This document shows positions 1-64,000 of a stretch of 64,000 nucleotides of DNA, one piece after another (the stretch's first letter is position 1; the number at the start of each line of letters is the position of its first letter). The translations under genes and the position numbers were made by a program. This stretch comes from Vulcanimicrobiota bacterium. GTDB taxonomy: Bacteria; Vulcanimicrobiota; Xenobia; Xenobiales; JADMJV01. The notes beneath the pieces are model-generated. The model was not told where the DNA came from, did no database searches, and worked only from the letters and a program-made list of their open reading frames with translations. Location: assembly GCA_050250895.1 (NCBI GenBank), contig JBFWNU010000005.1, positions 9,235 to 73,234 on the forward strand, written 5' to 3'.

Positions 1-903
1 GTCTTTGCCCTTCTTGAGCACCGCGAAGGTGTCGTTGTAGGGGCCGACATTGTCGCCGGAACTGTGGCGTTTGCCATCGGGGCTCAAACCGCGCAAGCCC
101 ACCACGGTGGTGCGGTTGGGGTCGAACTTGCCGCCGTTGGCTTCGACCAGACCTTTGAGATAGTCGTACTGGCCCTGGGTGTCGAGACCTTTGGGAATTT
201 GGGGTAACTGACCAGCCTGAATGGCGCCCGCATTGCCGGCGTCGGTCTCGGTTCTGCCAGTGTCGGTCTTGCCAGTGTCGGATCTGCCGCCTTTGGTGTC
301 GCGGGCCGGCGGAGTGGGACCCTGGGTTCGTCCCGTGTCGGCCTTGCCTTGGGTATCCCCGACAGGAGAGGGACCCTGGCGTGCGTTGGGGTCAGAGTGA
401 AGCTCGTTGAGCTTCTTCTGGGTCTCGGGTCCGACGACGCCGTCGATATCTAGATTATGCTTCTTCTGGAAGTCGCGCACCGCCCTGGCGGTGTCCTGGC
501 CGAACTTACCGTCGGTGTCGAGTTTGGCGCCGCCACGGTTGAGCATCTCTTGGAGACGTTCCACTTTGGGGCCGCTGCCGCCGGAACGGATCCTCTCGTT
601 CTTGCCAAGACCCAGTCCGCCGTTGAGGGTGTCGGCGGTCTCGTTGCCCACGATTCCGTCGACGGCCAGGCCGTGCTCTTTCTGAAATGTGCGGACTCCA
701 TCAGCCGTGCCGGCGTCAAAATTGCCGGTCGGCTTCATCCCGAGGCGTTCCTGGATATGACGTGCCTGGTCTCCGGTCGCGCCCTGGGATACCTCTTGGC
801 CGGGGCTGAGCTTGACCTGTTCGGGACCCAGTCCGACCGACGACCGAGCCCAGCTCAGGAAGTCGGGACTACTGCCAGAAGGCTTTTCCTGTCGCTCGGC
901 CAT
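1..903 (-). CDS. Peptidoglycan-binding domain protein (two PG_binding_1-like repeats); 3' part runs off window start
   Basis: Reverse-strand translation from ATG (cat at 901-903) gives two GxxVxxxQxxL...DGxFGxxTxxAVxxFQ repeats and TDTGKTDTGRTETD low-complexity repeats. Codon third positions are GC-rich. The opposite-strand ORFs 457..1056 and 407..685 look antisense. Confidence 0.6.
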   Translation of the reverse strand, partial: MAERQEKPSGSSPDFLSWARSSVGLGPEQVKLSPGQEVSQGATGDQARHIQERLGMKPTGNFDAGTADGVRTFQKEHGLAVDGIVGNETADTLNGGLGLGKNERIRSGGSGPKVERLQEMLNRGGAKLDTDGKFGQDTARAVRDFQKKHNLDIDGVVGPETQKKLNELHSDPNARQGPSPVGDTQGKADTGRTQGPTPPARDTKGGRSDTGKTDTGRTETDAGNAGAIQAGQLPQIPKGLDTQGQYDYLKGLVEANGGKFDPNRTTVVGLRGLSPDGKRHSSGDNVGPYNDTFAVLKKGKD

Positions 904-1180
904 GGATGCGCGCTGATAGGACTCGCTAGCCGGCTTTTCTTTGGGAGCGCCCTGGGCCGGCCGGGAGGCCGGAGCCTGGGGCCGAGCCGCTGGGCGGTTG
1001 GGAGCTTTAGGGGGGGTCTTTGGAGGGGACTTGGCTGGCGGCTTGGTAGAGGCTGACACACGAACTCCTCGTATTCTTTATACCTCGAGGATACCGGGTC
1101 TGTTTGTGGCCGAGTTTGCACATCGGGTAAACAGTGTTGCCAAAGTGTTAACTGGATGAGAATTTCTAAATATCTCGAGA

Positions 1181-1213
1181 CAAAAAGAGGGTGCCGGCTT
1201 TGGGCCGGCACCC
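1181..1213 (-). terminator. Rho-independent terminator for the 1234..2496 gene
   Basis: 10-bp perfect stem GGGTGCCGGC/GCCGGCACCC with a 5-nt loop, followed on the minus strand by a TTTTTG run; sits 20 nt after the gene stop. Confidence 0.55.
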
Positions 1214-1233
1214 CGCACGTTCTATCCAGAGAC

Positions 1234-2496
1234 TTAATCGAAGGGGTTCAACCAGCTGAGCACGCGACGGCCGCCATCCACCACCGCATTGCCGACGTCG
1301 GCGGCCGTGTTGATCACGGCTCGGCCGGTGTCGGCCACGAAATCCACGGTGGCGCGGGCCGCGTTGTCGACCCAACCGGCGGTGCGCTCGACCCAGTTGT
1401 CGTCGCTGTCGCCGGGCTGATTGAAGTAGCGGACCGAGCCGTCTTTCATGGTGGCCACGATCACCACCTGGCCGTTCTCGAGCGTACGAACCTCGTGGCT
1501 GCGCACGTTCTCGAGATTGATGTCGCGGTTGCCGTTGCCGTTGCCGGTGGCCCAACTTGCGAAGCGTTCCAGCGGTCCATCGTCAGCGTCGCCGGCTCGA
1601 ACCGTGGTGGTGACATCGTCACCCGGTGTTTGACCCGGGTTGACCGAGTCGACCTGACCGTTCGCGCGGATGGTGACACGGGTGTTGATATCACCGTCGG
1701 TGTCTTCGACGATGGCCCGGGAGTTGGTGTTGTTATTGACCACGGTGGTGGTGGTCTGAGCGGTCAAGTCGTTGCTGGTGGCCCGGGTCTGAGAGATGGT
1801 CGCACCGGGGGTCTCCCCCGCGGTCGTTTCGATGAAGCCGCCATCGTTGACGCGGGTCGTCACGGTCATGCGAGCGTCGCGGACCTCGTTCATCGTGCGG
1901 ACTTCGGCCTGGTTAGGAGTAACGTGGATCCGCTGTTGACCGACGTCCTGACGACCGGCAATCAGCCGACCCGGGTGATCGCTGTCGAGGTGCTGGCGAT
2001 TGCAGACCTGAGGTTGGCGATACATGTTTTGCATGGCCATCATCTGCATCATCTGTTGTTGCTGTTGCATCATATACATCTGCATGTACATGTTCATCAT
2101 GGCCGCATTGCGCTGCTGGCTCATCTGTAACAGTCCCATGTAGGGGGCCATCTCGGGACCAAAGCCGTAGCCGTAGGCCGACGGCCCGAACCCGAACGAG
2201 CCTGGCATCCCAAACGAGCCGGGGTAGTTGCCGCAGCCGCCGCCCATCTGGTTGGCCATGTTGCCACCCATCCAGGCGCCCTGGTAAGGGTTATGACAAG
2301 AGCAGCCGCAGTTGAGGGCCTGACCCGAGAAGCCGTTGGGTTGGTAGGGCGTGGGGGCACCCAGCGCCTGGTTGAGTCCGCCGAAAAGTTGATTGGAAAA
2401 GAGTCCGAGCAGGCCGCCGATGATGGCGCCCGGGCCAGGGCACATCAATCCACCGATGAGCGCGCCCGCCAGGCCGCCCATGAAGTTGAGTTGCAT
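1234..2496 (-). CDS. Hypothetical protein: N-terminal glycine-zipper (GGLAGALIGGL), Met/Gln-rich low-complexity region, C-terminal Thr/Asn/Asp-rich domain
   Basis: 420-aa ORF with strong GC3 bias on the minus strand. AGGAGA RBS 7 nt upstream of ATG. Terminator hairpin downstream. The opposite ORF 1156..2130 has antisense-like V/H/G/A composition. Confidence 0.6.
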   Translation of the reverse strand: MQLNFMGGLAGALIGGLMCPGPGAIIGGLLGLFSNQLFGGLNQALGAPTPYQPNGFSGQALNCGCSCHNPYQGAWMGGNMANQMGGGCGNYPGSFGMPGSFGFGPSAYGYGFGPEMAPYMGLLQMSQQRNAAMMNMYMQMYMMQQQQQMMQMMAMQNMYRQPQVCNRQHLDSDHPGRLIAGRQDVGQQRIHVTPNQAEVRTMNEVRDARMTVTTRVNDGGFIETTAGETPGATISQTRATSNDLTAQTTTTVVNNNTNSRAIVEDTDGDINTRVTIRANGQVDSVNPGQTPGDDVTTTVRAGDADDGPLERFASWATGNGNGNRDINLENVRSHEVRTLENGQVVIVATMKDGSVRYFNQPGDSDDNWVERTAGWVDNAARATVDFVADTGRAVINTAADVGNAVVDGGRRVLSWLNPFD

Positions 2497-2667
2497 TTGG
2501 TATCTCCTGCGATGAGAAGTTGCGACCGGCGTTCTCTTTTAGGCGTGGATCGCTCGACTCGCATGATGAGTATCACGCAAGACAAGACGGCCGTTAAGGC
2601 TTTAACAAAAGTTTTACAAACAGGGTGCTGGATTGAGGTCGGAAGTCAGCCATTGGCCAGCAGGGAG

Positions 2668-3147
2668 CTAGCGAACCCTGGACCCCAGAAAGGAGTTGAA
2701 GAACCAATTCAGGACGGCGAAGGCCTCTCCCATCGAGCCGCCGCTCCTCTGGTGACCCTCACGCACCTGGTCGGTGACGAGCTCGTCTCCGGATAGGCCC
2801 CGGTTCTTGTAAATCTGGGTCACCTTGCGTAGCTCGCCGTGGTCGAACCAGATGCCGCGACAGGCCCGGCAAACGTCCAGCGCGATGCCGCCCACCAGTG
2901 GCCGTTCCATGCCCTGGCGGCAACGAGGGCATCGACGCGCCGCCGCCGAGATTTCATAGGTGTGGGTGGCCGACCCACCACCGGCCGGATTGAGGCGCTT
3001 CATCAGGTCAGGACTCTTGTAGAACGTGGCCAATTCGCCCGCGTCAAACCAGATACCGAGACAGTTCGGACAGGTATCGACTTCGAGACCGGTGCTTCCG
3101 TCCTTAAGCAGTTCCAACCCTTGCTTGCTGCAGACCGGACAAACCAT
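2668..3147 (-). CDS. Double zinc-ribbon protein (two CxxC...CxxC-G-IWFDxGEL repeats, zf-TFIIB/PF13453-like)
   Basis: Two copies of CP(V/R)C...CPNCLGIWFDAGEL / CPRCRQ...CRACRGIWFDHGEL in the translation. Confidence 0.6.
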   Translation of the reverse strand: MVCPVCSKQGLELLKDGSTGLEVDTCPNCLGIWFDAGELATFYKSPDLMKRLNPAGGGSATHTYEISAAARRCPRCRQGMERPLVGGIALDVCRACRGIWFDHGELRKVTQIYKNRGLSGDELVTDQVREGHQRSGGSMGEAFAVLNWFFNSFLGSRVR

Positions 3148-3189
3148 GGTCTGGCTATATACGCGAGTCGGCGCCGGGTGGCCTTCTGC

Positions 3190-3223
3190 TCAAAAGGAGA
3201 GCGGCGCCGTTGGCGCCGCTCTC
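3190..3223 (-). terminator. Rho-independent terminator downstream of the lipoprotein gene
   Basis: 12-bp perfect stem GAGAGCGGCGCC/GGCGCCGCTCTC with a 3-nt loop, then CTTTTG on the minus strand, 6 nt after the stop at 3229. Confidence 0.55.
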
Positions 3224-3228
3224 TTCTA

Positions 3229-3618
3229 CTAGTGGGATTCGTCCGAGTTCTCAGCCGGGGCGGCGTCCGTCATCGGCGTCTCTCCCTCGGCCGGGGCGCC
3301 ATCCACGGTGGCCTCGCCTTCGGCCGGCGCACCATCCATGGTGGCCGGCGCCTCCGCCGGTGCCCCATCCATGGTGGTGGGAGCTTCGCCGGCAGGCGCT
3401 CCGTCCATACTGGTCGGAGTCTCTTCCCCGGTGGCCGGGGCCGTGTCGGTGGCTGGGGCTGTGTCGGTGGCCGGGGCGGTTTGGCCTGGCGGCGGGACCT
3501 CCGCAGGCTGAGTCGCAGCCGGAGGAGGGGTAGGGGTCCCCTCGTTGACTTGACCTTGATTGCAGCCCGCGACCAGAGTGGCCAGCAGAAGGGCTCCAAC
3601 TAGAAAGATACGGTTCAT
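3229..3618 (-). CDS. Acidic Pro/Ala/Thr-rich lipoprotein with tandem peptide repeats
   Basis: Start placed at the internal Met (MNRIFLVGALLLATLVAGC, with lipobox LVAGC) preceded by GGGAGAGG RBS. Repeats TDTAPA x3 and MDGAPAE x4 are encoded by 18- and 36-nt DNA tandem repeats. The longer ORF begins at 3657. Confidence 0.55.
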   Translation of the reverse strand: MNRIFLVGALLLATLVAGCNQGQVNEGTPTPPPAATQPAEVPPPGQTAPATDTAPATDTAPATGEETPTSMDGAPAGEAPTTMDGAPAEAPATMDGAPAEGEATVDGAPAEGETPMTDAAPAENSDESH

Positions 3619-3803
3619 AAAATCCTCTCCCATGATGTGATGAGGGGTTAGCCTCATCTAGAATGTAGACGAACCGGGTCAAGCTTCCCTCAAGATGCCT
3701 GCCCGGCCGCGTCAATTTTGTGTCAAGGTTCTCTTGATAGTTCCTTGCTGTCAGGTGCGAGCGATTTGACCTCGACTTGACCCGCCCCTGTTAGAGTAAA
3801 GGC

Positions 3804-5054
3804 GTGTATCAGCTAGTCAGCGGCCTGGGCGTCGCCGCCCTGTTAGCCATCGCCTATGTCTTTTCGGAAAATAGGAAAGCTGTGTCCTGGCGGTTGGTGG
3901 CCGTGGGAACCGGATTGCAGTTTCTATTGGCTGGGCTGGTGCTAAAGACCAGCCCGGGACGTTGGGTCTTTGCCTGGTTTAATGACCTGATCGGTGCAAT
4001 TCTCGGCTATGGAGAGGCGGGAACGCGCTTCGTCTTCAGCGAGAAACTCACCGACCCTGGCGCGTTTGGCGACATGGTCTTCGCTTTCAAGGTATTGCCC
4101 ACCATCATTTTCTTTTCGGCCATGATGAGCGTGCTGTACTACCTGGGGGTGATGCAATGGGTGGTCGCCGGTCTTTCGCGGCTGATGATGAGGGCGCTGG
4201 GCACCTCCGGAGCCGAGACCCTCTCCTGCGCTGCCAACATCTTTGTCGGTCAGACCGAAGCGCCCCTCCTTATCCGTCCCTATGTCGAGCGCATGACACG
4301 TTCCGAGTTGATGACGGTGATGACCGGCGGGTTCGCGACCGTGGCCGGGGGGGTCATGGCCGCCTATGTGGCCATGCTTAGCGACCGCTTTCCCAGCATC
4401 GCCGGTCATCTCATGGCGGCCTCCGTCATGTCGGCTCCGGCGGCGCTCGTGATGGCCAAGATCCTGATCCCCGAAACCGAAGAGCCAGCCACCCGAGGAG
4501 AGATCGCCATCGACGTGCCGGTCAAGGATGCTAACGTCATCGAGGCGGCCGCCGCTGGAGCCAGCGATGGTGTATCGTTGGCCCTCAACGTGGCTGGAAT
4601 GCTGGTGGCTTTCATCGGACTGGTGGCGCTGGCCGATGGCGGTCTGCACCACCTGGGGCTGCTTCTGGGCTACGAGAACTGGAACTTGAGTGCCGTCTTC
4701 AGCCTGGTCTTTTATCCCTTCGCTCTGTTGTTGGGCGTCCCGCCGGCCGAGGCCGGGACGGTGGCCAGACTGCTAGGCCAGAAGGTCGTCCTCAACGAGT
4801 TCTACGCGTACTCCCAACTGAGCTTGCTCCTCCACGGCTCAACCCAGGTCTTGTCCGAACGCTCGGTCACCCTGGTGACCTATGCCCTGTGCGGTTTCTC
4901 GAATTACTCGTCGATCGGTATCCAGATTGCCGGCATCGGCGGTATCGCGCCGGGACGGCGCTCGGATCTGGCCCGTCTCGGGTTGGCGGCTATGTTGGCC
5001 GGAAACCTGGCTTGTCTACAAACGGCCTGTGTGACCGGGGTTTTGGTGAGGTGA
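3804..5054 (+). CDS. nupC: NupC/CNT family concentrative nucleoside transporter
   Basis: 416-aa polytopic membrane protein with CNT-family hallmarks (GxxFVFG..L, MTGGFATVAGGVMAAY). GTG start. TTGACC...TAGAGT promoter-like sequence ending 6 nt before the start. Confidence 0.85.
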   Translation: MYQLVSGLGVAALLAIAYVFSENRKAVSWRLVAVGTGLQFLLAGLVLKTSPGRWVFAWFNDLIGAILGYGEAGTRFVFSEKLTDPGAFGDMVFAFKVLPTIIFFSAMMSVLYYLGVMQWVVAGLSRLMMRALGTSGAETLSCAANIFVGQTEAPLLIRPYVERMTRSELMTVMTGGFATVAGGVMAAYVAMLSDRFPSIAGHLMAASVMSAPAALVMAKILIPETEEPATRGEIAIDVPVKDANVIEAAAAGASDGVSLALNVAGMLVAFIGLVALADGGLHHLGLLLGYENWNLSAVFSLVFYPFALLLGVPPAEAGTVARLLGQKVVLNEFYAYSQLSLLLHGSTQVLSERSVTLVTYALCGFSNYSSIGIQIAGIGGIAPGRRSDLARLGLAAMLAGNLACLQTACVTGVLVR

Positions 5055-6183
5055 CCCTGAGTCTTCCAGGAGTCCCCCTGCCCTCGCGCCGAACCCTGGG
5101 TCCGGTGTTCGAACACGAAGCCTTCCCGGTCTGGCGTCCGGTCCAGTTGCTTTTCTCGGTTCTACTGGTGGCAATGGTCACGGTCGGAGCGCTGGCCCTG
5201 GGAGTCGTCACTCAGGCCAACCTGGTGATGTTCTATCTGCTGGTGGTTGTCTTTGCTGCCTCGCGCTGGGGCAAGGGCCCGGCCGCCCTGGCGGCCCTGA
5301 CGTCGGTTTTGGCCTTTGACTTCTTCTTCGTCCCGCCTTACCAGTTGTTGACCTTTTCTGTGCGGGACACCGAGCACTTCGTGACGTTCGTCTGTTTCAT
5401 GGTGGTCGGCTTGCTGGTGGCCGATTGGACCTCACGCATCCGTGGTCTGGCCCGCGACCGGCTGAGCTTGCTCGAAGAGGCCAGGGCGGTCGAGTTGCTC
5501 CGTGAAAAGGAGCGCCTCCAGGACGCCCTGCTCAATTCGATCTCTCACGACCTGCAAACACCGATCTCGTCTATCGTAGGAGCCCTGGACGGACTGTGTG
5601 ATACCAGCATCAACCTCGACCAGGAGTCTCGCCAGAGCCTGCTCGAGACGGCCCGCAGCGAAACCCATCGCCTGCACCGCCTGGTGCGGAATCTACTCGA
5701 TCTCACTCGGCTCGAGAGCGGTCCGCGTTTGAAGTTGGAAGAGTGTGACCTGACCGACCTGGTGGGAACGGCCCTGAGCCAATTGGAGGACGCCCTGGGA
5801 GCGCGCCAGGTGCGCCTGGATTTTGAGCCGGAGGCCCCGGTGCTCGAAGTGGATTTCGTGCTCTTCGTTCAGGTGCTGGTCAATCTGATCGACAATGCCG
5901 TAAAATATTCTCCGGCTGAATCGGCTATCGAACTGCGCTATCGAGTTGACCCTCAGGGAGTTCGGTTGGAAGTGCTGGACCGAGGCAGTGGGATCGCTGA
6001 GGCGGACCGCGAGCGGGTTTTCGAGAAGTTCTTCCGGCGTTCGGATACCAATACCTCAGGTTCGGGGCTGGGACTTGCCATCAGCCGAGGTCTGGTCGAA
6101 GCTCACGGCGGGCGGCTGACGGCCACCGCCCGGCCCGACGGCGGAGCGAGCCTGTTGATCTGGCTGCCAACGGAGCGAAGCTT

Positions 6184-6187
<4 letters not shown>
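5051..6187 (+). CDS. Sensor histidine kinase, KdpD C-terminal-like (DUF4118 membrane domain + HisKA + HATPase_c), lacking the KdpD N-terminal sensor/Usp domains
   Basis: Residues LLNSISHDLQTPISSI (H-box) and the G-box SGSGLGLAIS are present. Start placed at GTG 5051, overlapping the nupC stop as GTGA. The ORF-track start 4889 overlaps nupC in another frame. Confidence 0.75.
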
Positions 6188-6870
<683 letters not shown>

Positions 6871-7054
6871 TGGGTTCGCTAGCGAACGGACGCTCGCCAG
6901 GGCTTTGACTGGCAAAGTGCCGTCACCACTTGATTCTGTCCCCTTGACTCGTGTTCGCCGAGACTGAACTAGCAACATCCCGGACACAACCTGGATACTT
7001 CCCGGGTAGGCTGACGGCAAACTGTGACCTTCATCCTGGAGTTGGAGGTGCACT

Positions 7055-8428
7055 ATGCAAGCATTATTGAATAAACTAGGTTATTCTCACTTTCGACCCG
7101 GCCAGCGCGAAGCTCTGGCTGCTCTTTACGAAGGGCTCGACGTGTTGGCGGTCATGCCGACGGGAGCGGGCAAGTCCCTGATCTATCAACTTGGCTCCCA
7201 GGCCGTCGAAGGCCTCACCCTGGTGGTCTCGCCCCTGATCTCCTTGATGCAGGATCAGGTGGCGCGTCTGGAAGGGCGTGGATTTGCCGCCACCTATCTC
7301 GCCTCGAGCCTGGGCGCCGACGAGCATCACCAGCGACTGGAGGCGGTCCAAAGAGGACACATCCGTCTGCTGTTCGTGGCTCCAGAAAGGCTGCAGTCGA
7401 TCCCCTTCCGGCGCACACTGGCCAATCACCAGGTAGGCCTGCTAGCGATCGACGAGGCCCATTGCATCTCGCAGTGGGGCCACGACTTTCGCCCCGACTA
7501 TCGGCGCCTGGCCCAGCTCCGCCGCGAGCTGGGCTGCCCCTTGACGGTGGCCATGACGGCCACGGCCACTCCGGATGTTCAGGGCGACATCCTGCGCTGT
7601 CTCGAGATCGAGCAGGCCGTTCGAGTGGTGACCGGCTTTGACCGTCCCAACCTGGCCCTGAAGGTTCTGACCACCCCGGGTGGCGCCTACAAGGACGAGG
7701 TTCTCGCCGGGCTGGTCGCGGCCCATCTGAATCAGGTCATTCTGGTTTACGTCGGGACCCGCGCCGAATCCGAGCGGCTGAGCCTGGAACTGTCCGGCCT
7801 GCGGCCGACGATCTGCTATCACGGTGGCCTGCCCACCAAGGTCCGGACCGAGGCCTTGCAGCGGTTTTCGACCGAGGCCAACCCCCTGGTGGTGGCCACC
7901 AACGCTTTCGGCATGGGCATCGACCGGCCCGACGTGCGCCTGGTGATCCATCATCAGATGCCAGGCACGCTAGAGGCCTACTATCAAGAGGTGGGCCGGG
8001 CCGGACGAGACGGTAAACTGGCCGAGGGCGTCTTGCTGTTCGACCGCGAAGACCGCAAGTTGCACGAGTGGTTCATCAACCGGGCCTTTCCAACCCTCGA
8101 GAAGCTCCACGAGACCCACCTCAAACTGAGTCAGGGTGTCTCGTTTCGGCGCCTCAATCAGGTGGCCGTGGCCCAACTGGAGAAGGCCGGCCTGGTGACC
8201 AGGGTGGGACCAGGTCGATTCGTGACCCAACCCTGGACGCCGCGGCCTCTGGCTCGCCAGCTCGACGCCTCGGCAAACTACCGTCACCATCGCCATCGAC
8301 AACTCGAGAAGATGATCGCATACGCCGACGCCACGGTTTGCAGGCGCGGCCTGATCGTCAATCATTTCGGACAGAACCGGTTCACCGCCAGCAAACCGTG
8401 CTGCGACAACTGTCGGTCGTCGGGGTGA
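7055..8428 (+). CDS. recQ: RecQ-family ATP-dependent DNA helicase (short form, no HRDC)
   Basis: PTGAGKSLIYQL Walker A, DEAHCISQWGHDFRPDY, RQC zinc-binding Cys cluster. GGAGGTG RBS. Confidence 0.85.
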   Translation: MQALLNKLGYSHFRPGQREALAALYEGLDVLAVMPTGAGKSLIYQLGSQAVEGLTLVVSPLISLMQDQVARLEGRGFAATYLASSLGADEHHQRLEAVQRGHIRLLFVAPERLQSIPFRRTLANHQVGLLAIDEAHCISQWGHDFRPDYRRLAQLRRELGCPLTVAMTATATPDVQGDILRCLEIEQAVRVVTGFDRPNLALKVLTTPGGAYKDEVLAGLVAAHLNQVILVYVGTRAESERLSLELSGLRPTICYHGGLPTKVRTEALQRFSTEANPLVVATNAFGMGIDRPDVRLVIHHQMPGTLEAYYQEVGRAGRDGKLAEGVLLFDREDRKLHEWFINRAFPTLEKLHETHLKLSQGVSFRRLNQVAVAQLEKAGLVTRVGPGRFVTQPWTPRPLARQLDASANYRHHRHRQLEKMIAYADATVCRRGLIVNHFGQNRFTASKPCCDNCRSSG

Positions 8429-8567
8429 GGATTGTAACAAATCCCTAACATCCCCTCTCTTTACCATCCACCCCTCCGGTCGTGATGACTAACTTGCAGG
8501 AGGTTCTGCGACGGGCGCCAGACCGGTCGCCGATGCCCCCTAGTCTCACACAGGAGGGGTTTCTGTC

Positions 8568-9200
8568 ATGCGCCGTTTACACGACCTGCCAACGATCGCG
8601 CCCACCCCCGACACCCTGTACGTGAGTCATCTACCACGTCCCTCGGTGGCCGGGCTGCGCTTCCGTCGCCGAGTGGAAGAGTTCGTAGAGTTTTTCGAAG
8701 CCTTCTTCACCTGGCTGGCCGAGGGAACCCGGGCCCTGCTGACGGCCACCCTGACCTTCTGCTGGCAGGTCTCGCGTTGCGCGATGGTGCTCGCCTTCTC
8801 GCTCTGGTTGTTGATTCCGGGGCAGGCCGTCGAGCCCGGTCCCAGATTGGTCGACGCCAGTCAGGCCGTCGTCGACTTTCACCGCGCCCTCGAGGGCCGG
8901 GCCTATCAGGCGGCCTACGGCCAGATGAGCCCTGCCTGGCAGGCTCAGCTCGGCTTTGAACCGTTCGTACGCGGCTTCCACGGATCGAGTTTGAGCCATC
9001 TGCAGGTGGTCGCCGTCGAGCCGCTGACTCGCGAGCTGGCCCGGGTCCAGGTGGTGCTTCGAGTGAGCCGGGGCGGGCACGCAGTGGATTACTACGGCCA
9101 CTACGCGGTGCGCTTCAACGGTCGCGGCTGGGCCCTCGACAGCGGCAAACTCAAGCCTCGGACCCGGATGGTGGGCCAGCGTCTAGCCCCAATTCTCTAA
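8568..9200 (+). CDS. Hypothetical membrane protein
   Basis: 210-aa ORF with GGAGG RBS and a TM segment; convergently overlaps the next gene by about 50 nt. Confidence 0.4.
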   Translation: MRRLHDLPTIAPTPDTLYVSHLPRPSVAGLRFRRRVEEFVEFFEAFFTWLAEGTRALLTATLTFCWQVSRCAMVLAFSLWLLIPGQAVEPGPRLVDASQAVVDFHRALEGRAYQAAYGQMSPAWQAQLGFEPFVRGFHGSSLSHLQVVAVEPLTRELARVQVVLRVSRGGHAVDYYGHYAVRFNGRGWALDSGKLKPRTRMVGQRLAPIL

Positions 9201-10224
9201 GGTAGCGTTCGTCCTCGTCCTCGAAAAGCTCGGCCCCTCCCTGGCGATAGGCCTCGGCCAGTTCCTCTCGCCCGCGCTGTCGCACTCCAGAGTCATACAA
9301 GCTCTGCCCCAGACGCAATCTGAGAAAAGGATCGGCAGAGCCTCCCGGACATCCCAGAGCCGATTCGAGCACCTCGATGGCTTTGTCGTATTCCCCCGAG
9401 CGAAAGGCCACATCTCCGATAGCCGTCAACACCCAGGTGGTTTCCTCGCGCCCGTCGAGCGGCGGCGGAATCAACTCGTAGGCTTCGGCAAACTTCATCC
9501 AGGCCTGCTGCCACTGACGGGATTCGGCCAGTTCATAGCCCTGGTTGCACAGTCGTTCGATTTCTTCCTCGAGCGCGGAGGGGATCTCGTCAACCCGGGC
9601 CTGCAGGCATTGGTGGCACAGTCTGGGCGTGTCGGGAAAGCGCAGGATGGGGCCATCGCACTGCTGACAACGACAGGCTTCGCCATCATGAAGGCAGACT
9701 CCACACAGTCCGTTCTCATAGCCTTCGACCACCAGGTCGCGACGACCGCAGCGGCGGCAGACCGGAATCGCCTCGAGTTCTTCCTGAGCGCTGACCTCGC
9801 GCTCGACAAACCAGACGTAGGGCGCGAAGCGCTCGAATTCCTCGCCGCGAAGATGATCGGCGACGAATTCGAGGGTGAACCCTCCCAGGCCCCGACCTTT
9901 GCTCACCAGGAACCAGTCGGACACTCTCTCGACCCGAAACTCGACCACCTGGCCGGCATGGAGCGAGCTCTCGAAGGAAGGTTCAGAGGCCAGTCTACCC
10001 CGGACGGTGCGTCCGTCGGTCCAAAGCATCCGCAAGAAGAGGTGTTCACCGCTATCGGGCTGGCTGGGGTCATCGAAGAACGCTTTGAGGGCTGCCTCTT
10101 CGAAGGCCGGCCATTGCCGGAAATGCTCGAATTCGGCCTGGCGAGCGAACTCTTCAAACGTAGCCTGGGCCTCTCGGACGGCTTGCGCCATCTGGGCCCC
10201 TTCCGTTTTTTTCCAGTCGATCAT
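9151..10224 (-). CDS. Hypothetical protein with Cys-rich (multiple CxxC) central region and TPR-like C-terminus
   Basis: 357-aa ORF; ATGA overlap with the upstream gene (10221..10574). Confidence 0.55.
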   Translation of the reverse strand: MIDWKKTEGAQMAQAVREAQATFEEFARQAEFEHFRQWPAFEEAALKAFFDDPSQPDSGEHLFLRMLWTDGRTVRGRLASEPSFESSLHAGQVVEFRVERVSDWFLVSKGRGLGGFTLEFVADHLRGEEFERFAPYVWFVEREVSAQEELEAIPVCRRCGRRDLVVEGYENGLCGVCLHDGEACRCQQCDGPILRFPDTPRLCHQCLQARVDEIPSALEEEIERLCNQGYELAESRQWQQAWMKFAEAYELIPPPLDGREETTWVLTAIGDVAFRSGEYDKAIEVLESALGCPGGSADPFLRLRLGQSLYDSGVRQRGREELAEAYRQGGAELFEDEDERYLRELGLDAGPPSGSEA

Positions 10225-10574
10225 TTGGTTTTCTTCTTGATCTCGGCAAGCATCTTGCGGGCCTCTTCGTCTTTTGGATTTGCCTTGAGCAGGCTTTCGA
10301 AGTGGGGACGGGCCTCTTTGTAGAGGCCCTGTTTGTAGAGCGAAATGGCGAGCAGTTGGCGGGCTCGGATGCGGTCGGCCTTAAGACTCGGTTCGAAAGC
10401 CGCGAGCGCTTGCTCGGCCAACTGGGCACTCTGGGCATAGGCGGCCCGTTGCTGGGCCACCCCGGCCGAGGCCAGGGCCGCCGGACCTGTCAGTAGCCGT
10501 AAAGGTAACCCGCTGGCGTGCACTCCCGTGAGCAAAGACGCCAACAACAGCAAAGAAACGGCGGTCTCTTTCAT
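10221..10574 (-). CDS. Small secreted TPR-like protein
   Basis: Signal peptide MKETAVSLLLLASLLTGVHA, Ala-rich helical repeats; coupled by ATGA overlaps on both sides. Confidence 0.5.
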   Translation of the reverse strand: MKETAVSLLLLASLLTGVHASGLPLRLLTGPAALASAGVAQQRAAYAQSAQLAEQALAAFEPSLKADRIRARQLLAISLYKQGLYKEARPHFESLLKANPKDEEARKMLAEIKKKTK

Positions 10575-11995
10575 CCGCTAGCCTCCAGGAGCATCTGGTT
10601 GAGTCGGCTCCTCTCATCGTCGTTGGTGGCCAGTTCCAGGGCCTTGTTGAGGTCATTGAAGGCATCATTGCGCCGACCCTGCTCGAGGGCCAATTTCCCC
10701 CGCAGGGCATAAGTCGGGCCGCAGTAGGGGTTGAGGTCGAGACAGGCGGCGAAGTCCAACAGGGCGGCCTGGGGTCGGCCCGACTCGAGCTCGAGCGCGC
10801 TGCGCTCACGCATGGCTGCGTACAGCTTGGGTTGCAGATTCAAAGCTTCGGAATAGTCCTTTAGTGCCGCCGGTCGATCCCCCAGGCGAGCGCGGATGCG
10901 GGCGCGCAAGTGATAGGCCTCGGCGCTGCGGCGTCGCCCCAGTTCAGCCGTGGCCAGTTCCAGAGCTTCTTCATCGCGGCCCTCGGCGAAAGCCACCTGG
11001 GCTTGTTGGAAAGTCACCGAACCCAACAGCGGATACTCCGAGCAACGTCGCAGCACAGCCTGAGCGGCCCGGGTGATTTCTGATTCGTTGCGCGACACCA
11101 GCCCGGTGCGCACAGCCGTCTCGAGGTCGCCCAGCATGCGAAACATGAGGGGGCGGGTGGTAAGGTAGAACGATTCAGGCATCTGCTCGGAAGAGACCTG
11201 GGCTCTGGCTACCAGGGCCGGCAACTCGGTCAACTCGACGGCCCGTTTACCCAGGGCTGCTTCGAGTCGCGACCGGTCCAGCCCGGCGCCCTCGAGCTGG
11301 GCGATGGTCGCCTGACGCAGGAGTTTGTCGTCTTCGTTGGGGCGTCCAGCGTCGATGCGAGCGATGGTGTAGAGGCCGGCAAACAGGCCTCCGTCGAGGT
11401 CGAGCAGGGCCTGCAGACCGGCCAATCTGGCCACGAAACGGTCTTCGCCGGCCGGGCACGCTTTGCGCGCCTCGCCCAACACCCGGAAAGCCTGCAACTC
11501 TTTACCCGCGAGCATGAAAGCCTCGGCGGCCAGCAGCCAGGGCTCGGGCTTTTTCTGGTCGGCGGCGGCTTTGGCCAGTTCGCGTCCCAGGTCAGCCAGG
11601 CCCAACAGGTCGTTGCCCTTGCACAGGTCGTAGAAGCGCTGATCATGTTCGCCGCGCGATTTTTCGCGAACAATCGGGGCCGAGCGCGTCATGCCGAGAT
11701 ATACCAGTCCGGTCAGTGCTCCGCAGGCGCCGCCCAGCCCGAGGCTGACCAGGGGAGCGGGATCGCTAAGGTGGAGCAAGCTAAAGACCGCCAGCGAGAC
11801 CATCAGACCCAGGGCCGCCGCCTGAGCGTGGGCCAGCCTTCTTCTGAGGGCGAGCTTGAGCACGGCCCAGGCGACCAGCCAGGCGAGCGCCCACGCCAAC
11901 ACTTCGGCCGGGCCGCCGACCGGCCACACCGCCACCATGGCGCTTGCGAAGGCCCCGGTGCCACACCAGGCCAGGAACTGCATCAGACGGGACAA
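10571..11995 (-). CDS. Membrane-anchored TPR-repeat protein
   Basis: Three predicted N-terminal TM helices then multiple TPR-like repeats (e.g. AEAYHLRARIRARLGD). 474 aa. Confidence 0.6.
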   Translation of the reverse strand: MSRLMQFLAWCGTGAFASAMVAVWPVGGPAEVLAWALAWLVAWAVLKLALRRRLAHAQAAALGLMVSLAVFSLLHLSDPAPLVSLGLGGACGALTGLVYLGMTRSAPIVREKSRGEHDQRFYDLCKGNDLLGLADLGRELAKAAADQKKPEPWLLAAEAFMLAGKELQAFRVLGEARKACPAGEDRFVARLAGLQALLDLDGGLFAGLYTIARIDAGRPNEDDKLLRQATIAQLEGAGLDRSRLEAALGKRAVELTELPALVARAQVSSEQMPESFYLTTRPLMFRMLGDLETAVRTGLVSRNESEITRAAQAVLRRCSEYPLLGSVTFQQAQVAFAEGRDEEALELATAELGRRRSAEAYHLRARIRARLGDRPAALKDYSEALNLQPKLYAAMRERSALELESGRPQAALLDFAACLDLNPYCGPTYALRGKLALEQGRRNDAFNDLNKALELATNDDERSRLNQMLLEASG

Positions 11996-12323
11996 GATCG
12001 ACGCCTCCAGATGGCGGCTTCGAGTTTGGCCGCACCGCTCCTGGTTGACTGAGCCACCAGTGATGTAACTGGCTGGCTCGTTGGTATTCGGCCAGGTGGC
12101 CCCGCTCGAGCCAATGCTCGAAGGCCGTCAGACGCGCCCTTTCGGCCTCGAAAGCGGGTTCCTGGGGCAGGCGGCGCTGGCGGCCCCAGTCAAGAATCTG
12201 GCGACAGTGAGCCGGCGAAGCTCCGGAGGCGATCAGGCAATCGAGCATCTGTCCCAGTTGGCGGGATTCACTCAGGAGTTCGGCCGGGGGAGAGAGCAGC
12301 ACGAGAATTATCAGAATGTTCAT
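11781..12323 (-). CDS. Small hypothetical secreted protein (N-terminal part credible; 3' end overlaps next gene by ~215 nt)
   Basis: Signal-peptide-like MNILIILVLLSPPAELLS; the C-terminal 70 aa look like out-of-frame translation of the neighbouring gene. Confidence 0.3.
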   Translation of the reverse strand: MNILIILVLLSPPAELLSESRQLGQMLDCLIASGASPAHCRQILDWGRQRRLPQEPAFEAERARLTAFEHWLERGHLAEYQRASQLHHWWLSQPGAVRPNSKPPSGGVDLVPSDAVPGLVWHRGLRKRHGGGVAGRRPGRSVGVGARLAGRLGRAQARPQKKAGPRSGGGPGSDGLAGGL

Positions 12324-12447
12324 GGTTTTAGCCTGCGCTCTCGAGATGGCCGGGCTGTAGCCGAACTGTTAGCATCCCTTTTCCGCGATCTTACCGTTTG
12401 ATGAACAGCCAACGAACAGAGCAGGGGACCGACCCTGGCGAGCGCAA

Positions 12448-13557
12448 TTGGTGGACATGAGCAGCCAGGACGAGACGACTTGCGTCGAGGGCACCGAGCT
12501 CGAGTTCGTCGACCAGAGTGATCGCAGTTTCGAGGGACAGACGGTGGCCGGCTATCGACTCGAACAGGTGGTGGGACGGGGCGGTTTCGGTCGCGTCTAT
12601 CGCGCTGGTGACCAGCACGGCAAGGTCTGGGCCGCCAAAGAGCTGCTCATGACCTCGGACGAAGCCGACGGCACGGCCCAGTCGCGGGTGCGCCAGACCC
12701 TCGAGCGCGAGCAGAAGATACTCTCCTGGTTGTCTCACGAGGGTATCGTGACGCGCAAAGAAGCCCTCTTCGAGCATGACCGCATCTTCTTGATCATGGA
12801 ATACCTCGAGGGAGCCAATCTGCGCGACCGGTTGGCCGAATCCGAACTCTCGATGCCCCAGGGAGCCGTGCTCGAACTGGGTCTTCAGCTGGCCGAGGTG
12901 TTGGGCTACCTGCACGCCCAGAAGCCCTACCCGATCGTCTTTAGCGACCTCAAGCCGGCCAATCTGATGCTCACCGCCGAGGGAAAGGTAAAGTTGATCG
13001 ATTTCGGGATCGCTCGCCTGGCCACCCCGCGCGAGGAGGGGCTGCCGGCCATGGGCACTCCCGGGTACGCAGCCCCCGAGCAGTACGGCGGCGATTTCGA
13101 CGTGCGCGCCGACATCTATGCCCTGGGGGTGGTCATGCACAACCTGCTGACGCGTCAAGAGCCCCGCCTGCTGAAGCTTCCCCTGCCTCGGGTGGGAGCT
13201 TATGCCACGGCCGTGGACCGTGACCTGGAGGCGGTCATTTCCCGGGCTACCCAGGTCGACCCCGAGCAGCGGTTTTCTTCCGTTCGTCTCATGGCCCGGG
13301 CCCTCGAGGATGTGCTCGAGAAATGGCGACGAAACCGAGCCGAGTTGCGCGGTGAGCTGGTTGCCTGGTCCGGCCTCGAGGCCAGCCGTGCGCGATTGGC
13401 CTCGGCCATTGATGAGAGCGTCAACGAGGTGAATCGTAACCGGGCCGACCGAGCCAAGCCCCTGCTGCCCGACCCCAAGGTCGTACGCCGCTGGCAGTGG
13501 GGTCTGGCTCTGGGCGGAGCCCTGGCGCTGCTGGCCTATGTGATGAGCCAACTTTGA
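12448..13557 (+). CDS. Hanks-type serine/threonine protein kinase with C-terminal TM anchor
   Basis: VGRGGFGRVY, AAKEL, DLKPANLML, DFGIAR, GTPGYAAPE motifs. The antisense ORF 12391..13743 was rejected. Confidence 0.85.
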   Translation: MVDMSSQDETTCVEGTELEFVDQSDRSFEGQTVAGYRLEQVVGRGGFGRVYRAGDQHGKVWAAKELLMTSDEADGTAQSRVRQTLEREQKILSWLSHEGIVTRKEALFEHDRIFLIMEYLEGANLRDRLAESELSMPQGAVLELGLQLAEVLGYLHAQKPYPIVFSDLKPANLMLTAEGKVKLIDFGIARLATPREEGLPAMGTPGYAAPEQYGGDFDVRADIYALGVVMHNLLTRQEPRLLKLPLPRVGAYATAVDRDLEAVISRATQVDPEQRFSSVRLMARALEDVLEKWRRNRAELRGELVAWSGLEASRARLASAIDESVNEVNRNRADRAKPLLPDPKVVRRWQWGLALGGALALLAYVMSQL

Positions 13558-13650
13558 GAGGGGAGCGCTGGCGGACGCACGGCATCCTGTGGCCCGCTTC
13601 GGGGCAGAGGGGAGCGAGGTTCGCGCCCGATCGGTCCCGAAGGGGCGGTC

Positions 13651-15546
13651 ATGCATCCCCTTCAAGTCTTGCACGAACGCTTCACATACAGCCACTTTCG
13701 GGCCGGCCAACTCGAGGTGATCCACTCGTTGCTCGCCGGCCACAGTGCGGCCGCCGTCTTTCCCACGGGGGCCGGCAAGTCGCTGTGCTATCAGCTACCG
13801 GCTTTAATGTGGCCGGGCCTGACGTTGGTAGTCAGTCCGCTCATCGCCTTGATGAAGGACCAGATCGACGCCCTGGTCGCTCGCGGCATCGCCGCTGCGC
13901 GGCTCGATTCGAGCCTGGACCTCGAGCAGTATCGAGAGACGATGCAGGCCGCCGCCGATGGCCGGCTGCGGTTGCTCTATGTGGCCCCCGAGCGTTTCAA
14001 CAACGAGCGTTTTCGGCAGTCGCTAAAGCAGCTCGACATCGAGTTGTTTGCTGTCGACGAGGCCCACTGCGTGTCGGAATGGGGGCACAATTTTCGGCCC
14101 GACTACCTCAAGTTGGCCGGTTACGCTCGGGATTTCCAGGCACGACGCGTGTTGGCCCTGACCGCCACCGCCACTCCCCAGGTGCTCGAAGACATCTGCC
14201 AGTGCTTTTCCATCTCGCCCGAGCATACGGTGCGCACACCGTTTCATCGTCCTAACCTCACCTTGAGGGCTCGGCCGGTCGCCAGCCAGCACCACAAGCA
14301 ACTGGCCCTCATCGAGGGTCTGCGGGGGCGCCCCGAGGGTCCCACCATCGTCTACGTTACCTTGCAGCGCACCGCCGAGTCGGTGGCCGGCTGGCTCGAG
14401 CAGGCCGGTTTCGCGGCTCGGCCTTACCATGCCGGTCTTGACAACGAGGTCCGGGCCGAGACCCAGGAGTGGTTCCTGGCCAGCCCCGACGGCATCGTGG
14501 TGGCTACCATCGCCTTCGGGATGGGCATCGACAAATCAGACATCCGTTACGTGTACCACTATGACCCTCCCAAGAGTCTGGAGAATTACGCCCAGGAAAT
14601 CGGCCGGGCGGGACGTGACGGAGAGCCCTCCACCTGCGAGATGCTCCTCTACGAGCCTGACCGCATTCCCCTCGAGAACTTCGTCTATGGCGACACTCCG
14701 ACCCTCGACGCCATCACCAGCTTATTGGGTGAACTCTTCGGGGGGGCTGACGAATTGGTGCTCAATCTTTACGCCCTCTCGACCCACCATGATATCCGAC
14801 CCCTGGTGCTGCGCACGTTGCTGACCTATCTCGAGTTGGAGGGTTATCTCGAGGGGCTGACGCCGATCTACTCCAGCTATCGCTTCAAGCCGCTGATCAG
14901 CTCGCAAGAGATGCTCGGGCATTTCGAGGGCGAGCGTCGCGAGTTCTTGACGGCTTTGTTTCGCCTGGCCGTACGCAAACGCACCTGGTGCGACATCAGC
15001 ATCGAGACGGCGTGTCAAAGGCTCGAGTGCGGGCGCGACCGAGTGGTGGCGGCCATGGATTATCTGGCCCAGCAGGGGTGGCTCGAACTCAAAGTGGCCG
15101 ATCTGCGCCATCGCTACCGCCTCTTGAGGCGACCCGGACCCGAGCTGGCCAAAACTCTCCACCAGAGGGCCCTGGCTCGGGAACGAGCCGAGCTTGAGCG
15201 TCTCGACCAGGTCATCGCCCTGGCCCGAGCCCAGGAGTGCCGGGTGGCCCTCTTGAGTGCCCACTTCGGCGAGGCGGTCGAGCCGCCTTGCGGCCACTGC
15301 TGCTGGTGTCTGGGCGAGGCGATCCAGGCACCCGACCAGGATCAGACTCGCCCCGCACTCGATCTGGAAGGCTTGCCAGAGGCGCTACGCACTCCACGTG
15401 AGGTGGCCCGCTTTCTGTGCGGAGTCACCTCACCGGCCCTTTCGCGGGCAGGTCTGACCAAGCATCCACGCTTCGGCGAGGCGGCCGGGGTGTCTTTTGG
15501 TCACATCCTGGCCAGCTTTCAGGAGACTTTCACGCCGACCGTCTAA
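13651..15546 (+). CDS. RecQ-family DNA helicase paralog with extended C-terminal domain
   Basis: PTGAGKSLCYQL, DEAHCVSEWGHNFRPDY, C-terminal CGHCCWC zinc motif. Confidence 0.85.
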   Translation: MHPLQVLHERFTYSHFRAGQLEVIHSLLAGHSAAAVFPTGAGKSLCYQLPALMWPGLTLVVSPLIALMKDQIDALVARGIAAARLDSSLDLEQYRETMQAAADGRLRLLYVAPERFNNERFRQSLKQLDIELFAVDEAHCVSEWGHNFRPDYLKLAGYARDFQARRVLALTATATPQVLEDICQCFSISPEHTVRTPFHRPNLTLRARPVASQHHKQLALIEGLRGRPEGPTIVYVTLQRTAESVAGWLEQAGFAARPYHAGLDNEVRAETQEWFLASPDGIVVATIAFGMGIDKSDIRYVYHYDPPKSLENYAQEIGRAGRDGEPSTCEMLLYEPDRIPLENFVYGDTPTLDAITSLLGELFGGADELVLNLYALSTHHDIRPLVLRTLLTYLELEGYLEGLTPIYSSYRFKPLISSQEMLGHFEGERREFLTALFRLAVRKRTWCDISIETACQRLECGRDRVVAAMDYLAQQGWLELKVADLRHRYRLLRRPGPELAKTLHQRALARERAELERLDQVIALARAQECRVALLSAHFGEAVEPPCGHCCWCLGEAIQAPDQDQTRPALDLEGLPEALRTPREVARFLCGVTSPALSRAGLTKHPRFGEAAGVSFGHILASFQETFTPTV

Positions 15547-15556
15547 GCTATCCGCC

Positions 15557-17140
15557 ATGGATGTCTTTTTGCGCGGGCTCGAGCGGCGGGCTTTCGAAGG
15601 CTATGGCGACACCTCGTATTGGTCGCGCGAGGCCAAGGAACTGGCCGTCGAGGCGGCCGCCTTCGCGGCCCGCAAGACCGCCGAGCTGAGGGCCGACGAG
15701 GTTTACACGCCGGCACAGGCTGAGGATGCCCTGACCCAACTGAGGGCCGAGGAATCGCGCTTCAAAGGCACCGCTCACCGCCTGGCCTTTGATGGCTATG
15801 GCGACACCTCTTATTGGTCGCGCCGCACCAAGGAGCTGGCTCTGGCCACGGCGGCCCACTGCTGCTTGACGGCCAGCCTTTGTGATGGACCGATGCTGGC
15901 CGCCCTCGGATCGACCCTCGACACCAGCCTGGCACGATCCCACGACACGGCCTTCAACGGCCACGGTGACGTGAGTTATTGGAGCCAGCGGGCCAAGCGG
16001 CTGGCTGGCGAACAAGCTCCCGAGTTGCCTGCCGAGCTAGCCGGCCTTACCCGGGGACAGGCCACCCCCACCAGCCAGGTGGTCGAGCTCAATCGCGACT
16101 TGCTCGAGGGATTGACCCGCGAGACCTTCGGACCCACTGGCGACACGGGCTTCTGGTCGCGCCAGACTAAGGAGCTCGCCTTTCGCTCGGCCGCTCACGC
16201 CGCCCAGCTCGGCATGTTGGCGGCGGCCAAGAAGAGCCACTCGTCAACCCGGCGAACGCAAGCCGTCGAGCAGTTTGCCCAGCTGGCCCAGGAGCGAGGT
16301 CAGGCGCTCCAAGATAAGGCCTGGTCAAGCACCGGAGACACCTCGCACTGGTCCAAGCGCTCCAAGCATCTGGCTCTGGACGTGGCCTGCGCGGTCAACG
16401 AACTGGTGGAGAGCTGCGACGGGTCGATGGCCGAAACGGTCAGGCCGCTGCTCGAGTCGACCCTGACCGAGGCCCGCGAGGTGGCCTTCGATGGGCACGG
16501 CGATGTGCGTTACTGGAGTCAGCGAGCCAAGCGCATGGCGGCACTTTCCCGCACCGCCCTGGAAGAAGCGGCGGTCGAAGTGCGAGCCCGCCAGGCCGCC
16601 ACTCCCCGCGGCTATCTCGAGGCCTCGGTGGCGGGATTGACCCAGCTGTCTTCGGTTCGCCAGGCGGAAAAGCAAGGCATTCAAGGTCAGCTTGACGACC
16701 TCGGCCGGGTGGCCGCCGCCAATCAACCCCGCCGCGCCCAGCTGGTCAAACGCCACGAGCTACTGCGCAAAGTGGGCATGGGTGGCGCCCTGGCGACGGT
16801 GATCGGGTTTGGTTGTCAGTCGATTTCCCCCTGGTTCTTGGGGCTGGCCGGTGTGGGGGCCGTGGCCGCCGTGGGCAGCGTGCTGGGGCTTTCCTCCATC
16901 AAGTCCGAGCTGGCCAACCTGGCGGTGGGAAAAGGCGACAAAGACCTGCTCGAGCGCCGGCGCCAACTCGTCGACCTCGAACTCGGTCGCCTCGACCGTC
17001 GTCTTGAGGAGCAGAATCAGGCTCTCTCGGTGCATCAGTTGGCCGACGCCCTGACCGCCCCGGCCGGCCCGACCAAACTCGAGTTTGGCGATGAAGAGAT
17101 CCTGATCGGTGACATCGCCGTGGAACGCAACCTGGGTTAA
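15557..17140 (+). CDS. Novel repeat protein: six ~30-aa repeats with core (F/W)xG(Y/H/T)GDTSYWSxxxKELA, then TM segment and coiled coil
   Basis: Start at the ATG after the RecQ paralog stop. Repeats visible in the translation: AFEGYGDTSYWSREAKELA, AFDGYGDTSYWSRRTKELA, AFNGHGDVSYWSQRAKRLA, GPTGDTGFWSRQTKELA, STGDTSHWSKRSKHLA, GHGDVRYWSQRAKRMA. Confidence 0.6.
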   Translation: MDVFLRGLERRAFEGYGDTSYWSREAKELAVEAAAFAARKTAELRADEVYTPAQAEDALTQLRAEESRFKGTAHRLAFDGYGDTSYWSRRTKELALATAAHCCLTASLCDGPMLAALGSTLDTSLARSHDTAFNGHGDVSYWSQRAKRLAGEQAPELPAELAGLTRGQATPTSQVVELNRDLLEGLTRETFGPTGDTGFWSRQTKELAFRSAAHAAQLGMLAAAKKSHSSTRRTQAVEQFAQLAQERGQALQDKAWSSTGDTSHWSKRSKHLALDVACAVNELVESCDGSMAETVRPLLESTLTEAREVAFDGHGDVRYWSQRAKRMAALSRTALEEAAVEVRARQAATPRGYLEASVAGLTQLSSVRQAEKQGIQGQLDDLGRVAAANQPRRAQLVKRHELLRKVGMGGALATVIGFGCQSISPWFLGLAGVGAVAAVGSVLGLSSIKSELANLAVGKGDKDLLERRRQLVDLELGRLDRRLEEQNQALSVHQLADALTAPAGPTKLEFGDEEILIGDIAVERNLG

Positions 17141-17214
17141 CACCTGGTTCGTCGCCCGGCGCTCTAGCGCTCGCCTCCGGGAGTTTGGCCGGTTGGTGAC
17201 GAAGTAGTGGTCCG

Positions 17215-17802
17215 ATGACTTTGATCAGCGTTCAACCGCGGCGATTTAGTCGCGAAGAGTATCACCGAATGGGTGAGGCCGGGCTTTTTCGGGGGGAAAG
17301 GGTCGAACTGATCAAAGGGGCAGTGGTGGCGATGAGCCCCCACGATCCGCTCCATGCCGGCGCCGTGGAGAACGCCTCCACGGTCTTGAATCGGCTTTTA
17401 GGGAGCGCCTATGTCGTGAGAGTGCAATTGCCGATGGTGGCTCCCGACGACTCCGAACCCGAACCCGATTTGCTTTTATTGACTCACGAGCAAGCTCGTC
17501 AGTTCAGGCGAGAACGCCGTCATCCGGATGGGGCCGTGCTGGTGGTCGAGGTGTCCAGGACCTCGCTAGACTACGACCGTCTCGAGAAATCCAGTCTCTA
17601 TGCCGAAACCGGCGTGGCCGAGTTTTGGATTATCAACCTCGTCGACATGGTGGTCGAGACCAGTCGCCAGCCCGCGCGTGACCCCGCAGCCCGACTGGGC
17701 TGGTGCTATCGCGAGACGGCGGTCCTGGGGCCCGACGAGGTCCTCTCGTTCGACGGTGTGTCGATTCCCGTGGGGGGGCTGTTCGCCGACCTCAACGCTT
17801 AG
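17215..17802 (+). CDS. Uma2-family (DUF820) PD-(D/E)xK putative endonuclease
   Basis: FSREEYHRMGEAGLF...ELIKG...MSP...EPDLLL...VVEV...AETGVAEFWIINL matches the Uma2/DUF820 pattern. Confidence 0.75.
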   Translation: MTLISVQPRRFSREEYHRMGEAGLFRGERVELIKGAVVAMSPHDPLHAGAVENASTVLNRLLGSAYVVRVQLPMVAPDDSEPEPDLLLLTHEQARQFRRERRHPDGAVLVVEVSRTSLDYDRLEKSSLYAETGVAEFWIINLVDMVVETSRQPARDPAARLGWCYRETAVLGPDEVLSFDGVSIPVGGLFADLNA

Positions 17803-18470
17803 GCTACCGCCTGAAAAGCGCTCTCTTGCAACCTTTGGCTGAGCAGTTGGTGGGCCGAGGGCGAGAGGCGCTCGGCCCAGGGCAGATAGAATTCGGCGGT
17901 CTGGGCACGGTAACGCGTCTTCTTGGGTTCGGGCATCACCGCCAGGTCGGCGGTGTTGTCGAGGCGGTCGGCCAGTTTGAGCACCAGTACCTGGTCGGGA
18001 GCCCGGTCGCGCAGACCCTCGAGAAAGATGCGATCGCGTTCTTCGCCTGATTGCCCCGGGGCTCTAGCAGGCTTGCTGGCCCAGTCTACCAGTTCGGCCA
18101 CTTGCGCGCCGAACTGCGAGCGCACCTGGGCGAGAGTGACGGGTGTATCCTCGACCACATCGTGGAGGAGCGCGGCCGCCAGTAAGTCGGGGTCGCGCAC
18201 GCCGAAGCGGTCGATCAGTTCGAGAGTGACTCGGGTGGGATGGTGGATGTAGGCGCTTCCGTCTTCGCGCTTTTGCGAGGCGTGGGCCCTGGCGGCTAGC
18301 TGGTAAGCGCGCTGGAGGGTGGGCAGGAGCGGGGCCAGTTCGCGCCGCTGGCAGGCCTGTTCCAGGCTCGACCAGCCCGGCAACCAGGCCTGCGGGACAG
18401 AGGCGGCGGCTGGGTGGGGACCAGCATAGCGGACGACTTTGGGAAGGGCGATGGCTCCGATACCGACCAT
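17799..18470 (-). CDS. HD-domain protein, RelA/SpoT-hydrolase-like small alarmone hydrolase
   Basis: HASQKREDGSAYIHHPTRV ... AALLHDVVEDT signature of the (p)ppGpp hydrolase HD domain; no synthetase domain. Confidence 0.7.
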   Translation of the reverse strand: MVGIGAIALPKVVRYAGPHPAAASVPQAWLPGWSSLEQACQRRELAPLLPTLQRAYQLAARAHASQKREDGSAYIHHPTRVTLELIDRFGVRDPDLLAAALLHDVVEDTPVTLAQVRSQFGAQVAELVDWASKPARAPGQSGEERDRIFLEGLRDRAPDQVLVLKLADRLDNTADLAVMPEPKKTRYRAQTAEFYLPWAERLSPSAHQLLSQRLQESAFQAVA

Positions 18471-18479
18471 CCCTCTACT

Positions 18480-19580
18480 CTAGGTCGGCGAGCTGAAGAG
18501 TTCCTGAAAGGCGGCCAGAGCCTCGGAGAACGTGGTCCGGCCGAAGCCAAACCGGACAAAGCGGTCCTCCCAGCCGAGAAAGGTCGAGGGCAACAGCACG
18601 ATGCCGTGCCGGTCGGCAAGTTCATAACACCACTGCTGGGCAGAGCGACCGTCGAGTAACTCGACCAGGGCTACCGAGGCTCCGCGGGGTCGGCGAAAAC
18701 GAAAAAGGTCTCTATGGCGCGCGAAAAAGTCCTCGGCCAGAGAAAGGTTGGCCTCGATGATCTGGTTGCTGCGGGCCACCAGTTGCGACTCGACCGCCAG
18801 AGCCACCTGGGCCAGGAATTCGGTGGGGGCCGGCGGGCAGATGGAGGTGTACATCTTGAGTTCGAACAGGCGTCTGCGCAGCTCAGGCTCGCGGGTGGCC
18901 AGCCAGCCGCAGCGCAGCCCCGGTAGTCCCTGGGACTTGGAAAGGCCTCCCAGGACTACCGCTCGCGGGTAGAGGTCGGCCGCCGAGGCCAGGCGAGGGA
19001 CATCGGGGCGCAGCAGCCCGGCGTAGATCTCGTCGCAGAAGAGCCAGAGGCCACGTTGGTCGACCCACTCCAAAAGGCGGGTCCACTCTTCGGTCGTGGG
19101 GACAAAGCCCGTCGGGTTGTGCGGAAAGTTGACCACCAGCAAGTCGGTCTCGGGGGTGACCAGCCGCTCGAGACCCTCGAAATCGAGTTGCCACTCGCTG
19201 TCGGTAGCGCGCAGGGGCCAGGGAATGGCGTTCTGGGGCAGGTTCTTGAGGGCGTCGTAGGCCGGGGTCAGCACGATGGTGTCCTGAGTGAAGAGTTGCG
19301 AGAGCAGATAGAGGCCCTCGACGGGGCTGCCCAGCACCAGGATGTCCTCCGCCGACAGAGTCTGGTAGCGGGCCGCAATGGCTTCGCGCAGAGTCGGGTG
19401 ACCAGCCGATTCGGTGTAGCCGAGGGTTAGCTTCATGAACTCGTCGGGCTCGACCCCGGCCAGCTCCAGCAGTGCGCCGACCGAGAGAGTCTGGCAGTCT
19501 GAAGCGGCCAGGAGATGGCGGGCCGTGAACTCGTAGCGAGCGAAGTAGAGCTCGGTATCGAAGGGGCCCGGAAGGGTCAT
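18480..19580 (-). CDS. PLP-dependent aminotransferase (class I/II fold)
   Basis: Aminotransferase-like core (NFPHNPTG, SKSQGLPGLRCGW). Start placed at the internal Met forming an ATGA overlap with the upstream gene; the Arg/Gly-rich 35-aa extension was discarded. Confidence 0.7.
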   Translation of the reverse strand: MTLPGPFDTELYFARYEFTARHLLAASDCQTLSVGALLELAGVEPDEFMKLTLGYTESAGHPTLREAIAARYQTLSAEDILVLGSPVEGLYLLSQLFTQDTIVLTPAYDALKNLPQNAIPWPLRATDSEWQLDFEGLERLVTPETDLLVVNFPHNPTGFVPTTEEWTRLLEWVDQRGLWLFCDEIYAGLLRPDVPRLASAADLYPRAVVLGGLSKSQGLPGLRCGWLATREPELRRRLFELKMYTSICPPAPTEFLAQVALAVESQLVARSNQIIEANLSLAEDFFARHRDLFRFRRPRGASVALVELLDGRSAQQWCYELADRHGIVLLPSTFLGWEDRFVRFGFGRTTFSEALAAFQELFSSPT

Positions 19581-20518
19581 TCGTGGTGCGAGATGACCCG
19601 GTTGCGGCCCGCCTGCTTGGCCGCGTAGAGGGCCTGGTCGGCCCGGGCCAGTAGCTCTTCCTCGGCCAGACCGTCGACCAACCACGCCACTCCCAGGCTG
19701 ACCGTGACAGCGAGTTCTACCGGTCCGGTGGGGGAGGGGGCAGGAAAGGGGCTCTCGGCTACCAGCTGGCGAACCCGTTCGGCCAGACGGGCGGCCCCGA
19801 GGGGATCGGTCTCGGGCAGCAGCATCACGAATTCTTCGCCCCCATAGCGAGCCACCAGGTCCTCTTCGCGACTCAGGCCGATCATGCGCGCGGCCAGCTC
19901 GCGCAAAACGGCGTCTCCGGCCAGGTGGCCGTGGGTGTCGTTGATCGACTTAAAGTGGTCGGCGTCGATGAAGACCAGGCTCAGGGGGGTGCGGTGGCGG
20001 GTGGCTCGGGCCCACTCGACCCGCAAGCGCTCTTTGAAGTAGTTGCGATTGAACACGCCGGTCAACTCGTCGCGGGTGGCCGCCTCGAGCAATTGCTCTT
20101 CGTTGGCGTCGCGAAAATCGAACTTCAGGCGCACGGCCGCACCCAGCCGGATGCGCTCGCCGCCTTGCAGCAGCACCGAGTCGACCTTCTTTTCAGACAC
20201 GAAGGTGCCGTTGGTCGAGCCCAGGTCGGTGAGCACCACATTCCCATCGGGAGAGCGGGTGAACTTGGCGTGGTGGCGGCTGATACCCCGGTCGGGAAAG
20301 ACGATGTGAGCATCGTCGGCCCGCCCCACGATAGTCTCGACCAGATCCAGACGAAAGCTCTGCCCTTTGGCCGTACCAGCCAGCACCACCAGACTCGGGT
20401 GAACCGGATTACCCGGCAGAGGAGCCTCCCCCAACAGCTTCTCGGTGTCGTCGTAGCTCACAGGATTTGGTTCCCAGCCCGGTCGGGCGTACCCTGCTTT
20501 GGGATGGCGGTTTAGCAC
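19577..20518 (-). CDS. FHA domain - GGDEF diguanylate cyclase
   Basis: FHA core (LVVLAGTAKGQSFRL...GRADDAHIVF...SRHHA) followed by GGDEF (RYGGEEF). The 5' end overlaps the divergent gene as annotated, so the start is uncertain. Confidence 0.75.
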   Translation of the reverse strand: MLNRHPKAGYARPGWEPNPVSYDDTEKLLGEAPLPGNPVHPSLVVLAGTAKGQSFRLDLVETIVGRADDAHIVFPDRGISRHHAKFTRSPDGNVVLTDLGSTNGTFVSEKKVDSVLLQGGERIRLGAAVRLKFDFRDANEEQLLEAATRDELTGVFNRNYFKERLRVEWARATRHRTPLSLVFIDADHFKSINDTHGHLAGDAVLRELAARMIGLSREEDLVARYGGEEFVMLLPETDPLGAARLAERVRQLVAESPFPAPSPTGPVELAVTVSLGVAWLVDGLAEEELLARADQALYAAKQAGRNRVISHHE

Positions 20519-20552
20519 AGGGAAGCCAGGTCCCGACCCGAAGACTGTGATT

Positions 20553-22877
20553 ATGGATCGGCCGATTCGCGTGCTGGTGCTCGAAGACGACCTGGCCTTT
20601 CGCGATGTGCTAGAAGAGCTTCTGCAGGACCGGGGCTATGAGGTGGTGGCAGCCGGCCGCGGTGAAGAGGCGGTCCAGCTGGCTCGCAACGAGCCGTTCG
20701 ACCTCATTGTGGCCGACATTCGCATGGAGGGCATGAGCGGCCTGGATGCCATCGAACAGGCGCGCGAGCTGCATCCCGAGCTGGGTGCCATCGTCATTTC
20801 AGGCTATGCCAGTGAGGAAGAGACCTTGCGGGCCGTGCGTTTGAAGGTGGGCGGCTATCTCAAGAAGCCCTTCAAGATGCAGGATTTGCTCGATCGCATC
20901 AACGAGTTCGTCACCCGCCGGGCGCTCGAGTTGCGCCAGGCAAGCGAACTCGAGCGGGCCCGGCGAGCTCTGACATGGAGCCTCGAAGGATTGGGCCACC
21001 TGGGCGAGCAGTTGCATACCGGGCGGGTCTTGCGAGCCGCCGAGTTGGCCGAGGGAATGGGCCGCCAACTGGGTCTGGGGGGCGACCTGCCGCAGCAGTT
21101 GCGTTGGGCCGCCATCCTGCATCAGCTCGACCAGCTGATGGCTTTGAAGATGCCCGAGCGGGTGGTGGACGGCCTGCATATGCTGCCGGGCTTGCGGGCT
21201 TCCTTGCAGAAGAGAGAGGACGCAGCCGCCTTTGCGGCCCAGCTGTGCCGGCGTCTCGAGCCGCACGAAGGGTTGCCTGAGGCCGAGGCTCTCGAACTCG
21301 AACCACCGCTCAAAGAGGCATATCACCGGTTGGTGACCGAGGGGGAAGCGGGTCCGGTCGAGCATCAGGCCCGGGCCGGTTTGGTGCGATTGGGCAGGGC
21401 CTTAGAGCAGGCAGGCGATTTTGCCGGCGCGAGCCTGGCCTATCAGGAAGCGGCCGACGGGGCCGGAGGCGAAGCGATTCAGGCCTTGCTGGGTCTGGCT
21501 CGGTTGGCGGTGGCCCAGGGTCAACGTGAAGGACTCGAGGAATCGATCAAAGGGGTGCTGGCCAGAGCCGAGCAACTGGGTCCGGTGGCCCAGGCTACGG
21601 CTGAACTCGAAGCCACCGACATTCTCACCCGGGCCGGCCACCCGGTGGCCAACAAACTGCTGGCTCGAGCCATCGAGAGCCTGGGAGCGGTCAAGCTGCA
21701 CGTGCCTCGCGCCAGCGCCGTCCTGCGATTGGCCAACCGGGCCGAGTTGGCGGCGGAGGCAGTCGAGCAGGCTCTGGCCGTGCTGGCCGACCCCAACTTC
21801 TTGCTCGAGGTGTTCGAGCAGCTTCCGGTCCTGCTGCCCGAGTTGCTGGAATACGCCGCCCGCACCGGTCACCCGACGGCCGGCAAGTTGGCCGCCCGCT
21901 TCGTACGCGACTATCCGCAAGAGGTGACCCGAGCCTTGCGGGTGGGGCGACTGACGGTGGTCGCGCGCGGCCTGGTGTTGACCAGCCTCGAGGGCCATCA
22001 AGACGCTCCCGGCGACCTGGTCGAGGGGCTGGGCCAGGACCCCGATCCTGAACTGCGGGCGCGGGCCCTTCGGCTGGCTAGTGGCTCGGCCGCACCGCCC
22101 ATCGTGCGCGTCTATTCGCTTGGGCCCATCGAGCTTTTTCTGGGGGAGCATCGGGTCGACGAGAAAGCGTGGAAGAGCCAGAAGATCAAGTATCTATTCT
22201 GGTTTCTGGCGGCTCAGAACCAGCCGGTAGTGGTCGACGCCATCATGGAAGAATTCTGGCCCGGGCCGGTCGAGAACGCTCGCCACAACCTCAACACCTC
22301 GGTCTCCTCGGTCCGTCGCTGCCTCAAGGGCGACTCGGACGGCAACCTCGATCCGGTCTTGCGCGAGAAGGACACCCTGGCGCTAAACCCCGAGCTACCC
22401 CTCTGGCACGATCTCGACGAGCTAGAGAAAGCCCACCAGCAAGCTCTTGCCTGTCTTCAGGCCGGCAAGTCCGAGCAGGCGATGGCCCACTTTTCGCGCG
22501 TGGCTCGCCTCTACAGGGGCCCTTATCTCGAAGGCTGCTACATGGATTGGGCGGTGGCCCGTCGTACCAGTGTAGAACATCTGGCTGCCGACGCCCTCGA
22601 GCGGCTGATCGCCAGCCGGCTCGAAGTGGGGCGCCATCGCGAAGCCCTGGAATACTCCATTCGTCTGCTCGAGGTGCGCCCCGACAATCAGGAGGCTCAC
22701 CACTTCAAGATGTTGGCTCACCTGGGTCTGGGTGAGCCTGAGCAAGCCATCAAGCAGTTCGAGGCTTGCCAGAAAATGCTGGCCAACCTCTACGACATGG
22801 AGCCCACCACCGAGCTTTTGCGAACCTACCATCGAGCGCGCTACGGCTTGAGCGACTCGCCCAGCTGGGTCGGCTGA
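20553..22877 (+). CDS. Response regulator: REC + large helical/TPR-like middle + C-terminal SARP-type winged helix and BTAD
   Basis: N-terminal IRVLVLEDD...DLIVADIRM receiver; C-terminal VRVYSLGPIELFL...KYLFWFLAA (OmpR/SARP wHTH) and TPR-like BTAD region. Start moved to the internal ATG to avoid overlap with the divergent gene. Confidence 0.7.
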   Translation: MDRPIRVLVLEDDLAFRDVLEELLQDRGYEVVAAGRGEEAVQLARNEPFDLIVADIRMEGMSGLDAIEQARELHPELGAIVISGYASEEETLRAVRLKVGGYLKKPFKMQDLLDRINEFVTRRALELRQASELERARRALTWSLEGLGHLGEQLHTGRVLRAAELAEGMGRQLGLGGDLPQQLRWAAILHQLDQLMALKMPERVVDGLHMLPGLRASLQKREDAAAFAAQLCRRLEPHEGLPEAEALELEPPLKEAYHRLVTEGEAGPVEHQARAGLVRLGRALEQAGDFAGASLAYQEAADGAGGEAIQALLGLARLAVAQGQREGLEESIKGVLARAEQLGPVAQATAELEATDILTRAGHPVANKLLARAIESLGAVKLHVPRASAVLRLANRAELAAEAVEQALAVLADPNFLLEVFEQLPVLLPELLEYAARTGHPTAGKLAARFVRDYPQEVTRALRVGRLTVVARGLVLTSLEGHQDAPGDLVEGLGQDPDPELRARALRLASGSAAPPIVRVYSLGPIELFLGEHRVDEKAWKSQKIKYLFWFLAAQNQPVVVDAIMEEFWPGPVENARHNLNTSVSSVRRCLKGDSDGNLDPVLREKDTLALNPELPLWHDLDELEKAHQQALACLQAGKSEQAMAHFSRVARLYRGPYLEGCYMDWAVARRTSVEHLAADALERLIASRLEVGRHREALEYSIRLLEVRPDNQEAHHFKMLAHLGLGEPEQAIKQFEACQKMLANLYDMEPTTELLRTYHRARYGLSDSPSWVG

Positions 22878-25273
22878 TGCAGGCGCGGCTGGTGGGGGTC
22901 GTCACCGGGCTTGCCCTGCTGGTTTTGGGTGGTCTGTCACCCCTTCCCACCGATTGGCTGGCCGTGGCTTTGCTGGGCTTGTCGGCAGTCTTTCTCGAGC
23001 GCCAGGCGGTAGGTCTGGGGGGTCAGGTCCGCTTCTCGCCAGCGACAGCCGTGTATCTGGGCGCGGCCCTTTTGTCCGGGGTCGGTTGCATGGCCGCGGC
23101 CGCACTGCTCTTGCTCGAGACCGCCAGCCGCGAACCGCGTCGGGTTCTCGAGGCGCTGGCCGCTCGTTTCGGCCTGATGACCGGCATTCTGGGCGCCTTT
23201 CTGGGACCGCTGAGCGGGCAACCCTGGCTTGCCTACCTGCTGGGCCCGGCCCTCTATCTGGGAGGCACCGTCTGGCACGAGCGCCAGGTGCGAGGCGAGT
23301 TGACCGCTCGCGAGCGGCTGAGCTGGTTTCGGGCCCGTCATCAGGTGCGCCCGCTGGAGCTGGGTCTGGCGGCAGCCGCCCCGGCTCTGGCTGCGCTCTA
23401 CGCCCAGTCTCCTCTGTTGGGGTTGGTGCTGGTGCCCGTGCTGGCCACCATGCAGTTGGCCGCCGAGAACCTGGTCATCAAAAGCCGGGCCGAGACTACC
23501 GAGCAGGTCATCGAGGCCCTGGCCGACGCCCGGGTCAGTCAGCAAGAAACGGCCCGAGAACTGGCCGAAACTCGCACCCAGAAACAGTTGCTGGAGGGGT
23601 TCTCCCAACAGCTGGCTCAGAATCCGGGGCTCGAGCAGGCCAGTCGTTCGTTGGTGGCCACCGTCTTCGAGTTGATGCCGGTCACCGACGTGGCCGTCTT
23701 TCTCAATCTTCCGGGTCAGCCAGCCGACCGCCCCGAGCCGTTTTACTACCAGGTGGGAGCCGAACATCAGGCTCGCCTGCAAGGCGCCCTGCTTACCGGT
23801 TTGCGCGAGCCTCTGGTGGACGAGGCTTGCCAATCCCGCGCCTGGGTGGTGGCCGAGACGCGCCACCGCACCACTCCTCGCCTGCTGGAAGGAAATCAGG
23901 CGGCAGTAGCCTTTGCCCTGGGCGACCTGGGGGCCCTCTATGTCGGGCGCACCGAGGTCCAGCCTTTTTCCCAGGATGAGTTGCGCCGTCTCGATTGGCT
24001 TTCGACGAAAGCTCGGCTGGCCTTGGAGGTGGCTTTTCGCGATTATGAGGTGAGCCGCCAGCAAGAGCTTCAGCGTCAGGCCGTCGCGGAACTCGAGCGC
24101 CGGGTGGTGCTGTTAGGCTCCCTCACCCACGGGGCCGAAGAGATGGCGGCCACCCTCGACCTCGAGGAGTTGGGTGAGCGGCTGGCCCAGCTTCTCGCCA
24201 GGGCCATCACCCACGATCACGGGCTGCTCGTCTTCGAGTGGGAACCAGGCCAGGTGGTCCGGCGCAGCTGGGGAGGTCTCGAACTCGAGCAACACGAGTT
24301 GCTGGAGAGCGCGCGCGAGTCGGGCCGGCCGCTGCTGCTTGACGATCTCGCCAAGACGCGCTTCGAGGTGCCCTCGACTCGCAGTTTGCTGGTGAGCCCA
24401 CTGGTGGCTCACAGCCGAACCTGCGGGGCCATTTTGTTGGGCAGCCGACAGCCCAATGCCTTTGACCGAGAACAGGTGGACATGCTGTTCTTGCTCGGCT
24501 GCCAGGCCGGCATGGCCTTCTCCAACGCCCGTCTCTATCACGAGGTGGTGTTGGCCCGCCGCCAGTTGGAAGAGTCTCAAGCCCAGCTCATTCAGTCCAG
24601 CAAGATGACGGCGGTGGGACAACTGGCCGCCGGCGTAGCCCACGAACTCAACACTCCCCTCGGGGCGATTGCCCTGGCTCTCGAAGCGGCCGCTTCGAGG
24701 GTGCAAGAACGTCCCGACTCGGCTCTGCGGATGATCGGCAAGGCTCAAGAGGGAGTCGAACGCTCGCGCACCATCATCGAGCGGCTACTGGTCTACTCGC
24801 GCAAACCCAGCCATGAACTGTTCCCCGTCGAGGTGGACAAGATGGTCAAAGATACCCTCGAGTTTGTCGGCTCTCAGGTCAAGACCATGGGCGCCGAAGT
24901 CGACTTTCAGCCGGGTTGCCCACACCAGGTGCGGGGTCGTTGGCAAGAGCTCCAGCAGGTGCTGGTCAACCTGCTCCTCAACGGGATCCAGGCGATGGAA
25001 GACAAGCCGCCGGGCGAGAAAAAAATAAAGGTCAGAACCTACGATGACGACCACCACATCGTCATCGAGGTATCTGACCAGGGTGTCGGGATGACTCCCG
25101 AACAGCTGGCTCGAGCCTTCGAGCCATTCTACACAACCAAGCCGGTTGGAAAGGGCACCGGTCTGGGGCTGTGGGTTGCCCACCAGATCGTGGGCGAGCA
25201 CGGTGGCACGCTCGAGGCGCAATCCCGACCCCACCACGGATCGGTCTTCACCGTTCGCTTGCCACAAGCCTGA
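22877..25273 (+). CDS. Membrane sensor histidine kinase with GAF domains
   Basis: Multi-TM N-terminus, two GAF-like regions, HisKA (AAGVAHELNTPL), HATPase_c (GTGLGLWV). TGATG overlap with the upstream regulator. Start at internal Met 38. Confidence 0.75.
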   Translation: MQARLVGVVTGLALLVLGGLSPLPTDWLAVALLGLSAVFLERQAVGLGGQVRFSPATAVYLGAALLSGVGCMAAAALLLLETASREPRRVLEALAARFGLMTGILGAFLGPLSGQPWLAYLLGPALYLGGTVWHERQVRGELTARERLSWFRARHQVRPLELGLAAAAPALAALYAQSPLLGLVLVPVLATMQLAAENLVIKSRAETTEQVIEALADARVSQQETARELAETRTQKQLLEGFSQQLAQNPGLEQASRSLVATVFELMPVTDVAVFLNLPGQPADRPEPFYYQVGAEHQARLQGALLTGLREPLVDEACQSRAWVVAETRHRTTPRLLEGNQAAVAFALGDLGALYVGRTEVQPFSQDELRRLDWLSTKARLALEVAFRDYEVSRQQELQRQAVAELERRVVLLGSLTHGAEEMAATLDLEELGERLAQLLARAITHDHGLLVFEWEPGQVVRRSWGGLELEQHELLESARESGRPLLLDDLAKTRFEVPSTRSLLVSPLVAHSRTCGAILLGSRQPNAFDREQVDMLFLLGCQAGMAFSNARLYHEVVLARRQLEESQAQLIQSSKMTAVGQLAAGVAHELNTPLGAIALALEAAASRVQERPDSALRMIGKAQEGVERSRTIIERLLVYSRKPSHELFPVEVDKMVKDTLEFVGSQVKTMGAEVDFQPGCPHQVRGRWQELQQVLVNLLLNGIQAMEDKPPGEKKIKVRTYDDDHHIVIEVSDQGVGMTPEQLARAFEPFYTTKPVGKGTGLGLWVAHQIVGEHGGTLEAQSRPHHGSVFTVRLPQA

Positions 25274-25280
25274 GATAGGA

Positions 25281-25793
25281 TTATTTCTTCTTGCCACCTC
25301 CCACCCCGAGGGCCTTGAAATCTTTCATCGACACGCCCGCTCCCGGGCCGGCGGCGTCCCGCAGGCGGCGGTAATAGGCAGGGTTGTCCAGCAGGAACTG
25401 ACTGGCCTTCTTGAGGCGACCGGGCACGTCCGGGTTGTCCTCGACGATGGCTTTCAGATCGCGTCGGTGAAACTTCTTGTCGCGTTTGCTCTGGCCGTCG
25501 GCGGTGTCGAGCACGCCGCGGTGGTGACTGAGCACCTTGACGGCCTCTTTGAAGTTCATCTTCTTGGGGGTGGGCGCAGCCGGGGTCGGCTGGGGCGGAT
25601 TGAGGAAGTCGTGCCAGGTCTGATTGAGTTGGCCCAGGCTCTCGAGCAGTTCCATCTGAAACTGCTGGCCGTACGGGTTCGGGTTGCTCGGTGCAGGCGG
25701 CTGATAGGTAGGAGCCTGCTGGTAGACGTTGACCTGATATTGTTGGACGGCCTGGTAGTTGAAAAAGCCGTAGTTGCTTCCGTAGGTATTCAT
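25281..25793 (-). CDS. Hypothetical protein with Q/N/Y-rich prion-like N-terminus and basic C-terminal domain
   Basis: 170-aa ORF beginning MNTYGSNYGFFNYQAVQQYQVNVYQQAPTYQPP. Confidence 0.5.
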   Translation of the reverse strand: MNTYGSNYGFFNYQAVQQYQVNVYQQAPTYQPPAPSNPNPYGQQFQMELLESLGQLNQTWHDFLNPPQPTPAAPTPKKMNFKEAVKVLSHHRGVLDTADGQSKRDKKFHRRDLKAIVEDNPDVPGRLKKASQFLLDNPAYYRRLRDAAGPGAGVSMKDFKALGVGGGKKK

Positions 25794-25828
25794 TGTGGGT
25801 CCTCCGCGTTGTGTGTGTCGGGTTGAAT

Positions 25829-26275
25829 CTAGCCCAAGAGTCCGGCCCAGGCGGGGCCGCTGTTGCCGACCATCGAGCGAGCCTGATTGAAGCCCGCGCC
25901 GCTGAGCCCGTTGCCTTGCAGCAGATCGTTGAGGCCTGGCAACATTCCGCCCAGTATCTGCATCTGCACGTCGTTCTGGCCGTTCATTCCAGTGGCCATG
26001 CCGACGGCGAGGTCATAGTCTCTTTGGCGAGCATCACGAAGCTCGGTCATCATCTGGATCTGCTCTTCCTGAGCCTTCCTGGCCGCTTCGATCGCTTCGG
26101 GGTCGGCGTTGACGCCACCCCAGGCCTCGGCCAGGGTGGTCAACAAGTTCACCAGTTGGCCAACCGACTCGACCAGAGCACCGATGTCGTTGCCCGAGCC
26201 CGGGGCCGCGTTGGTAGCGGCTCTGGGGGCGGCAGCGGCGGTGCGAGTGGTGGGTTGGTTGGCCTGGACTTTCAT
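25829..26275 (-). CDS. Hypothetical protein (Ala/Gly/Gln-rich helical)
   Basis: GGAGAG RBS 6-7 nt upstream; operon partner of 25281..25793. Confidence 0.5.
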   Translation of the reverse strand: MKVQANQPTTRTAAAAPRAATNAAPGSGNDIGALVESVGQLVNLLTTLAEAWGGVNADPEAIEAARKAQEEQIQMMTELRDARQRDYDLAVGMATGMNGQNDVQMQILGGMLPGLNDLLQGNGLSGAGFNQARSMVGNSGPAWAGLLG

Positions 26276-26421
26276 CGTTCGCTCTCCTCGTGAGTTCTTG
26301 ATACAAGCTTACGAAGAGCGAATAAACCCCCACTAAACCACCTCAGAATCAGGTTAACAGGATGTAAATTTATCCTCTTGATGGGTTCGAACCGTGGGCT
26401 GTGACCCTTTCCTGACGGAAG

Positions 26422-27264
26422 ATGGAGGAACTGGAGTTGGATAGAAGAACGTCTTACAGGGTCATGCCCTTTCCGAGTTCGGAACGTGTCATATATGAAC
26501 GCAACCCTCTGAAAGAGGTCATTTGCGATCTCCAGTTTCCGGCGATTCTTGAGATTTCGAGTTCGAACCCAGTGGCGTTTCAGAAGGTGGTTCGGAAAGC
26601 TTATCCGCTCTTTTCTAAAGGCACCTCGGTCCATCAGGTCAACGCTCCGCCGGAGATTCCGCCCCATGTCATTCAACTCTTTCTCAGCCAGGTGGGAGAA
26701 GCTGGGCCGCCTACCTTCACGTTTAAGACAGCGGATGAAAACAGAGCTATTGTGATGTCCCAGAGCAACCTGGTTCTTCATGAGAAGGACTACAAGGAAT
26801 GGACTGAGTTCAAAGCAAATTTTTCCGACGTCGAAAAGACCTTCCGAAAGGTATACGAGCCGCCCTTCTATACTAGAATTGGCCTCCGCTACGTCAACGT
26901 CATCGACCGTGACGCTCTCGACCTAGGAGATTCCTCATGGAGCGAGATTCTAAAAACCAGGCTCTTGGGTCTTCTCGGAGGTATAAATGGAGTAGAGGTT
27001 ACCGAGACCAAAACGGAGGCACTGCTCAACTTGAATGTGACCAGCGTGAAGGGTGCTCAAGCTTATGTTCGCCACGGGCTTGTCCGGGAGCAAAGTAGCG
27101 GTCGCCCCCTCTATGTCTTGGATATAGATCTATTTACCGACGAAAGGAGTAAGCCGACAGATGTCCCCAAACGACTTGATGTTTTTTCCAGAGAAGCAGG
27201 CAACTTCTTCCGGCATGTTACGAGAGGCAAGCTTCACGAGGCTCTTGGACCGCGCTCCGGTTGA
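26422..27264 (+). CDS. Uncharacterised protein in low-GC island; N-terminal motif YERNPLKEVICDLQFP resembles the sporadically distributed TIGR04255 family (recollection, unverified)
   Basis: 280-aa ORF in a ~50% GC segment (flanks ~65%). Preceded by a 146-nt AT-richer intergenic region. Confidence 0.55.
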   Translation: MEELELDRRTSYRVMPFPSSERVIYERNPLKEVICDLQFPAILEISSSNPVAFQKVVRKAYPLFSKGTSVHQVNAPPEIPPHVIQLFLSQVGEAGPPTFTFKTADENRAIVMSQSNLVLHEKDYKEWTEFKANFSDVEKTFRKVYEPPFYTRIGLRYVNVIDRDALDLGDSSWSEILKTRLLGLLGGINGVEVTETKTEALLNLNVTSVKGAQAYVRHGLVREQSSGRPLYVLDIDLFTDERSKPTDVPKRLDVFSREAGNFFRHVTRGKLHEALGPRSG

Positions 27265-27616
27265 GAGGAGCGGACATGTCTTGCGGCGAGTCGACCTCTT
27301 GGCGAATCTGTTGATTCGACTCGCGAATGTGCCGCTGGAGCAGTTGATCAACGTTTGCTCCATCGTTGGGGAGCATACAGGCGAACCTCATTCCCCCAGT
27401 ATTTTGAGAGTAGTTCCGAGCGAGACCCTTCTGCCACGAACTCTCTCGGGCCAACCCTCGCGAGGTGCGTCTCGCCCTGAGCCACCTCTCGATGACTTTA
27501 CCCTGCCTGAGATTCACTCGAGGCCTGAGCAACTCGAGGCCGTACTGAATTTCATCGCCACTCAACCTTCGACGACCGTTTCATCTTTGTCCGACCTCTT
27601 CGAGGAAGAGGACTAG
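27161..27616 (+). CDS. Hypothetical acidic protein (C-terminus DLFEEED)
   Basis: AAAGGAG RBS 10 nt upstream of the ATG. Overlaps the upstream gene by ~100 nt in another frame. Same low-GC island. Confidence 0.4.
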   Translation: MSPNDLMFFPEKQATSSGMLREASFTRLLDRAPVERSGHVLRRVDLLANLLIRLANVPLEQLINVCSIVGEHTGEPHSPSILRVVPSETLLPRTLSGQPSRGASRPEPPLDDFTLPEIHSRPEQLEAVLNFIATQPSTTVSSLSDLFEEED

Positions 27617-27621
27617 TTGGG

Positions 27622-28290
27622 ATGTATAGCCGAGTCCTCGACGCTCAGCTAAGACAAGGCGACATTCTCGGCAATGTATACTATCCGAAGCTAGACTATT
27701 CGAAGGCCAAATTCCTAGGCTCACTTAATACCTTCCAGTCTCCCCTGGCGTTCGAACCCCAGAAGAACGGCAGCTCGCTCGTGGCTCAGCTTACTTTTTC
27801 TGAGGCTTTCTGTGTAGTCCTTAGTCAATGTTGCGACCTCGCGATCCGTGACGGGGAGCCGTGCAAGACAGATTTTATCGTATGCTGTGTTCTTCGAGAA
27901 TACAGCAGAGGGCACCAAGAGAAGGACCCTGCTCGCTTTAAGCAGGTGAGGCTGAATCCATTATCGGACTTCGGCTCTAGCTACTTTTTTGCGCGAAAGA
28001 AGCCGCTACTATCCCATTTCGTCGCTGAGCTGTCAAATACGTTCTCTGTGCCTAAGAAGTCGTATCCTGATTTGGCCGCGAGAAAGATCTTGCAGTTGAC
28101 GGACGCTGAGCGAGTGCATTTTAAGAAGAAGGTCGCTAGCTTCTTCGGAAGGGCGACCGATGAGGAGACGACTGCGAAGCTTTGGACCGAAGCTTCGGGC
28201 GCCAAGTGTGCAGCGGAAACGAAATCGGGTGTGCGCTGTTCACGCACGCCGATGCCAGGATTGCGCTTCTGCAGGCAACATCAGCCGTAA
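27622..28290 (+). CDS. Hypothetical Cys-rich protein (CC...CC cluster and C-terminal C/H zinc-ribbon-like tail)
   Basis: 222-aa ORF in the low-GC island; convergent with pilC. Confidence 0.5.
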   Translation: MYSRVLDAQLRQGDILGNVYYPKLDYSKAKFLGSLNTFQSPLAFEPQKNGSSLVAQLTFSEAFCVVLSQCCDLAIRDGEPCKTDFIVCCVLREYSRGHQEKDPARFKQVRLNPLSDFGSSYFFARKKPLLSHFVAELSNTFSVPKKSYPDLAARKILQLTDAERVHFKKKVASFFGRATDEETTAKLWTEASGAKCAAETKSGVRCSRTPMPGLRFCRQHQP

Positions 28291-28293
28291 TGT

Positions 28294-29373
28294 TTACGGC
28301 GCGAACTTGCCCACCAGAGTATACATGGGCAAGAAGACCGAGATGACGATAAAGCCCACCACCACGGCCACTCCACTCATCAGCAACGGCTCGAGCAGCG
28401 TCGACATCAGCTCGACTCGGTAGCTGACTTGCTCTTCATAGTGGCGGGCTAGAAACCCGAACATATCGGCAACGCGGGCCGATTCTTCGCCCGCGTTGGT
28501 GAGGTGCACGACCGTCCTGGGATAGATGTCGGGGCGAGTGGCGAAATGCTCCGAGAGGCTCTCTCCCTGTTCGACGGCCGAGCGCATGGGGCGCCAATCG
28601 TGGGCCACCAGGGGGCTGCCGCTGGCCTCGCTGGCCAGGCGCAGACCGGTGAGAAAATCGGTACCCGATTCGAGCATGGCCGCGGCTGCGGCCGTGAAGC
28701 GCGCCATGGCGGTGTCTCGCATCAACCCTCCCACCACCGGCACGAACAGGGCCAACCGATAGCACTCGCGGCGCACCTCTGGTGATTCGAAGTAGCCTCG
28801 CCCGAGCAACAAGACGGCCAGCAAGAAGAGACTCGCCACCGTCCAGGCCCCGGGGCTGGTGATGACGCTGGTGATCAAGACCAGCAGGCGGGTGGGCAGT
28901 GGCAGTTCGGCTCCCAGGTCGTCGAACATGTCGATGAAACTCGGCACCACGCTGACGAAGAGCAGCAGGGTGAGAAAGGCGGTCAGACTCAGGGCGAAAG
29001 CGGGATAGGTCAGGGCCGACTTGAGTTGGCGCCGGAGGTGATCGTCTTTTTCCATCCAGCCACACAGCTGGTCGAGTTGACGCACCAGTTGGCCGTTGGT
29101 CTCGCCCATGGCCACCATGCTCACGGCCAGTGAGGGGAACACCCTGGGAAAGCCGGCCATGGCGGAAGAGAGTCGATGGCCCGACGAGACCCTGGTTTGC
29201 AGCTCGGCCACCACCAGCACCAGGGTTTCGTCGCTGGCGAAGTCGACCACCACCTGGAGAGCGTCCATCAGCGAGATGCCCGAATTGAGCATCGTCGAGA
29301 GCTCGCGGTAGAAACCGATCACCACCTCGGGGCGGCAGCGGGCCCGCTTCTGCCAATAGGCCGGCTGCTCCAT
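28294..29373 (-). CDS. pilC: Type II secretion / type IV pilus platform protein GspF/PilC family, lacking the N-terminal cytoplasmic domain
   Basis: Two T2SSF-like domains (FYRELSTMLNSGISLMDAL ... ; ...FLPMYTLVG). 359 aa versus ~400 typical. Confidence 0.8.
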   Translation of the reverse strand: MEQPAYWQKRARCRPEVVIGFYRELSTMLNSGISLMDALQVVVDFASDETLVLVVAELQTRVSSGHRLSSAMAGFPRVFPSLAVSMVAMGETNGQLVRQLDQLCGWMEKDDHLRRQLKSALTYPAFALSLTAFLTLLLFVSVVPSFIDMFDDLGAELPLPTRLLVLITSVITSPGAWTVASLFLLAVLLLGRGYFESPEVRRECYRLALFVPVVGGLMRDTAMARFTAAAAAMLESGTDFLTGLRLASEASGSPLVAHDWRPMRSAVEQGESLSEHFATRPDIYPRTVVHLTNAGEESARVADMFGFLARHYEEQVSYRVELMSTLLEPLLMSGVAVVVGFIVISVFLPMYTLVGKFAP

Positions 29374-29873
29374 CAGGGTCCGCCCAGGTCCTGGAAGTTG
29401 ATCAGCTGGTAGTAATAGGGATTGGGCTGGGTGTCGTCATCTCGGCGCTGGGCCGAGAGGTCGAACTCGGCCCGGAAGCGACGTTGGGCCACTGGATGAC
29501 CTGGGTCCTGGCCCACCTGGCCCTCGCTATAGATGACCAGAATGCTAAAAGGGGGGTTGCGATAGGTCGAGTCGATAGTGACCGTATAAGAACCCACCCG
29601 GCGCCCGCTCTCGCTCATCTCTTCGCTGTAGCTGAACACGCTCTGGTCGACCTTGATGGGCGGAAAGTGCAGATCACGCTGCAGTTTGAGCAAGGCATCG
29701 GCCAGGCCGGCCTCGGCCAGCCCGCGGGCGGTCAGGGAGCGCTCGGCCAGGCTGGCCCGGCGATACTGCACGGCCCGTTTGCCCAGAAAGGTCAGGCCCA
29801 GAATCAGCAAGACCACGCAGAGCAGCAGGACCGTGACTAACAGAAAGCCGCGCTTCAAGGCTGAAAGACCCAT
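29373..29873 (-). CDS. Pilin-like / minor pseudopilin (atypical N-terminus KRGFLLVTVLL, no Glu5)
   Basis: Hydrophobic N-terminal helix after an RGF motif; ATGA overlap with pilC. Confidence 0.45.
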   Translation of the reverse strand: MGLSALKRGFLLVTVLLLCVVLLILGLTFLGKRAVQYRRASLAERSLTARGLAEAGLADALLKLQRDLHFPPIKVDQSVFSYSEEMSESGRRVGSYTVTIDSTYRNPPFSILVIYSEGQVGQDPGHPVAQRRFRAEFDLSAQRRDDDTQPNPYYYQLINFQDLGGP

Positions 29874-30418
29874 AATCTAGCTTCCGTCGAGAACTCTCGC
29901 AGCAGGTGCTTTTCCTGAAAGCTCACCTTCAGACCCACCCGGTCTTTAGCCAGAAAGGTCGTCTCGAGGCCGCGAATTCCCTCGGATACCTGGCTCTGGG
30001 CGGTCCAGCCCGGGCCACTCACCGTGCGCATCAGGCCCTGTCCCCCGACCTGATAAGTGACCGTCACCAACTGCCCCGCCGGCCGAGGGTCCCAGCTGGT
30101 GAATCCAGCCGGGCTGGGGGGCAGTCGAATCGCGGCCGGGTCCAGTCGCTCGAAACCGAGCACGTTGCTCGTACCCGCCGAGGGCGTGATCAGGCGGATG
30201 GCCGAGCCGAGTTCGGAACGCATCTGCTCGAGGCCGGTCTGCACTCCGTTGAGGGTCTGCTCTTTGCTGGCCGCCAGTCGGGTGGCCTCGGAGTATTCCC
30301 GCACCAGCACACCCACCATGCCCAGCACCATAAAGACCAGCACCATGGCCAGCATCGCCTCGGGCAACGAAAAGCCGCGTCTCACGGCGAAAGCTGCATC
30401 TCCACGGAATATCCCCAC
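29855..30418 (-). CDS. Prepilin-type N-terminal cleavage/methylation domain pseudopilin
   Basis: RRGFSLPEAMLAMVLVFMVL; the true start is probably an alternative codon just upstream of this motif. Confidence 0.6.
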   Translation of the reverse strand: MGIFRGDAAFAVRRGFSLPEAMLAMVLVFMVLGMVGVLVREYSEATRLAASKEQTLNGVQTGLEQMRSELGSAIRLITPSAGTSNVLGFERLDPAAIRLPPSPAGFTSWDPRPAGQLVTVTYQVGGQGLMRTVSGPGWTAQSQVSEGIRGLETTFLAKDRVGLKVSFQEKHLLREFSTEARLWVFQP

Positions 30419-31149
30419 CGCTCCTGCCCTCCGTAGCGGGCGCGGGCGGCCACCCGGCAGGTGCCGCTGGTGGCGACCTTGACACCGTTCGGCTTCTGCA
30501 GTTCATTGGTGAAAGTCGCGCTGCGACCGTCGCGGGTGGGCTCGATGGTTCCTTTGGTGGCGTTGGGAAAGACCGGTTCGACATACCAGTCGAAGAACAG
30601 ATCTTTAATCTCGCGACCGTCGGCGTCGTAGCCGACCGCCGTGAAGGTGACCGGATTGGTCGGGTTGACGATAGGTGGGACGCTGCCGCTGACCACGATG
30701 GGATTGCTCACTCGCCAGCCGCGGAAGCGATCGGTCAAAAGCGTGCTCAGCACGTAGCGCCCCGTGCTGTCCCAGCGCACTTCGATGATAGCCTGTTTGG
30801 CCGTGTTGCTCATCCGCCTGGGTTGAGCTGGATGAGCCAGTTCGAGTTCGCTGCCCGGGGCGAAGAGAGGCTGGTCTTGCAGGCTCACGCTGATGGAATA
30901 GCCGGGAAAGTCAGGGTCGTTTCCGCTGGGAAAGCCGCTCCAGTCGTTCTGGGTGCGGGCCCATTCCCGCAGGGCTCCCAGCCTATTCTCGGCCAACTGG
31001 GTGGCTACCACGCGCTTTTCCACCCGGGTGGTGTAGCGCAGGCCGGCCTGAAACAGGGTCGACACCATGAAGAAGGCAGCTACCAGCACGAACGAGGCGA
31101 TAATCGCCTCGATCAAGGTGTAGCCTTTGGGCTTCAAGGGCCCCACCAC
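30382..31149 (-). CDS. Pseudopilin (prepilin N-terminus KGYTLIEAIIA)
   Basis: Classical G-(F/Y)-TLIE motif followed by a hydrophobic helix. Confidence 0.65.
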   Translation of the reverse strand: MVGPLKPKGYTLIEAIIASFVLVAAFFMVSTLFQAGLRYTTRVEKRVVATQLAENRLGALREWARTQNDWSGFPSGNDPDFPGYSISVSLQDQPLFAPGSELELAHPAQPRRMSNTAKQAIIEVRWDSTGRYVLSTLLTDRFRGWRVSNPIVVSGSVPPIVNPTNPVTFTAVGYDADGREIKDLFFDWYVEPVFPNATKGTIEPTRDGRSATFTNELQKPNGVKVATSGTCRVAARARYGGQERWGYSVEMQLSP

Positions 31150-33203
31150 GACGGTGGGCCATAGACCGAGACCCTGGCGGAGTCTATTCTGGACTCGCTG
31201 CCGGCCAGGTTGACCCGCTTGAGTGTTTCAAGCGAATAGCTATCGAAAACGATCTCGTCGCTGTCGGGACTCCAGCAAAAGTCCTCGATCTCGGCCCCGG
31301 CCGTGAGCCTGGCCACTGCCTTGCCCGGCCCTGTGGGATTGTCGCCGTTGGCTCGGGTGTAGTAGAGGTCTTCGTTGTCATAGTCAGTGAAGGCAATAAA
31401 GCTGCCATCGGGAGAAAAGCGCGGGTAGGCAGCCTCGAGAGTTGACGGAGTGAGGGGAGTAGCCGGCGGCAGACCGGTGATGGTGGCGGGCACGTCGATG
31501 ATATGCACCACCCCGTCGCGAGTGAAAAGCACCTGATCGCCATTGGGGGACCAGGTGGGATATTCGTCGGCGCTCGAAGCCGGGGAGGCCGGCGGTTGGC
31601 TGAGCTGGGCAAAGCCCGTGCCATCGGGTCTGACTCTGCAGATGAAGGACTTTCCGCTGGCCGGCGAGCGGGTGAAGACGATCCAGTTGCCGGCCGGACT
31701 CCACTGGGGGCCATAGTCGTCATGGCCGGCCGGAGGGGTGAGGACCAGGCTGGGGGTGGCCGAGCCGTCGGCACGCACTTGATGAATGGCGGTCGAGCCG
31801 GCCGGAATCTCCATGGCGAAGGTCAGGCGGGTGCTGTCGGGCGACCAGCTGGGCCGGGCCTCGTAGTCGAGGTAGGTGCCCAAATCGACCAGTTTGCGCA
31901 AGCCGCTGCCGTCGTTATTCACCGCCCACACGATCTCGTCGTAGTCGTCGTAAAAGGCGACCTGGCCGCCGTCAGGCGAAAAGCACGCATAGTCGTGGGC
32001 GTGGCCGTCGCCGGGCACCGAAACCACCACCAGGCCGGTGCCGTCGCTATTGCAGATATAGATCTCGGATTCTTCGTCATCGTCGTTGGGATCCCAACCC
32101 GAGAAAGCGATGCGGTGCTTGCGGATGGTCTGGACAACCCCGTTGCTGCCCACCTGGCGGGTGTCTTCCAGGCCGGCCGGGTCACTCACGTGGCAGGTCA
32201 GGGTATAGGTGTCGCCCTGGTTGCTACCCCCCGGCGGGGTCCAGGTCCAGGTTCCCTTCCAGCCCTGACCGGGCATCCACTCCAAAGCGTTGGGCGAGGC
32301 CGCCGAGAAGCGTCCTCCTGTGCCGGTCCAGCGCACGCTCAGGGGATCTCCATCGGGATCGTTGGCGACCACCGTCAAAGTGAGATAACCGTCGCGGGTG
32401 ATCAGCGAACTGACGCCCGAGGGCAAGGCCAGCGGCTCGGGCTCGACCACCACGTCGACAATAGCCGGGGCCGAGTTGCCTCCTGCGGGCAGCGGTCGCG
32501 CCGGGGGAACAGCCGGCATGGCCAACCGCGGAGATTGGGGCACCACCAGACCGGCCGCGCCGGGACGCACCTCGACCTTGCCGGTGGCGCTGATGTGGAT
32601 CGAGTAAGGCTGGCTGAGCGCCGTCGGCGCGAAATAGCGCAAGCTGGTGGGCAAGCTGCCGCCCGGGTCGGCGGTGGGGCTGTACTCCACCCCGTGCGAA
32701 CTCAGCAGAATGAACGCATCGCCGAAGAAAGGAAGTCCATTGCTGGTGGCCTCGCCTGAGGGGGTGAAGATGACCGCGTAGTCTTCAGGCGCCGGTGGGC
32801 TCCACAGGCTGGGGTCAAAGCTGCCCAGATTGGAGCCTGTCCCGGCCTGATCCCGGCTGGCCGCGCCCCAGACTCCGACGAAGACACAAGCATCGGGATA
32901 GTGGTTCTGAAACTGAACCGAGCGCACCACCCGGGGCGCTTCGGGTCCTTCCAGCAGATAGAGCGATTGACTATGAGCGGCCGCGCCAGCATTACTGGGA
33001 AAGGCCACCGCCACGGGGGTCTGGCGGCTAATGGCTTGCTGCCGAGCAGCGCGCAACTCTTCGGCCACCTCCTCGGCCAGGCCCCGCGTCTGGGCCGTGG
33101 CCCGACTGCTGCGCAAGCTCATTAGCCCGAAGCTGGCCGTCAGGGCTACCAGCAGCATGGCCAGAGCCAACTCCAAAAGACTGAATCCGCGTCGGGCCCT
33201 CAT
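31134..33203 (-). CDS. Large pseudopilin fused to a TolB-like PD40 beta-propeller domain
   Basis: N-terminus RRGFSLLELALAMLLV, then repeated PD40-like blades (FSPDGGQVAF, SWSPDSTRLTF, WSPAGNWIVF, WSPNGDQVLF, FSPDGSFIAF). 689 aa. Confidence 0.65.
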   Translation of the reverse strand: MRARRGFSLLELALAMLLVALTASFGLMSLRSSRATAQTRGLAEEVAEELRAARQQAISRQTPVAVAFPSNAGAAAHSQSLYLLEGPEAPRVVRSVQFQNHYPDACVFVGVWGAASRDQAGTGSNLGSFDPSLWSPPAPEDYAVIFTPSGEATSNGLPFFGDAFILLSSHGVEYSPTADPGGSLPTSLRYFAPTALSQPYSIHISATGKVEVRPGAAGLVVPQSPRLAMPAVPPARPLPAGGNSAPAIVDVVVEPEPLALPSGVSSLITRDGYLTLTVVANDPDGDPLSVRWTGTGGRFSAASPNALEWMPGQGWKGTWTWTPPGGSNQGDTYTLTCHVSDPAGLEDTRQVGSNGVVQTIRKHRIAFSGWDPNDDDEESEIYICNSDGTGLVVVSVPGDGHAHDYACFSPDGGQVAFYDDYDEIVWAVNNDGSGLRKLVDLGTYLDYEARPSWSPDSTRLTFAMEIPAGSTAIHQVRADGSATPSLVLTPPAGHDDYGPQWSPAGNWIVFTRSPASGKSFICRVRPDGTGFAQLSQPPASPASSADEYPTWSPNGDQVLFTRDGVVHIIDVPATITGLPPATPLTPSTLEAAYPRFSPDGSFIAFTDYDNEDLYYTRANGDNPTGPGKAVARLTAGAEIEDFCWSPDSDEIVFDSYSLETLKRVNLAGSESRIDSARVSVYGPPSWWGP

Positions 33204-33973
33204 CGGTGCCGCCTTCTACGATCGTGTCGCTTGGGTTGGTGGCGGTCGTGGCGCGGCCGCGCACTGGTGGTTGCCGCTGAGTAGGCTGGCTCGTAGTGCC
33301 GCGGTCGGTTGCGCGAGCCCTGTTCGGGCGGAGGGTCGACGTCGAGGGGTTGGCCCACAGCCTGGGTTGGCGCGGCCTGGACCAACTGGTTGGACCGCAC
33401 TCGCCAGCGCTTGGGGCCAAGGCTTAGCTCGAGGTGATAGCGCCCGGCCGGCCGGTGGGTGGCCACCTCCACGGGAACTTCGAAGGTTCCCGTCTGGGGG
33501 TCGACCTCGGCCGCCACTTCGTAGGGCAGCTCGGGAAACACGACATGCACCTGCAGATCCGCCTGAGGCTTTTCGACCCGGCCCACCACCACCGTCTTGA
33601 GTTCGTCGGGTGGAGCAACGACCGGTTTGGGCTCACTACCACTGGTCAGCCAACGCAAGATTGACACCAGGCAGACCAGGCCCACCATGGCCGTGGCCAG
33701 CTTGTAGGAGTCGGGCATGGGTCCGCGAGGCCGTGGCAAGACCCTGGGTGGGGTAGGTGCAGGTGAGGGAGCGGCCGCGATGGCGTCGAGGGGTGACTTG
33801 GAAATCTGCTCGATGGTGAACTTACGCGAGCGCAGGGCCGTCTCGGCGGATGCCAAACTGGAGGCTTCAATAGCCCCTCTACGTTGCCGTCCCTGGCTAT
33901 CGCGCACCAAATAGTAGAATCGCAATGGGTGCCCCTGCCTTTTCAGGATACCACGCGAAACCTCTACCAGCAA
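33200..33973 (-). CDS. Protein with PilC/GspF N-terminal-like cytoplasmic domain, one TM segment and Pro-rich periplasmic region
   Basis: LRFYYLVRDSQGRQRRGAIEASSLASAETALRSRKFTIEQI resembles the PilC N-domain consensus (FxYxAxDxxGxxxxGxxxAxSxxxAxxxLxxxGxxxxxI). Confidence 0.5.
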   Translation of the reverse strand: MLVEVSRGILKRQGHPLRFYYLVRDSQGRQRRGAIEASSLASAETALRSRKFTIEQISKSPLDAIAAAPSPAPTPPRVLPRPRGPMPDSYKLATAMVGLVCLVSILRWLTSGSEPKPVVAPPDELKTVVVGRVEKPQADLQVHVVFPELPYEVAAEVDPQTGTFEVPVEVATHRPAGRYHLELSLGPKRWRVRSNQLVQAAPTQAVGQPLDVDPPPEQGSRNRPRHYEPAYSAATTSARPRHDRHQPKRHDRRRRHR

Positions 33974-33976
33974 ACG

Positions 33977-34510
33977 CTAGCCGGCGTACTTCAGTCGTTC
34001 GCCCACCAGCTCCAGGCTATGGAGCAGCAGGTTGTTGCCCTGGCGCAGCTGGTCGAACGCCCCCACGAGCCGGTCGAGTTCCTCGGACTCGGAGTCGAAA
34101 AACTCGCGGAATCCGCCGCACCCTCGATCGTAGTGGGTCAGCCCTCGGGCCAGCATGCTGGCCACCCGGCTGTGAAAGTCGTCATCCAACCCCTGGCGCT
34201 CGAGGCTGTCGAGCAGGCTCAACATCTCGGGCACGGTAGAGTCTTCAAACTCGACCAGTCGCTCGCTCATCATCTGAGCGTGCTCATGCAACTCTTCAAA
34301 GGCGTCCTCGCCGTCGAGACAGGCATCCACCAGAGTGGCGAGCTCGGTGATATACTCTGTTTCGTAATTGACCCTCGGGGCGGGAAAGTCTCCGCCCGAC
34401 AGACTGGCCATCAGGTGACCGTCCCGCGGAAGGTTCAAGAGATAGTGGTCACAGTGGGGACAGTAGCGCAGCCCGGGGGTGGTGGCACAGCATAGAACGC
34501 AATACTTCAA
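33977..34510 (-). CDS. Hypothetical protein with N-terminal zinc ribbon (CVLCC...CPHC) and acidic helical domain
   Basis: TTG start; 4-nt overlap with the glpD stop. Confidence 0.5.
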   Translation of the reverse strand: MKYCVLCCATTPGLRYCPHCDHYLLNLPRDGHLMASLSGGDFPAPRVNYETEYITELATLVDACLDGEDAFEELHEHAQMMSERLVEFEDSTVPEMLSLLDSLERQGLDDDFHSRVASMLARGLTHYDRGCGGFREFFDSESEELDRLVGAFDQLRQGNNLLLHSLELVGERLKYAG

Positions 34511-36471
34511 GCCAGATTATTTCGGGCATAAAACGCCTGGGCCTGCTCCAGCTCTTTGGCCTTCTGCTGGTCGCTCCAGCCGAGCGTCTCGGCCATCAGG
34601 TCGACGGTGCGCGGTAGAGCCCTCACGGTGGCCTTCTCGTCGATAAATGACAGGCGAGTGCGGCGCGAGAGCACGTCCACGGCCGTGGTGGCGTACTCGT
34701 GCTTGCAGGCGTAGACCACTTCGGCTTCGAGATAGGGATGCGTCGGAGCCAGCCGCTCGCCCAGTCCGTCCTTGGCCAGGTCGGCTACGGCCAGGGCCCG
34801 GTCCCCGTAATTGTGAGCCAGGTGGTCGGCCACGTCATGGGGCAGCCCATAGCTTTGCTCCAGTTGACCCGTCAGTGATTCCGAGAAGCCATGGGCACCG
34901 ATCAACTTGGCGCTGGCCCGCTGCGAAGGCTGGGCCTCGAGATGGCCGTGCTCGACCGCTTCCTGGACCACTTCTTCGCCCATCCGTCCAAAGCTGGTCC
35001 ACTTGCCGCCGCCGATGGTGATCAGGCCTGAATCCGACACGTCGATGATATGCTTGCGCGAAATCGACGCGGTGGCGCCCGGCTTGACCTTCTCGTGGGG
35101 GTCGCGCACCAGGGGACGGATGCCCGTCCACACCGAGGTGACGTCGCTGCGGCCGATCTGTTGCTCGGGGTCGAGGTAGCCGTTGGCCAGGTCGATGAGA
35201 TACTTGACGTGCTCTTCGCTGGTGCGGGGCTCGGTGGTGATTTCGGTCTTCTCTTCGGTGGTGCCGATGAGGGTGCCGCCTTCGAAAGGCTTGAAGAAAG
35301 CCACGCTGCCGTTGGGAGCCTCGGGAACCAACAGACCTTCGCGCATCTTGAGCTTGTCGACGAACACGTGGGTGCCGGCACTGGGCACTACCAGTTCCGG
35401 CGTCTGTGGATCGTCCATCTTGCGAATGCCGTCGATGAAGGGGCCGGTGGCGTTGATCACCGTCTTGGCCCGCACCGTGAAGGTCTCGTCGCTGCGGGTG
35501 TCCTGCACGCGGGCGCCGACGACCTTGCCATCCTCTTTGACCAGGTCCAACACCTTGACGTAGTTGGCCACGGCGGCCCCGTGGGCCGCAGCCGTGGTGG
35601 CCAGGCCGACATTCATGCGCGAGTCGTTGAACTGTCCATCCGAGTAGGCCACCCCGCCGCGCAGACCCTCCGACTTGACCTCGGGCAGCCGCTCTTTGAC
35701 GGCGCTGGCCGAGAGCATTTTGGTGGCTTCGAGCCCGGCCTGTCCGGCGATGCGGTCATACAGCCAAAGGCCGGCGTAAAAGTAGGGCAACTCGGCGTAA
35801 GAGTAGACCGGGGTGATCAGGCGAATCTCGTCGGTCAGATGAGGAGCCATTTCCAGGAACGCTTTGCGCTCGTGCAGGCCTTCTTTGACCAGGCCGTATT
35901 GCTCGGCGTCGAGCTTCTTGACCGCCTTCTCCAGATAGCGAACCCCGCCGTGAATCAGCTTGGTGCTCTTGCTGGAGGTTCCCGAGGCGAAGTCGCCGGC
36001 TTCGACACAGGCAACCTTTAGCCCACGACGGGCCGCCTCGAGGGTGGCCCCGGCGCCGGTGGCCCCGCCGCCGATGACCAGTACGTCGAACTCTTCGCCG
36101 GACTTGAGGCGGTCGAGTTGCTCGGTGCGGGTGGGAACGACCCAGTTCTGCTCGGGCATCTGACGAATTTCGTCGAGACTAAATTGCTTGGGGGCTGGGG
36201 GAGCCGCGGGGGCAGTGGCGGCTGCGATGGCCGCGCCCGCGATTGCTCCTACTGCGGCTGCTCCCACCTGGCCTACCCAGCCGAGCTGTGAAAGCAAGGC
36301 GCTGGCGGCCAATCCGGTGGCCCCACCAAGGGTAGCTCCGGTGAGCAGCCGAGGGGTGCTGGGACGACTGCCCAGGCTGACCTGGTCGGTCGGCTGAGTG
36401 GCTGGCTGGCTGCTGGCCGCGGCCGGTCGGTAGGTGGGAACCTGGCTATTGAGAAGAGCTTGGACTTTCAC
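34507..36471 (-). CDS. glpD: FAD-dependent glycerol-3-phosphate dehydrogenase (GlpD / mitochondrial GPD2-like) with low-complexity N-terminal extension
   Basis: FDVLVIGGGATGAG dinucleotide fold, GGKWTSFGRMGEE, DAO C-terminal domain. GTG start 10 nt downstream of the conserved 23-nt element. Confidence 0.85.
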   Translation of the reverse strand: MKVQALLNSQVPTYRPAAASSQPATQPTDQVSLGSRPSTPRLLTGATLGGATGLAASALLSQLGWVGQVGAAAVGAIAGAAIAAATAPAAPPAPKQFSLDEIRQMPEQNWVVPTRTEQLDRLKSGEEFDVLVIGGGATGAGATLEAARRGLKVACVEAGDFASGTSSKSTKLIHGGVRYLEKAVKKLDAEQYGLVKEGLHERKAFLEMAPHLTDEIRLITPVYSYAELPYFYAGLWLYDRIAGQAGLEATKMLSASAVKERLPEVKSEGLRGGVAYSDGQFNDSRMNVGLATTAAAHGAAVANYVKVLDLVKEDGKVVGARVQDTRSDETFTVRAKTVINATGPFIDGIRKMDDPQTPELVVPSAGTHVFVDKLKMREGLLVPEAPNGSVAFFKPFEGGTLIGTTEEKTEITTEPRTSEEHVKYLIDLANGYLDPEQQIGRSDVTSVWTGIRPLVRDPHEKVKPGATASISRKHIIDVSDSGLITIGGGKWTSFGRMGEEVVQEAVEHGHLEAQPSQRASAKLIGAHGFSESLTGQLEQSYGLPHDVADHLAHNYGDRALAVADLAKDGLGERLAPTHPYLEAEVVYACKHEYATTAVDVLSRRTRLSFIDEKATVRALPRTVDLMAETLGWSDQQKAKELEQAQAFYARNNLA

Positions 36472-36577
36472 TTCCCCAGTCTAGCCGGCTGGCCTGAAAA
36501 AAATCTGGACCTACGGCTCCAACACCCGGAGAAAGTCGAAGAGAGCGAAGTCGCGCTGGTTGAAAGTTGCGAGATGA

Positions 36578-36844
36578 TCATCGCTCCAGCATCTCGTCCA
36601 TCAATTCGGCGCGAGTCCAGTCCTGGAGGAGCGGGCCAGATTCGTGGGCCTCCAGAGCCAGCAAAGAGCCCTCGGTTCGGCGACTCTCTCGTAGATAGCG
36701 GGACATTGCCTCACGGATGAGCTCGGCAACCGGGCGACCCAGGCGAGCAGAAAGCGATTTGAACTCTTGGTAATCGCGCTCTCCGACATAGATCGATATG
36801 GGTTTCATATATCGATGGTATCGGTCCAGGACCCTCGATGTCAA
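36578..36844 (-). CDS. Ribbon-helix-helix (CopG/ParD-like) protein, apparently orphan
   Basis: KPISIYVGERDYQEFKSLSARLGRPVAELIREAMSRYL is an RHH fold pattern. No toxin-sized ORF in the 106-nt downstream gap. Confidence 0.5.
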   Translation of the reverse strand: MTSRVLDRYHRYMKPISIYVGERDYQEFKSLSARLGRPVAELIREAMSRYLRESRRTEGSLLALEAHESGPLLQDWTRAELMDEMLER

Positions 36845-38004
36845 CGCGACCGAGCAGAAATCTCCTCGGCCAACCTGGCCAGATAGTCGAGGATGAAGGC
36901 TTCCGACATTCCCACCCCGCCAAACATTGGTTGGGCCGCTTTGGCCAGGCTTTCGTCGAGAGCCTCGGCCTGGCGAGCCACGGTGTCCATGGTCTTGACC
37001 GCGTTGACCGGGTCGACGGCTTTGGGTGAGGCTGTCTCACCGCTGAGCATGGTGGCGCTGGCTCCCGAGCGCACGGCGAAATGCACGTTGGCTACGTCAC
37101 TGCGGGCCGGGCTGGTGGAAAACTCCAGGTTCTCCATCATCTCGGTGGCGTCGATGACCGGCTTGCCGCGCAGTTTGCACAGGTTGATGGTCAGCTCTTC
37201 GAGCACGGCAATTTTGGTCATGTCGGTGTTACTGCCCCAGTCGCCGCGAGGCACCATCACCACGTCGGCCTCGTCGACAATTTCGGAAAGGTTGCGAAGC
37301 CCCGAGATGTCCTCGGGCTTGGCCACGATGATGGGATCGTAACCCAACCGACGAGCCTCTTCGCGCACCAGGCGAAGGTGGCCGGCATCGCGCACGTTGG
37401 AAACCGCCAGCATGTCGGCCTTGACCTCGGCCGCCCAGGCCAGACGCTCCGCGTCATCCTGAGGAAAGAGCGGCAGGTCGAGAGCGGCGCCGGGCACACT
37501 GATGCCGGCCTTCTCGGTGAGGGTGCCCCCGCGGGTCACCTGGCAGACCAGCTGCCCGTCGTTTTTCTCCACCACTTCCATGGCGATCTTGCGGTCTTTG
37601 AGAAACACCGTCTGCCCCGGCTCGAGGTCGGTCAGAATGGCCTGCTGGCTGACTTCGACTCCGTCTCGACCGAGCACGAACTTCTGTCCCTCTTGCAGCT
37701 CGACCGAGCCGCCCGGCAGTTTGCCGATACGCACCCGCGGTCCCGGCAGGTCGGCCAGGATGGCCACCTGCTTGCCGGTTTCCTGGCTGGCCCGCCGGAA
37801 GGTGTCGGCTGCCTGGAGGGTCCACTCGTGGCTGGCGTGGGAAAGGTTGAAGCGAGCCACATCCAACCCCGCCTCGAGCTGGGCCGTCGCCTGGTCATAG
37901 CTATCCGAGTTGGGACCCTGGGTGGCCACAACGCGAGTGCGGGCCTCTCCCGGGGCGGGAGGGTCGAGGAAGAGGTGGCGGGCTCTCTGGGCGGGTGTGA
38001 TCAC
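36841..38004 (-). CDS. pyk: Pyruvate kinase (barrel plus A-domain, short form lacking typical C-terminal domain)
   Basis: TRVVATQGPNSDS, FNLSHASHE, LADLPGPRVRIG, MLSGETASPKAV motifs. GTG start 10 nt downstream of the conserved 23-nt element. Confidence 0.8.
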   Translation of the reverse strand: MITPAQRARHLFLDPPAPGEARTRVVATQGPNSDSYDQATAQLEAGLDVARFNLSHASHEWTLQAADTFRRASQETGKQVAILADLPGPRVRIGKLPGGSVELQEGQKFVLGRDGVEVSQQAILTDLEPGQTVFLKDRKIAMEVVEKNDGQLVCQVTRGGTLTEKAGISVPGAALDLPLFPQDDAERLAWAAEVKADMLAVSNVRDAGHLRLVREEARRLGYDPIIVAKPEDISGLRNLSEIVDEADVVMVPRGDWGSNTDMTKIAVLEELTINLCKLRGKPVIDATEMMENLEFSTSPARSDVANVHFAVRSGASATMLSGETASPKAVDPVNAVKTMDTVARQAEALDESLAKAAQPMFGGVGMSEAFILDYLARLAEEISARSR

Positions 38005-38068
38005 CTGACCAGGTTAGCCGGTCGGCCTGAAAAAAAGCTAAGAGGCCGCGAGGGGCGAACTCGTTGGT

Positions 38069-38920
38069 ATGAAAAGAGATTTCTCCGAAGCCCTCAAGCA
38101 AGCGCTGGCTGCGGCCGTGACCACAGCCAGGGGCGGCAGCGTCCACTCGGGTCACCTGCTGGCCGGGTTGCTCCAGTTTCCCCGCACCAAGGCCGCCCGT
38201 ATCCTGACCTGCCTGGGCCTGACCCAGGCGCGCCTCGAGGAACTCGAGGTGAGCGAGGACGGCGCTCCGGGCGACTTCACCCGACCGGTCCGCCAGGCGA
38301 TGGCCTCTTTGCCCAACTTTTACCAGGATCGCAAGCTGGCCATCTTCTTCAGCGGCCGCGACGAAGCGATCTTCCCCGAGCAGCTTGCCTATAGCCTCAT
38401 TCGCGAGCCCAGTTGCCAGGCGCCCGGCCTGCTCGGCCTCGAGCTCGACCGCTACATGGCCCAGTGGGAGTGGTTGAGCACTTCGAGCCTCGGCACGATC
38501 GGTTCCCGGCGCCGTCGTGGCGGCGAACACTCTGTCGACCTCAAGACCGATGACCTTAACCTCAGGCTGGCCCTCGACGGTATCCACGAGGGTTTGCAAT
38601 CGCTCGAAGGCGGTCTCGCCCTTGAGCCCGAGGTCGCCAACCAGTGCCACGAACTACTATCCAGGCTCCCCGAGGCCTGTGGGCCCATCCTCGACTACCG
38701 GCTCACCGCCACCGAGGTGCCACACCTGGAGCGCCTCGACAAGCAAGTTCGCCGCCTGGCCCGGCTGGCCGACGACCTGAGCCAGGTCGCCGCCAGCCAG
38801 GCTCCAGCCGAGATCCGCCAAGCTGCCGATCAGGCCCTGACCGACGCCATCACCCTGCACGACTTGCTCCTCACCAACCTCAAGCTCGGCTACAACCGCC
38901 TCGTGCGCGAATTGGAATGA
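38069..38920 (+). CDS. Clp N-terminal-domain-like protein without AAA module
   Basis: HSGHLLAGLLQFPRTKAARILTCLGLTQARLEE matches the Clp_N repeat. Confidence 0.5.
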   Translation: MKRDFSEALKQALAAAVTTARGGSVHSGHLLAGLLQFPRTKAARILTCLGLTQARLEELEVSEDGAPGDFTRPVRQAMASLPNFYQDRKLAIFFSGRDEAIFPEQLAYSLIREPSCQAPGLLGLELDRYMAQWEWLSTSSLGTIGSRRRRGGEHSVDLKTDDLNLRLALDGIHEGLQSLEGGLALEPEVANQCHELLSRLPEACGPILDYRLTATEVPHLERLDKQVRRLARLADDLSQVAASQAPAEIRQAADQALTDAITLHDLLLTNLKLGYNRLVRELE

Positions 38921-39009
38921 GCGCGGTCGATAAGCATACTTTCAGTCCCGCCGGTTAGGCTGCAATTCGTCCGGCCTGGCTTCTCGCAAATTGGAGAAGG
39001 CCTCAGAAA

Positions 39010-39570
39010 ATGGAAATCAGACTCAACGACACCGCTCGAGTACGCCTGGGTAAACTCGAGTTCGAACACGTCAAGGACGGAGCCCTCGACGACGGGCTGA
39101 CCCAGGTTGTCCAGGCTGCTCTGGGCGACAAGGCCATCCTGGGAGTAGAAGACCCCGCCTGGATTCAGGCTGAAGCCCGGCTGCGCGCCGGAGATTTCCA
39201 GGGTCTTGCTTCAGACGGCTGGCAGATCACGCAACAACGCAGCCCCTCATGGCTTGAAGACGGCCAACGTCACCAAGAGATTCAACAGGTTTTGAGCCGC
39301 TCGGTGGGCAACCGGGAGCAGGTCCAACAGAAGTCGGTGATGACCGTGACCACCGGCACCTTTCACTGGGACCGCAAGCACCGGGGAGACGCCCCCGAGG
39401 GGGCCGTTCCCGAGCCCTGCGAGTCTCCCAGCCACCGCTACCTCGAGACCTCGGCGGCCGCCGATCGGGCCAGGGTCGCAGTGGTCCTTTCGGGCCGCGC
39501 CGGAGCCTTCGCTCACGAGGCCGTGACCATCCACGGCGAAGAGGCCTTTATCAGTCCTCACCCCCAATGA
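39010..39570 (+). CDS. Hypothetical protein
   Basis: 186-aa ORF on the coding strand of the local operon; no recognisable motif. Confidence 0.4.
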   Translation: MEIRLNDTARVRLGKLEFEHVKDGALDDGLTQVVQAALGDKAILGVEDPAWIQAEARLRAGDFQGLASDGWQITQQRSPSWLEDGQRHQEIQQVLSRSVGNREQVQQKSVMTVTTGTFHWDRKHRGDAPEGAVPEPCESPSHRYLETSAAADRARVAVVLSGRAGAFAHEAVTIHGEEAFISPHPQ

Positions 39571-39632
39571 CCCGCCCGGCCGCTGCCAACTCCTTCGCGA
39601 GGGCATCGGCTGCAACTATCGAAATCTAGAAC

Positions 39633-41051
39633 GTGGATTTCGAACTGCCCGAGGTCGCCCACACGCGCACCCCAGAAGTCGAGGCGCTCTTGTTGGCCTG
39701 CGGACCTGACCCTGCCCCGACGCGCGTTTGGGTGAAGGTCCTCAAGTCCGAATTGGGAGCCAATCTACTGGCCAGGCTCGGAGTCACGCTCTCGGCCGTC
39801 GAGGAGGGGCTCGTTCCCTCGGCGGAGTCGATGGACAAGGTCCTTGGACACGCCGCCAGTCTGGGGTTGATGAGGTCAAGCGATTGCAGCGAATCCTTCT
39901 TCCATGCCCTGTTGAACGATCCCCTCAGCAACTTCAGCCAGGCCGCGGCTGAGCAACGAGAGAAGCTCTTGTCTCTGGCAGAGCAGCGCATTCGTTCAGG
40001 CGAGTTGACCTGGCTCGAGTTTGGCGACCGGTTCACGCCCGAAACCGAAGGCGAGCAGATAGAACGGTGCCTGGTCAAAGCGAGCTGGATCCCTGAGAGA
40101 ATTCGGGCCAGCTTGACCGAGCAGGCCAAGAGCTGGATCGGTCCGCCAATTGACGAACCTCTGGTCCTGGTTCCCAGCCTCGTGCAGTTAAAGCACCTTG
40201 CCTTTGCTCTAATCCGAAGTCCGGCCGTGCAGCATTTGATGAGCGGGGTGGGTGTGGTGCCCTCGCGCCTCGGCTACGCCTTCGAACGTCTGATGCCCGA
40301 GATGCCAGGAGAGTTGGCTCGACGCGAAGTGACGGTACCCCCGCGGATGTGGGTGGTCGTCCCGGCCTGCGAAGAAGCCCAGCGCCTGGGCCATGCCGAG
40401 GTCGTTCCCGACCATCTCTTGCTGGGCTTGCTGGCGGATGATGAGTGTGCGGCAAGCCTTGCCCTGGTCGAGGCCGGGTACGATCTGCGCCAGCTACGCC
40501 GCCAGGTTGAAGCCGGGCTACAGGCGGACCAGACTGGCGAGAGTCGCTTCAGCGAAGAGGCAAAGGAGGCTCTGGCCGCGGCCGCCTGGGCCACGCAGAG
40601 CTATCGGCCAGATTCTTTGTATTTGTTGGCGACGCTCTTGCCGATGTCGAGCCATCTCGACGAGTCGCTGGCGGACCTGCTGGGGCGAAGGGCCGCGGGC
40701 GACTTGGAGGACGGTCGCCTCGAGATGGGCGGGCTGTGGATCGGGATGCTCACCGAGGACGTCGTTTCGCGACTGGGTCCCCCAACCACGGTCGGCGAGG
40801 AGGAGGACCAACTTGGCTGGAGCGCCGACGGCGTCGTGGCGGTGATCTCTCAGGGAGCCGTGCGTCAACTGGCGGGTACGGAGATGATTCGAAATGGCCG
40901 GACGGTGCTTGGGTTTGGCGACTCGCGACGCAAGGCCGAATTGCTGCTGGGCCCCGACCTTTGCAAGCTAGTTCTCGGCGATGAGCCGGTCTGGGTGAAG
41001 GTCTCCTGCCTGGGAAACAAAGTCTGCATGATCTCCTTGGAGGCTGGTTAG
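39633..41051 (+). CDS. Clp N-terminal repeat domain protein (no ATPase domain)
   Basis: ACEEAQRLGHAEVVPDHLLLGLLADDECAASLALVEAGYDLRQLRRQVE and a second, degenerate Clp_N repeat. Confidence 0.5.
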   Translation: MDFELPEVAHTRTPEVEALLLACGPDPAPTRVWVKVLKSELGANLLARLGVTLSAVEEGLVPSAESMDKVLGHAASLGLMRSSDCSESFFHALLNDPLSNFSQAAAEQREKLLSLAEQRIRSGELTWLEFGDRFTPETEGEQIERCLVKASWIPERIRASLTEQAKSWIGPPIDEPLVLVPSLVQLKHLAFALIRSPAVQHLMSGVGVVPSRLGYAFERLMPEMPGELARREVTVPPRMWVVVPACEEAQRLGHAEVVPDHLLLGLLADDECAASLALVEAGYDLRQLRRQVEAGLQADQTGESRFSEEAKEALAAAAWATQSYRPDSLYLLATLLPMSSHLDESLADLLGRRAAGDLEDGRLEMGGLWIGMLTEDVVSRLGPPTTVGEEEDQLGWSADGVVAVISQGAVRQLAGTEMIRNGRTVLGFGDSRRKAELLLGPDLCKLVLGDEPVWVKVSCLGNKVCMISLEAG

Positions 41052-41545
41052 TCCAGACTTCCAGCTGGAACCAGGCGCGCCGCGAAGTCCTCGGTCTCGG
41101 GGCTGGCATAGAACCGGAGTTCTCGACCGTCATTGGTTGTAATGACGGCAAATGACGGCGGCCCGAGCATCATGGTATGACTGCTATGGGCGTACCCTAC
41201 CCGTGCAAGCAGAGTGTCCCACGCGTCCGCCTTCGCCTCCCGACGCCGGTCCGCGCAAAGGCTTTTCAACAAGCCCTCGAACTCGTCGATCGAGATTTCG
41301 AATTCGGCGGCGGGATTGGTTGACCAGTCGAGACCGGAGGGGCCGAACAGGCTGGCGCTTACCCGGGACTCCTGTGGAACCAGGGTCAAACGATAGCGCT
41401 CGCCGCCCAGCCGGACCGAGCAGACAAGTTCGTTGACCCTGGAGGCGTCAACCCAGAACGAGCGGGAGATGGCGAGCCCCGCCACGGTCAGCGTCAATCC
41501 CACCAGTAGAAAGACGACTACCCCTCGATTTAGGAAGCGCTCCAC
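41048..41545 (-). CDS. Membrane-anchored hypothetical protein (paralog of 44696..45193)
   Basis: 165 aa, N-terminal TM, shared motif L.C...L....RL...P.....NP.AEF.(L/I). Its 3' end contains the CTTCCAGCTGGAA palindrome (encoding PAGS). Confidence 0.5.
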   Translation of the reverse strand: MERFLNRGVVVFLLVGLTLTVAGLAISRSFWVDASRVNELVCSVRLGGERYRLTLVPQESRVSASLFGPSGLDWSTNPAAEFEISIDEFEGLLKSLCADRRREAKADAWDTLLARVGYAHSSHTMMLGPPSFAVITTNDGRELRFYASPETEDFAARLVPAGSLD

Positions 41546-41554
41546 CGTTCCAGT

Positions 41555-41830
41555 TTACAGCGAAGGCGCTGAGGTGTCGACAGGTTCGCTCAAGAAGAAG
41601 GCCTCGCCAAACTCGGGATGCGGCTGGATCGTGAAGCCGAGCCCTTCCAGCACACGTCGGAGTTTGGGATTCGGTTTGGCGCAGTGGACCGCATACACCA
41701 CCCACTCGATCCGCTCGAGTTCGCGCCGACGGGCGATTGCTCGCGCCAACCTGGCGACGGCCGGCAAGATTCCCTCGCCCCTCCCTCGATGTGAGCTAAT
41801 TTCGGCCCCAGACCTCCCTTCTGGGCCGAA
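41555..41830 (-). pseudogene. GNAT acetyltransferase remnant (C-terminal half only)
   Basis: Frame gives HRGRGEGILPAVARLARAIA...NPKLRRVLEGLGF (acetyl-CoA motif A and C-terminal motif) with an in-frame stop upstream and no N-terminal half. Confidence 0.4.
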
Positions 41831-42149
41831 TCACAAAGCCACCTGTCGTCTTCCAGCTGGAAGTCGTCCTGAAAATGTTCTGATTCCCTAACATTTGCAA
41901 TGAGAGGATTGTCCCCGAAGATTACTCCCAACTTCAATCGGGGCCACAACGTCCATGATGGGCGCTTTCAGCCCTCCCCGTACCGTCCATGGCTGGCGAA
42001 GTCGTTTTTCAGTCAGAGACCCTGCTCGCAGCCTCCTGTGACACGAGCCGGAAACCCAATAACCAAGCCGTTTCGTCGCGTTGATCCGGGCCGGATTCTT
42101 GAGTAAAATGGGATCATTCCTTGATTCTTCTTCTACTCGGAGGTCGGCT

Positions 42150-43337
42150 ATGTCATCATCTCTATCGGGACTCTCCCACTCACTACAACAGCTCTCACAC
42201 CAGCAACTACATCAGCGAAACCGCCAGGCCAGCCAGCGTTCTTTTGGCTGCGAATGGGAACTGGCCGCCCACCTGCTGGCCACCGAACGTAGCGGTCTCT
42301 ATCGCCACATGGGCAGCGGAAGTGTAGTCGGCTACGCGATCCGCCACCTCCATCTGCATCCCCAAAAGGCCGGCGAACTCCTCAGTTTGGCCAAAGTTTT
42401 CGAGCAACTGCCCCTGATCTCAGAGGCCTTTCGCGAGGGCAAACTCTGCTGGAGCAAAGCCCGCGCTCTCAAGCGGATCACCACTCCCGAAAACGAACGC
42501 GAGATGCTGGAATTCGCCCTCAAGAACAAGGCCCAGACGGTCGAGCGCGCCGTGGCTCTGACTCCCACTGAACACAAGCGCGGCCAGGCTTTGAAAGCTT
42601 CGCTCGAAGCTCGCGAAACCCAGCCTGGGCTTGAGTTTGTCGAGCAACCCGCAGAGGCAGTCCAAAAGCCAGCTACGACCTCCGTTCCCGCGGTTCCAAA
42701 GCTGAGACAGGTTGTTCTGCTGCTGACCCCCGAGCAGTATGCCATCTACGAGCAGGCCAAGAGAATGGTCGAGGCGCGCCAGGGCAAGCGCGTCAGCAAA
42801 GAGACGGCCGTGGCCGAGATGAGCAGGGCTCTGCTCGCCTCGGCAGACAACCGCAGCAAAGTGCGCCATCAGGTCATCGTCCACGTGAACGGTGTCACGG
42901 GCGAAGGGTTCTACGATACCGACCGGGGACTGCTGCCGGCCGAACCGGCGGCCGTTGACGAGGCGATGAAGCAAACCGGCATCGTGGTGGCTTGTCCCCC
43001 ACCCGAACTTCCAGCTGGAAGTACCCAGCCCGAGCAATTGCCGTTGCTGCCGAGTCGGTCGAAAGTGCGGCCGGGCCTTCCGGTGGGTTTGGTGCGAGCC
43101 GTGCATGCTCGGGCCTTAGGCCGCTGTGAGCGATGTTCGTGTGCTGGCGGCAACCTGGTGGTGCACCACGTTCGCGCCTGGTCCGAGACCCGGTGCCATC
43201 GGCTAGAGGACTTAGAGCTGTTGTGTCCGAGTTGCCACGCCAACGAGCACGAGAAAGACTTTGCAACCCGGCCGCAGTGGAAGGCCGCGCGGGAGGCCGC
43301 CGTGCAGCGTCGGCGCACCAGGTCTCGCTCGGGCTGA
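42150..43337 (+). CDS. DUF222 + HNH endonuclease domain protein (mycobacterial REP13E12-like family)
   Basis: C-terminal CERCSCAGGNLVVHHV...LLCPSCHANEH HNH motif. GGAGG RBS 7 nt before the ATG at 42150. The longer ORF begins at 42081. Confidence 0.7.
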   Translation: MSSSLSGLSHSLQQLSHQQLHQRNRQASQRSFGCEWELAAHLLATERSGLYRHMGSGSVVGYAIRHLHLHPQKAGELLSLAKVFEQLPLISEAFREGKLCWSKARALKRITTPENEREMLEFALKNKAQTVERAVALTPTEHKRGQALKASLEARETQPGLEFVEQPAEAVQKPATTSVPAVPKLRQVVLLLTPEQYAIYEQAKRMVEARQGKRVSKETAVAEMSRALLASADNRSKVRHQVIVHVNGVTGEGFYDTDRGLLPAEPAAVDEAMKQTGIVVACPPPELPAGSTQPEQLPLLPSRSKVRPGLPVGLVRAVHARALGRCERCSCAGGNLVVHHVRAWSETRCHRLEDLELLCPSCHANEHEKDFATRPQWKAAREAAVQRRRTRSRSG

Positions 43338-43339
43338 GG

Positions 43340-44239
43340 CTACCCGGTTTTCGGGCGGGGCCAAAGAGCCGGCGGCTTCTGGCGATTTTCGACCATGGCC
43401 TGGATTGCCTTCGGGGAGTGCCCCCGAGCGGCTAACACGCGGCGGGCGAAAGCTTCGAACTCGTCGCCCAGAACGTCTGCGACAAAGACCGGAAAGTGCC
43501 ATTGTTCGCAGCGTTGTTGGGCCCGCGGCAGGTAGACCTCGCCGCAGACCTGGCAGGTCTGCTCGCGATCAAAGGGCACGGCCATGTCGGGCGTCGCCTT
43601 GCAGCGAGGGCAGTGGCCGAATGTCGTGAGATACCCCAGGTCGGAGTGGCCGTAGGGCGCCAACTCGACCTGGAGTGGCAAGCTGCTGCGCAGGGCCAGG
43701 CGGAAGTGGGCGAACTCTTCGCCGTCGAGGGTCTCGAAGAGCTGAGATAGTAGGCCACGCTGATCGTCGGTAAGGGGTGACTGGAGCCAGAGACCGTAAT
43801 AGACAGGCTTCGTTTCAGGGAAAGCCGCGCGAAACGGCGCCTCCAGCCCAAGCTTGGCCACGCTCTCGAGCAGCCAATCCTCGGTCTCATCGGGATGGAG
43901 GTAAAAGGCACCGTGGCAACCCGCCGGCCGTTGACCGGCGAGATTGGCGTCGCAGCCGTGGCACAGACTCGCGCCGTGCTCGAGCAGAGCCCCGTGCAAG
44001 GGGAAGCCGATATACGGAAAATCACGCCACACGCCAGTATCATCGGGAATGTCGCAGCCATCGACCAGACAGATGTTCTCGAAGACCTCGCCGTCTCCCA
44101 GGAGGCCCAAATCGAAGAGTTCCCGAGAGGTGGCCTCGGGCGAGTTGGAGTGGGTGCGGTAGGCGCAGGGTCGCTCGAGGCACCACCGCACCGCCTGGAG
44201 GGTGGCCGGCACGGGGGGGATTTCGCGCCGCCCGGTCAC
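43340..44239 (-). CDS. Hypothetical Cys-rich protein
   Basis: Start placed at the GTG forming a GTGA overlap with the upstream gene's stop; the ORF track extends to 44317. Confidence 0.45.
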   Translation of the reverse strand: MTGRREIPPVPATLQAVRWCLERPCAYRTHSNSPEATSRELFDLGLLGDGEVFENICLVDGCDIPDDTGVWRDFPYIGFPLHGALLEHGASLCHGCDANLAGQRPAGCHGAFYLHPDETEDWLLESVAKLGLEAPFRAAFPETKPVYYGLWLQSPLTDDQRGLLSQLFETLDGEEFAHFRLALRSSLPLQVELAPYGHSDLGYLTTFGHCPRCKATPDMAVPFDREQTCQVCGEVYLPRAQQRCEQWHFPVFVADVLGDEFEAFARRVLAARGHSPKAIQAMVENRQKPPALWPRPKTG

Positions 44240-44685
44240 CTTGCCTGGAGGGTGTAGCTGTGGACCTGGCCGTTGTTGGGGTCGAAGTTCACCTGGAAGA
44301 GGCCGAAGTCGCGCCAACCAGCGGCCCAGCCACAGCCGGGACGGTCGATTCGCTGGGGCGGGCCATAGAGGGCCGTGAGTTCGGCCTCGGTGGTGTCGCC
44401 GTCGAAGTGCCGCTCTCCGTGGCTGAGACGAAGTCCCGATATGCTCCGGACCCGCCCGTCCTCTCCGAACTGCAGTTCGCGGCGCTCGTCGTAGGCCCAG
44501 AGGCGGTGCTCGGCGTAGTCGGGCGGGCCCAGCAGGTCGCGCACCTGTGTCTCGCTATCGCCCAGGCGAACGCCGTCGACGGCGAGTTGCGGGGTGGGTC
44601 GATGGAGGAACACCACCAGGGCCACTCCGGCTAGCAGGGCAAGAAGCTCGATCGTTCTTTTCACGTCGAGCCTACGCACGCCCAT
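44236..44685 (-). CDS. Hypothetical membrane-anchored protein
   Basis: 149-aa ORF with N-terminal TM (ELLALLAGVALVVFL). Confidence 0.45.
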   Translation of the reverse strand: MGVRRLDVKRTIELLALLAGVALVVFLHRPTPQLAVDGVRLGDSETQVRDLLGPPDYAEHRLWAYDERRELQFGEDGRVRSISGLRLSHGERHFDGDTTEAELTALYGPPQRIDRPGCGWAAGWRDFGLFQVNFDPNNGQVHSYTLQAR

Positions 44686-44695
44686 AGGCGACGGT

Positions 44696-45193
44696 TCAGG
44701 GGGCCGGGGCTTGAGTGGCCCAGACAGAGGACGGCAAGAGCCCTACGACAAAGCGATTGGTCTCTGGAGTGGCTGAAAGGCTGACCAGAGAGCCGTTGGT
44801 CTTCTCCAACTCCACCCAGGCGTAGAACGTCGACTGAGGGTTGCCCTGGGACGGCCCCAGGTTGATCCATCCCAGGCTATCGTCGAGTCTGTCATGGCGA
44901 TATTCGGCGGCGACTCGCGCCATCAACTCCTCGAGTTGAGTCGGGGTGAGGGTGAATTCGGCGATAGGATTCTCGCTGTCGAAGTCACGCAACTTGCAGC
45001 GAGCGGACCCGCCGGTTGGAGTCACTTGCAGTCGCCACACGCCGGCGGGTAGCACAATTCCGCACTCGAGGGAACGGACCTGGGCCGGATGGAGACTGGC
45101 AGAGTACCACAGCCCCGCAAAGCCCGCCGCCGTCACCAGCAGGCCGAGCACCATCAGGGCAAGGGGGTCGGGCCGCGGCCGAGGAGAGTCCAT
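44696..45193 (-). CDS. Membrane-anchored hypothetical protein (paralog of 41048..41545)
   Basis: 165 aa; LECGIVLPAGVWRLQVTP...NPIAEFTLTPTQLEEL aligns with LVCSVRLGGERYRLTLVP...NPAAEFEISIDEFEGL. Confidence 0.5.
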   Translation of the reverse strand: MDSPRPRPDPLALMVLGLLVTAAGFAGLWYSASLHPAQVRSLECGIVLPAGVWRLQVTPTGGSARCKLRDFDSENPIAEFTLTPTQLEELMARVAAEYRHDRLDDSLGWINLGPSQGNPQSTFYAWVELEKTNGSLVSLSATPETNRFVVGLLPSSVWATQAPAP

Positions 45194-45242
45194 CTCTGGA
45201 TGATAGCAACGGGGCCGGCTGGTTGTCGATAAGCCGAATCTG

Positions 45243-46703
45243 CTAGCTGCGCCAGAAAGGCTGCAACAGGCGCGACCAGTTGCGTTGCTTTTGCTGATAT
45301 TCCCAGGCCATCTTGTCCAGGCGCTTCTTGGGGATCTGGGTGGCTACCGAGGCATGGGTGGTCGGGTCGGCCACGTAGAGATAGCCGAGCATGTCGTAGA
45401 AGCGCTGCTGGTCCAAGGCTGACTCGCTCCAGTATTTCAGCTGCAGCACGTTGATCTTCTCGGCGGCCAGGGTCTCGTACCAGCGGGTCAGGGGCAGACC
45501 CAGCGGGCGTAGCGACGGCTCGCTGGCCACCAGCACCATGGCCAGTTCGGCGGCGGCATCCTCGGGTTCGCCGGTGATGGCCAGGTCGGCGTCGGCGATG
45601 AGCGCGAAAGCGAACTCTTGCAGCATCGAGAATTTCTCGAGTGCGGCCATGGTCTCCGCCGTCTGGGCCGGTGGGTAGCGGCGCGAGAGGCGGGCCTCGG
45701 CGTCGTCGAAGAAGTCCTGGCTGAGCAAGATCTGGCCCGAGTGGGGCAAGAAGGCGTTGCGCTGGAGTTCGACCTTCTTATAGACCACCGTCAGGTTTTT
45801 GGGCAGTTTGAAAGTGGCTTGCAAAAGCGAGACCATCTGAGCGAAGTTGCCACGTCGCGTCAGTTCGGTGATGGGCAAGAGCTTGCCCTCGGCGGGAACG
45901 AAGGTTAGGCTGCGCGGGTTGGCGGGTTCAGGGGTGACCGTCTGCAAGCGATAGGGTCCCGCGGTGACCTGGTGGGCTGCCAGCAGGCGACGCCAGCGGG
46001 CTACCTTTTGAGGATAGCGCTCGTGGGCCAGGCGCAGGCGGGTGTAAGGGACCAGCGGGCTGATGATGGGGCTCAGTTCGGTGGGGTTCGAACCGTAGAG
46101 AAAGCAGAGTATCTTGTAGAAGCGCTGCGAGTTCATCGAGTGCTCGTCCCAGAAGGCCAGTTCCGAGAGGCGCACTTCGGAGCTGCCCATCAGGCGAAAC
46201 CAGTTGGCCGCCGCCAGCGACTGTCCGACTCCGTGGTCAGAAAGCGCGTCAAGGCCAATCAGGGTGGCGAATTCGTCGGCCGAATCCTCTTCACGGCCGA
46301 CCGCCGGCAGGTCCAGTTCATGAATGAGGGCATGGCCCAGTTCGTGCAGCAAGATGAAGTCGACGGTGGCTCGCGTCTGTTGCTCGGGGTCGGGCAGGCC
46401 CGAGCGGCGGAACAAGTCGAGCAGAAAGGCCACCAGGTTGTAACTGACCGTGATGCGGTGCTCGGCCGGGCTGTACCAGGCGTTGATCTTGGGGTGCTCT
46501 TGATAGACGATGGGCAGGGCCCGGGGCAGCCGGTAGGTGCGGTTGATATAGGCCGGCAGGTCGCGGTGAAGCGGGTCGGCTTGCAACAACAACCGCATCT
46601 GCTCGCCCCGAGCGGTCGTGCCGGGCTGCCACTCCGAGGTGACCGCCGGCTGGGCGAAGGCAAAGCTGGTGAGTAAGAGCAGAAGAAGAACTCTGAGAAG
46701 CAT
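45243..46703 (-). CDS. Secreted putative zinc metallopeptidase, tandemly duplicated domain (DUF4344-like, HELGH motif)
   Basis: Signal peptide MLLRVLLLLLLTSFAFA; HELGHALIHELDLP in repeat 1, degenerate in repeat 2; repeated ...SxxxxxRFYxxLxxLYxxxP... motifs. Confidence 0.6.
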   Translation of the reverse strand: MLLRVLLLLLLTSFAFAQPAVTSEWQPGTTARGEQMRLLLQADPLHRDLPAYINRTYRLPRALPIVYQEHPKINAWYSPAEHRITVSYNLVAFLLDLFRRSGLPDPEQQTRATVDFILLHELGHALIHELDLPAVGREEDSADEFATLIGLDALSDHGVGQSLAAANWFRLMGSSEVRLSELAFWDEHSMNSQRFYKILCFLYGSNPTELSPIISPLVPYTRLRLAHERYPQKVARWRRLLAAHQVTAGPYRLQTVTPEPANPRSLTFVPAEGKLLPITELTRRGNFAQMVSLLQATFKLPKNLTVVYKKVELQRNAFLPHSGQILLSQDFFDDAEARLSRRYPPAQTAETMAALEKFSMLQEFAFALIADADLAITGEPEDAAAELAMVLVASEPSLRPLGLPLTRWYETLAAEKINVLQLKYWSESALDQQRFYDMLGYLYVADPTTHASVATQIPKKRLDKMAWEYQQKQRNWSRLLQPFWRS

Positions 46704-46735
46704 AGCGGCAGTCTAGCCAGGTCCGTTGTGATTGT

Positions 46736-47209
46736 CTAAACGCTGACCTTGCCTTTGAGCACGTCCAGGAAGGCGCGCACCAGGTCGCTGGTGCTGAGCA
46801 CTCCCACCACCACTTTGTCGCGGGTCACCACCACCCGGTGGATGCGAAAGTTGGTGAGGAGTTCGGCGGCCGCCCGCAGCTCAGCATCCTCTTCGATGTC
46901 GAGCACCAGCTTGGTCATGATCTCTCCCACGAATTTGTCGCTGGGGTCGGGCTCCATCAGTTCGACGTAACGCCAGGAGGGGTTCACGTAGTACTCGGTC
47001 AGCTCGGGGTCGCTGCCTTTAGCCGTCTCGCGGGCGACGTCAGATAGCGAGACCACGCCCTGTAGCTTGCCTTCTCGGTCGACCACCGGAGCTCCGGTGA
47101 TCTGCTTCTTGCTCAGCAGAGCCGTCAGTTCCGGTACCGGCATCTCGGGGGTAACGCAGATCGGCTCTCGTTGCATATAGTCACGAACCTTCATATCGGC
47201 TCCCTTCAT
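46736..47209 (-). CDS. CBS domain pair protein
   Basis: Two CBS motifs (VTPEMPVPEL...GAPVVD; GEIMTK...HRVVVT). Confidence 0.75.
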   Translation of the reverse strand: MKGADMKVRDYMQREPICVTPEMPVPELTALLSKKQITGAPVVDREGKLQGVVSLSDVARETAKGSDPELTEYYVNPSWRYVELMEPDPSDKFVGEIMTKLVLDIEEDAELRAAAELLTNFRIHRVVVTRDKVVVGVLSTSDLVRAFLDVLKGKVSV

Positions 47210-48135
47210 TTTCCCACACCTATCTCGAATAGGCCCGTTGAATCGGCTCGGGCGCGGGCCATGCCGGCAGTGTTAAACGGCATGACCGTGTGTCCCTGGC
47301 GGTCTACCGCGATGAGACCGCCACAGTCGTCAGGCAGGCTGGCGATGGCCGCGCGAGCAGCCTCGTCCAGGCTAACCTGTTGGTAAAGCATGCGGGCGCT
47401 GACGTCGTGGGCCAGGGCCCGGCGAATGAACTCTTCGCCGGTGCCGGTGCAAGACACGGCGCAGCTGGCGTTGTCGGCATAGGTGCCGGCCCCGATCAGG
47501 GGGCTATCGCCGATGCGGCCCCAGCGCTTGTTGGTCAGGCCTCCAGTCGAGGTGGCCGCGGCCAAATTGCCCTGGCGGTCGCGAGCCACGCAGCCGACCG
47601 TTCCTTTTTTCTTTTCTTGCAGCTGAAGGCGACGCTTTTCGGTCGAGAAATAGCTGTTGTCGACTCGCTCCACCCCGCATTCGGCGGCGAACTCTTCGGC
47701 TCCAGCCCCGGCGAGCAGGACGTGAGGAGTATCGGTCATGACGCGGTGGGCCAGTTTGATGGGGTTCTTGACCGTCTTGACCCCGGCCACCGCCCCGCAG
47801 CGATGGTCGCGTCCGTCCATGACGGCGGCGTCGAGTTCATGCTGGCCGGCGGCGTTGAAGACAGCGCCCTTGCCGGCGTTGAAATAGGGCGAATCTTCGA
47901 GCATGGCCACCACCGTCTCGACGCATTCGAGACTCGTGCCGCCCTGTTCGAGAAGGCGGCTACCGGCGCGGAGCGCGGCTGTAAGGGTCTGTTGATAGCC
48001 TTGCAGTTCGTCGGCCGACAGGCGAGCTGGATCGGCGCCCGCGCCGCCGTGGATGACCAGGGCCCAATCGGGCGACTCGGCCCAGCCCGGAGCCAGGGCG
48101 CACAAGCAAAGCATCAGCATGAGAGAGCGTCGCAT
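47206..48135 (-). CDS. iaaA: Isoaspartyl peptidase / L-asparaginase (Ntn hydrolase, IaaA-like)
   Basis: ALVIHGGAG, GTVGCVARD (Thr nucleophile), GGLTNKRWGRIGDSP. Start at internal Met MRRSLMLML giving a signal peptide. Confidence 0.8.
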   Translation of the reverse strand: MRRSLMLMLCLCALAPGWAESPDWALVIHGGAGADPARLSADELQGYQQTLTAALRAGSRLLEQGGTSLECVETVVAMLEDSPYFNAGKGAVFNAAGQHELDAAVMDGRDHRCGAVAGVKTVKNPIKLAHRVMTDTPHVLLAGAGAEEFAAECGVERVDNSYFSTEKRRLQLQEKKKGTVGCVARDRQGNLAAATSTGGLTNKRWGRIGDSPLIGAGTYADNASCAVSCTGTGEEFIRRALAHDVSARMLYQQVSLDEAARAAIASLPDDCGGLIAVDRQGHTVMPFNTAGMARARADSTGLFEIGVGK

Positions 48136-48230
48136 CCCAGGCACTTCGTAACCCGCGACAAACCTCCCTGGGGCCAGCCGGCAAGCTCTTGGCAACAAAT
48201 CGTTCGAAGGCTGGCTGATAGACTCCAGCC

Positions 48231-49115
48231 ATGGTCTCGACTCACTACACGCACTATCACTCGGGCAACACCCAGGATGTCCGCCCCCGTCATCGGGGCG
48301 GGCTGGCTCTGATTGGCGGAGGCGCCGATGTGGATTCGGCCTTTCGCTACTTAATCGACCGGGGCGGAGGCGGCGACTTCCTGGTGCTGCGGGGCAGCGG
48401 CGCCGACGGGTATCAGGACTATGTCAGCGAGCTGGGCGGGGCCAACTCGGTCGAAACGCTGGTGCTTCACGATCACGAAGCGGCCAGCGACCCTTTCGTG
48501 CTCGAGCGGATCGAACGAGCCGACGCCATCTTTCTGGCCGGCGGGGATCAGTGGAACTACGTGGGCAAGTGGAAGGGGACCCCTTTGCTCGAGGCGCTCA
48601 ATCGGGCTTTGCTCAACGGAGTGCCCATGGGAGGCACTTCGGCCGGGCTGGCCGTGCTGGGCGAGCATGTTTTCACGGCCGAGCGCGACACCATCACCAG
48701 CCAGCAGGCCATGGCCGACCCCTATCATCCGGCCTTGACGCTAGAGTCGGACTTTCTGAAAGCTCCCGCTCTGGAGGGTGTCATTACCGACAGCCACTTT
48801 TCTCAACGCGAGAGGATGGGGCGGTTGGTGAGTTTCATGAGTCGCCTCGAGCCCTCGACCGTGGGTATCGGCGTGGATGAGGCCACCGCCGTCCTGGTGG
48901 ATGGCCACGGTCACGGCGACGTGGTGGGGGAGGGAGCGGCCTATTTCGTGCGGGGGGACGGGCCGCCCGAGCATTGTCTGCCCGGAGAACCTCTGACCTT
49001 CGAGGGGTTGCACGGCTATCGCGTCGAAGCCGGTCAACATCTCGATCTGCCCCAGTGGACCAGTGATGGCACACCGCTGGCGGTCTCGGTCAGAGAGGGC
49101 ACGTTAGTGGATTGA
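48231..49115 (+). CDS. cphB: Cyanophycinase (peptidase S51, CphB-like)
   Basis: LIGGGAD, FLAGGDQ, GTSAG (Ser nucleophile), HFSQRERMGRL. Divergent from the isoaspartyl peptidase gene. Confidence 0.75.
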   Translation: MVSTHYTHYHSGNTQDVRPRHRGGLALIGGGADVDSAFRYLIDRGGGGDFLVLRGSGADGYQDYVSELGGANSVETLVLHDHEAASDPFVLERIERADAIFLAGGDQWNYVGKWKGTPLLEALNRALLNGVPMGGTSAGLAVLGEHVFTAERDTITSQQAMADPYHPALTLESDFLKAPALEGVITDSHFSQRERMGRLVSFMSRLEPSTVGIGVDEATAVLVDGHGHGDVVGEGAAYFVRGDGPPEHCLPGEPLTFEGLHGYRVEAGQHLDLPQWTSDGTPLAVSVREGTLVD

Positions 49116-49132
49116 AGGATAAAAAGGAGCGG

Positions 49133-49738
49133 ATGCCGGTTGGCGACGCCGCTCGCAACAAGCTGATCGCCTATGGCATCGTGGCCGCCCTGGTGGGAGT
49201 GATGGCCGTATTGGGCGTGCGCTCGGTATCGGGCCCTCAGCTGTATAAGGGCGACAAGCTCGAGACCATGACCTGTCGTCTCTGCGACGGCACCGGCCAG
49301 GTCAATGGTGAGCGCTGCAAGGGTTGCCTGGGGGCCAAGAAGGTGAAGGTCATCCTCCCCGGGCCCGAGCATCCCGTCGAGGTGCGAGGCACGGTGCGCG
49401 ATGCGAGCGCTTTCAAAGACCGCGAAGAGGCCCAACAGATGGCCGACGCCGAGCCTTACAAGGCCGGTTTGAACGTGGTCAAGGGTGCGGTCAGGGGGGC
49501 GGTCATCCGCTTCGCCGGAGACGACAACACCATCAAGATCGACGGCAAAGCCACCGGCCGCTATCGCTGCGCCCTCAAGCCCGGCAACTACAAGGTGACG
49601 GTCGAGGCCGAGGGGTTCGCGCCCTACCAGCAAGAGCTGACCGTCGAGCCTTTGAAAGACCCGGTTTGGCCCGATATGCCCGGGGTACCTGACGACGACC
49701 ATCAGAGCCTCGACCTGAACTTGATTCTCACCCGCTGA
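49133..49738 (+). CDS. Hypothetical membrane-anchored protein with CxxCxGxG zinc-finger motif and carboxypeptidase-regulatory-like beta domain
   Basis: AAAGGAG RBS 4 nt before the ATG at 49133; CRLCDGTGQVNGERCKGCLG. Confidence 0.5.
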   Translation: MPVGDAARNKLIAYGIVAALVGVMAVLGVRSVSGPQLYKGDKLETMTCRLCDGTGQVNGERCKGCLGAKKVKVILPGPEHPVEVRGTVRDASAFKDREEAQQMADAEPYKAGLNVVKGAVRGAVIRFAGDDNTIKIDGKATGRYRCALKPGNYKVTVEAEGFAPYQQELTVEPLKDPVWPDMPGVPDDDHQSLDLNLILTR

Positions 49739-49788
49739 GTGTCAGCACCTGTCCTGCGTTTTTCGGTGAGGGGGTTTATACTCTAGGG

Positions 49789-50658
49789 ATGCGCCATCTG
49801 CTTTTGTTGTTGCTTTTCACCGCACCGGTTCTGGCCCAGATTTCGCCACCCGACAAGGCCAGGCTGGTGGGCTCGGACCCGGTGGTGACCTTTCGCTGGC
49901 CAGGCAAGGCCAACCAGTCGTATTTCTTGCAGATCCTGGCCGGAACCGCCGAGGCTTACGCCGAGTCCGTGAAAGGCAATTCGATCCAGCTGCGTCTGCG
50001 TCCCGGACCGCTGTATCGTTGGAAGGCCAGCCAGATCGTGGGAGGCGGCTATCGAACGGTGGCGGAAGGCCAGTTTCAACTCAGCTCGGACCTGGTCTTC
50101 GATTTCAACGGTCGACGTGGCCGGGACGGCCTCGAGGCACCTCGGTCAGGCAGCTACAGCCTTCCTCACGAGGGGGGCAGAGGAGAGGCGGGAGGCAATG
50201 CGCCCAACCTGCGCATCGAACTGGTGCCGGGGGAGGAATACACCGCGGTCACCATCACGGGCGCACCGGCAATTCGCCGCTTTTTGTTATTGCCCGGCAG
50301 CCAGCCTCTGCAAATCTTCGCTCAAGGGGGTGATGGCGGCAGCGGGGGGGCAGGCTCTCAGGGCTATCCGGGCTATTTTGAATTCTACAACGGCTACGTC
50401 ACCTACACGGGCGTGCCGGGTGGAAACGGAGGCCCGGGTGGACCGGGAGGTAATGGGGGCAACGTGGTGATCGACGGCCCCCCCGACCTGGTCGAGGTCC
50501 ACAACGAAGGAGGGCGCGGTGGTGAGGGCGGTCTGGCCGGAGCCAGTTCGCGCCCATACAACACGCCTCCCTACGGCTATAGCTATCCCCAGATCGCCGA
50601 TGGGCGGCCCGGTCCGGCCGCCCCCGATGGACGCGATGGTGTGGTGACGCGCCGCTAG
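49789..50658 (+). CDS. Secreted Gly/Pro-rich hypothetical protein
   Basis: Signal peptide MRHLLLLLLFTAPVLA; GGNGGPGGPGGNGGN low-complexity C-terminus. Confidence 0.5.
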   Translation: MRHLLLLLLFTAPVLAQISPPDKARLVGSDPVVTFRWPGKANQSYFLQILAGTAEAYAESVKGNSIQLRLRPGPLYRWKASQIVGGGYRTVAEGQFQLSSDLVFDFNGRRGRDGLEAPRSGSYSLPHEGGRGEAGGNAPNLRIELVPGEEYTAVTITGAPAIRRFLLLPGSQPLQIFAQGGDGGSGGAGSQGYPGYFEFYNGYVTYTGVPGGNGGPGGPGGNGGNVVIDGPPDLVEVHNEGGRGGEGGLAGASSRPYNTPPYGYSYPQIADGRPGPAAPDGRDGVVTRR

Positions 50659-51008
50659 ATGTCGAAAGTGAAGCTGCTGTTGGTGAAGCCGCCGTTTTGC
50701 TGCGCGGCCTGATCGAACTGCATGCGCTCGACGGTCCAGCGAACCGGCCAGATGCCGCGCTTTTCAGAGAAGTGCTCGAAGGTCTGGGTCTCGCCGTCTT
50801 GACTGACGGTCACTTTGTCGCGGGTGCCCAAATCGTTGTCAAAGAAGCTGCCAGCCTTGATCTGGCCCTCGGGTAGGGCGAGGTCGGTGGTCACCTCGTA
50901 ACGGTCGCCTTTGACGGAGATCTGTTGGGGGTGGTCGGCGGCGGCCTTCTGGATGCCGGTCTTGACGGCGTGATAACGAGCGACGATTTCCTGCTTGCTC
51001 TGGATCAT
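50655..51008 (-). CDS. Hypothetical protein
   Basis: 117-aa ORF, convergent 4-nt overlap with the upstream gene. Confidence 0.4.
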   Translation of the reverse strand: MIQSKQEIVARYHAVKTGIQKAAADHPQQISVKGDRYEVTTDLALPEGQIKAGSFFDNDLGTRDKVTVSQDGETQTFEHFSEKRGIWPVRWTVERMQFDQAAQQNGGFTNSSFTFDI

Positions 51009-51046
51009 GGGATCCTCCTTGTCCAGGCGAGCCTAAGGCAGTGGCC

Positions 51047-51469
51047 TTAAAAAATCGTGACTAATGCCTGGCAGAAAGCCTCGACCTCGGCCGGAATTCC
51101 CGAACCATAGTTGCTGTGCTGGCGTTGGCCGTTCCAGCCGCAGAGATAGTTGGTGAACCCGCCGCTACCCAGATCTTCACCGAGTTCGAGGGTGTAGAAC
51201 CCGGGAGGGTCAGTGGTAAAGCGAAGGGCCACGAAGTGGGCTTCGGGAGGTTCGGCCGGCGGTGGCAGCACCAGCACGTGAAGGCCGTTCTGGTGATGGC
51301 TAAACGAGAGCGGCGGAGGAGGCAGGTCGCTGGGAGTGGTGTGCATGCCGGCATGGACCCACAGGCGCCGCAGCAGCGTGGGCTCTTCGAGCAGGCGCCG
51401 GGCCGAGGCCGGGTCGGAAAAGACCAGGTCGGGCAGCACGCGGTGAACAAAGGCATAGTGTTGGGTCAT
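51047..51469 (-). CDS. Hypothetical protein
   Basis: 140-aa ORF, ATGA-coupled to the upstream gene. Confidence 0.4.
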   Translation of the reverse strand: MTQHYAFVHRVLPDLVFSDPASARRLLEEPTLLRRLWVHAGMHTTPSDLPPPPLSFSHHQNGLHVLVLPPPAEPPEAHFVALRFTTDPPGFYTLELGEDLGSGGFTNYLCGWNGQRQHSNYGSGIPAEVEAFCQALVTIF

Positions 51470-51972
51470 ACCCGATAACCTTCCAATGGGATGCCCGCAT
51501 CGAAGTGAACCTGACCACCCTCGGTGGTTTCGAAAACATCCAGGAACCGTCCGCCGTGAAGTTTCATGCCGAAGGCTCTGGGAGTGACCTTGAGCCAGCC
51601 CATGATGCTGTACTCTTCGCTAGCTCTGGTGACCACGTAAGGGCGTTCGAGGGAGCCGTCGCCCGTGGCCAACAAGGCCTCGCGCAGCTTCTGAGCAAAG
51701 TAGAATTCGAGATCGCTCGCTTTTTCGTCGCCCTTTTTTTCGGCCACCACGCCGAGCGCGATGTGCAGCCCCGGGTTGAGGAGATGGTTGGGAAACTGGG
51801 CTCGGGCCATTTCTTCGGCCTCGTCCAATCGCTCGGCTTCGATCAGCTCCCACACCTGGTCGGGAGCGGCCTGCTCGGGCCGAAAGGCTTCGAGGTCGAT
51901 TACCTGTTGACGCAGGGTTTCATAGGTGGGAAGCCCCGGCTCGCGCAAGAAGTTGACCACCAGCTCGTGCAT
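51466..51972 (-). CDS. Hypothetical protein
   Basis: 168-aa ORF. Confidence 0.45.
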   Translation of the reverse strand: MHELVVNFLREPGLPTYETLRQQVIDLEAFRPEQAAPDQVWELIEAERLDEAEEMARAQFPNHLLNPGLHIALGVVAEKKGDEKASDLEFYFAQKLREALLATGDGSLERPYVVTRASEEYSIMGWLKVTPRAFGMKLHGGRFLDVFETTEGGQVHFDAGIPLEGYRV

Positions 51973-51994
51973 CGTGACGACTTTGCCACCGGGT

Positions 51995-52666
51995 TCAACT
52001 TCCCTTCGATGTCAGTATGACCGGGTGAATCGACCGTGGGCTTCCTCCCAGGAGAACGGTCGTCAACTGGCCCGCTTCCAGGTCGACTGCGAACGGAGTC
52101 AACTCGAAGGTGGAGCCGGCGGGGTGGAGCTGGAACAAGTGGTGACCGGCCTCGAGGTCGAGGATTTCGCTGCAGTGTGCATATTCCAATCCCGCTATCA
52201 GCTCACGGTCGGCCTCCACCAGGTCCAGGCCAACGAGGGTGGGCACCGCGTGCATCACCCGAAGGCTGGCGTGGTTTTTGTCTGTCCGGACGTGGTCGCG
52301 CAATACTCGCAGTTGCGGGCCATAGCCCCTGGCCGAGTGGTATTCTTGCCCTTCAAAACGGGCTCGGAAGTGGTCCCAGACACCGGTCTTGGAGCGGGCC
52401 GACGGCAGGCCGAAGAAGACCAGTGTCATGGGCTGGGCGGGCAGGCCCAGGCGTTGCGAGAGGAGTGGCCGGCCGGCTTGCTGCAAAGTGATTCGGGTGA
52501 CCTCGGCGGGGTTTTGCCAGGGCCCGACTGGTTGCCCGGTCGGCAAAGTGACCGTCCGCTCGCCGATCGAGACCTTGAGGTCCTGGGCTTCAACCAGGCT
52601 GACGCAACGCACGCGGCCCCAGGTTGGGGTGGTGAGCAGACAGAGCACGAGTAACAGCCTAGCCAT
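51995..52666 (-). CDS. Secreted hypothetical protein
   Basis: Signal peptide MARLLLVLCLLTTPTWG. Confidence 0.4.
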   Translation of the reverse strand: MARLLLVLCLLTTPTWGRVRCVSLVEAQDLKVSIGERTVTLPTGQPVGPWQNPAEVTRITLQQAGRPLLSQRLGLPAQPMTLVFFGLPSARSKTGVWDHFRARFEGQEYHSARGYGPQLRVLRDHVRTDKNHASLRVMHAVPTLVGLDLVEADRELIAGLEYAHCSEILDLEAGHHLFQLHPAGSTFELTPFAVDLEAGQLTTVLLGGSPRSIHPVILTSKGS

Positions 52667-53924
52667 CCGTAGCCACCCTTTGCAGCAGATAGGGTCGCCC
52701 CAGGAAGATCAGGGCCACCGTCACCAGGAATAATGCCAGCGGAACGGTGGCCGAGATCGCCAGTCGAATCACCAGGAAGACTCCGACCACCGACCCTACC
52801 GCCATCCCCGCCAGGGCGATCCAGGAGTGCGAGTCGAGCTCGTGATAAGCGATCACATTGACCACGCCGAAAGTCACCAGAAAGGCCAGAGAGGCGGTCT
52901 CGACGAGCACCGACAGCGAGCCGGTGGTGGCCAGCACTGTGGCCATGCTTCCCAGGCAAACTACCGCGAAGCTGGGCACCTCCCGTTCATTGGTCCGCTC
53001 GAACACCGCCGGCAGTTCGCCTTCCTCGGCAATGCGAGCGGCGAGCTGGGCGGACGAGAACAGGGTCGAATTGATGGCCGCCGAGGTAGCCATGGCGGCG
53101 GCCACGGTCAGGACGATCAGACCCGGGTAGCCCACTGCCTGATAGGCGGCCAGCGAGAGAGCCACTTGCTTTTTTTCGATCACGGCCAGGGCCCCCGCCA
53201 GGCTGGTCGTTCCCAGGGCCACCAGGACGTAGAGGGCGATCACGAAAACGACGGCGCTGACCACCACCGGCACCAGGTACCGCTGGGGGTTCTCGATCTG
53301 CTCGTACTCGTAGGCCACCAGCTGAAACCCCTCGTAGGACACGAAAATCGAGGCTGCTCCGATGAGCGCCGTCCAGCCTGGCTGCGGTTCGATGCCGGCG
53401 ACCAAATTGACCGGTTGGAAATGGAGCAGGCCGTAGACAGCCAGCGCTGCCAGGACAAACAGGTTGGCTGAGACAGTCGCGATCTCCAGGCCCTTCATCT
53501 TGCCGACGCCGCCCAGATTCAAGCTGATCAGGCTAACCATTGCGAGTAGGGCCAGGCCCCGGGTCCAGGCCGGACTGCCCCCAAAGGCGTAGGCCACGTA
53601 CTGCCCAAAGGCAAAGGCATAGAGGGCGATGGTCAGCACGTAGCCCAGCAGCAGGATCCAGGCGAGCGAGCCGGCCGGTCCTTCCATCTCAAGCTCTTCG
53701 AGAAACTCGAAGGCTCCACCGGAGCGCCCAAAGTGATTCGAGAGGCGGCAGTAGTTGATGGCGCTAGGTAGGGCTACCACGCCAGCCAGTAGCAGGCTGA
53801 GCCAGGCCCATTGGCCGGCCAGGCCCACCACCACACCCAGGGCCGTGTAGATTCCTCCGCCGACCATACCTCCGGCCACCAACGACCAGAGAGCGATGGG
53901 CCCGATCTTTTGCTGGTCGCTCAC
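52659..53924 (-). CDS. APC-superfamily amino acid/polyamine permease
   Basis: 12 predicted TM segments and APC-family N-terminal motif (SLVAGGMVGGGIYTALG). Confidence 0.75.
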   Translation of the reverse strand: MSDQQKIGPIALWSLVAGGMVGGGIYTALGVVVGLAGQWAWLSLLLAGVVALPSAINYCRLSNHFGRSGGAFEFLEELEMEGPAGSLAWILLLGYVLTIALYAFAFGQYVAYAFGGSPAWTRGLALLAMVSLISLNLGGVGKMKGLEIATVSANLFVLAALAVYGLLHFQPVNLVAGIEPQPGWTALIGAASIFVSYEGFQLVAYEYEQIENPQRYLVPVVVSAVVFVIALYVLVALGTTSLAGALAVIEKKQVALSLAAYQAVGYPGLIVLTVAAAMATSAAINSTLFSSAQLAARIAEEGELPAVFERTNEREVPSFAVVCLGSMATVLATTGSLSVLVETASLAFLVTFGVVNVIAYHELDSHSWIALAGMAVGSVVGVFLVIRLAISATVPLALFLVTVALIFLGRPYLLQRVATDG

Positions 53925-54040
53925 GACTTCATGCTAAAAGAAGAACGGCGAGCTCGGCAGAGCCGATAGGGTCGTGAGGGGGGCATCCCTATGGGTAGGC
54001 CCCAGCGGGTATTTCAACCCACCCGCGAGAATGGCCCGGG

Positions 54041-54973
54041 ATGCAACCCCGATCGATGGTGTTCATCGGCAGCAAAGAGCTCGGCTACCAAATCCTGACG
54101 GCCACTCTTGAAGCGTTCCCCGGCAAGATCACTGCGGTGGTGACCCTCGACGACCGTCAGGACCAGCGTAGCTGCTATGACCTGCTGGTCGAACTGGGCC
54201 AACGGCACCAGCTGCCTGTCTACACGCTCGACAAACCCTCGCAATTGGCCGCGGTGCTCACTCGGGAAAGTCCTGACCTGTGCCTGGTGGTGGGTTGGTA
54301 CTGGCTCATCCCCGAGGCTCTTCTGAACGCCGTGCCCGCTGGCTTCGTGGCCATCCATAACTCGCTTTTGCCCCGCTATCGGGGTGGCTCGCCTCTGGTG
54401 TGGGCCTTTCTCCAGGGAGAGACCGAAGTGGGGTTTTCGGTGTTTCGGCTACAACCGGGCCTCGATGACGGTCCGCTCTGGGCCCAGCACCGCGTCCCGG
54501 TGCACCCCGACGACTACATCGGTGACCTGCTAGCGCGCGTCAATGGGGCGGTGGTGGCCGCCTGGCCGTCGGTGCTTTCCACTATCGTGGACGGTCAGGA
54601 GCCCAGTCCGCAGAGGGACCATGGAGTGACGTTCTGCGGCTTGCGGGCCCCCTGGATGGGGCAGATCGACTGGTCTTTGCCGGCCGATGACCTCGAGCGC
54701 TTTGTGCGGGCTCAGTCGCGGCCTTATCCCGGTGCCTTCAGTTTCTATCAGGGCCGAAAGGCTATCGTCTGGAGGGCTCGCCGCTTCGAGCATCCTTACC
54801 TGGGCGTGCCGGGGCAGGTCCTGACCCTCAAGCCGCAACTGCTCGTGGCGTGTGGCGACCACCGCGCCCTGGTGCTCGAGGAGATGGAGTTTGAAGACGG
54901 CGCAGACCCGATCCAGTCTCTAGCCATCCCGCTCGGGTCTAGCCCTCAGACACCGACGGCAACGACACGCTGA
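54041..54973 (+). CDS. Formyltransferase-family protein (Fmt / ArnA-N-like)
   Basis: HNSLLPRYRGGSPL catalytic motif. The probable true start is the internal MVFIGS at 54056. Confidence 0.7.
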   Translation: MQPRSMVFIGSKELGYQILTATLEAFPGKITAVVTLDDRQDQRSCYDLLVELGQRHQLPVYTLDKPSQLAAVLTRESPDLCLVVGWYWLIPEALLNAVPAGFVAIHNSLLPRYRGGSPLVWAFLQGETEVGFSVFRLQPGLDDGPLWAQHRVPVHPDDYIGDLLARVNGAVVAAWPSVLSTIVDGQEPSPQRDHGVTFCGLRAPWMGQIDWSLPADDLERFVRAQSRPYPGAFSFYQGRKAIVWRARRFEHPYLGVPGQVLTLKPQLLVACGDHRALVLEEMEFEDGADPIQSLAIPLGSSPQTPTATTR

Positions 54974-56321
54974 AACAAGAGCCTTGCCCGGGTGCACTTC
55001 GGACTGACACCGAGCCGCCCGCGCTTTCGACCGCGGCTTTGACCAGCGCCAATCCCAGACCGCTTCCTCCGGCGCTGCGAGCAGGATCGACCCGAAAAAA
55101 CCGTTCAAAGATTCTCTCTTGATGCTGGGCCTCGATACCCGGTCCATTGTCTGCCACTTCCAGGCGCAACCCGCCTGGCTCGGGCCTAGCCGTCAGGCCT
55201 ACCCTTCCGCCGGCCGGCGTGTACTTGATGCCGTTGTCGAGCAGGTTGACGGTCAACAGTTCCAGAGCCTGGGACGAAAGCGCCACCCGAGGCAGGTCTT
55301 GACTCAGCTCGACCACGAGTTCTGTCTGGCGCTCCTCGGCCCCAGGTCTCACCGCCTCCACGGCCCGTTTGAGCGCCTGGCTGACTTCGCAAGAAGCCCC
55401 GCTCCTGCGCGACTCCTCCAGCCTGGTCAGGTCCAGCAGCGTGTTGGCCAGGCTGGCCAGGCGGTCGATCTGGTCATCGAGTTCGCTCAGATAGCGCCGG
55501 GTCAGCTCCTCATCTTCGAGTCCACCATCCAGCAGAGCCTCGGTTCTTAGTTTCATGCGCGTCAGGGGAGTGCGCAATTCATGGCTTGCATCTCCGACGA
55601 ACCGGCGTTGGCGTTCGACCGAAGCGCGCAACTCGGTCAGCATGGTGGCGAAGGCTTGGGCCAGCGAGGCTATCTCGTCGTCGCCGGTAACCGCTACAGG
55701 GGCTTGCCAGTCGCCGCTGGCCACCTTCAAAGCGCTGTCCTCGAGTTGTCGCAGTGGACCCACCAACCGGCGACTGAGGGCAACCCCACCCACGAGAGCC
55801 AACAGCAGGGTGACCAGGCTGACGACGGCCATCCGCAGGCGGAGGCTGCGGCTGCGAGCCTCGGCCCGGGTCCGCCCTATCGCCAATCGAACCACCCCCA
55901 GGGGCCCGCCCCGGTGCGAGATGGGGGCCACCGCATAGACCCATTCGGCGTCGAGTCGATGCAACGGGCGGCCTGCCAGGGCCTCGGAGAGTTCTCGGCG
56001 CACCAGCCCGCCTTCTCCGGCCAGCGGGTGTCCGCTACGATCGGTCACCAGCACGGTAGCGCCGCTTCGCTGGGCCACCTGGGCGGCCCAACTGGCCAGA
56101 TGCGGCAATTCCTCGTAGTCACCCTCTTCGAGTTCATGGAGGTAGCCCGAGAGCGGGTCCTCGAGGTAGCGAGCAGCCAGCAGCGCTTGAATTTGAAGAT
56201 GATTGGCGCTTTCTTCGAGCTGGGCCTCGGAGACGAGCTGTCCAACCCCCAGATTGACCAGCAGCAGAGCCAGGCTCAAGAGCCCGCCGATCACGGCCAG
56301 GATCCGGTGTTGGATTCTCAA
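54939..56321 (-). CDS. Sensor histidine kinase (TM - HAMP - HisKA - HATPase_c)
   Basis: ASHELRTPLT H-box, GGSGLGLALV G-box. Confidence 0.8.
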   Translation of the reverse strand: MRIQHRILAVIGGLLSLALLLVNLGVGQLVSEAQLEESANHLQIQALLAARYLEDPLSGYLHELEEGDYEELPHLASWAAQVAQRSGATVLVTDRSGHPLAGEGGLVRRELSEALAGRPLHRLDAEWVYAVAPISHRGGPLGVVRLAIGRTRAEARSRSLRLRMAVVSLVTLLLALVGGVALSRRLVGPLRQLEDSALKVASGDWQAPVAVTGDDEIASLAQAFATMLTELRASVERQRRFVGDASHELRTPLTRMKLRTEALLDGGLEDEELTRRYLSELDDQIDRLASLANTLLDLTRLEESRRSGASCEVSQALKRAVEAVRPGAEERQTELVVELSQDLPRVALSSQALELLTVNLLDNGIKYTPAGGRVGLTARPEPGGLRLEVADNGPGIEAQHQERIFERFFRVDPARSAGGSGLGLALVKAAVESAGGSVSVRSAPGQGSCFSVSLPSVSEG

Positions 56322-57058
56322 GCGTCCGCCAGGCGGTAGCCCACGTTTCGCACCGTCAAAATGAGTTGAGGGCGACTCGGGTCCTGCTCGAGCTTCTCGC
56401 GAAGCCAGCGAATGTGCACATCCAGAGTCTTGGGGTCGCCGATCCAGTCGGCTCCCCAGACTGCTGCCAGCAACCGTTCGCGTTCGACCACCGCTCCGTT
56501 GGCCTCGAGCAAACCGCGCAACAGTTCGAACTCCCGAAAGGATAGATGAACCGGCTGGCCATCTCGCCGCACTTCACGCCGGGACAGGTCGACCATCAGA
56601 TGACCCAGTCGCCGCTCGCTTTTCTCCTCTGTGTAGCCGACCCGGCGCAGGTTGGCCCGCACTCTGGCCAGCAGTTGACGTGTCCCGAAAGGCTTGACGA
56701 TATAGTCGTCGGCTCCCAGTTCCAGTCCGACCACCTGATCCGACTCTTCGCCTCGGGCCGTGACCATCAGAATCGGCACGGTGCTGAAACGCCGGATCTC
56801 GCGACAGACCTCGAGCCCATTCATTTTCGGCAGCATCAGATCCAGCAGCACCAGGCTCGGCGCCTGGGTGCGGGCCATTTCAAGTCCGGTCTGGCCATCA
56901 AACGCCTGCAGAACCTCGAAGCCCTCGCGACGCAAGGCCAGACCCAGCGGGTCCTGAATCATCGGGTCATCCTCGATCAGCAGGATTTTCTCGGCGGCCA
57001 CCCTGGCTTGATTTGTGCCTGGCGAGGGGGCGTCCTTCCCGCGCTTAGTCGTCATCAT
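56318..57058 (-). CDS. OmpR-family response regulator
   Basis: ILLIEDD...LDLMLP receiver plus trans_reg_C (GYRL). ATGA overlap with the kinase. Start moved to the internal Met. Confidence 0.8.
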   Translation of the reverse strand: MMTTKRGKDAPSPGTNQARVAAEKILLIEDDPMIQDPLGLALRREGFEVLQAFDGQTGLEMARTQAPSLVLLDLMLPKMNGLEVCREIRRFSTVPILMVTARGEESDQVVGLELGADDYIVKPFGTRQLLARVRANLRRVGYTEEKSERRLGHLMVDLSRREVRRDGQPVHLSFREFELLRGLLEANGAVVERERLLAAVWGADWIGDPKTLDVHIRWLREKLEQDPSRPQLILTVRNVGYRLADA

Positions 57059-57539
57059 CGTGGCGGGCGCCGCCGCCATCAACAGCAGGCGCCGACACGG
57101 CCGCCCCACTAAATTCTGTGTGGCGGAACTCGCCCCCGGCCTTAGCTGTTAGAGCCAGCGAACCGAAGGTCAACAGGGCCAGCACTGCCAGGGCTCCCAG
57201 GGGAGCGGCTGGCAGCTCCCGGTTGCGCCAACCAATCAGCGCCCCAAGCGAGAGCATGCCTAGCACCGAGGTTGCGATCAGAGAGATCTCGGCGCGCTCT
57301 TCGTGCTCGTGAATCAGGCGCTCACTGACCCCGGCGATGTGCTCGACCTTCTCTTCGGCGGGCTCGCCGGTGAGATAGGCTGGCACGGCTGCTAGAGCCG
57401 CCAGGGCGAAGGTGGCCAGAGCGGCTCGTTTGAGGTCTGAGCTACGGGCCAATCCAGCCGCCCCCAACAGGAGCAGGCCGAAGGGAACGCCCAGCACAGG
57501 TAGGTGATTAAGAAGCAGGTGAAGGTATGCGGTATCCAT
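57045..57539 (-). CDS. Hypothetical membrane protein
   Basis: Four predicted TM segments; C-terminal Asp run. Confidence 0.45.
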   Translation of the reverse strand: MDTAYLHLLLNHLPVLGVPFGLLLLGAAGLARSSDLKRAALATFALAALAAVPAYLTGEPAEEKVEHIAGVSERLIHEHEERAEISLIATSVLGMLSLGALIGWRNRELPAAPLGALAVLALLTFGSLALTAKAGGEFRHTEFSGAAVSAPAVDGGGARHDDDD

Positions 57540-57617
57540 ACCCTTAGCTTAGCCGATCAGGGTAAAGACTGGCCAAAGCGCAGGTTAAGCTCAGGTTAAG
57601 GCCCGAAACACCGGTCC

Positions 57618-59237
57618 ATGAGCGACTTCTTTCAAGCCTTACGCCAGGCGAGGCCAAACCCCGACGGTCGGCGCTGGCTTTATGTCCCTTACGATCAGCT
57701 CAGCGACGAGCTCGGGCCGCTGGCGAGCGAGCCGGCCGAGGAACTCGGCGTCGTGCTCATCGAAAATCCTGGCAAAGCCGCTCGCCGACCTTATCACCGC
57801 CAGAAGCTGGCTTACATCCTGGCCAACCAGCGACACTTTGCCCTCGAGCAAGCAGGCCGCGGCGTGGCGGTGCGCTATCTGGTGGCCGACAGCTATGCCC
57901 AGGCCCTGGAGTCGGTCTCTGAACTGGGACCTTTGCGCGTGATGGAGCCGGCCGAGCGCGAGCTGCGCCGGGAACTGGCCCCCCTGTTCGAGTCGGGCTT
58001 GCTCGAACAGTTGCCCCACGAAGGCTGGCTGACCACCCCCGAACAGTTCAGAAAGAGTCAGAAGTCGGGCGGCTTCAAGATGGATGCCTTCTATCGCAAG
58101 GTTCGCCAGGACACCGGAATTTTGATGCGCAACGGTTCGCCCGTCGGCGAGAAGTACAGCCACGACGCGGCTAACCGCCAGGCCTGGTCGGGTGAGCCCG
58201 AGGCTCCCGAACCGCCCGCCTTCAAGCTAGACCCTATCAAGCGCGAGGTGGGCCAGCTGATCGAGAAGAGCTTTGGTCATCACCCCGGGCGGCTGGACCT
58301 CGAGCGCCTGCCGGCTAGCAAAGACGAGGCCGTTAGCCTGTGGGAGTGGGCCAAGCAGCATTGCCTGAAGAGCTTCGGACCCTATGAAGACGCCATGTCG
58401 TGGCGCTCGCGAGGAGTCTTTCATACTCGCATCTCGCCACTGCTCAACCTTCACCGCATCCTGCCCCGCACCGTCATCGCCGAGGTGCAACAACTCGACA
58501 TTCCCTTGTCTTCCATGGAAGGCTTCGTTCGCCAGGTGATCGGCTGGCGCGAGTACGTGCGACACGTCCACCGGGAGACGGACGGCTTCCGCAGTCTGGG
58601 CGGCAGGATGAGCCGTCAGGGTGACGGCGGCTACGAGCGGTGGGCGAACCAGGCCTGGCCCGGTCAACCCCCCGAAGAACAAGCCGAGCCCAACTTTTTC
58701 GAGGCGTCTCAGGACTTGCCCCCGGCCTACTGGGGCCGGCCCAGCGGGCTGGCGTGTCTTGACCAGGTCGTCGACGACGTGTGGTATGAAGGCTGGAGCC
58801 ACCACATCACCCGCCTGATGGTCCTCTCCAACCTGGCTACGCTTTTGGATCTCTCGCCTCGCCAGCTGACCGACTGGTTCTGGGTGGCTTACATCGATGC
58901 TTTCGACTGGGTCGTCGAACCCAACGTGCTGGGCATGGGCACCTATGCGGTGGGAGAGTTGATGACTACCAAGCCCTATATCTCGGGGGCTGCCTACATC
59001 CACCGCATGAGCGACTACTGCCAGCGGTGCCGCTTTGATCCCAAAAAGGACTGCCCTATTACCCGTCTGTACTGGGCCTTTTTGGGCCGCCACGCCGAGC
59101 GTCTCGAGGGCAACTTTCGTCTGGCCATGCCGCTACGCAGCCTGGCCAAACGTAGTGCGGCCAACAAAGCCAAAGACGCCGAAACCTTCGAGCGGGTGCT
59201 CGCAACCCTCCAGGCCGGAGGCCGGCTCGAGCCTTAG
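57618..59237 (+). CDS. Cryptochrome/photolyase-family protein of the FeS-BCP / COG3046 type (putative (6-4) photolyase)
   Basis: N-terminal YVPYDQLSDELGPL, C-terminal Cys cluster CQRCRFDPKKDC consistent with the 4Fe-4S photolyase lineage. Confidence 0.7.
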   Translation: MSDFFQALRQARPNPDGRRWLYVPYDQLSDELGPLASEPAEELGVVLIENPGKAARRPYHRQKLAYILANQRHFALEQAGRGVAVRYLVADSYAQALESVSELGPLRVMEPAERELRRELAPLFESGLLEQLPHEGWLTTPEQFRKSQKSGGFKMDAFYRKVRQDTGILMRNGSPVGEKYSHDAANRQAWSGEPEAPEPPAFKLDPIKREVGQLIEKSFGHHPGRLDLERLPASKDEAVSLWEWAKQHCLKSFGPYEDAMSWRSRGVFHTRISPLLNLHRILPRTVIAEVQQLDIPLSSMEGFVRQVIGWREYVRHVHRETDGFRSLGGRMSRQGDGGYERWANQAWPGQPPEEQAEPNFFEASQDLPPAYWGRPSGLACLDQVVDDVWYEGWSHHITRLMVLSNLATLLDLSPRQLTDWFWVAYIDAFDWVVEPNVLGMGTYAVGELMTTKPYISGAAYIHRMSDYCQRCRFDPKKDCPITRLYWAFLGRHAERLEGNFRLAMPLRSLAKRSAANKAKDAETFERVLATLQAGGRLEP

Positions 59238-59761
59238 GCGAGCATCTGCTGAAGAGTTTTGACCACCTTCAGGTTGCGCATGGTCATCGAGACACCCAGG
59301 CCCTTTTCGAAGTAGGCGTTGGTCAGTTTACTGCGACCGATACCGTCGGGACAATGCAGATAGACGGCCCGACCGATCACCGAGAACTGTTCGCTCTCTT
59401 TTTTGACGGGCTTGAGTTCGACCTCGGCGGGCTCTCGGTCGAGAAAGCCCACGAAAACGCGGGTCGGACTCTCTTCGCCCGCTTTGGCATAGGGGTTGGC
59501 AGCCGCGATTTCGTCCATCGTCTCGGAAGAGATGACCATCACCGAGACCTCGTAGCCCCACTTCTCTTTGATGGCCCCGCTAATGGTGTCGGCCAGCTTC
59601 TTGGGAGAGCCCTTAGCCAGGAAGACGACATTGCCGGTCTGGATGTAGCTTTCCACATCCTGGAAGCCTTGTTCGCGAAACAGATCGCGCAATTCAGCCA
59701 TGGCGATTTTGTTGTGCCCCCCAACATTGATGCCCCTCAGCAGGGCCAGCCACTTTTGCAT
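59234..59761 (-). CDS. DUF1697 family protein
   Basis: MQKWLALLRGINVGG typical DUF1697 N-terminus; start moved to this Met. Confidence 0.65.
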   Translation of the reverse strand: MQKWLALLRGINVGGHNKIAMAELRDLFREQGFQDVESYIQTGNVVFLAKGSPKKLADTISGAIKEKWGYEVSVMVISSETMDEIAAANPYAKAGEESPTRVFVGFLDREPAEVELKPVKKESEQFSVIGRAVYLHCPDGIGRSKLTNAYFEKGLGVSMTMRNLKVVKTLQQMLA

Positions 59762-59970
59762 GGGCCGTGCTTCCAGGTTGGAAAGCGACTCCCTGGGCCA
59801 AATCATTAGGATTTCTTTAGAGGCTAGAGGGTGTTTTTGATCGTCGCCAACGCCACGCCGGCCTATGCTGATGCCATGTTGGAGATCGTCATCGGACTGG
59901 CTATCCTTTTCCTCACGTTGGTTGCTCTAGCCTCGGCTCTGGCCGAGATCAAGGGAAACCGGCCGTCCTC

Positions 59971-60438
59971 TTGCGAACCATGGGGCTCGGAGGGACAAGC
60001 CGGATGCAGCGAATCGAGCAATACCTTGACCTGATGCTTCACGTGCTCAGGGCCGACGGGGTCGTCGACCCGGCCGAGCGAGAGAAATTCATGGCTATCA
60101 TGGTCGAAGGCTTGCAGCTTCGACCCGAACTGGTCGAACGTTACCGCAAGGCTCTGGAATGCTCGGATTGGACCGAGGTCAGCGACGATGAGTTGGCGGC
60201 CCTGGGAGAGGGCCTCGAGCCTGGCTCCATCGCTCACATGGTCAAAGATGCCTATGCCATGGCCGAGGCTGACGGCAACTTCGATGTCAGCGAACTGGTC
60301 CTGGTGCGGCGTTTCCTCAAGGCGATCGGGATTCCCGAGACGCGCATGGAGGCTATCGACAACTGGGCCCGGGTGTCGCTCGAAGTGGCCCGCAAGGGCG
60401 AGCGCCTCTTTGTGCGGGTCCCTCAGGAGGCTCGCTAG
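59971..60438 (+). CDS. TerB-like (tellurite-resistance TerB family) protein
   Basis: LRADGVVDPAEREKF and a second helical repeat with AMAEADGNFD; a later Met at 60004 is a possible start. Confidence 0.5.
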   Translation: MRTMGLGGTSRMQRIEQYLDLMLHVLRADGVVDPAEREKFMAIMVEGLQLRPELVERYRKALECSDWTEVSDDELAALGEGLEPGSIAHMVKDAYAMAEADGNFDVSELVLVRRFLKAIGIPETRMEAIDNWARVSLEVARKGERLFVRVPQEAR

Positions 60439-60606
60439 ATGTCGGGGTTTTCGGCCTTTGCCGCTGCCTCGTTTCAGATGAAGAAGCTAGCCGAAGGGGC
60501 GGTGGCCTTCAGCTTCCACGAGCAAGCCGACGGGTTTGCCGAGAGTCTTGACGACGGCATCACTCTGAGCCCTCAGGCGCTGGCCTTCTTGCACGACGAG
60601 GAGTAA
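60439..60606 (+). CDS. Small acidic ORF (55 aa) below the ORF-track size cutoff
   Basis: AGGAGG RBS 8 nt upstream of an ATG that immediately follows the TerB stop; followed by tandem hairpins. Confidence 0.3.
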   Translation: MSGFSAFAAASFQMKKLAEGAVAFSFHEQADGFAESLDDGITLSPQALAFLHDEE

Positions 60607-60614
60607 AGAAATTA

Positions 60615-60657
60615 GGCCGCCCGCAGGCGGCCTTCGCGAAGGTGGTGGGCCACCTTC
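60615..60657. terminator. Tandem hairpins acting as a bidirectional terminator
   Basis: GGCCGCC-cgca-GGCGGCC then GAAGGTGG-tggg-CCACCTTC; on the minus strand followed by TAATTTCTTT, after the pseudopilin gene. Confidence 0.45.
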
Positions 60658-60800
60658 CCCATTGTTGGAGCCGAGTTCGTCGGCTCACCCCTATCCCCGT
60701 GTTGGACTGAGGGCACAGCCTCAGTCTAAACGCTGTTTACAAAATTGTAACAAAGTGAGTATAGCACATCGAGAAAAGGCGAGCAACCGAGAGGTTTGGA

Positions 60801-61409
60801 CTAGTTCCTCATGCGGACCACGCCCTCGAGACGGACTCGTTCTTCATCGCTGCGACCGTAGCGTTGCTTGCGAGCATCGAGGGTCACCCTCAGCAGGGGT
60901 TCGTTGGTGGGCGGTTGGGAGTCTAGAAAGAAGGAGCAATCGTAGATGTCGGACGCCAGCCGGCGTCCGGCCGTGAGATACCCCGTGATGTTGGTCCCGG
61001 TGCTCGAGATAGGAGCGGCCGTGGTGGTGGGGGACGCCAGGGGGACCTCGCGACGAAGCACCTGCCGGGTGGCCGGGTCGTGATAGAGGACGACGTATTT
61101 CTGCCACAGTGGCTGGCCGGCCGCGTCCACCTGAAAGTCGGTGTCGTAGACGGCCGAGAGAAAAGCGACCGAGCCATTGTTGGGGCCAATCGTCACCGAG
61201 TCATAGACCGTCTGCTCGGCGTCGCGCGAGAAGCGGCTCAGCACCGCCTGGTTGGCGCGCACCAGATCGGTGGCCGCGTTGGTGCGCATCAGGGCGTTGG
61301 AACCCAGGCGATAGATGGCGAAGATGGCAGCTGTCAGCAACCCGAGTAGACAGGCCGAGATGAGCACCTCAGGCAAGGTGAAGGCCTTATGGGTAGAGGT
61401 AGGTTTCAA
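60801..61409 (-). CDS. Pseudopilin (prepilin-type N-terminus KAFTLPEVLIS)
   Basis: TTG start just upstream of the KAFTLPEV motif; the ORF-track extension to 61604 encodes a Pro/Arg/Cys-rich leader of doubtful reality. Confidence 0.55.
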   Translation of the reverse strand: MKPTSTHKAFTLPEVLISACLLGLLTAAIFAIYRLGSNALMRTNAATDLVRANQAVLSRFSRDAEQTVYDSVTIGPNNGSVAFLSAVYDTDFQVDAAGQPLWQKYVVLYHDPATRQVLRREVPLASPTTTAAPISSTGTNITGYLTAGRRLASDIYDCSFFLDSQPPTNEPLLRVTLDARKQRYGRSDEERVRLEGVVRMRN

Positions 61410-61815
61410 GCTCGACCTTATGATTGCGTCCCCAGCGAATCTGGACCTGCACGGAACGGGGCGGACTGATGGCTCCAACCACCGGCACGGTATCGGTGCG
61501 CACGATGATGTCGTAGCGCGTCCCATCGATGGTGGAGCTGGGGTAGGGCGTGGGAGGAAACCCGGTTCCAGCCGGTGGGGTCGGCACCGTGGCGCTGCCG
61601 TCAAAGAGGTTCTGGCCGGGCGGAATGGACGCGTAGCCCTGGGCTCGCGCCCGATCCAGCACCTGGCGGCCCAGCTCGCCGGCGGTGGCCAGCTGGGTCG
61701 ACTGGGCGCTGAGCGTCACTCCGCCAAGAAAGACCTGGATAGTCCCCAGCAAAGCCACCGCCAGGATCCCCAGGGCCACCACCACCTCCATGATGGTAAA
61801 GGCCCGTCGTCTCAC
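61387..61815 (-). CDS. Type IV pilin-like / pseudopilin
   Basis: RRRAFTIMEVVVALGILAV prepilin N-terminus. Confidence 0.6.
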   Translation of the reverse strand: MRRRAFTIMEVVVALGILAVALLGTIQVFLGGVTLSAQSTQLATAGELGRQVLDRARAQGYASIPPGQNLFDGSATVPTPPAGTGFPPTPYPSSTIDGTRYDIIVRTDTVPVVGAISPPRSVQVQIRWGRNHKVELETYLYP

Positions 61816-63683
61816 TAGCGGGCCACCCAGGTGGTCACCGTCATGGGTCCGGTGGCCGCCTGCGAAGTGTCGTCGAAATAGGCCTTGTTGTAGGTGATGC
61901 TGGTGCCGCTATTCAGCAGAACGTCTCCGGGAGCCACCGTTTGGCCGTTGATGTCGACGGGCTGTTGCGAGCCGTCGTCGTTGGCGATGACCGCGCCCAC
62001 AATGTTGACCTGATTGTCGGCATAGAAGTAGCCGTTGGTGTAGATCACTCCCTGGAAGTTCGAACTTCCCAGGCGACCGAAGCCAATCTGCTGATGGATG
62101 GAAAGCACCTGACCCCAGAGGTGGGCGTGGGTGGTGTACTGGTCGCCTACGCTGTCGAGCAGACCGGCGTGGGTGGAGGGGATGTCGGGATTGAAGTTGT
62201 TGAGGACATTGAGGTCTCCGCCCAGGTGGCTGCCGCCCCCTTTGAACAGGTCCGAGACATAGGTCAACCGCTTGACCATGAACTGCTCGGTCGGACCGCT
62301 GCCAGCGGCGTTGACCACCGTGGCAATTTTTTCTAGCACGGCCTCGTCGCTACCGCCGAAGCCGGGCTGGCCGGTATTGAACGGCGCCAGAGTGCGCTGG
62401 ATGTCGACCCGGCGGTCGCGCACGGTGGTGCCGAAGTCGGCCACCCCGTAGTTCTGCATATCGGTATCGAGGGCGTCGAGAGCGGTCTTGGCCTGGTCCC
62501 ACCAGAGGGACAACTGGGGATTGCCCTGAGCCGTGGCCAGGTCCTGGATGTATTGGTCTCCGTCGAAACCGGTGAGTTCGACGCTGCCCTTGCTGAAGAT
62601 CGAGACCTTGCGATCGTTGTTGGTCACGATGGTGGCGTCACCGCGAAAGACGGTGGCCGGCTCGTCGGGGTCGGCGCCGTTCACGTAGAGCCCCCCATCG
62701 CCGGTGATCGACCCGTTGACGGTCACCTTGCCGTTGACATAGAGGGTGGCGCCGTTGAGCACCAGATCGCCATTGACCAGCAGGTCTCCGTCATAGTAGA
62801 AGTCTTCCGGAGTGCCGCTGCCCAGAGTGGCTCCACCCACGGCGGGAACGGTGGCCGGCGTGGCCGTCTGTTTAGCCAGGATTTCCGCCTCGATGTCGAC
62901 GGTGGGAAAGGGCTTGGCGCTGGCGTTGTTCTGGGTCGGCGGGCTGCCTCCGAGGGTGGCGCCGGTGAGGCTGATGCCCGAGGCCGCCACTGCACTGACC
63001 GTGCCGGCGATGGTAGCGGTGGTGCCGGGGTCCTGGGTCCACTTGATCAGGTCCGGGTCGCTACCGGCAAAGTTCGAGTGAATGCCCGCCGGTTCAGGGG
63101 TGGGATCGTCGAGGGCCCCGATGCCCTCGACGCGTACGTCTCCTCGCATGTGGACCCGGCCCGAGTTGAGCAGAGCCACGTCCACCTCGGGGCCTCCACC
63201 CCGCCGCACCAGCACCTCGACTACGCGCTCGACCGGGCCCACCCGGGCTACCACCACCAGATCGGCCACGCCCGGGGGTACGGTGCCGTCGCCCCGAGGG
63301 CCATTGACCACGGCCAGTCCGGCCAGGTTGTTGACCGACTCGTGCTTACCTACCGACTGGGTGTCGGCGTTGGTATTGAAGATCAGAGTGTAGCTGCCCC
63401 GGCCCCCCAACAACGTGGTCGAGTTGAACCCGCCCACCCAGGCCCGGTTGGCCTCGAGTTCGGCCAGGGCGTGAGCCACGCCCGCTTCGGCTGCGCCCAG
63501 CGCAGCCAGGCGGTCGGTGTGGCCTCTGGTCGTGAAGTTGCCCCCGGTGGCCCCGGCCACAATGGCCACGAGCATGATCATCAGCACCGTGGCGAATAAG
63601 AGCGCTGTAATGAGGGCGATGCCCCGCCGTGTCCCGTTCCCCATGTTAACATAATAGCAACAAATCGACCGGTTTGCACCCAT
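61815..63683 (-). CDS. Large GspK/PilX-like minor pseudopilin
   Basis: TRRGIALITALLFATVLMIMLVAIVAG N-terminus, 622 aa, Gly/Thr/Asn-rich beta-type repeats. Confidence 0.55.
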   Translation of the reverse strand: MGANRSICCYYVNMGNGTRRGIALITALLFATVLMIMLVAIVAGATGGNFTTRGHTDRLAALGAAEAGVAHALAELEANRAWVGGFNSTTLLGGRGSYTLIFNTNADTQSVGKHESVNNLAGLAVVNGPRGDGTVPPGVADLVVVARVGPVERVVEVLVRRGGGPEVDVALLNSGRVHMRGDVRVEGIGALDDPTPEPAGIHSNFAGSDPDLIKWTQDPGTTATIAGTVSAVAASGISLTGATLGGSPPTQNNASAKPFPTVDIEAEILAKQTATPATVPAVGGATLGSGTPEDFYYDGDLLVNGDLVLNGATLYVNGKVTVNGSITGDGGLYVNGADPDEPATVFRGDATIVTNNDRKVSIFSKGSVELTGFDGDQYIQDLATAQGNPQLSLWWDQAKTALDALDTDMQNYGVADFGTTVRDRRVDIQRTLAPFNTGQPGFGGSDEAVLEKIATVVNAAGSGPTEQFMVKRLTYVSDLFKGGGSHLGGDLNVLNNFNPDIPSTHAGLLDSVGDQYTTHAHLWGQVLSIHQQIGFGRLGSSNFQGVIYTNGYFYADNQVNIVGAVIANDDGSQQPVDINGQTVAPGDVLLNSGTSITYNKAYFDDTSQAATGPMTVTTWVAR

Positions 63684-63739
63684 CCAAAAGTAGCGAAATC
63701 GACAGGATGGCTGGGGGCGAACGGGCGAATGCGAACCGC

Positions 63740-64000
63740 ATGCAGGTGATCGCCGTCAACGTAGGACAGGCCAGGACTCTCGTCAAGGGTCGGGGCCAGA
63801 GCAAAACCGGCATCTTCAAGACCGCCGTCGAGGGTCCGGTGACGGTCGGTCCCCTCGGGCTCGAGGGGGACGTGCAGGTCAACCGCAAGCACCATGGCGG
63901 CCCGGACCAGGCGGTTTATCTATATGCGGCCGACGATTACGTCTGGTGGCAGAGTCAGTTGGGTCGCGAGCTTGAGCCGGGCACGTTCGGTGAGAACCTG
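63740..64000 (+). CDS. MOSC domain protein (YiiM-like), 5' part; runs off window end
   Basis: MQVIAVNVGQ...KTGIFK...GLEGDVQVNRKHHGGPDQAVYLY...GENL matches the MOSC N-terminal beta-barrel. Confidence 0.7.
   Translation, partial: MQVIAVNVGQARTLVKGRGQSKTGIFKTAVEGPVTVGPLGLEGDVQVNRKHHGGPDQAVYLYAADDYVWWQSQLGRELEPGTFGENL

Follow-up and report, generated by a model that had tools for sequence, protein, structure and literature searches.

A rare modular protein with GxGDxxYW helical repeats, a hydrophobic hairpin and a C-terminal tail also carried by unrelated proteins

What is encoded by a gene that lies directly downstream of a RecQ-like gene and whose product is dominated by repeats of the GDTSYWS type, and what might such a protein do? 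The gene was analysed within its window, that is, the whole 64-kb stretch of DNA in which it lies. The open reading frame (ORF) call and its translation give an ATG start at 15557, a TAA stop at 17138-17140 and a protein of 527 aa; the choice of start codon agrees with the N-termini of the homologs, and the protein is identical to NCBI AB7S38_17300 from a Vulcanimicrobiota MAG. It is genuine, very rare and undescribed, and it comes from an uncultured bacterium of the Eremiobacterota (Vulcanimicrobiota), which like the Armatimonadota are a barely cultivated phylum of almost unknown cell biology.

From the N- to the C-terminus the protein consists of a repeat domain of about 350 aa, a long helix, a 43-aa hairpin, a second long helix, a Pro-rich linker and a beta-tail of about 20 aa. 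The full-length AlphaFold (AF2) model has a pLDDT of 83.9 and a pTM of 0.77. The repeat domain, the hairpin module and the C-terminal tail are each also found independently in other proteins. Neither this fusion of separable modules, nor the higher-order duplication of the repeats, nor the sharing of the tail with unrelated proteins was recognised in the preliminary description. The features of the gene are as follows.

15557..17140, + strand: complete gene, 527 aa plus stop, with repeat domain, hairpin module and C-terminal tail
15557..16096, + strand: aa 1-180, repeat module A, helical bundle with motifs 1-3 (self-BLASTP, AF2); AF2 helices H3-13, H19-44, H52-78, H84-108, H111-133, H139-151
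15590..15646, + strand: aa 12-30, repeat core 1, AFEGYGDTSYWSREAKELA
15785..15841, + strand: aa 77-95, repeat core 2, AFDGYGDTSYWSRRTKELA
15950..16006, + strand: aa 132-150, repeat core 3, AFNGHGDVSYWSQRAKRLA
16097..16600, + strand: aa 181-348, repeat module B, helical bundle with motifs 4-6 (self-BLASTP, AF2); AF2 helices H173-191, H197-223, H230-256, H262-285, H289-311, H317-348
16124..16180, + strand: aa 190-208, repeat core 4, TFGPTGDTGFWSRQTKELA
16319..16375, + strand: aa 255-273, repeat core 5, AWSSTGDTSHWSKRSKHLA
16484..16540, + strand: aa 310-328, repeat core 6, AFDGHGDVRYWSQRAKRMA; with its flanking helices, the site of a local PF18318 match
16604..16771, + strand: aa 350-405, long helix before the hairpin, ending in the basic cluster KRHELLRK (AF2 H350-419, flank charges)
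16772..16900, + strand: aa 406-448, uncharged Gly/Ala-rich hydrophobic hairpin, VGMGGALATVIGFGCQSISPWFLGLAGVGAVAAVGSVLGLSSI (Kyte-Doolittle, family conservation, AF2)
16931..17056, + strand: aa 459-500, long helix after the hairpin, ending in LSVHQLA(D)A (AF2 H459-500, alignment, hhalign)
17063..17137, + strand: aa 503-527, Pro/Gly linker and C-terminal beta-tail, PAGPTKLEFGDEEILIGDIAVERNLG (AF2, tail HMM)

The motif G-x-G-D-x-x-[YFH]-W-S-x-R-x-K-x-L-A is present in six copies. Its strict form, GD..[YFH]WS, occurs at aa 17, 82, 137, 195, 260 and 315, six copies against a mean of 0.00035 expected from 20,000 shuffles, and homologs down to 29% identity keep six repeats in unchanged order, which confirms the six GDTSYWS-type repeats reported in the preliminary description. 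Their length was given there as about 30 residues; this agrees with the conserved block of roughly 20-30 aa, but the period, with successive spacings of 65, 55, 58, 65 and 55, is 55-65 aa. A module of about 180 aa with three motifs has been duplicated in tandem to give the six, as aa 1-180 and 181-360 are 39% identical (self-BLASTP, E=1e-32). At the DNA level the motif cores are only 64-77% identical, indicating that the repeats are old and have been maintained by selection.

The AlphaFold model of the N-domain (pLDDT 92.2, pTM 0.90) is all-helical and contains two tandem bundles, with the motif loops at 14-18, 79-83, 134-138, 192-196, 257-261 and 312-316. As modelled, the motif is a tight inter-helix turn (G-x-G-D) followed by the N-terminus of the next helix (Y-W-S-x-R-x-K-x-L-A), and each predicted bundle is three copies of a new helix-turn-helix repeat. 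The Ala-rich helices said to separate the aromatic repeats are thus seen in the models, and a scaffold or binding module is a reasonable reading of such a predicted domain, all-helical and Ala-rich with aromatic turns. As a criterion for the family we propose at least two copies of G-x-G-D-x-x-[YF]-W-[SM]-x-R-x-K-x-[LIFM]-A, spaced by 54-65 aa, in an all-helical domain; with its six copies the 527-aa protein belongs to it. Across 149 units from 43 repeat-bearing relatives, the core positions are conserved to 99% (G), 100% (W), 82% (Y), 77% (D) and 60% (R), and the modal spacings among these relatives are 54-55 and 64-65 aa.

Neither NCBIfam, PADLOC nor PHROGs gave a match at threshold for the 527-aa protein, the PDB gave no sequence match and no significant fold match, and no TPR, Sel1 or other repeat model of Pfam matched even at E<=10; the protein is therefore not of the TPR/Sel1 type. 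The statement that the repeat belongs to no described family accordingly holds at threshold for Pfam, NCBIfam, PADLOC, PHROGs and the PDB, and the known repeat family (Sel1 or TPR variants, for instance) that would have made it ordinary did not appear. A Foldseek comparison, which had been proposed as a check, found no significant fold match in the PDB or BFVD. The locus defines a new alpha-helical repeat, confidently modelled and without a significant counterpart in sequence or fold in the PDB and the viral library. TPR and Sel1 proteins are similar in having tandem helix-turn-helix units with Ala-rich helices in a solenoid or bundle scaffold; however, their period is 34-40 aa instead of 55-65 aa, the conserved core here is the turn G-x-G-D-x-x-Y-W and not the TPR pattern of small and large residues, and the units here form two three-motif bundles and not a superhelix. 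TPR proteins are themselves encoded nearby within the window.

The best fold match of the N-domain, although non-significant, is to talin R11R12 (E=0.19), and talin R10 aligns with it, again non-significantly, over 154 columns (TMt 0.49, rmsd 4.4 A). Talin and vinculin rods are also tandem up-down helical bundles that serve as interaction platforms, but they belong to the eukaryotic cytoskeleton, lack the conserved turn motif and show no sequence similarity to the repeat. Two families come closer to the motif itself. DUF6074 (PF19551) has sub-threshold matches centred on G-D-x-x-Y-W-S-x-R in 9 of the 43 members (best E=9e-4), the best member reaching 19.8 of the required 27.2 bits and the 527-aa protein giving no match. 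The YWSERL motif small protein family (NF058615, cyano_YWSERL) matches the same element of the 527-aa protein at aa 124-145 with 19.8 bits, against a cut-off of 50 bits and a family length of about 42 aa; only one of 23 isolated repeat units matches it (E=0.13), and no mention of YWSERL was found in the literature. Both families, themselves uncharacterised, probably have one copy of a comparable turn.

An exhaustive search of 1.84 billion representatives yielded 52 relatives, which are full-length, repeat-only or C-module-only. The repeat domain thus also stands alone, often with signal peptides, as does the module of long helix, Gly-rich hydrophobic hairpin and long helix (C-module). Many of the stand-alone repeat proteins carry Sec signal peptides, and therefore the repeat domain often acts outside the cytoplasm. 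The family is patchily distributed, with several paralogs per genome, and all its named relatives bear either the label 'hypothetical protein' or an evidently wrong annotation. GTDB genomes and JGI metagenome contigs, scanned with sequence patterns, yielded the Armatimonadetes relative only, the broader alignment being too divergent to provide patterns; word-indexed homology searches using alignments of the C-module and of the secreted repeats added nothing further. A phage or plasmid origin was rejected, since PHROGs, IMG/VR, INPHARED and PLSDB contain no phage, plasmid or viral relatives. A split gene was rejected as well: the genes upstream of stand-alone C-module genes do not encode repeat proteins, and one of them has a tail-like end.

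Downstream of the repeats, aa 406-448 form an uncharged stretch of 43 aa with a Kyte-Doolittle peak of 2.06, a Ser-Pro at its centre and a break in the AF2 helix at 420-425; the central Ser-Pro in such a stretch points to a helical hairpin. Its first arm is Gly-rich and only moderately hydrophobic. The 'hydrophobic segments' noted previously are therefore hydrophobic indeed, but they are one uncharged Gly/Ala-rich stretch. The same kind of stretch, usually of 40-47 aa and mostly with a central Pro, is found in 24 family members, in which K+R outnumber D+E by 88 to 34 in the 15 aa before the hairpin and by 77 to 46 after it. The 'coiled coil' is replaced in the AF2 model by two long helices (aa 350-419 and 459-500) that flank the hairpin, with heptad regularity that is moderate only; the element LSVHQLA(D)A at the end of the second has the family consensus L-D-V-x-R-M-A. 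Compared with the PDB, the C-module profile retrieved generic coiled-coil noise only. The architectural analogue with the highest probability is orbivirus NS3 (Foldseek BFVD prob 0.99, TMt 0.41, non-significant at E=0.18), which is an adaptor composed of a long helix or coiled coil, a two-TM hairpin and a partner-binding segment at the cytoplasmic C-terminus; unlike the C-module, NS3 is a protein of eukaryotic viruses, and in the absence of sequence similarity the resemblance is one of layout only. As none of these matches is significant, alpha-pore-forming toxin, talin and NS3 folds were all rejected.

The protein ends in a tail for which AF2 predicts strands at 508-510, 514-517 and 520-523 with low pLDDT (54-65). 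Its consensus, V-x-V-[DE]-x-x-x-V-x-I-G-G-[VIL]-x-V-P-[RK]-[RK], follows an 'RMA' helix end and a Pro-rich linker, and the tails of Eremiobacterota lack the terminal V-P-R-K. A tail HMM was trained on family members only and scanned against 2,209 ORFs. It matches the 527-aa protein, which was part of the training set, at E=1.6e-7, and within these ORFs it also matches the extreme C-termini of an unrelated beta-rich protein of 617 aa (E=0.0018) and an unrelated Ala-rich protein of 495 aa (E=0.0029). By hhalign, the similarity of these two proteins is confined to the tails (E=3.9e-5 and 4.5e-4). The tail module, about 20-40 aa long, is thus present on at least two unrelated proteins of an Armatimonadetes lineage, the one lineage in which non-family tail-bearing architectures were found, and the gene of a third tail-like protein (348 aa) is coupled in translation to one that encodes a C-module. 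By eye, no N-terminal signal peptide is seen in the tail-bearing proteins inspected. NCBIfam sorting-signal (CTERM-type) models matched neither the 527-aa protein at E<=10 nor nine other tail-bearing proteins at E<=1, and the tail HMM found no second tail-bearing ORF in the 64-kb window or in 17.5 kb of L001. Given that it also terminates unrelated proteins, the tail may serve as a tag of a new kind, for docking or sorting.

Several sorting systems were discovered through short termini shared in this way, among them sortase/LPXTG, exosortase/PEP-CTERM, the T9SS C-terminal domain and encapsulin cargo peptides. PEP-CTERM signals and encapsulin cargo-loading peptides likewise place a short C-terminal element behind a flexible Pro/Gly linker on unrelated proteins of one genome; in contrast to signals of the PEP-CTERM type, the tail described here is not a TM helix but an amphipathic beta element with a basic end. 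Its 'V-x-I-G-G-L-K' presumably resembles encapsulin cargo-loading peptides; a membrane hairpin is unexpected in an encapsulin cargo protein. A more far-reaching reading, which we consider somewhat unlikely, is that the 'RMA' end, the linker and the tail together constitute a new sorting or docking signal in Armatimonadota and Eremiobacterota. Such a signal would deliver unrelated proteins (helical-bundle repeat, hairpin membrane and beta-propeller-like proteins as proposed cargo classes) to dedicated machinery or to a membrane-associated assembly, and the GxGDxxYW bundle, acting as one of its cargo or adaptor domains, would represent a new binding fold. If the tail is a tag, a genome-wide census combined with phylogenetic profiling could directly reveal new machinery for localisation or assembly; otherwise the result is a well-delimited orphan family, mainly of use for structural genomics and Pfam curation.

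Taking the whole protein into consideration, we tentatively propose, and give slightly less than an even chance to, a modular membrane-anchored scaffold or adaptor of the cytoplasm that docks through its tail. The hairpin would insert into the cytoplasmic membrane with both ends inside, a topology predicted from the positive-inside rule because a signal peptide is absent and each flank carries a net positive charge, and with both ends inside the repeat bundles and the tail would face the cytoplasm. By the topology of an up-down bundle alone, the turns of the three motifs in a module would all be found at one pole and create an aromatic/basic cap (F/Y/W with R/K), which could be a binding surface or a mere turn stabiliser. 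The tail, together with the 'RMA' helix end before it, would be a tag for docking or sorting and bring proteins of different build to a common partner or assembly. The protein would in this way hold a platform of helical bundles at the membrane and connect it to a shared assembly, and its gene would stand alone and not be a RecQ accessory. Several observations speak against this reading: Gly-rich first arms of moderate hydrophobicity are also seen in secreted membrane-inserting effectors, many stand-alone repeat proteins have Sec signal peptides, other tail-bearing architectures come from the one Armatimonadetes lineage with no second tail in the window or in the 17.5 kb of L001, and the Eremiobacterota tails lack the V-P-R-K end and are modelled with low confidence.

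Other roles have to be weighed against this scaffold. That the protein is a secreted membrane-inserting effector or alpha-helical pore-former, with a hairpin shielded in the soluble state and a tail that is the export signal of a dedicated non-Sec system, seems unlikely to us. ClyA-family tripartite alpha-pore-forming toxins (AhlB prob 0.95, MakA, SmhB) rank first among the Foldseek PDB matches of the full model and have in common with it a long helical stalk and a hydrophobic helical hairpin head; however, the matches are non-significant (E>=0.16, TM 0.2-0.3, rmsd ~25 A) and do not place it in that family, there is no sequence similarity, and partner toxin genes are absent here. An effector would also be consistent with the Gly/Ala-rich hairpin and its moderately hydrophobic first arm, with the patchy distribution and several paralogs per genome, with one C-module gene located between those of a papain-like-looking protein and an Ntox30 toxin-domain protein, and with the absence of Sec signals from the inspected tail-bearing proteins, even from beta-propeller-like ones that would normally be expected to be exported. 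On the other hand, no NCBIfam or Pfam toxin model matches, no secretion-system genes recur beside family members in the contexts read, and basic flanks on both sides throughout the family fit a resident N-in/C-in membrane protein. An anchor for envelope stress or membrane maintenance, similar to PspM or PspC, with a hairpin module that recruits soluble partners to the stressed membrane, is very improbable. PspM is a two-TM membrane protein (PMC11237479), and two C-module proteins match PspM_Rv2743c over the hairpin below threshold (E=4e-4 and 1e-3, about 20 bits), with a weaker match to PspC (NCBIfam). Yet membership of PspM (NF047839) requires at least 80 bits and the actinobacterial clgR-pspA-pspM-pspN operon context, PspM is confined to mycobacteria and corynebacteria (PMC11237479), the 527-aa protein itself has no PspM match, and no PspA/IM30 gene was present in any context read; Gly/Ala-rich TM similarity is, moreover, prone to compositional matches. 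Identity with PspM or PspC was rejected, the matches of about 20 bits being at compositional level only.

The position of the gene raises a further alternative, in which it is the functional partner of the upstream RecQ-like helicase, the two genes making up a module for DNA repair or anti-phage defence. The start codon of the gene lies 10 nt after the TAA of the RecQ-like gene (13651-15546), and as both are on the same strand, the suggested co-transcription is plausible in this genome. The spacer contains no Shine-Dalgarno sequence; a terminator-like hairpin occurs near the 3' end of the RecQ-like ORF (last ~80 nt), 50-75 nt ahead of the stop codon, but such sites are not above chance (2 found against 2.8 expected). 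The helicase scores highly on the PADLOC DpdF and PsyrT models, and a Uma2 nuclease encoded 3' of the gene matches the candidate system PDC-S03 (PADLOC); however, matches to DpdF and PsyrT are expected from any RecQ-like helicase core, the 527-aa protein has no PADLOC match, and its relatives are absent from phages, plasmids and viral contigs. No helicase gene adjoins the family gene at P0003, P0005, P0006, P0009 or P0019, the five other homolog loci where the gene upstream is legible (the upstream neighbour of P0004 runs off the contig end), and across six homolog loci no neighbour gene is conserved. This lack of conserved synteny largely refutes the partnership, which we now regard as highly improbable; the functional link to the RecQ paralog suggested earlier is unsupported, and a defence system with RecQ and Uma2 was rejected. 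We attach hardly any credence to a reading in which the repeats share ancestry with the C-terminal domain of type III glutamine synthetase (GS-III) and the protein acts by binding or regulating this enzyme or a related partner in nitrogen metabolism. Gln-synt_C-ter (PF18318) matches 6 of the 43 family members, and in the three inspected the match lies on repeat 6 and its flanking helices (29.2 bits in P0003, 14.7 in P0004 and 21.4 in the 527-aa protein, at aa 295-330), P0003 alone being above the gathering threshold of 22.7 bits. Against this, the match extends over positions 1-53 at most of a model of 118 positions, repeat units of 38 aa give none when scanned in isolation, and the repeat-unit and repeat-6 profiles find no glutamine synthetase-named chain in the PDB even at E<=10. 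The protein has no GS catalytic domain, no GS gene was identified in the contexts read, and a GS-III paper gave no functional detail on the C-terminal domain. The GS-III domain was thus rejected, as its match is recurrent yet partial and restricted to repeat 6.

At the P0004 locus, a downstream ORF of 32 aa proved to be the frameshifted tail of the P0004 gene itself and not a conserved small gene.

The gene under study lies in a window of ~63% G+C, downstream of the second of two RecQ-like helicase genes that are 5 kb apart:
7055-8428, forward strand, first RecQ-like helicase
13651-15546, forward strand, second RecQ-like helicase
15557-17140, forward strand, target ORF, 527 aa, ATG at 15557

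Its product is identical to NCBI 'MAG: hypothetical protein AB7S38_17300 [Vulcanimicrobiota bacterium]', so that the window belongs to a MAG of the Vulcanimicrobiota (Eremiobacterota). The ATG is 10 nt past the TAA of the RecQ-like gene, with no Shine-Dalgarno sequence in the 10-nt spacer, and the N-termini of homologs back this start. A terminator-like hairpin was seen within the last ~80 nt of the upstream RecQ-like ORF; the number of terminator-like sites in the scan was not above chance.

The target contains six copies of the strict motif GD..[YFH]WS (aa 17, 82, 137, 195, 260 and 315), against 0.00035 expected from shuffles, and relatives with as little as 29% identity retain all six in unchanged order. 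At the DNA level the repeat cores are only 64-77% identical, indicating an old origin of the repeats and their conservation as protein sequence. Taken together, these results show that the six copies noticed in the preliminary description are real; the unit length of ~30 residues proposed there, however, has to be corrected, since the period is 55-65 aa and the six motifs form a tandem duplication of a three-motif module of ~180 aa (39% identity, E=1e-32). Across the family, 149 units give the logo G(84%)-x-G(99%)-D(77%)-x-x-Y(82%)-W(100%)-[SM]-x-R(60%)-[AT]-K(50%)-x-[LIFM]-A, with spacings concentrated at 54-55 and 64-65 aa.

The AlphaFold2 model of the full-length target is confident (pLDDT 83.9, pTM 0.77) and that of the repeat domain very confident (pLDDT 92.2, pTM 0.90). 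The repeat domain is all helical in the model; each motif comprises a 4-5-residue inter-helix loop (G-x-G-D) and the first turns of the next helix (Y-W-S-x-R-x-K-x-L-A). Motif and non-motif loops alternate along the domain; an up-down arrangement of the helices would therefore bring the three motif turns within a module to one pole. The following elements come after the repeat domain:
aa 350-419, long helix
aa 406-448, uncharged Gly/Ala-rich stretch of 43 aa with a central Ser-Pro
aa 459-500, second long helix
between this helix and the beta-strands, Pro/Gly linker
aa 508-523, three short beta-strands, low confidence

The target has no N-terminal signal peptide. A comparison of 24 family members shows an uncharged hairpin, usually 40-47 aa long and in most cases with a Pro at its centre, whose two flanks are net positive (K+R versus D+E, 88/34 before and 77/46 after). 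By the positive-inside rule, we predict that both ends of the hairpin are inside (N-in/C-in) and that its periplasmic loop is minimal; repeat bundles and tail would then both be cytoplasmic.

In most full-length relatives a conserved Cys-Asp ('L-C-D-G-P-M' / 'x-C-D-x-x-M') was also observed at the non-motif turn of each bundle; this element is absent from the secreted four-repeat subfamily described below. A His-Cys-Cys precedes the first site, and these positions could form a redox or metal site:
aa 102-103, 109 and 287 (nt ~15860-15885 and ~16415-16420), corresponding positions in the target

The target belongs to a very rare orphan family. A word-indexed search matched only five proteins among 5.8 billion; when 1.84 billion representatives were searched exhaustively with a profile, 52 matched at E<=1e-3, 21 of them at E<=1e-10. 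They comprise full-length relatives of 480-620 aa (with partly degenerate motifs in P0017, P0019 and P0022), repeat-only proteins of 100-370 aa, and ~200-aa proteins consisting only of the long-helix/hairpin/long-helix/tail module (the C-module). Among the repeat-only proteins are a four-repeat subfamily of ~280 aa, most of whose members begin with a clear Sec signal peptide, and a 682-aa protein that resembles a lipoprotein. The named members, from Eremiobacterota, Armatimonadota, Candidatus Ozemobacter and unbinned metagenomes, are without exception labelled 'hypothetical protein' or evidently mis-annotated, for instance as 'threonine/serine exporter' or 'EnvC'. The Armatimonadetes MAG VGFD01 carries at least one full-length member and one C-module-only paralog; two more paralogs, named Armatimonadetes FJX76 genes, probably belong to the same genome. 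Two apparent exceptions can be explained. The family member P0004 seems tail-less because its gene is frameshifted near the 3' end, as observed in two independent assemblies (L012 1785-2006, L013), the conserved tail running on in the next frame as a separately called 32-aa ORF. P0003 seems to lack repeat 1 because its start was called too far downstream (L001 7900-8001), and the upstream in-frame MRVDSHQHLNRLERRAFDGYGGTEYWSRRAKEMA restores it.

The most informative finding is the C-terminal tail, and the hypothesis that it is a tag is the part worth pursuing. Three Armatimonadetes-lineage proteins, otherwise unrelated to the family, share this element: a 495-aa Ala-rich protein, convergent neighbour of the C-module gene P0027, ending '...MADALQPKPADAPKPPAAEVKVEEGAIVVGGIRIAKRP...', a 617-aa beta-rich protein ending '...RIVDGETQVIIGGVTVPKRV', and a 348-aa PD40-like protein ending '...RREEFVIANGVKVPVRKEGNQ'. 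A tail HMM trained on family members only and run against 2,209 ORFs recovered the first two at their extreme C-termini (E=0.0029 and 0.0018), and the match of the 348-aa protein was weak (E=3.3). In profile-profile comparison the similarity is restricted to the last 20-40 residues (495-aa protein, E=3.9e-5, where the match takes in the 'MADA' helix end and the Pro linker; 617-aa protein, E=0.006 and 4.5e-4; 348-aa protein, E=0.16). The stop of the 348-aa gene overlaps the start of the C-module gene P0047, base 2039 being common to both (L015 993-2707; also L016 and L017), so that the two genes are translationally coupled; this suggests a two-protein unit with the tail on both partners. None of the three has a signal peptide or Pfam, NCBIfam or PDB sequence relatives, and NCBIfam sorting-signal models do not match the tail. 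Eremiobacterota tails (…EFGDEEILIGDIAVERNLG) lack the terminal V-P-R-K, and no second tail-bearing ORF was found in the 64-kb window or in 17.5 kb of the P0003 locus.

Searches against known families bear out the earlier view that the repeat is undescribed: no Pfam repeat family, PADLOC or PHROGs model matches the target, and PDB sequences gave no match, whether searched with the whole protein or with profiles of the repeat unit and of repeat 6. DUF6074 matches nine family members, always below threshold, and the sole NCBIfam match of the target is a 42-aa cyanobacterial 'YWSERL motif' protein (19.8 bits, cut-off 50). Foldseek gave no significant fold match; the best were AhlB, MakA and SmhB for the full-length model, but at E>=0.16, talin rod bundles for the repeat domain (E=0.19 and 2.1) and, as architectural match in the viral structure library, orbivirus NS3 (E=0.18). 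The sole Pfam match is Gln-synt_C-ter, the C-terminal domain of type III glutamine synthetase (GS-III), at aa 295-330 (21.4 bits, threshold 22.7). It recurs in 6 of 43 members, reaches 29.2 bits in P0003, above threshold, and falls on repeat 6 in the three members inspected. However, no more than 53 of the 118 model positions are spanned, and the match was not reproduced against PDB sequences, so that a GS-III-related reading is unlikely; the likeness, possibly real, would be a local similarity of one helix-turn-helix rather than domain membership. A PspM-like reading is also unlikely.

The target is best described as a new alpha-helical 'GxGDxxYW' bundle repeat joined to a hairpin membrane module and a short C-terminal tag common to other proteins, and we classify it among helical-repeat, membrane-anchored adaptor proteins. 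That it acts as an adaptor at the cytoplasmic membrane is a tentative proposal: the Gly-rich hairpin would anchor it, the paired long helices would build a stalk, the two bundles would display their conserved turn caps, which are aromatic and basic and may be an interaction surface or have a purely structural role, and the C-terminal 'RMA-linker-beta-tail' would dock it to a partner or assembly common to other tail-bearing proteins. In the main alternative, which we consider rather improbable, a non-Sec route would export the tail-bearing proteins, and the hairpin proteins would be membrane-inserting effectors. The weak resemblance to alpha-pore-forming toxins, the moderately hydrophobic, Gly-rich hairpin arm, the beta-propeller-like tail-bearing proteins without signal peptide and one locus adjoining an Ntox30 protein speak for it; the positive-inside flanks, however, are consistent across the family, and no secretion genes recur at its loci. 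At the Ntox30 locus, P0060, a gene for the C-module only, lies 56 nt downstream of the gene of a 452-aa protein resembling a papain-like Cys protease (QGAQGTCTATT...H) and ~500 nt upstream of the toxin-domain protein (L009 953-4582, L010 398-4059), in what may be an effector island.

A link to the RecQ gene next door is not supported, and a reading as RecQ partner is unlikely. The neighbours of six homologs are as follows:
P0003 locus, divergent SLH-domain protein
P0004 locus, short genes without assignable identity
P0005 locus, small ORFs and an Asp/Arg hydroxylase
P0006 locus, metallophosphoesterase upstream, 270-aa membrane protein downstream
P0009 locus, Rieske protein
P0019 locus, unannotated ~620-aa gene and hemerythrin

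No neighbour recurs among these loci, the RecQ adjacency being specific to this genome, and the family was not found in viral contigs, phage genomes or plasmids; a RecQ-linked or defence function is therefore unlikely. On the 17,296-nt contig with P0019 (JGI sample 3300056388, also the source of P0005), P0019 is preceded on its own strand by two further genes without annotation (614 and 622 aa), possibly tandem paralogs.

In both RecQ-like helicases, additional residues (~80 and ~180 aa) separate Helicase_C from the RecQ Zn-binding domain, and no RQC or HRDC match was obtained for either. The second scores 469 bits with PADLOC DpdF and 337 bits with PsyrT, probably through generic RecQ-core similarity. 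Further observations in the window are:
12391-13743, reverse strand, 450-aa ORF overlapping the second RecQ-like gene start by 93 nt, without Pfam or PADLOC match; its start, or its reality as a gene, is uncertain
17215-17802, forward strand, Uma2-family putative restriction endonuclease, 75 nt downstream of the target, matching PADLOC candidate system PDC-S03 (E=1e-14)

No tRNA gene was found in the window (1-64000), nor did any Rfam family reach its gathering threshold. At 26001-28000 the G+C falls to 0.535, against ~0.63 elsewhere; this stretch, whose 280-aa ORF (26422-27264) has no Pfam match, may be a horizontally acquired segment.

Follow-up and report, generated by a model that had tools for sequence, protein, structure and literature searches.

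What kind of unit is the short, low-GC stretch of three co-directional genes that lies beside the pilus gene pilC in the 64-kb stretch of DNA analysed here (the window), and how did it get there? An initial annotation had taken it for a horizontally acquired cassette on the grounds of its composition, and the composition is indeed unusual. The lowest 2-kb GC content of the window starts at position 26251 (0.521, against a mean of 0.631, sd 0.023), GC runs at 0.50–0.57 between about 26200 and 28400 compared to 0.60–0.69 in the flanks, and the segment 26369–28293 forms the single low-GC patch within the 64 kb (0.52 versus 0.63). The three forward-strand open reading frames, here called g1, g2 and g3, are as originally delimited, and their GC3 values (0.58, 0.61 and 0.61, compared to 0.75–0.83 for the kinase gene, two small host genes and pilC) are foreign rather than host-like.

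The boundaries of the segment can be read directly from a sister strain, represented by two contigs from another sample (L033 and L034) that encode a PilC protein (P0203) 95% identical to that of the window and that resemble both flanks at about 89% nucleotide identity. By blastn, positions 1–1814 of L033 correspond to window positions 30114–28301 and positions 1832–8412 to 26368–19797 (about 89% identity), and the base-level alignment shows host homology ending after CAGGATGTAAA (26368) and restarting at the stop codon of pilC (28294; at 28301 in the blastn alignment). Between these homologous flanks the sister strain carries just 10 nt, CATCTGGATG. Its gene order is pilC, 104 nt and a 147-aa gene, a pair that the cassette splits while running antisense to both, with the g3 stop lying 3 nt from the convergent stop of pilC. 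The AT-richer spacer of 146 nt noted earlier ahead of g1 (26276–26421) is real, though only its final 53 nt are foreign. Farther relatives, with PilC 52–53% identical, have no TIGR04255 or g3 gene near pilC. Being exactly absent from the sister strain, the segment is a horizontally acquired insertion, and the combination of 1925 missing nucleotides with foreign codon usage points to gain rather than loss. Because the site is empty in the sister strain, the locus provides a clean natural example of an element acquired recently.

At the insertion itself no tRNA, flanking repeats, integrase or transposase was found, and these were rejected as the insertion mechanism; beyond them there is an imperfect direct repeat between the left and right junctions, identical at about 11 of 15 positions when read by eye, which may be due to chance. 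There are no tandem repeats in 26000–28600 and no Rfam match in the segment, and scanning its forward strand gave no consensus promoter or terminator. The features of the locus are collected in Table 1.

Table 1. Features of the inserted cassette and its flanks (window coordinates; the slash marks a junction).
Feature	Position	Strand	Remarks
Host gene, 148 aa	25829–26275	-	left flank of the insertion; sister copy 104 nt from pilC
Left junction, CAGGATGTAAA/TTTA	26358–26372	+	alignments to sister-strain contigs
Inserted foreign segment, 1925 nt	26369–28293		10 nt in its place in the sister strain; blastn of L033/L034; low GC and GC3
Leader on the insert, 5′ of g1	26369–26421	+	sister-strain alignment; consensus promoter not found
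g1, TIGR04255 family, 280 aa	26422–27264	+	full-length profile match; alternative start ATG 26464
Shine-Dalgarno AAAGGAG of g2	27142–27148	+	inside g1 codons E-R-S, 12 nt before ATG 27161
g2, 151 aa	27161–27616	+	putative neutraliser/antitoxin; net charge -8; C-terminus LSDLFEEED
g3, 222 aa	27622–28290	+	unannotated family; predicted MazF/Kid/CcdB-like fold; putative toxin/effector
g3 tail, C-X9-C-X10-C-X2-H, residues 196–220	28207–28281	+	lineage-specific; low model confidence; possibly zinc-binding
Right junction, CAGCCGTAATGT/TTA	28282–28296	+	covers g3 stop 28288–28290 and pilC stop 28294–28296 (- strand)
Host pilC/T2SS-F	28294–29373	-	right flank; convergent with g3

The resemblance of the first protein to the family TIGR04255 had been proposed from its N-terminus, and it extends over the full length: g1 matches the NCBIfam model with 126.2 bits (cut-off 30; E = 1.8e-36) across profile positions 2–252 of 252, and an identical protein annotated in a Vulcanimicrobiota MAG bears the NCBI name TIGR04255 family protein. 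Homologs begin at the equivalent of Met15, so the second ATG is listed as an alternative start. No Pfam, PADLOC or PHROGs model matches g1, and our literature search returned no mention of TIGR04255 under any identifier. The structure predicted from a 47-sequence alignment (pLDDT 88.4, pTM 0.85) consists of two beta-alpha-beta(3-4)-alpha repeats forming a pseudo-twofold beta-saddle, for which the top structural matches are guanidino kinases, AdoMetDC and TBP-like proteins; a viral structure library likewise gave TBP-like domains, with low TM scores. The invariant residues alternate along strands (R152-G154-R156 and D234-D236) and further include N28, P29, C35 and Q36, and in the model they may line one face of the saddle as a conserved site of ligand binding or catalysis. 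Searched against the PDB, the TIGR04255 profile also matched the bromodomain region of Sp100 (E = 7e-4, 55 residues); as the two folds disagree, this was set aside as spurious.

To ask how general the arrangement is, we looked beyond the window. Scanning a single genome of each species gave 189 TIGR04255 relatives, the best 80 of which, from at least ten phyla, were analysed. According to an iterated g3 profile, 64 of these best 80 loci carry a g3-superfamily gene 144–513 nt past the TIGR04255 stop. The remaining 16 have unrelated third genes of at least three additional classes (one cyanobacterial, one found in Burkholderia phages and a Rhizobium plasmid, and one small), in which no Pfam domains were detected. 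TIGR04255 thus appears as a constant head with swappable tails. Approached from the other side, a TIGR04255-type frame lies 389–524 nt upstream of g3 on the same strand at 15 loci, namely the window, L002 and 13 of 22 metagenome loci, with the provisos that two of these contigs end within TIGR04255 and that the longest-ORF call for L026 gives a shorter gap. The three-gene order, the internal start described below and the swapping of the third gene are conserved and modular, and the earlier view of a sporadic, tightly packed cassette holds; Pfam, PADLOC and PHROGs are without it.

The middle gene begins inside the first. The initial annotation had given g2 its own ribosome-binding site and an overlap of about 100 nt, and both turn out to be conserved features of the family: in the window the first 104 nt of g2 overlap g1 in the +1 frame. 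A public gene caller put the start of g2 at ATG 27215 (133 aa). Among the best 80 of the 189 TIGR04255 genes, 70 contain a +1-frame ATG 98–119 nt before the stop, again across at least ten phyla. A Shine-Dalgarno core lies 4–17 nt before this ATG at 54 of the 70 loci, compared to 13% for random control positions in the same genes, and in 68 of the 70 a frame of at least 100 aa follows (median 144 aa). The ATG is assembled from different codons (GAT-G, AAT-G, CAT-G or TAT-G), as is the Shine-Dalgarno sequence (ACG GAG, AGG AGT, AAG GAG and others); by sequence comparison, it is the nucleotides rather than the residues that are conserved at the internal start. The PGAP annotation of plasmid pCB3060_2 has the identical 104-nt overlap. 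A second geometry, an ATGA overlap of 4 nt, characterises a metagenomic subfamily and was found in 23 of the best 80 of 189 genes.

The proteins encoded by the middle genes are acidic (median net charge -5.5, with g2 at the value given in Table 1), and the hydrophobic-acidic C-terminus of g2 is of a kind seen in the family, for instance RPAYSLVEEE. At least two acidic residues occur among the last six in 40 of 68 middle proteins, compared to a background of 18%. The body of g2 has no significant similarity to other middle genes by three profiles or phmmer, and the part aligned by hhalign is just the 38 residues encoded within g1, so this match is not independent evidence; sequence homology of the g2 body to the other middle genes was rejected on these results. 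Among 53 middle proteins no Pfam or PDB domain was found, including any of AbrB, RHH or Phd type. The position of g2 directly upstream of g3 and its acidic tail would be compatible with a type II antitoxin, for which a recognisable DNA-binding or neutralising domain would also be expected.

For g3, structure prediction gives an SH3-like barrel of the MazF/CcdB type. A word-indexed search found four homologs; an exhaustive profile search gave 413 cluster representatives, 48 of them at E ≤ 1e-30 and most about 200 aa long. Positions L10, R11, Q12, G13, D14, C71, R164 and R177 are invariant or nearly so in the family, and the broader superfamily conserves Q12, G13, C71, D72, L73, N112, D-F at 136–137 (E-L in the window copy), R170 and R177. 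We take the invariant C71, D72 and R177 to be different from the known catalytic residues of MazF and Kid. At the sequence level, g3 has no Pfam match at E ≤ 1 and 64 superfamily members have no relevant one; NCBIfam, PADLOC, PHROGs and PDB sequences returned nothing for g3 or those 64 members, and searching the PDB sequences with the g3 profile recovered no MazF, Kid or CcdB chain. Aligning g3 with MazF, EndoA and Kid by hhalign gave a probability of 0.4%. A double-psi barrel of designed origin was hit weakly by the g3 profile (E = 0.21). A sequence-level link to MazF was thus rejected, and since the fold alone agrees we speak of a MazF/CcdB-fold protein rather than of a family member. The model indicates a Cys-containing MazF/CcdB-fold family that is invisible to sequence methods.

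The zinc-ribbon-like tail ascribed to g3 at the outset is there in that a Cys/His tail exists in a protein with nine cysteines, but it is found in the window copy alone among 56 aligned family members and thus lies outside the core of the system. Its matches to HGGxSTG (16.6 bits, cut-off 29, E = 0.005) and GvpO-N (18.8 bits, cut-off 52, E = 0.0009) are weak, with just the Cys/His knuckle aligning in each.

The place of the cassette beside pilus genes had been considered informative in itself, a suggestion that the other loci do not bear out. When the 125 proteins encoded next to 64 cassettes are sorted by Pfam, 123 different families result; most of these neighbours are housekeeping genes and just two are integrases, so the cassette is autonomous and tied neither to defence islands nor to pili; a defence-island context was rejected as a general property. 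Individual relatives do lie on mobile DNA. One adjoins Cas1 and PolB, next to a casposon-like element, others have as neighbours the lysis and tail genes of a prophage, an integrase gene or that of a type ISP restriction enzyme, and two conjugative plasmids carry cassettes, one of them next to a multiubiquitin/ThiF/DUF6527 operon and IS110. The window cassette is not within a prophage.

What these genes do together can be approached through the fold of g3, which gives the idea of a toxin or abortive-infection function a concrete basis. We consider the chances about even that 26369–28293 is a mobile, self-contained tripartite module of the toxin-antitoxin or abortive-infection type, with g3 as toxin, g2 as neutraliser and g1 as regulator or sensor. 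Judging by its predicted fold, g3 would be the effector and would most likely bind and cleave RNA or poison a target that handles nucleic acids, by means of a conserved polar cluster of Q12-G13, C71-D72, the D-F positions at 136–137 and R177. In MazEF, the tail of MazE occupies the substrate groove of MazF; by analogy the hydrophobic-acidic tail of g2, a putatively labile and fast-evolving acidic neutraliser, would fill the substrate groove of g3. Since the ribosome-binding site and ATG from which g2 is translated lie within g1, in its +1 frame and some 35 codons deep, the synthesis of g2 is coupled to that of g1. As the conserved third member, g1 would bind a ligand through its beta-saddle and, acting as regulator or sensor, control g2 or the release of g3. 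The pay-off would be addiction, phage exclusion or both. A wider proposal, which we regard as unlikely, is that TIGR04255 cassettes at large are widespread, undescribed conflict systems in which a saddle protein, possibly an ATP-using enzyme with a guanidino-kinase/GS fold, is wired through the conserved +1-frame overlap to a small acidic neutraliser and drives interchangeable effectors; the saddle protein may then sense a signal or modify its partners, and the commonest effector may be a Cys-dependent branch of the MazF/CcdB fold.

Other divisions of labour have to be weighed against the tripartite module. The roles of the outer genes might be reversed, with g1 as an enzyme or effector built on a guanidino-kinase/GS-like ATP fold, or as a modifier of g2 or g3 in the manner of type VII systems, and g3 as an adaptor, sensor or target binder; we think this unlikely. 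Distinctly unlikely, in our estimate, is an ordinary pair of g2 antitoxin and g3 toxin that TIGR04255 accompanies as an unrelated passenger. Pairs of a middle gene and g3 without TIGR04255 do occur, on a 67.9-kb viral contig (L010/L030) and at L027, L031 and L032, each with at least 2 kb available upstream, and at L003/L004 an unrelated 258-aa gene takes the place of TIGR04255. Against this stand the g3-type gene in the same slot at 64 of the best 80 of 189 TIGR04255 loci, the physical and translational coupling that follows from a middle-gene start and ribosome-binding site embedded in TIGR04255 and conserved across phyla, and the fact that TIGR04255 also heads cassettes with at least three other classes of third gene, which is how a part of the system would behave and not a mere fellow traveller.

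A function outside biological conflict, such as a small regulatory or metabolic module in which the MazF-like barrel is an SH3-like binding domain, would agree with the mostly housekeeping neighbours and with the lack of matches to defence libraries, but strikes us as improbable given the absence from the sister strain, the foreign composition, the sporadic spread across phyla, the cassettes on phages, on plasmids and by a casposon-like element, and the lack of conserved metabolic neighbours. As for an assembly chimera or a decaying, functionless remnant, the sequence derives from a metagenome-assembled genome, and the insertion shows neither an integrase nor a clear target duplication. However, the same gene order runs through both junctions in a Logan assembly made independently (SRR27751815), on a contig present in two samples, so the segment is not a chimera, and the three intact frames with the family-specific internal Shine-Dalgarno and ATG argue against a remnant; we hold this reading to be extremely improbable.

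The proposed tripartite module differs from MazEF, Kid-Kis and CcdAB in several respects. A sequence-level relationship with g3 is absent, and g3 is double the size of MazF, Kid or CcdB, with a long insertion at residues 25–54, extra helices and an invariant Cys-Asp plus Arg. The protein encoded upstream of g3 is without an AbrB, RHH or Phd-type domain, and the operon is headed by a third, larger conserved gene, TIGR04255, which shares about 105 nt with the middle gene.

Tripartite toxin-antitoxin systems are known, among them omega-epsilon-zeta, PaaR2-PaaA2-ParE2, HipBST and TAC/CmdTAC, in which a third partner modulates the pair and some of which act in phage defence (PMC9098466, PMC11618068, PMC7167474). 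Like these, the cassette has three co-directional genes, with the putative toxin at the end and a small putative neutraliser at a central or adjacent position, but none of their components is homologous to g1, g2 or g3, and g1, with its predicted TBP/guanidino-kinase-like saddle, is neither an RHH/HTH repressor nor a SecB-like chaperone of the kind that marks TAC systems (no SecB among the 60 structural matches listed). The combination of conserved TIGR04255 with several unrelated partners recalls promiscuous partner domains such as Panacea/DUF4065 and the NetFlax network (PMC8832971, PMC10440598), except that TIGR04255 is separated from the putative toxin by the overlapping middle gene. Type III systems such as ToxN, AbiQ and CptN differ in their tandem-repeat RNA antitoxin, in place of which the cassette, with no such repeats or Rfam match, has a protein-coding middle gene. 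The anti-phage models of PADLOC-DB v2.0.0 (libraries to 2023) have no match for g1–g3 or the 64 g3-superfamily members.

The logic of a mobile, toxin-antitoxin-like cassette with a MazF-fold effector is therefore a known one. Undescribed in the libraries and literature that we searched are the families, a trio headed by a TBP/guanidino-kinase-like protein, a MazF fold with an invariant Cys, and a conserved overlap of about 35 codons. If the tripartite module is correct, it provides the first functional context for TIGR04255, enlarges the MazF/CcdB fold by a sizeable family (413 cluster representatives), and offers a rare, deeply conserved case of a long out-of-frame overlap coupling the genes of a small operon. 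As Pfam, NCBIfam and PADLOC are blind to the g3 family, toxin-antitoxin and defence censuses miss it. The hypothesis is directly testable in phage and plasmid relatives from culturable hosts (Burkholderia phages, Rhizobium, Thioalkalivibrio and Nostoc).

Temperate phages are known to harbour antiviral systems in their accessory regions (PMC9122126), and a similar picture of moron or hotspot cargo emerges for the cassettes of seven Burkholderia pseudomallei temperate phages, which are flanked by the integrase on one side and, on the other, by a toxin/antidote pair adjoining the portal gene, and which have a different third gene than the window.

Across the TIGR04255 family, two geometries couple the TIGR04255 gene to the middle gene, an overlap of 4 nt and one of about 105 nt, since 23 of the 80 TIGR04255 genes considered (L039–L118, the best 80 loci of 189) carry ATGA as the last four nucleotides at the stop codon. 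This ATGA is the start for the ‘FYEDII...KLRRSTKPGLRVSAE’ middle-gene subfamily, seen at the metagenome loci L011–L024. The head of the cassette may also vary. Two metagenome contigs (L003:1-777 and L004:3-608) carry the closest homolog, at 35% identity, of g3, the MazF-fold putative toxin. Ahead of it lie a middle gene of 77 aa and an unrelated protein of 258 aa, which matches neither TIGR04255 nor Pfam and may be another alternative head component. In the window, g3 carries a C-X9-C-X10-C-X2-H tail, the sole occurrence of this motif among the six-frame ORFs of the window, that is missing from the other 55 family members aligned with g3 and is an addition specific to the lineage.

Several relatives lie on mobile DNA. 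In the Burkholderia temperate phage vB_FKKS3 the TIGR04255 cassette is separated from the portal gene by an annotated toxin/addiction-module antidote pair (L119:6116-6789), so that two TA-like modules are neighbours in the accessory region of this phage. A ubiquitin-like conjugation operon (multiubiquitin/ThiF/DUF6527) and an IS110 transposase gene flank the cassette on Rhizobium plasmid pCB3060_2 (L120:171-2468, 5824-6741). At another locus (L001:385-7083), the immediate neighbours of a g3-family gene are a Cas1 of 517 aa and a large gene resembling PolB, an order that is casposon-like.

In the window, the cassette has inserted between pilC and the genes for two small host proteins, antisense to that operon, and may affect their co-transcription; the sister strain keeps both genes beside pilC. 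Neither protein has a Pfam match among precomputed records. At two loci of more distant relatives (L035:8001-13946 and L037:8001-13846; PilC 52–53% identical), the orientation of pilC with respect to the pseudopilin genes is the reverse of that seen in the window and the sister strain.

Features at and near the insertion site
Feature	Window position	Strand
GAF-HisKA-HATPase kinase, longest ORF (835 aa)	22766-25273	+
Host protein, 170 aa	25281-25793	-
Host protein, 148 aa	25829-26275	-
g3 C-X9-C-X10-C-X2-H tail	28207-28281	+

The longest ORF of the neighbouring kinase shares 112 nt with the response-regulator/BTAD gene. Homologs and the public gene call give a shorter protein of 798–801 aa; translation probably begins some 37 codons further downstream.

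Follow-up and report, generated by a model that had tools for sequence, protein, structure and literature searches.

Profile comparisons and structure predictions support the conclusion that, in a Vulcanimicrobiota bacterium, a homolog of the GspF/PilC N-domain has been relocated from the assembly-platform protein onto a separate membrane protein, which we call FN. The gene for FN opens a six-gene row, in which it is followed by four pseudopilin genes (H, I, J and K) and the gene for a short GspF/PilC platform protein, within the 64-kb stretch of DNA that we analysed (the window). A preliminary description of this DNA had noted a split platform in a row with a propeller-bearing pseudopilin, and that observation is confirmed as real. 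The "split" itself is better put as a relocation, in which the N-domain has moved to a different, bitopic protein with a conserved periplasmic domain of its own. The arrangement had also been called unusual; the literature that we searched contains no description of a relocated GspF/PilC N-domain.

A six-gene row with a short platform protein

Six ORFs of 257, 689, 255, 187, 166 and 359 aa lie head to tail on the (-) strand at 28294-33973; with the likely start of FN (see below), the row spans 28294-33925. Neighbouring ORFs overlap by 1-37 nt at their stop and start codons, and the six genes, FN, H, I, J, K and GspF/PilC, are translationally coupled. A promoter and terminator scan of the locus gave results no different from those for shuffled sequence, so the operon boundaries are drawn from the gene overlaps only. 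We also considered the GlpD gene and a gene for a 177-aa protein, both upstream of FN, as parts of the module and dropped them because no related locus has them at that place. A PADLOC search returned no match for the 177-aa protein or for the low-GC island.

The platform protein (359 aa, 28294..29373, (-) strand) contains two T2SSF domains (Pfam PF00482, E 1e-50), and its membership of the T2SSF superfamily is clear, at 171 bits over two stretches against a cutoff of 25.2. Its sequence starts about 20 residues ahead of the first T2SSF domain (residues 21-144). Among the NCBIfam platform models, the GspF equivalog TIGR02120 matched best, covering model positions 63-397 of 401. Its score of 230 bits is nevertheless far below the equivalog cutoff of 424, as are those of the PilC equivalogs NF052607 (206 bits, the Thermus PilC) and NF052606 (198 bits) below their cutoffs of 700, which sets this protein apart from PulF and from typical GspF and PilC proteins. 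All these alignments begin at model positions 63-82. Since the ATG of the platform gene overlaps the stop codon of K, there is no room for an N-domain on this protein. The preliminary description was thus right that an N-terminal cytoplasmic part is lacking and that the protein starts directly with T2SSF, but the missing part is the N-domain of about 45 aa (T2SSF_N) and not Cyto1; in Klebsiella PulF, the order is N-domain, Cyto1, TM and Cyto2 (PMC10790770). There is a precedent for fission of a platform into two genes in TadB and TadC of the Tad (T4c) pili (PMC10191384). The Tad parts are two T2SSF halves, whereas here the halves stay together and the small N-domain alone is found elsewhere.

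The N-domain on a bitopic protein

The FN gene occupies 33200..33925 on the (-) strand. Its ORF extends to a TTG at 33973, which would give 257 aa, but translation most likely begins at the TTG at 33925 and yields a 241-aa bitopic membrane protein with the N-terminus MRFYYLVRD, as does the ortholog P0002, with 100% conservation through that stretch. The start called by NCBI (P0001, 218 aa) is too far downstream and thereby removes the N-domain. From the N-terminus, we assign a T2SSF_N domain, predicted to be cytoplasmic (residues 1-44, 33794..33925), a Pro-rich linker, a TM helix (residues 73-94, 33644..33709) and a predicted periplasmic seven-strand beta-sandwich (residues 108-189, 33359..33604) followed by a basic disordered tail, all on the (-) strand; the N-domain was assigned by HMM, hhalign and AF2, and the other parts by AF2. 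An N-in topology is predicted because the TM helix is flanked by a charge of +2 N-terminally and of -2 C-terminally. The preliminary description had proposed a 257-aa protein with a PilC-N-like part, a TM and a Pro-rich periplasmic tail. The first two elements stand, while the length is probably 241 aa and the region beyond the TM is, according to AF2, a folded domain with a basic tail.

Several searches point to the identity of the N-domain. A local HMM, made from the N-termini of 76 canonical GspF/PilC proteins, placed the 257-aa FN ORF first among 2720 six-frame ORFs (E 2e-6). In hhalign, the FN N-domain matched the canonical N-domain with a probability of 97.2% (E 3e-11), and the reciprocal HMM made from the FN N-domains matched canonical GspFs at their exact N-termini. 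In NCBIfam comparisons, FN residues 3-45 align with GspF model positions 1-42, and the FN N-terminus with positions 4-45 of the Thermus PilC model, each with an E of about 1e-3. FN and the short platform protein thus cover complementary parts of the GspF model (1-42 and 63-397). Our own Pfam scan of the 257-aa ORF gave no match, and we took the family name T2SSF_N only from precomputed annotations on orthologs, in which PF28597 "T2SSF_N" is listed for P0002 and P0124-P0133 and marked "weak". The predicted fold agrees with these assignments: AF2 models strands at residues 2-8 and 14-20, a helix at 24-32 and a strand at 37-42 with a pLDDT of about 90, and the Foldseek PDB neighbour is YkzG/RNAP epsilon (4njc_F, TM 0.73). 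The N-domain of PulF likewise folds as beta-beta-alpha-beta, with YkzG/RNAP epsilon as its PDB fold neighbour (PMC10790770). The two systems also share the N-domain signature and two T2SSF domains, and the FN N-domain, like that of PulF, is positively charged and membrane-adjacent. They differ in that the N-domain here belongs to another, bitopic protein, which brings a TM helix and a periplasmic beta-sandwich of its own.

It might be argued that this likeness is convergent or too weak to count, that FN is an unrelated accessory protein and that GspF has merely lost a dispensable domain. The domain is short, at about 45 aa, the single-sequence E-values lie between 1e-3 and 2e-6, PulF still works without its N-domain (PMC10790770), and three related loci (L005, L006 and L007) have no detectable N-domain near the module. 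We nonetheless regard this explanation as very unlikely, given the profile-profile result, the reciprocal matches at exact GspF N-termini, and a predicted fold and PDB neighbour that are those of the PulF N-domain. Two further observations tell against it: the N-domain shows the strongest conservation within FN, with 27 of its first 45 positions invariant, and its distribution is complementary, being found on 24 FN-family proteins and on none of the 39 closest GspF relatives. Similarity of FN to the PilC N-domain, as the preliminary description had envisaged, is therefore present by HMM, by hhalign and by AF2 fold.

The beta-sandwich of FN (AF2 pLDDT 84-90) has a transthyretin-like domain (5aq0_B) as its best PDB fold match in Foldseek, and a domain HMM detects it in L001, L003/4, L006 and L008-L011. 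The C-terminal tail that follows this predicted periplasmic domain is strongly basic, with a net charge of +8. The FN family is small, comprising 26 cluster representatives among 1.84e9 proteins, and FN alignments yielded no match in two scans of metagenomes.

About 12 loci contain the module, and a genome scan with a narrow GspF alignment gave 7 loci. FN adjoins it in the window and in L001, L003/4, L006, L008-L011, L015 and L016. At least four gene orders occur, namely FN-H-I-J-K-F, F-FN-H-I-J-K, FN-H-I-J-K facing F, and I-J-K-H-FN facing F (F, the platform gene), and because the orders differ among relatives, a frameshift cannot explain the split. That the data come from MAGs, that NCBI mis-called the start of FN and that the FN gene of L003 is broken into two ORFs could still suggest that the split is an artefact of assembly, of a frameshift or of annotation, or that the cluster consists of decaying pseudogenes. 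We judge this extremely improbable: FN and GspF lie four genes apart here and in other relative positions elsewhere, the module ORFs are intact, overlap one another and are conserved, with 25-57% identity among about 12 independent assemblies, and the fused gene that such an artefact would require in close relatives was not found. The arrangement is thus conserved across about a dozen loci, as the preliminary description had asked of comparative genomics. Two loci, L005 and L007, have H-I-J-K-F and no FN within 10 kb, and the N-domain of the FN ortholog in L006 is eroded, so that the N-domain may be dispensable, as in PulF.

Pseudopilins, absence of nearby motor genes and probable neighbouring regulators

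The four genes between FN and the platform gene are of prepilin type, as first described; three have a canonical motif and K lacks Glu5. The canonical motifs, RRG/FSLLE (H), KG/YTLIE (I) and RRG/FSLPE (J), are the only three in the 64-kb window, and each of these proteins has a class III signal peptide, in which the G/[FY]xLxE motif leads into a hydrophobic helix about 20 residues long. With TIGR02532, H reaches 17.9 (cutoff 16.3), while the Pfam N_methyl scores of H, I and J (13.7-18.8) are all below the gathering threshold of 21.2. I (255 aa, 30382..31149, (-) strand) has weak PilV/GspI matches and an extra conserved C-terminal beta-rich domain with an FFxWY motif, and its orthologs are found in all module loci. 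J (187 aa, 29855..30418, (-) strand) was assigned from its prepilin motif. K (166 aa, 29373..29873, (-) strand) is a GspK/PilX-like pseudopilin, with a weak N-terminal GspK match (E 1.5e-4) and the motif KRG/FLLVT; the absence of Glu5 is conserved among its orthologs, of which that in L012 matches PilX_N. The set thus consists of three Glu5 prepilins and one without Glu5.

H (31134..33203, (-) strand) is a 689-aa modular pseudopilin, and the fusion of a prepilin N-terminus to PD40/TolB-like blades reported for it is upheld by our scans. Its GspH/FimU-like pilin module matches GspH weakly (TIGR01708, E 4e-8, under the cutoff) and also matches XpsH in NCBIfam. An Ig-like domain (Big_9, residues 268-351, 32151-32402) and a propeller (31137-32126) make up the rest, the latter with four PD40 Pfam matches, a TolB match (E 1e-17), a DPPIV_N match and six blade motifs ([WF]SP[DNA][GS]) spaced 45-50 residues apart. 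A single-sequence AF2 model of the 689-aa protein had a pLDDT of 36.5. Orthologs of 660-770 aa are encoded in every module locus. By its prepilin motif, Big_9 domain and PD40 repeats with a TolB match, H belongs with the modular type IV pilins, such as S. sanguinis PilB and PilC, in which functional domains are grafted onto an N-terminal pilin module (PMC8179133). The propeller-pilin architecture (pilin-GspH-PD40) is already catalogued among these: Dataset S1 of Raynaud et al. 2021 lists IPR012902-IPR022346-IPR011659 for two proteins and IPR012902-IPR011659 for four (PMC8179133). The catalogued PD40 pilins are uncharacterised, and H differs from them in its added Ig-like domain and its place in a conserved H-I-J-K-F-FN cassette. 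We take the two IPR strings to stand for pilin-GspH-PD40 and pilin-PD40, respectively.

Two other systems invite comparison. The PilY1 and PilHIJK/FimU-PilVWX clusters of M. xanthus and P. aeruginosa also combine four minor pilins with a beta-propeller head and lie apart from the motor genes. Here, by contrast, the propeller is of PD40/TolB type and covalently fused to the H pilin, and the cluster also holds the platform gene; Pfam and NCBIfam scans found no PilY1-family C-terminal propeller (IPR008707) on H. The Verru_Chthon cassettes (TIGR02596 and relatives) are likewise stand-alone and encode four prepilin-type proteins, but H reaches only 20 bits against the protein D (TIGR02596) cutoff of 70 and is not a member.

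The reported lack of an ATPase (PilB/GspE) or secretin gene in the operon holds and extends to the whole 64-kb window, which has no GspE-type Walker A motif and, among the about 55 ORFs scanned, no Pfam match to an ATPase or secretin. Neither the window nor the surroundings of any module locus, to a distance of 10 kb, encode an ATPase, secretin, prepilin peptidase or major pilin, and the 10 kb that we added beyond the left end of the window contain no pilus genes. In the control loci L013 and L014, PilB and PilT adjoin a canonical PilC. The cultured relative V. alpinus is a piliated diderm that has pilMDTC, and pilD has been reported (PMC9758169).

These data bear on whether the locus belongs to a T2SS-like system, in which a short periplasmic endopilus would be tipped by H-I-J-K, the propeller would engage substrates or the secretin, and FN would be a GspC/PilP-like linker between platform and periplasm. 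The platform protein does match GspF better than the Thermus PilC, there are matches of H to GspH/XpsH and of K to GspK, and FN is bitopic with a predicted periplasmic beta-sandwich, which is also the general shape of GspC HR and PilP domains. We consider this reading unlikely, albeit still worth entertaining. All the matches are far under their equivalog cutoffs (for GspF, 230 bits against 424), Foldseek with FN gave no GspC/PilP match, and GspD, GspE, GspC/L/M and GspG are all lacking from the 64-kb window and from within 10 kb of 12 related loci. Moreover, both T2SS and T4aP have H-I-J-K sets (PMC10191384), and the sole phylum-level evidence is for type IV pili (PMC9758169).

A DNA-uptake pilus, with a ComGB-like platform, ComGD-GG-like minor pilins and an FN tail that binds periplasmic DNA, appears quite improbable. 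ComGB, a platform protein of about 330 aa, naturally has no N-domain, and the window GspF aligns to positions 6-331 of the 332 in the ComGB model; H, I and J have weak ComGD/GF/GE matches, and the +8 tail of FN would suit DNA. However, ComGB was the weakest platform match (112 bits versus 230 for GspF, so that the protein is closer to GspF/PilC), the ComG matches reach only E 1e-4 to 0.09, comGA, comGC, comEA and comEC are not nearby, and no role for a TolB-type propeller is known in DNA uptake. Com systems are not known to include a companion protein that bears this domain.

On the (+) strand, a conserved neighbour of the module, identified by Pfam, encodes a response regulator-TPR-BTAD protein (20499..22877) that is probably the regulator of the module; its orthologs (50-57% identity) abut GspF in L001-L004, L008-L010, L015 and L016. 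Its partner is a GAF-HisKA-HATPase sensor kinase (22766..25273, (+) strand; Pfam), whose true start probably lies downstream of 22877, and the two are paired in related loci as well. The ORFs at 22937-24064 and 24113-24748 on the (-) strand are spurious, being antisense to the kinase gene.

A proposed tip-plus-platform cassette

We favour, at a probability of roughly 60%, the interpretation that the locus encodes both the tip complex and the platform of a type IV filament system (T4P/T2SS superfamily) as one self-contained cassette in a diderm Eremiobacterota/Vulcanimicrobiota bacterium, with the motor encoded elsewhere and the N-domain supplied in trans. The prepilins would be cleaved by a prepilin peptidase encoded elsewhere, after which H, I, J and K would assemble on the GspF oligomer into a priming or tip complex. 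K, without Glu5, would cap this complex, and the Ig-like domain and six-blade propeller of H would form a ligand-binding head at the tip of the fibre, a role that we infer for the propeller. Capping of a tip complex by a Glu5-less subunit and by the PilY1 propeller is established (PMC10191384), and the H propeller is proposed to act as PilY1, a non-pilin propeller head, does at the tip on PilHIJK in T4aP. A PilB/GspE-type ATPase and a major pilin, both encoded elsewhere, would extend the fibre beneath the tip. FN would provide the N-domain in trans, its own TM anchor holding the domain at the membrane and tying it physically to the periplasmic domain, and the adjacent RR-BTAD/GAF-kinase pair may control expression of the cassette.

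Of the core parts of type IV filament machines, the platform protein is understood least. No partner is known for its N-domain, and in PulF the domain sits on a flexible linker, hugs anionic lipids and is dispensable yet needed for full efficiency (PMC10790770). Stable encoding on another membrane protein indicates that the N-domain works as an independent, membrane-tethered module, which stays under strong selection while physically tied to a periplasmic domain. This lineage thus offers a natural separation-of-function system for the N-domain, and the cassette adds a conserved case in which the tip propeller is fused to the H pilin rather than carried by a separate PilY1-like protein. More speculatively, and on balance doubtfully, FN might be a new kind of assembly-platform subunit that signals to the platform/ATPase interface what state the fibre base in the periplasm is in. 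The entire H-I-J-K-F-FN set would be an exchangeable cartridge of tip and platform, by which a housekeeping PilB/PilT motor is turned to making another fibre, one that bears a propeller at its tip and is controlled by the adjacent two-component system. If this were true, the function and the partner of the N-domain would become directly testable, because nature has already parted the N-domain from the platform.

A GspF/PilC platform protein and its separately encoded N-domain

Six minus-strand ORFs at 28294-33973, with stop/start overlaps of 1-37 nt and GC3 values of 0.73-0.83, lie in the transcription order FN (a 257-aa ORF), four minor pseudopilins, H (689 aa), I (255 aa), J (187 aa) and K (166 aa), and a GspF/PilC platform protein, F (359 aa). 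A second assembly, GCA_050183855.1, encodes a protein identical to one from the window. Directly upstream of FN are a 177-aa gene (33977-34510), which has CxxC...CxxC at its N-terminus and matches no known family, and, overlapping it by 4 nt, a gene for a GlpD-type glycerol-3-phosphate dehydrogenase (34507-36471), whose unusual Ala/Gly-rich N-terminal extension of ~120 aa probably anchors the protein in the membrane; this arrangement is not kept in relatives.

The platform protein was said in the preliminary description to lack the N-terminal domain of its family, and this holds. It contains two T2SSF (PF00482) domains (E 1e-50), of which the first spans residues 21-144, and its alignments to the full-length NCBIfam models start at position 63 of 401 (GspF), 70 of 406 (Thermus PilC) and 82 of 419 (Myxococcus PilC), with scores far under the equivalog cutoffs in all three cases. 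Since the ATG and the K stop codon overlap, upstream coding space for the N-domain (PF28597, annotated by name as 'T2SSF_N') is absent. The 39 closest relatives (P0004-P0042; 32-95% identity, mostly 330-365 aa) have PF00482 alone, and almost all canonical relatives of ~400 aa, lower in the list, have both PF00482 and PF28597.

Several independent lines show that the first ~45 residues of FN, in which a PilC-N-like sequence had been suspected, are a GspF/PilC N-domain. When an HMM built solely from 76 canonical GspF/PilC N-termini was run on 2720 six-frame ORFs of seven loci plus the window, the FN ORF came first (E 2e-6 over model positions 1-40), followed by FN orthologs, with no other ORF under E 0.7; the HMM matched 24 FN-family proteins, as against none of 39 short GspFs. 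Alignment of FN N-termini to the canonical N-termini by hhalign gave 97.2% probability (E 3e-11, 40 columns), and a reciprocal, FN-built HMM matched the extreme N-termini of canonical GspFs but none of the short-clade GspFs. Precomputed Pfam matches to T2SSF_N, some flagged 'weak', exist for the database proteins P0002, P0124-P0126, P0128-P0131 and P0133. With NCBIfam, FN residues 3-45 align with GspF positions 1-42, exactly the part missing from the platform protein. An AF2 model of the domain (13 sequences) has strands at 2-8 and 14-20, a helix at 24-32 and a strand at 37-42 (pLDDT ~90), a predicted beta-beta-alpha-beta fold like that of the PulF N-domain (PMC10790770). Foldseek returned YkzG/RNAP epsilon (4njc_F, TM 0.73; also 7ckq_H and 6wvk_E), with E values not significant in themselves; the same protein is the structural neighbour reported for the PulF N-domain (PMC10790770).

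The FN protein annotated by NCBI (P0001, 218 aa), 100% identical to window FN, starts ~23 codons late (start region at 33809-33925), which removes half of T2SSF_N. Its ortholog P0002 begins MRFYYLVRD, corresponding to TTG at 33925, and is identical to the window over its first 40 residues; going by these sequences, we take the FN gene to be 33200-33925 (241 aa). Several FN-family representatives look truncated at the N-terminus like P0001, so automated annotation hides T2SSF_N. Past the N-domain, the AF2 model continues through a Pro-rich linker into a TM helix (residues 73-94) and then a beta-sandwich of seven strands (108-189; pLDDT 84-90), for which a transthyretin-like domain is the closest match in the PDB; it ends in a disordered tail of net charge +8. 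From the charges flanking the TM helix (+2 and -2), the N-domain is predicted to be cytoplasmic.

Conservation and neighbours of the module

Related loci were retrieved through the GspF and FN families, and their genes were mapped by BLAST and HMMs. The order FN-H-I-J-K-F, all co-directional, is that of the window; FN-H-I-J-K with a convergent F facing it occurs in L001, L008, L010, L015 and L016, F-FN-H-I-J-K in L003/L004 and, with a 1.6-kb gap, in L009, and I-J-K-H-FN facing F in L006 and L011. In L005 and L007, H-I-J-K-F is present and FN was not found within 10 kb. These differing arrangements rule out a frameshift or assembly artefact as the source of the split, and they mark FN as a distinct protein family in which the N-domain is usually present. 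In the FN ortholog of L006 (10988-11497, 169 aa), the TM helix and periplasmic sandwich are retained and most of the N-domain is gone. FN is a small family, with 26 representatives (50% identity) among 1.84 billion proteins.

The genes beside GspF in the Eremiobacterota loci encode a response regulator-TPR-BTAD protein and a GAF histidine kinase; both are present in the window, at 20499-25273. Between the kinase and GspF, a low-GC island (26300-28290; GC 0.535 versus ~0.63-0.65 in the flanks) holds three plus-strand ORFs (280, 151 and 222 aa) without Pfam or PADLOC matches. This position is empty in most related loci, where the regulator directly adjoins GspF, and the island is probably a recent insertion. 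Two minus-strand ORFs with high GC3 (22937-24064 and 24113-24748) were rejected because they run antisense to the genuine plus-strand gene at 22766-25273, which encodes the GAF-HisKA-HATPase protein. BLAST even pairs them with the antisense strand of kinase orthologs, and such long ORFs opposite real genes are an easy trap in high-GC genomes.

A conserved, module-linked membrane protein of 140-144 aa ending in ...LARYAPQ is encoded in L001 (16090-16512), L004 (16315-16749), L015 (4366-4797) and L016 (9344-9778); no part of the window encodes a homolog. The module also occurs in MAGs labelled 'Selenomonadaceae' (L008, with Eremiobacterota-type synteny, the RR-BTAD protein adjoining GspF) and 'Burkholderiales' (L011), which may be mislabelled or chimeric bins. 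In an Armatimonadetes MAG (L012; 7917-10948, 12962-14593), a related short GspF lies behind an FHA-domain protein and is possibly fused to it (648-aa ORF, FHA-like N-terminus). The same neighbourhood holds another GspF-like gene and a typical major pilin of 139 aa; in other phyla, the place of T2SSF_N may be taken by different N-terminal modules. Two RecQ-like helicase genes within 7 kb of each other (7055-8428, 13651-15546) and a DUF222/HNH endonuclease gene (42081-43337) are unrelated to the module.

Pseudopilins and machinery

The window contains only three canonical prepilin motifs, in H, I and J. K has G|F with Thr at +5 and a weak GspK N-terminal match; one K ortholog matches PilX_N. The N-terminus of H gives weak GspH/XpsH/ComGD-type matches (TIGR01708 E 4e-8, under cutoff), followed by a Big_9 Ig-like domain, four PD40 Pfam matches and a TolB match (E 1e-17), which bears out the proposed fusion of a prepilin N-terminus to propeller blades. 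Six blade motifs are spaced 45-50 residues apart, and in the PDB only the TolB-like protein 2ojh is related to H in sequence. Protein I (30382-31149) carries an extra C-terminal beta-rich domain of ~100 aa with an FFxWY motif, conserved in all loci, so that the cassette has two modular pilins.

As the preliminary description stated, no ATPase or secretin accompanies the operon: scans of the window gave neither a GspE/PilB/PilT Walker A motif nor a further prepilin, secretin family or peptidase family, no module locus has a GspE-type motif within 10 kb, and there are no pilus genes in the 10 kb past the left window end. Control loci with canonical PilC (L013, L014) have PilB and PilT directly upstream. 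Only one member of the phylum of the source MAG (Eremiobacterota/Vulcanimicrobiota) has been cultured; it is diderm and piliated, with type IV pilus motility and pilMDTC (PMC9758169), which makes it plausible that motor and peptidase are encoded elsewhere in the genome.

A possible role for the cassette

The H-I-J-K priming/tip complex is common to T2SS and T4aP, and the propeller protein PilY1 caps the T4aP complex (PMC10191384). The cassette shows the same pattern of three Glu5 pilins and one without Glu5. We infer that the GspF oligomer would be the base on which H-I-J-K primes a fibre, that H would present its Ig-like domain and propeller at the fibre tip, and that an ATPase and major pilin encoded elsewhere would extend the fibre. 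Because of the evidence from the phylum and the PilY1 analogy, we tentatively favour a surface pilus over a T2SS-like endopilus or DNA-uptake pilus. We take IPR012902, IPR022346 and IPR011659 to denote pilin, GspH and PD40. H is a modular pilin, and the architectures IPR012902-IPR022346-IPR011659 and IPR012902-IPR011659 are already in Dataset S1 (PMC8179133).

ComGB offers a precedent for a platform without the N-domain and TadB/TadC for platform gene fission; in the literature searched, we found no description of an N-domain on a separate bitopic protein. The PulF N-domain has a flexible linker and does not co-evolve with the core; in simulations it binds anionic lipids, and it is dispensable, yet full efficiency requires it (PMC10790770). 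It would fit these data if FN provided the N-domain in trans, with the TM helix of FN as its anchor and a link to the periplasmic domain.
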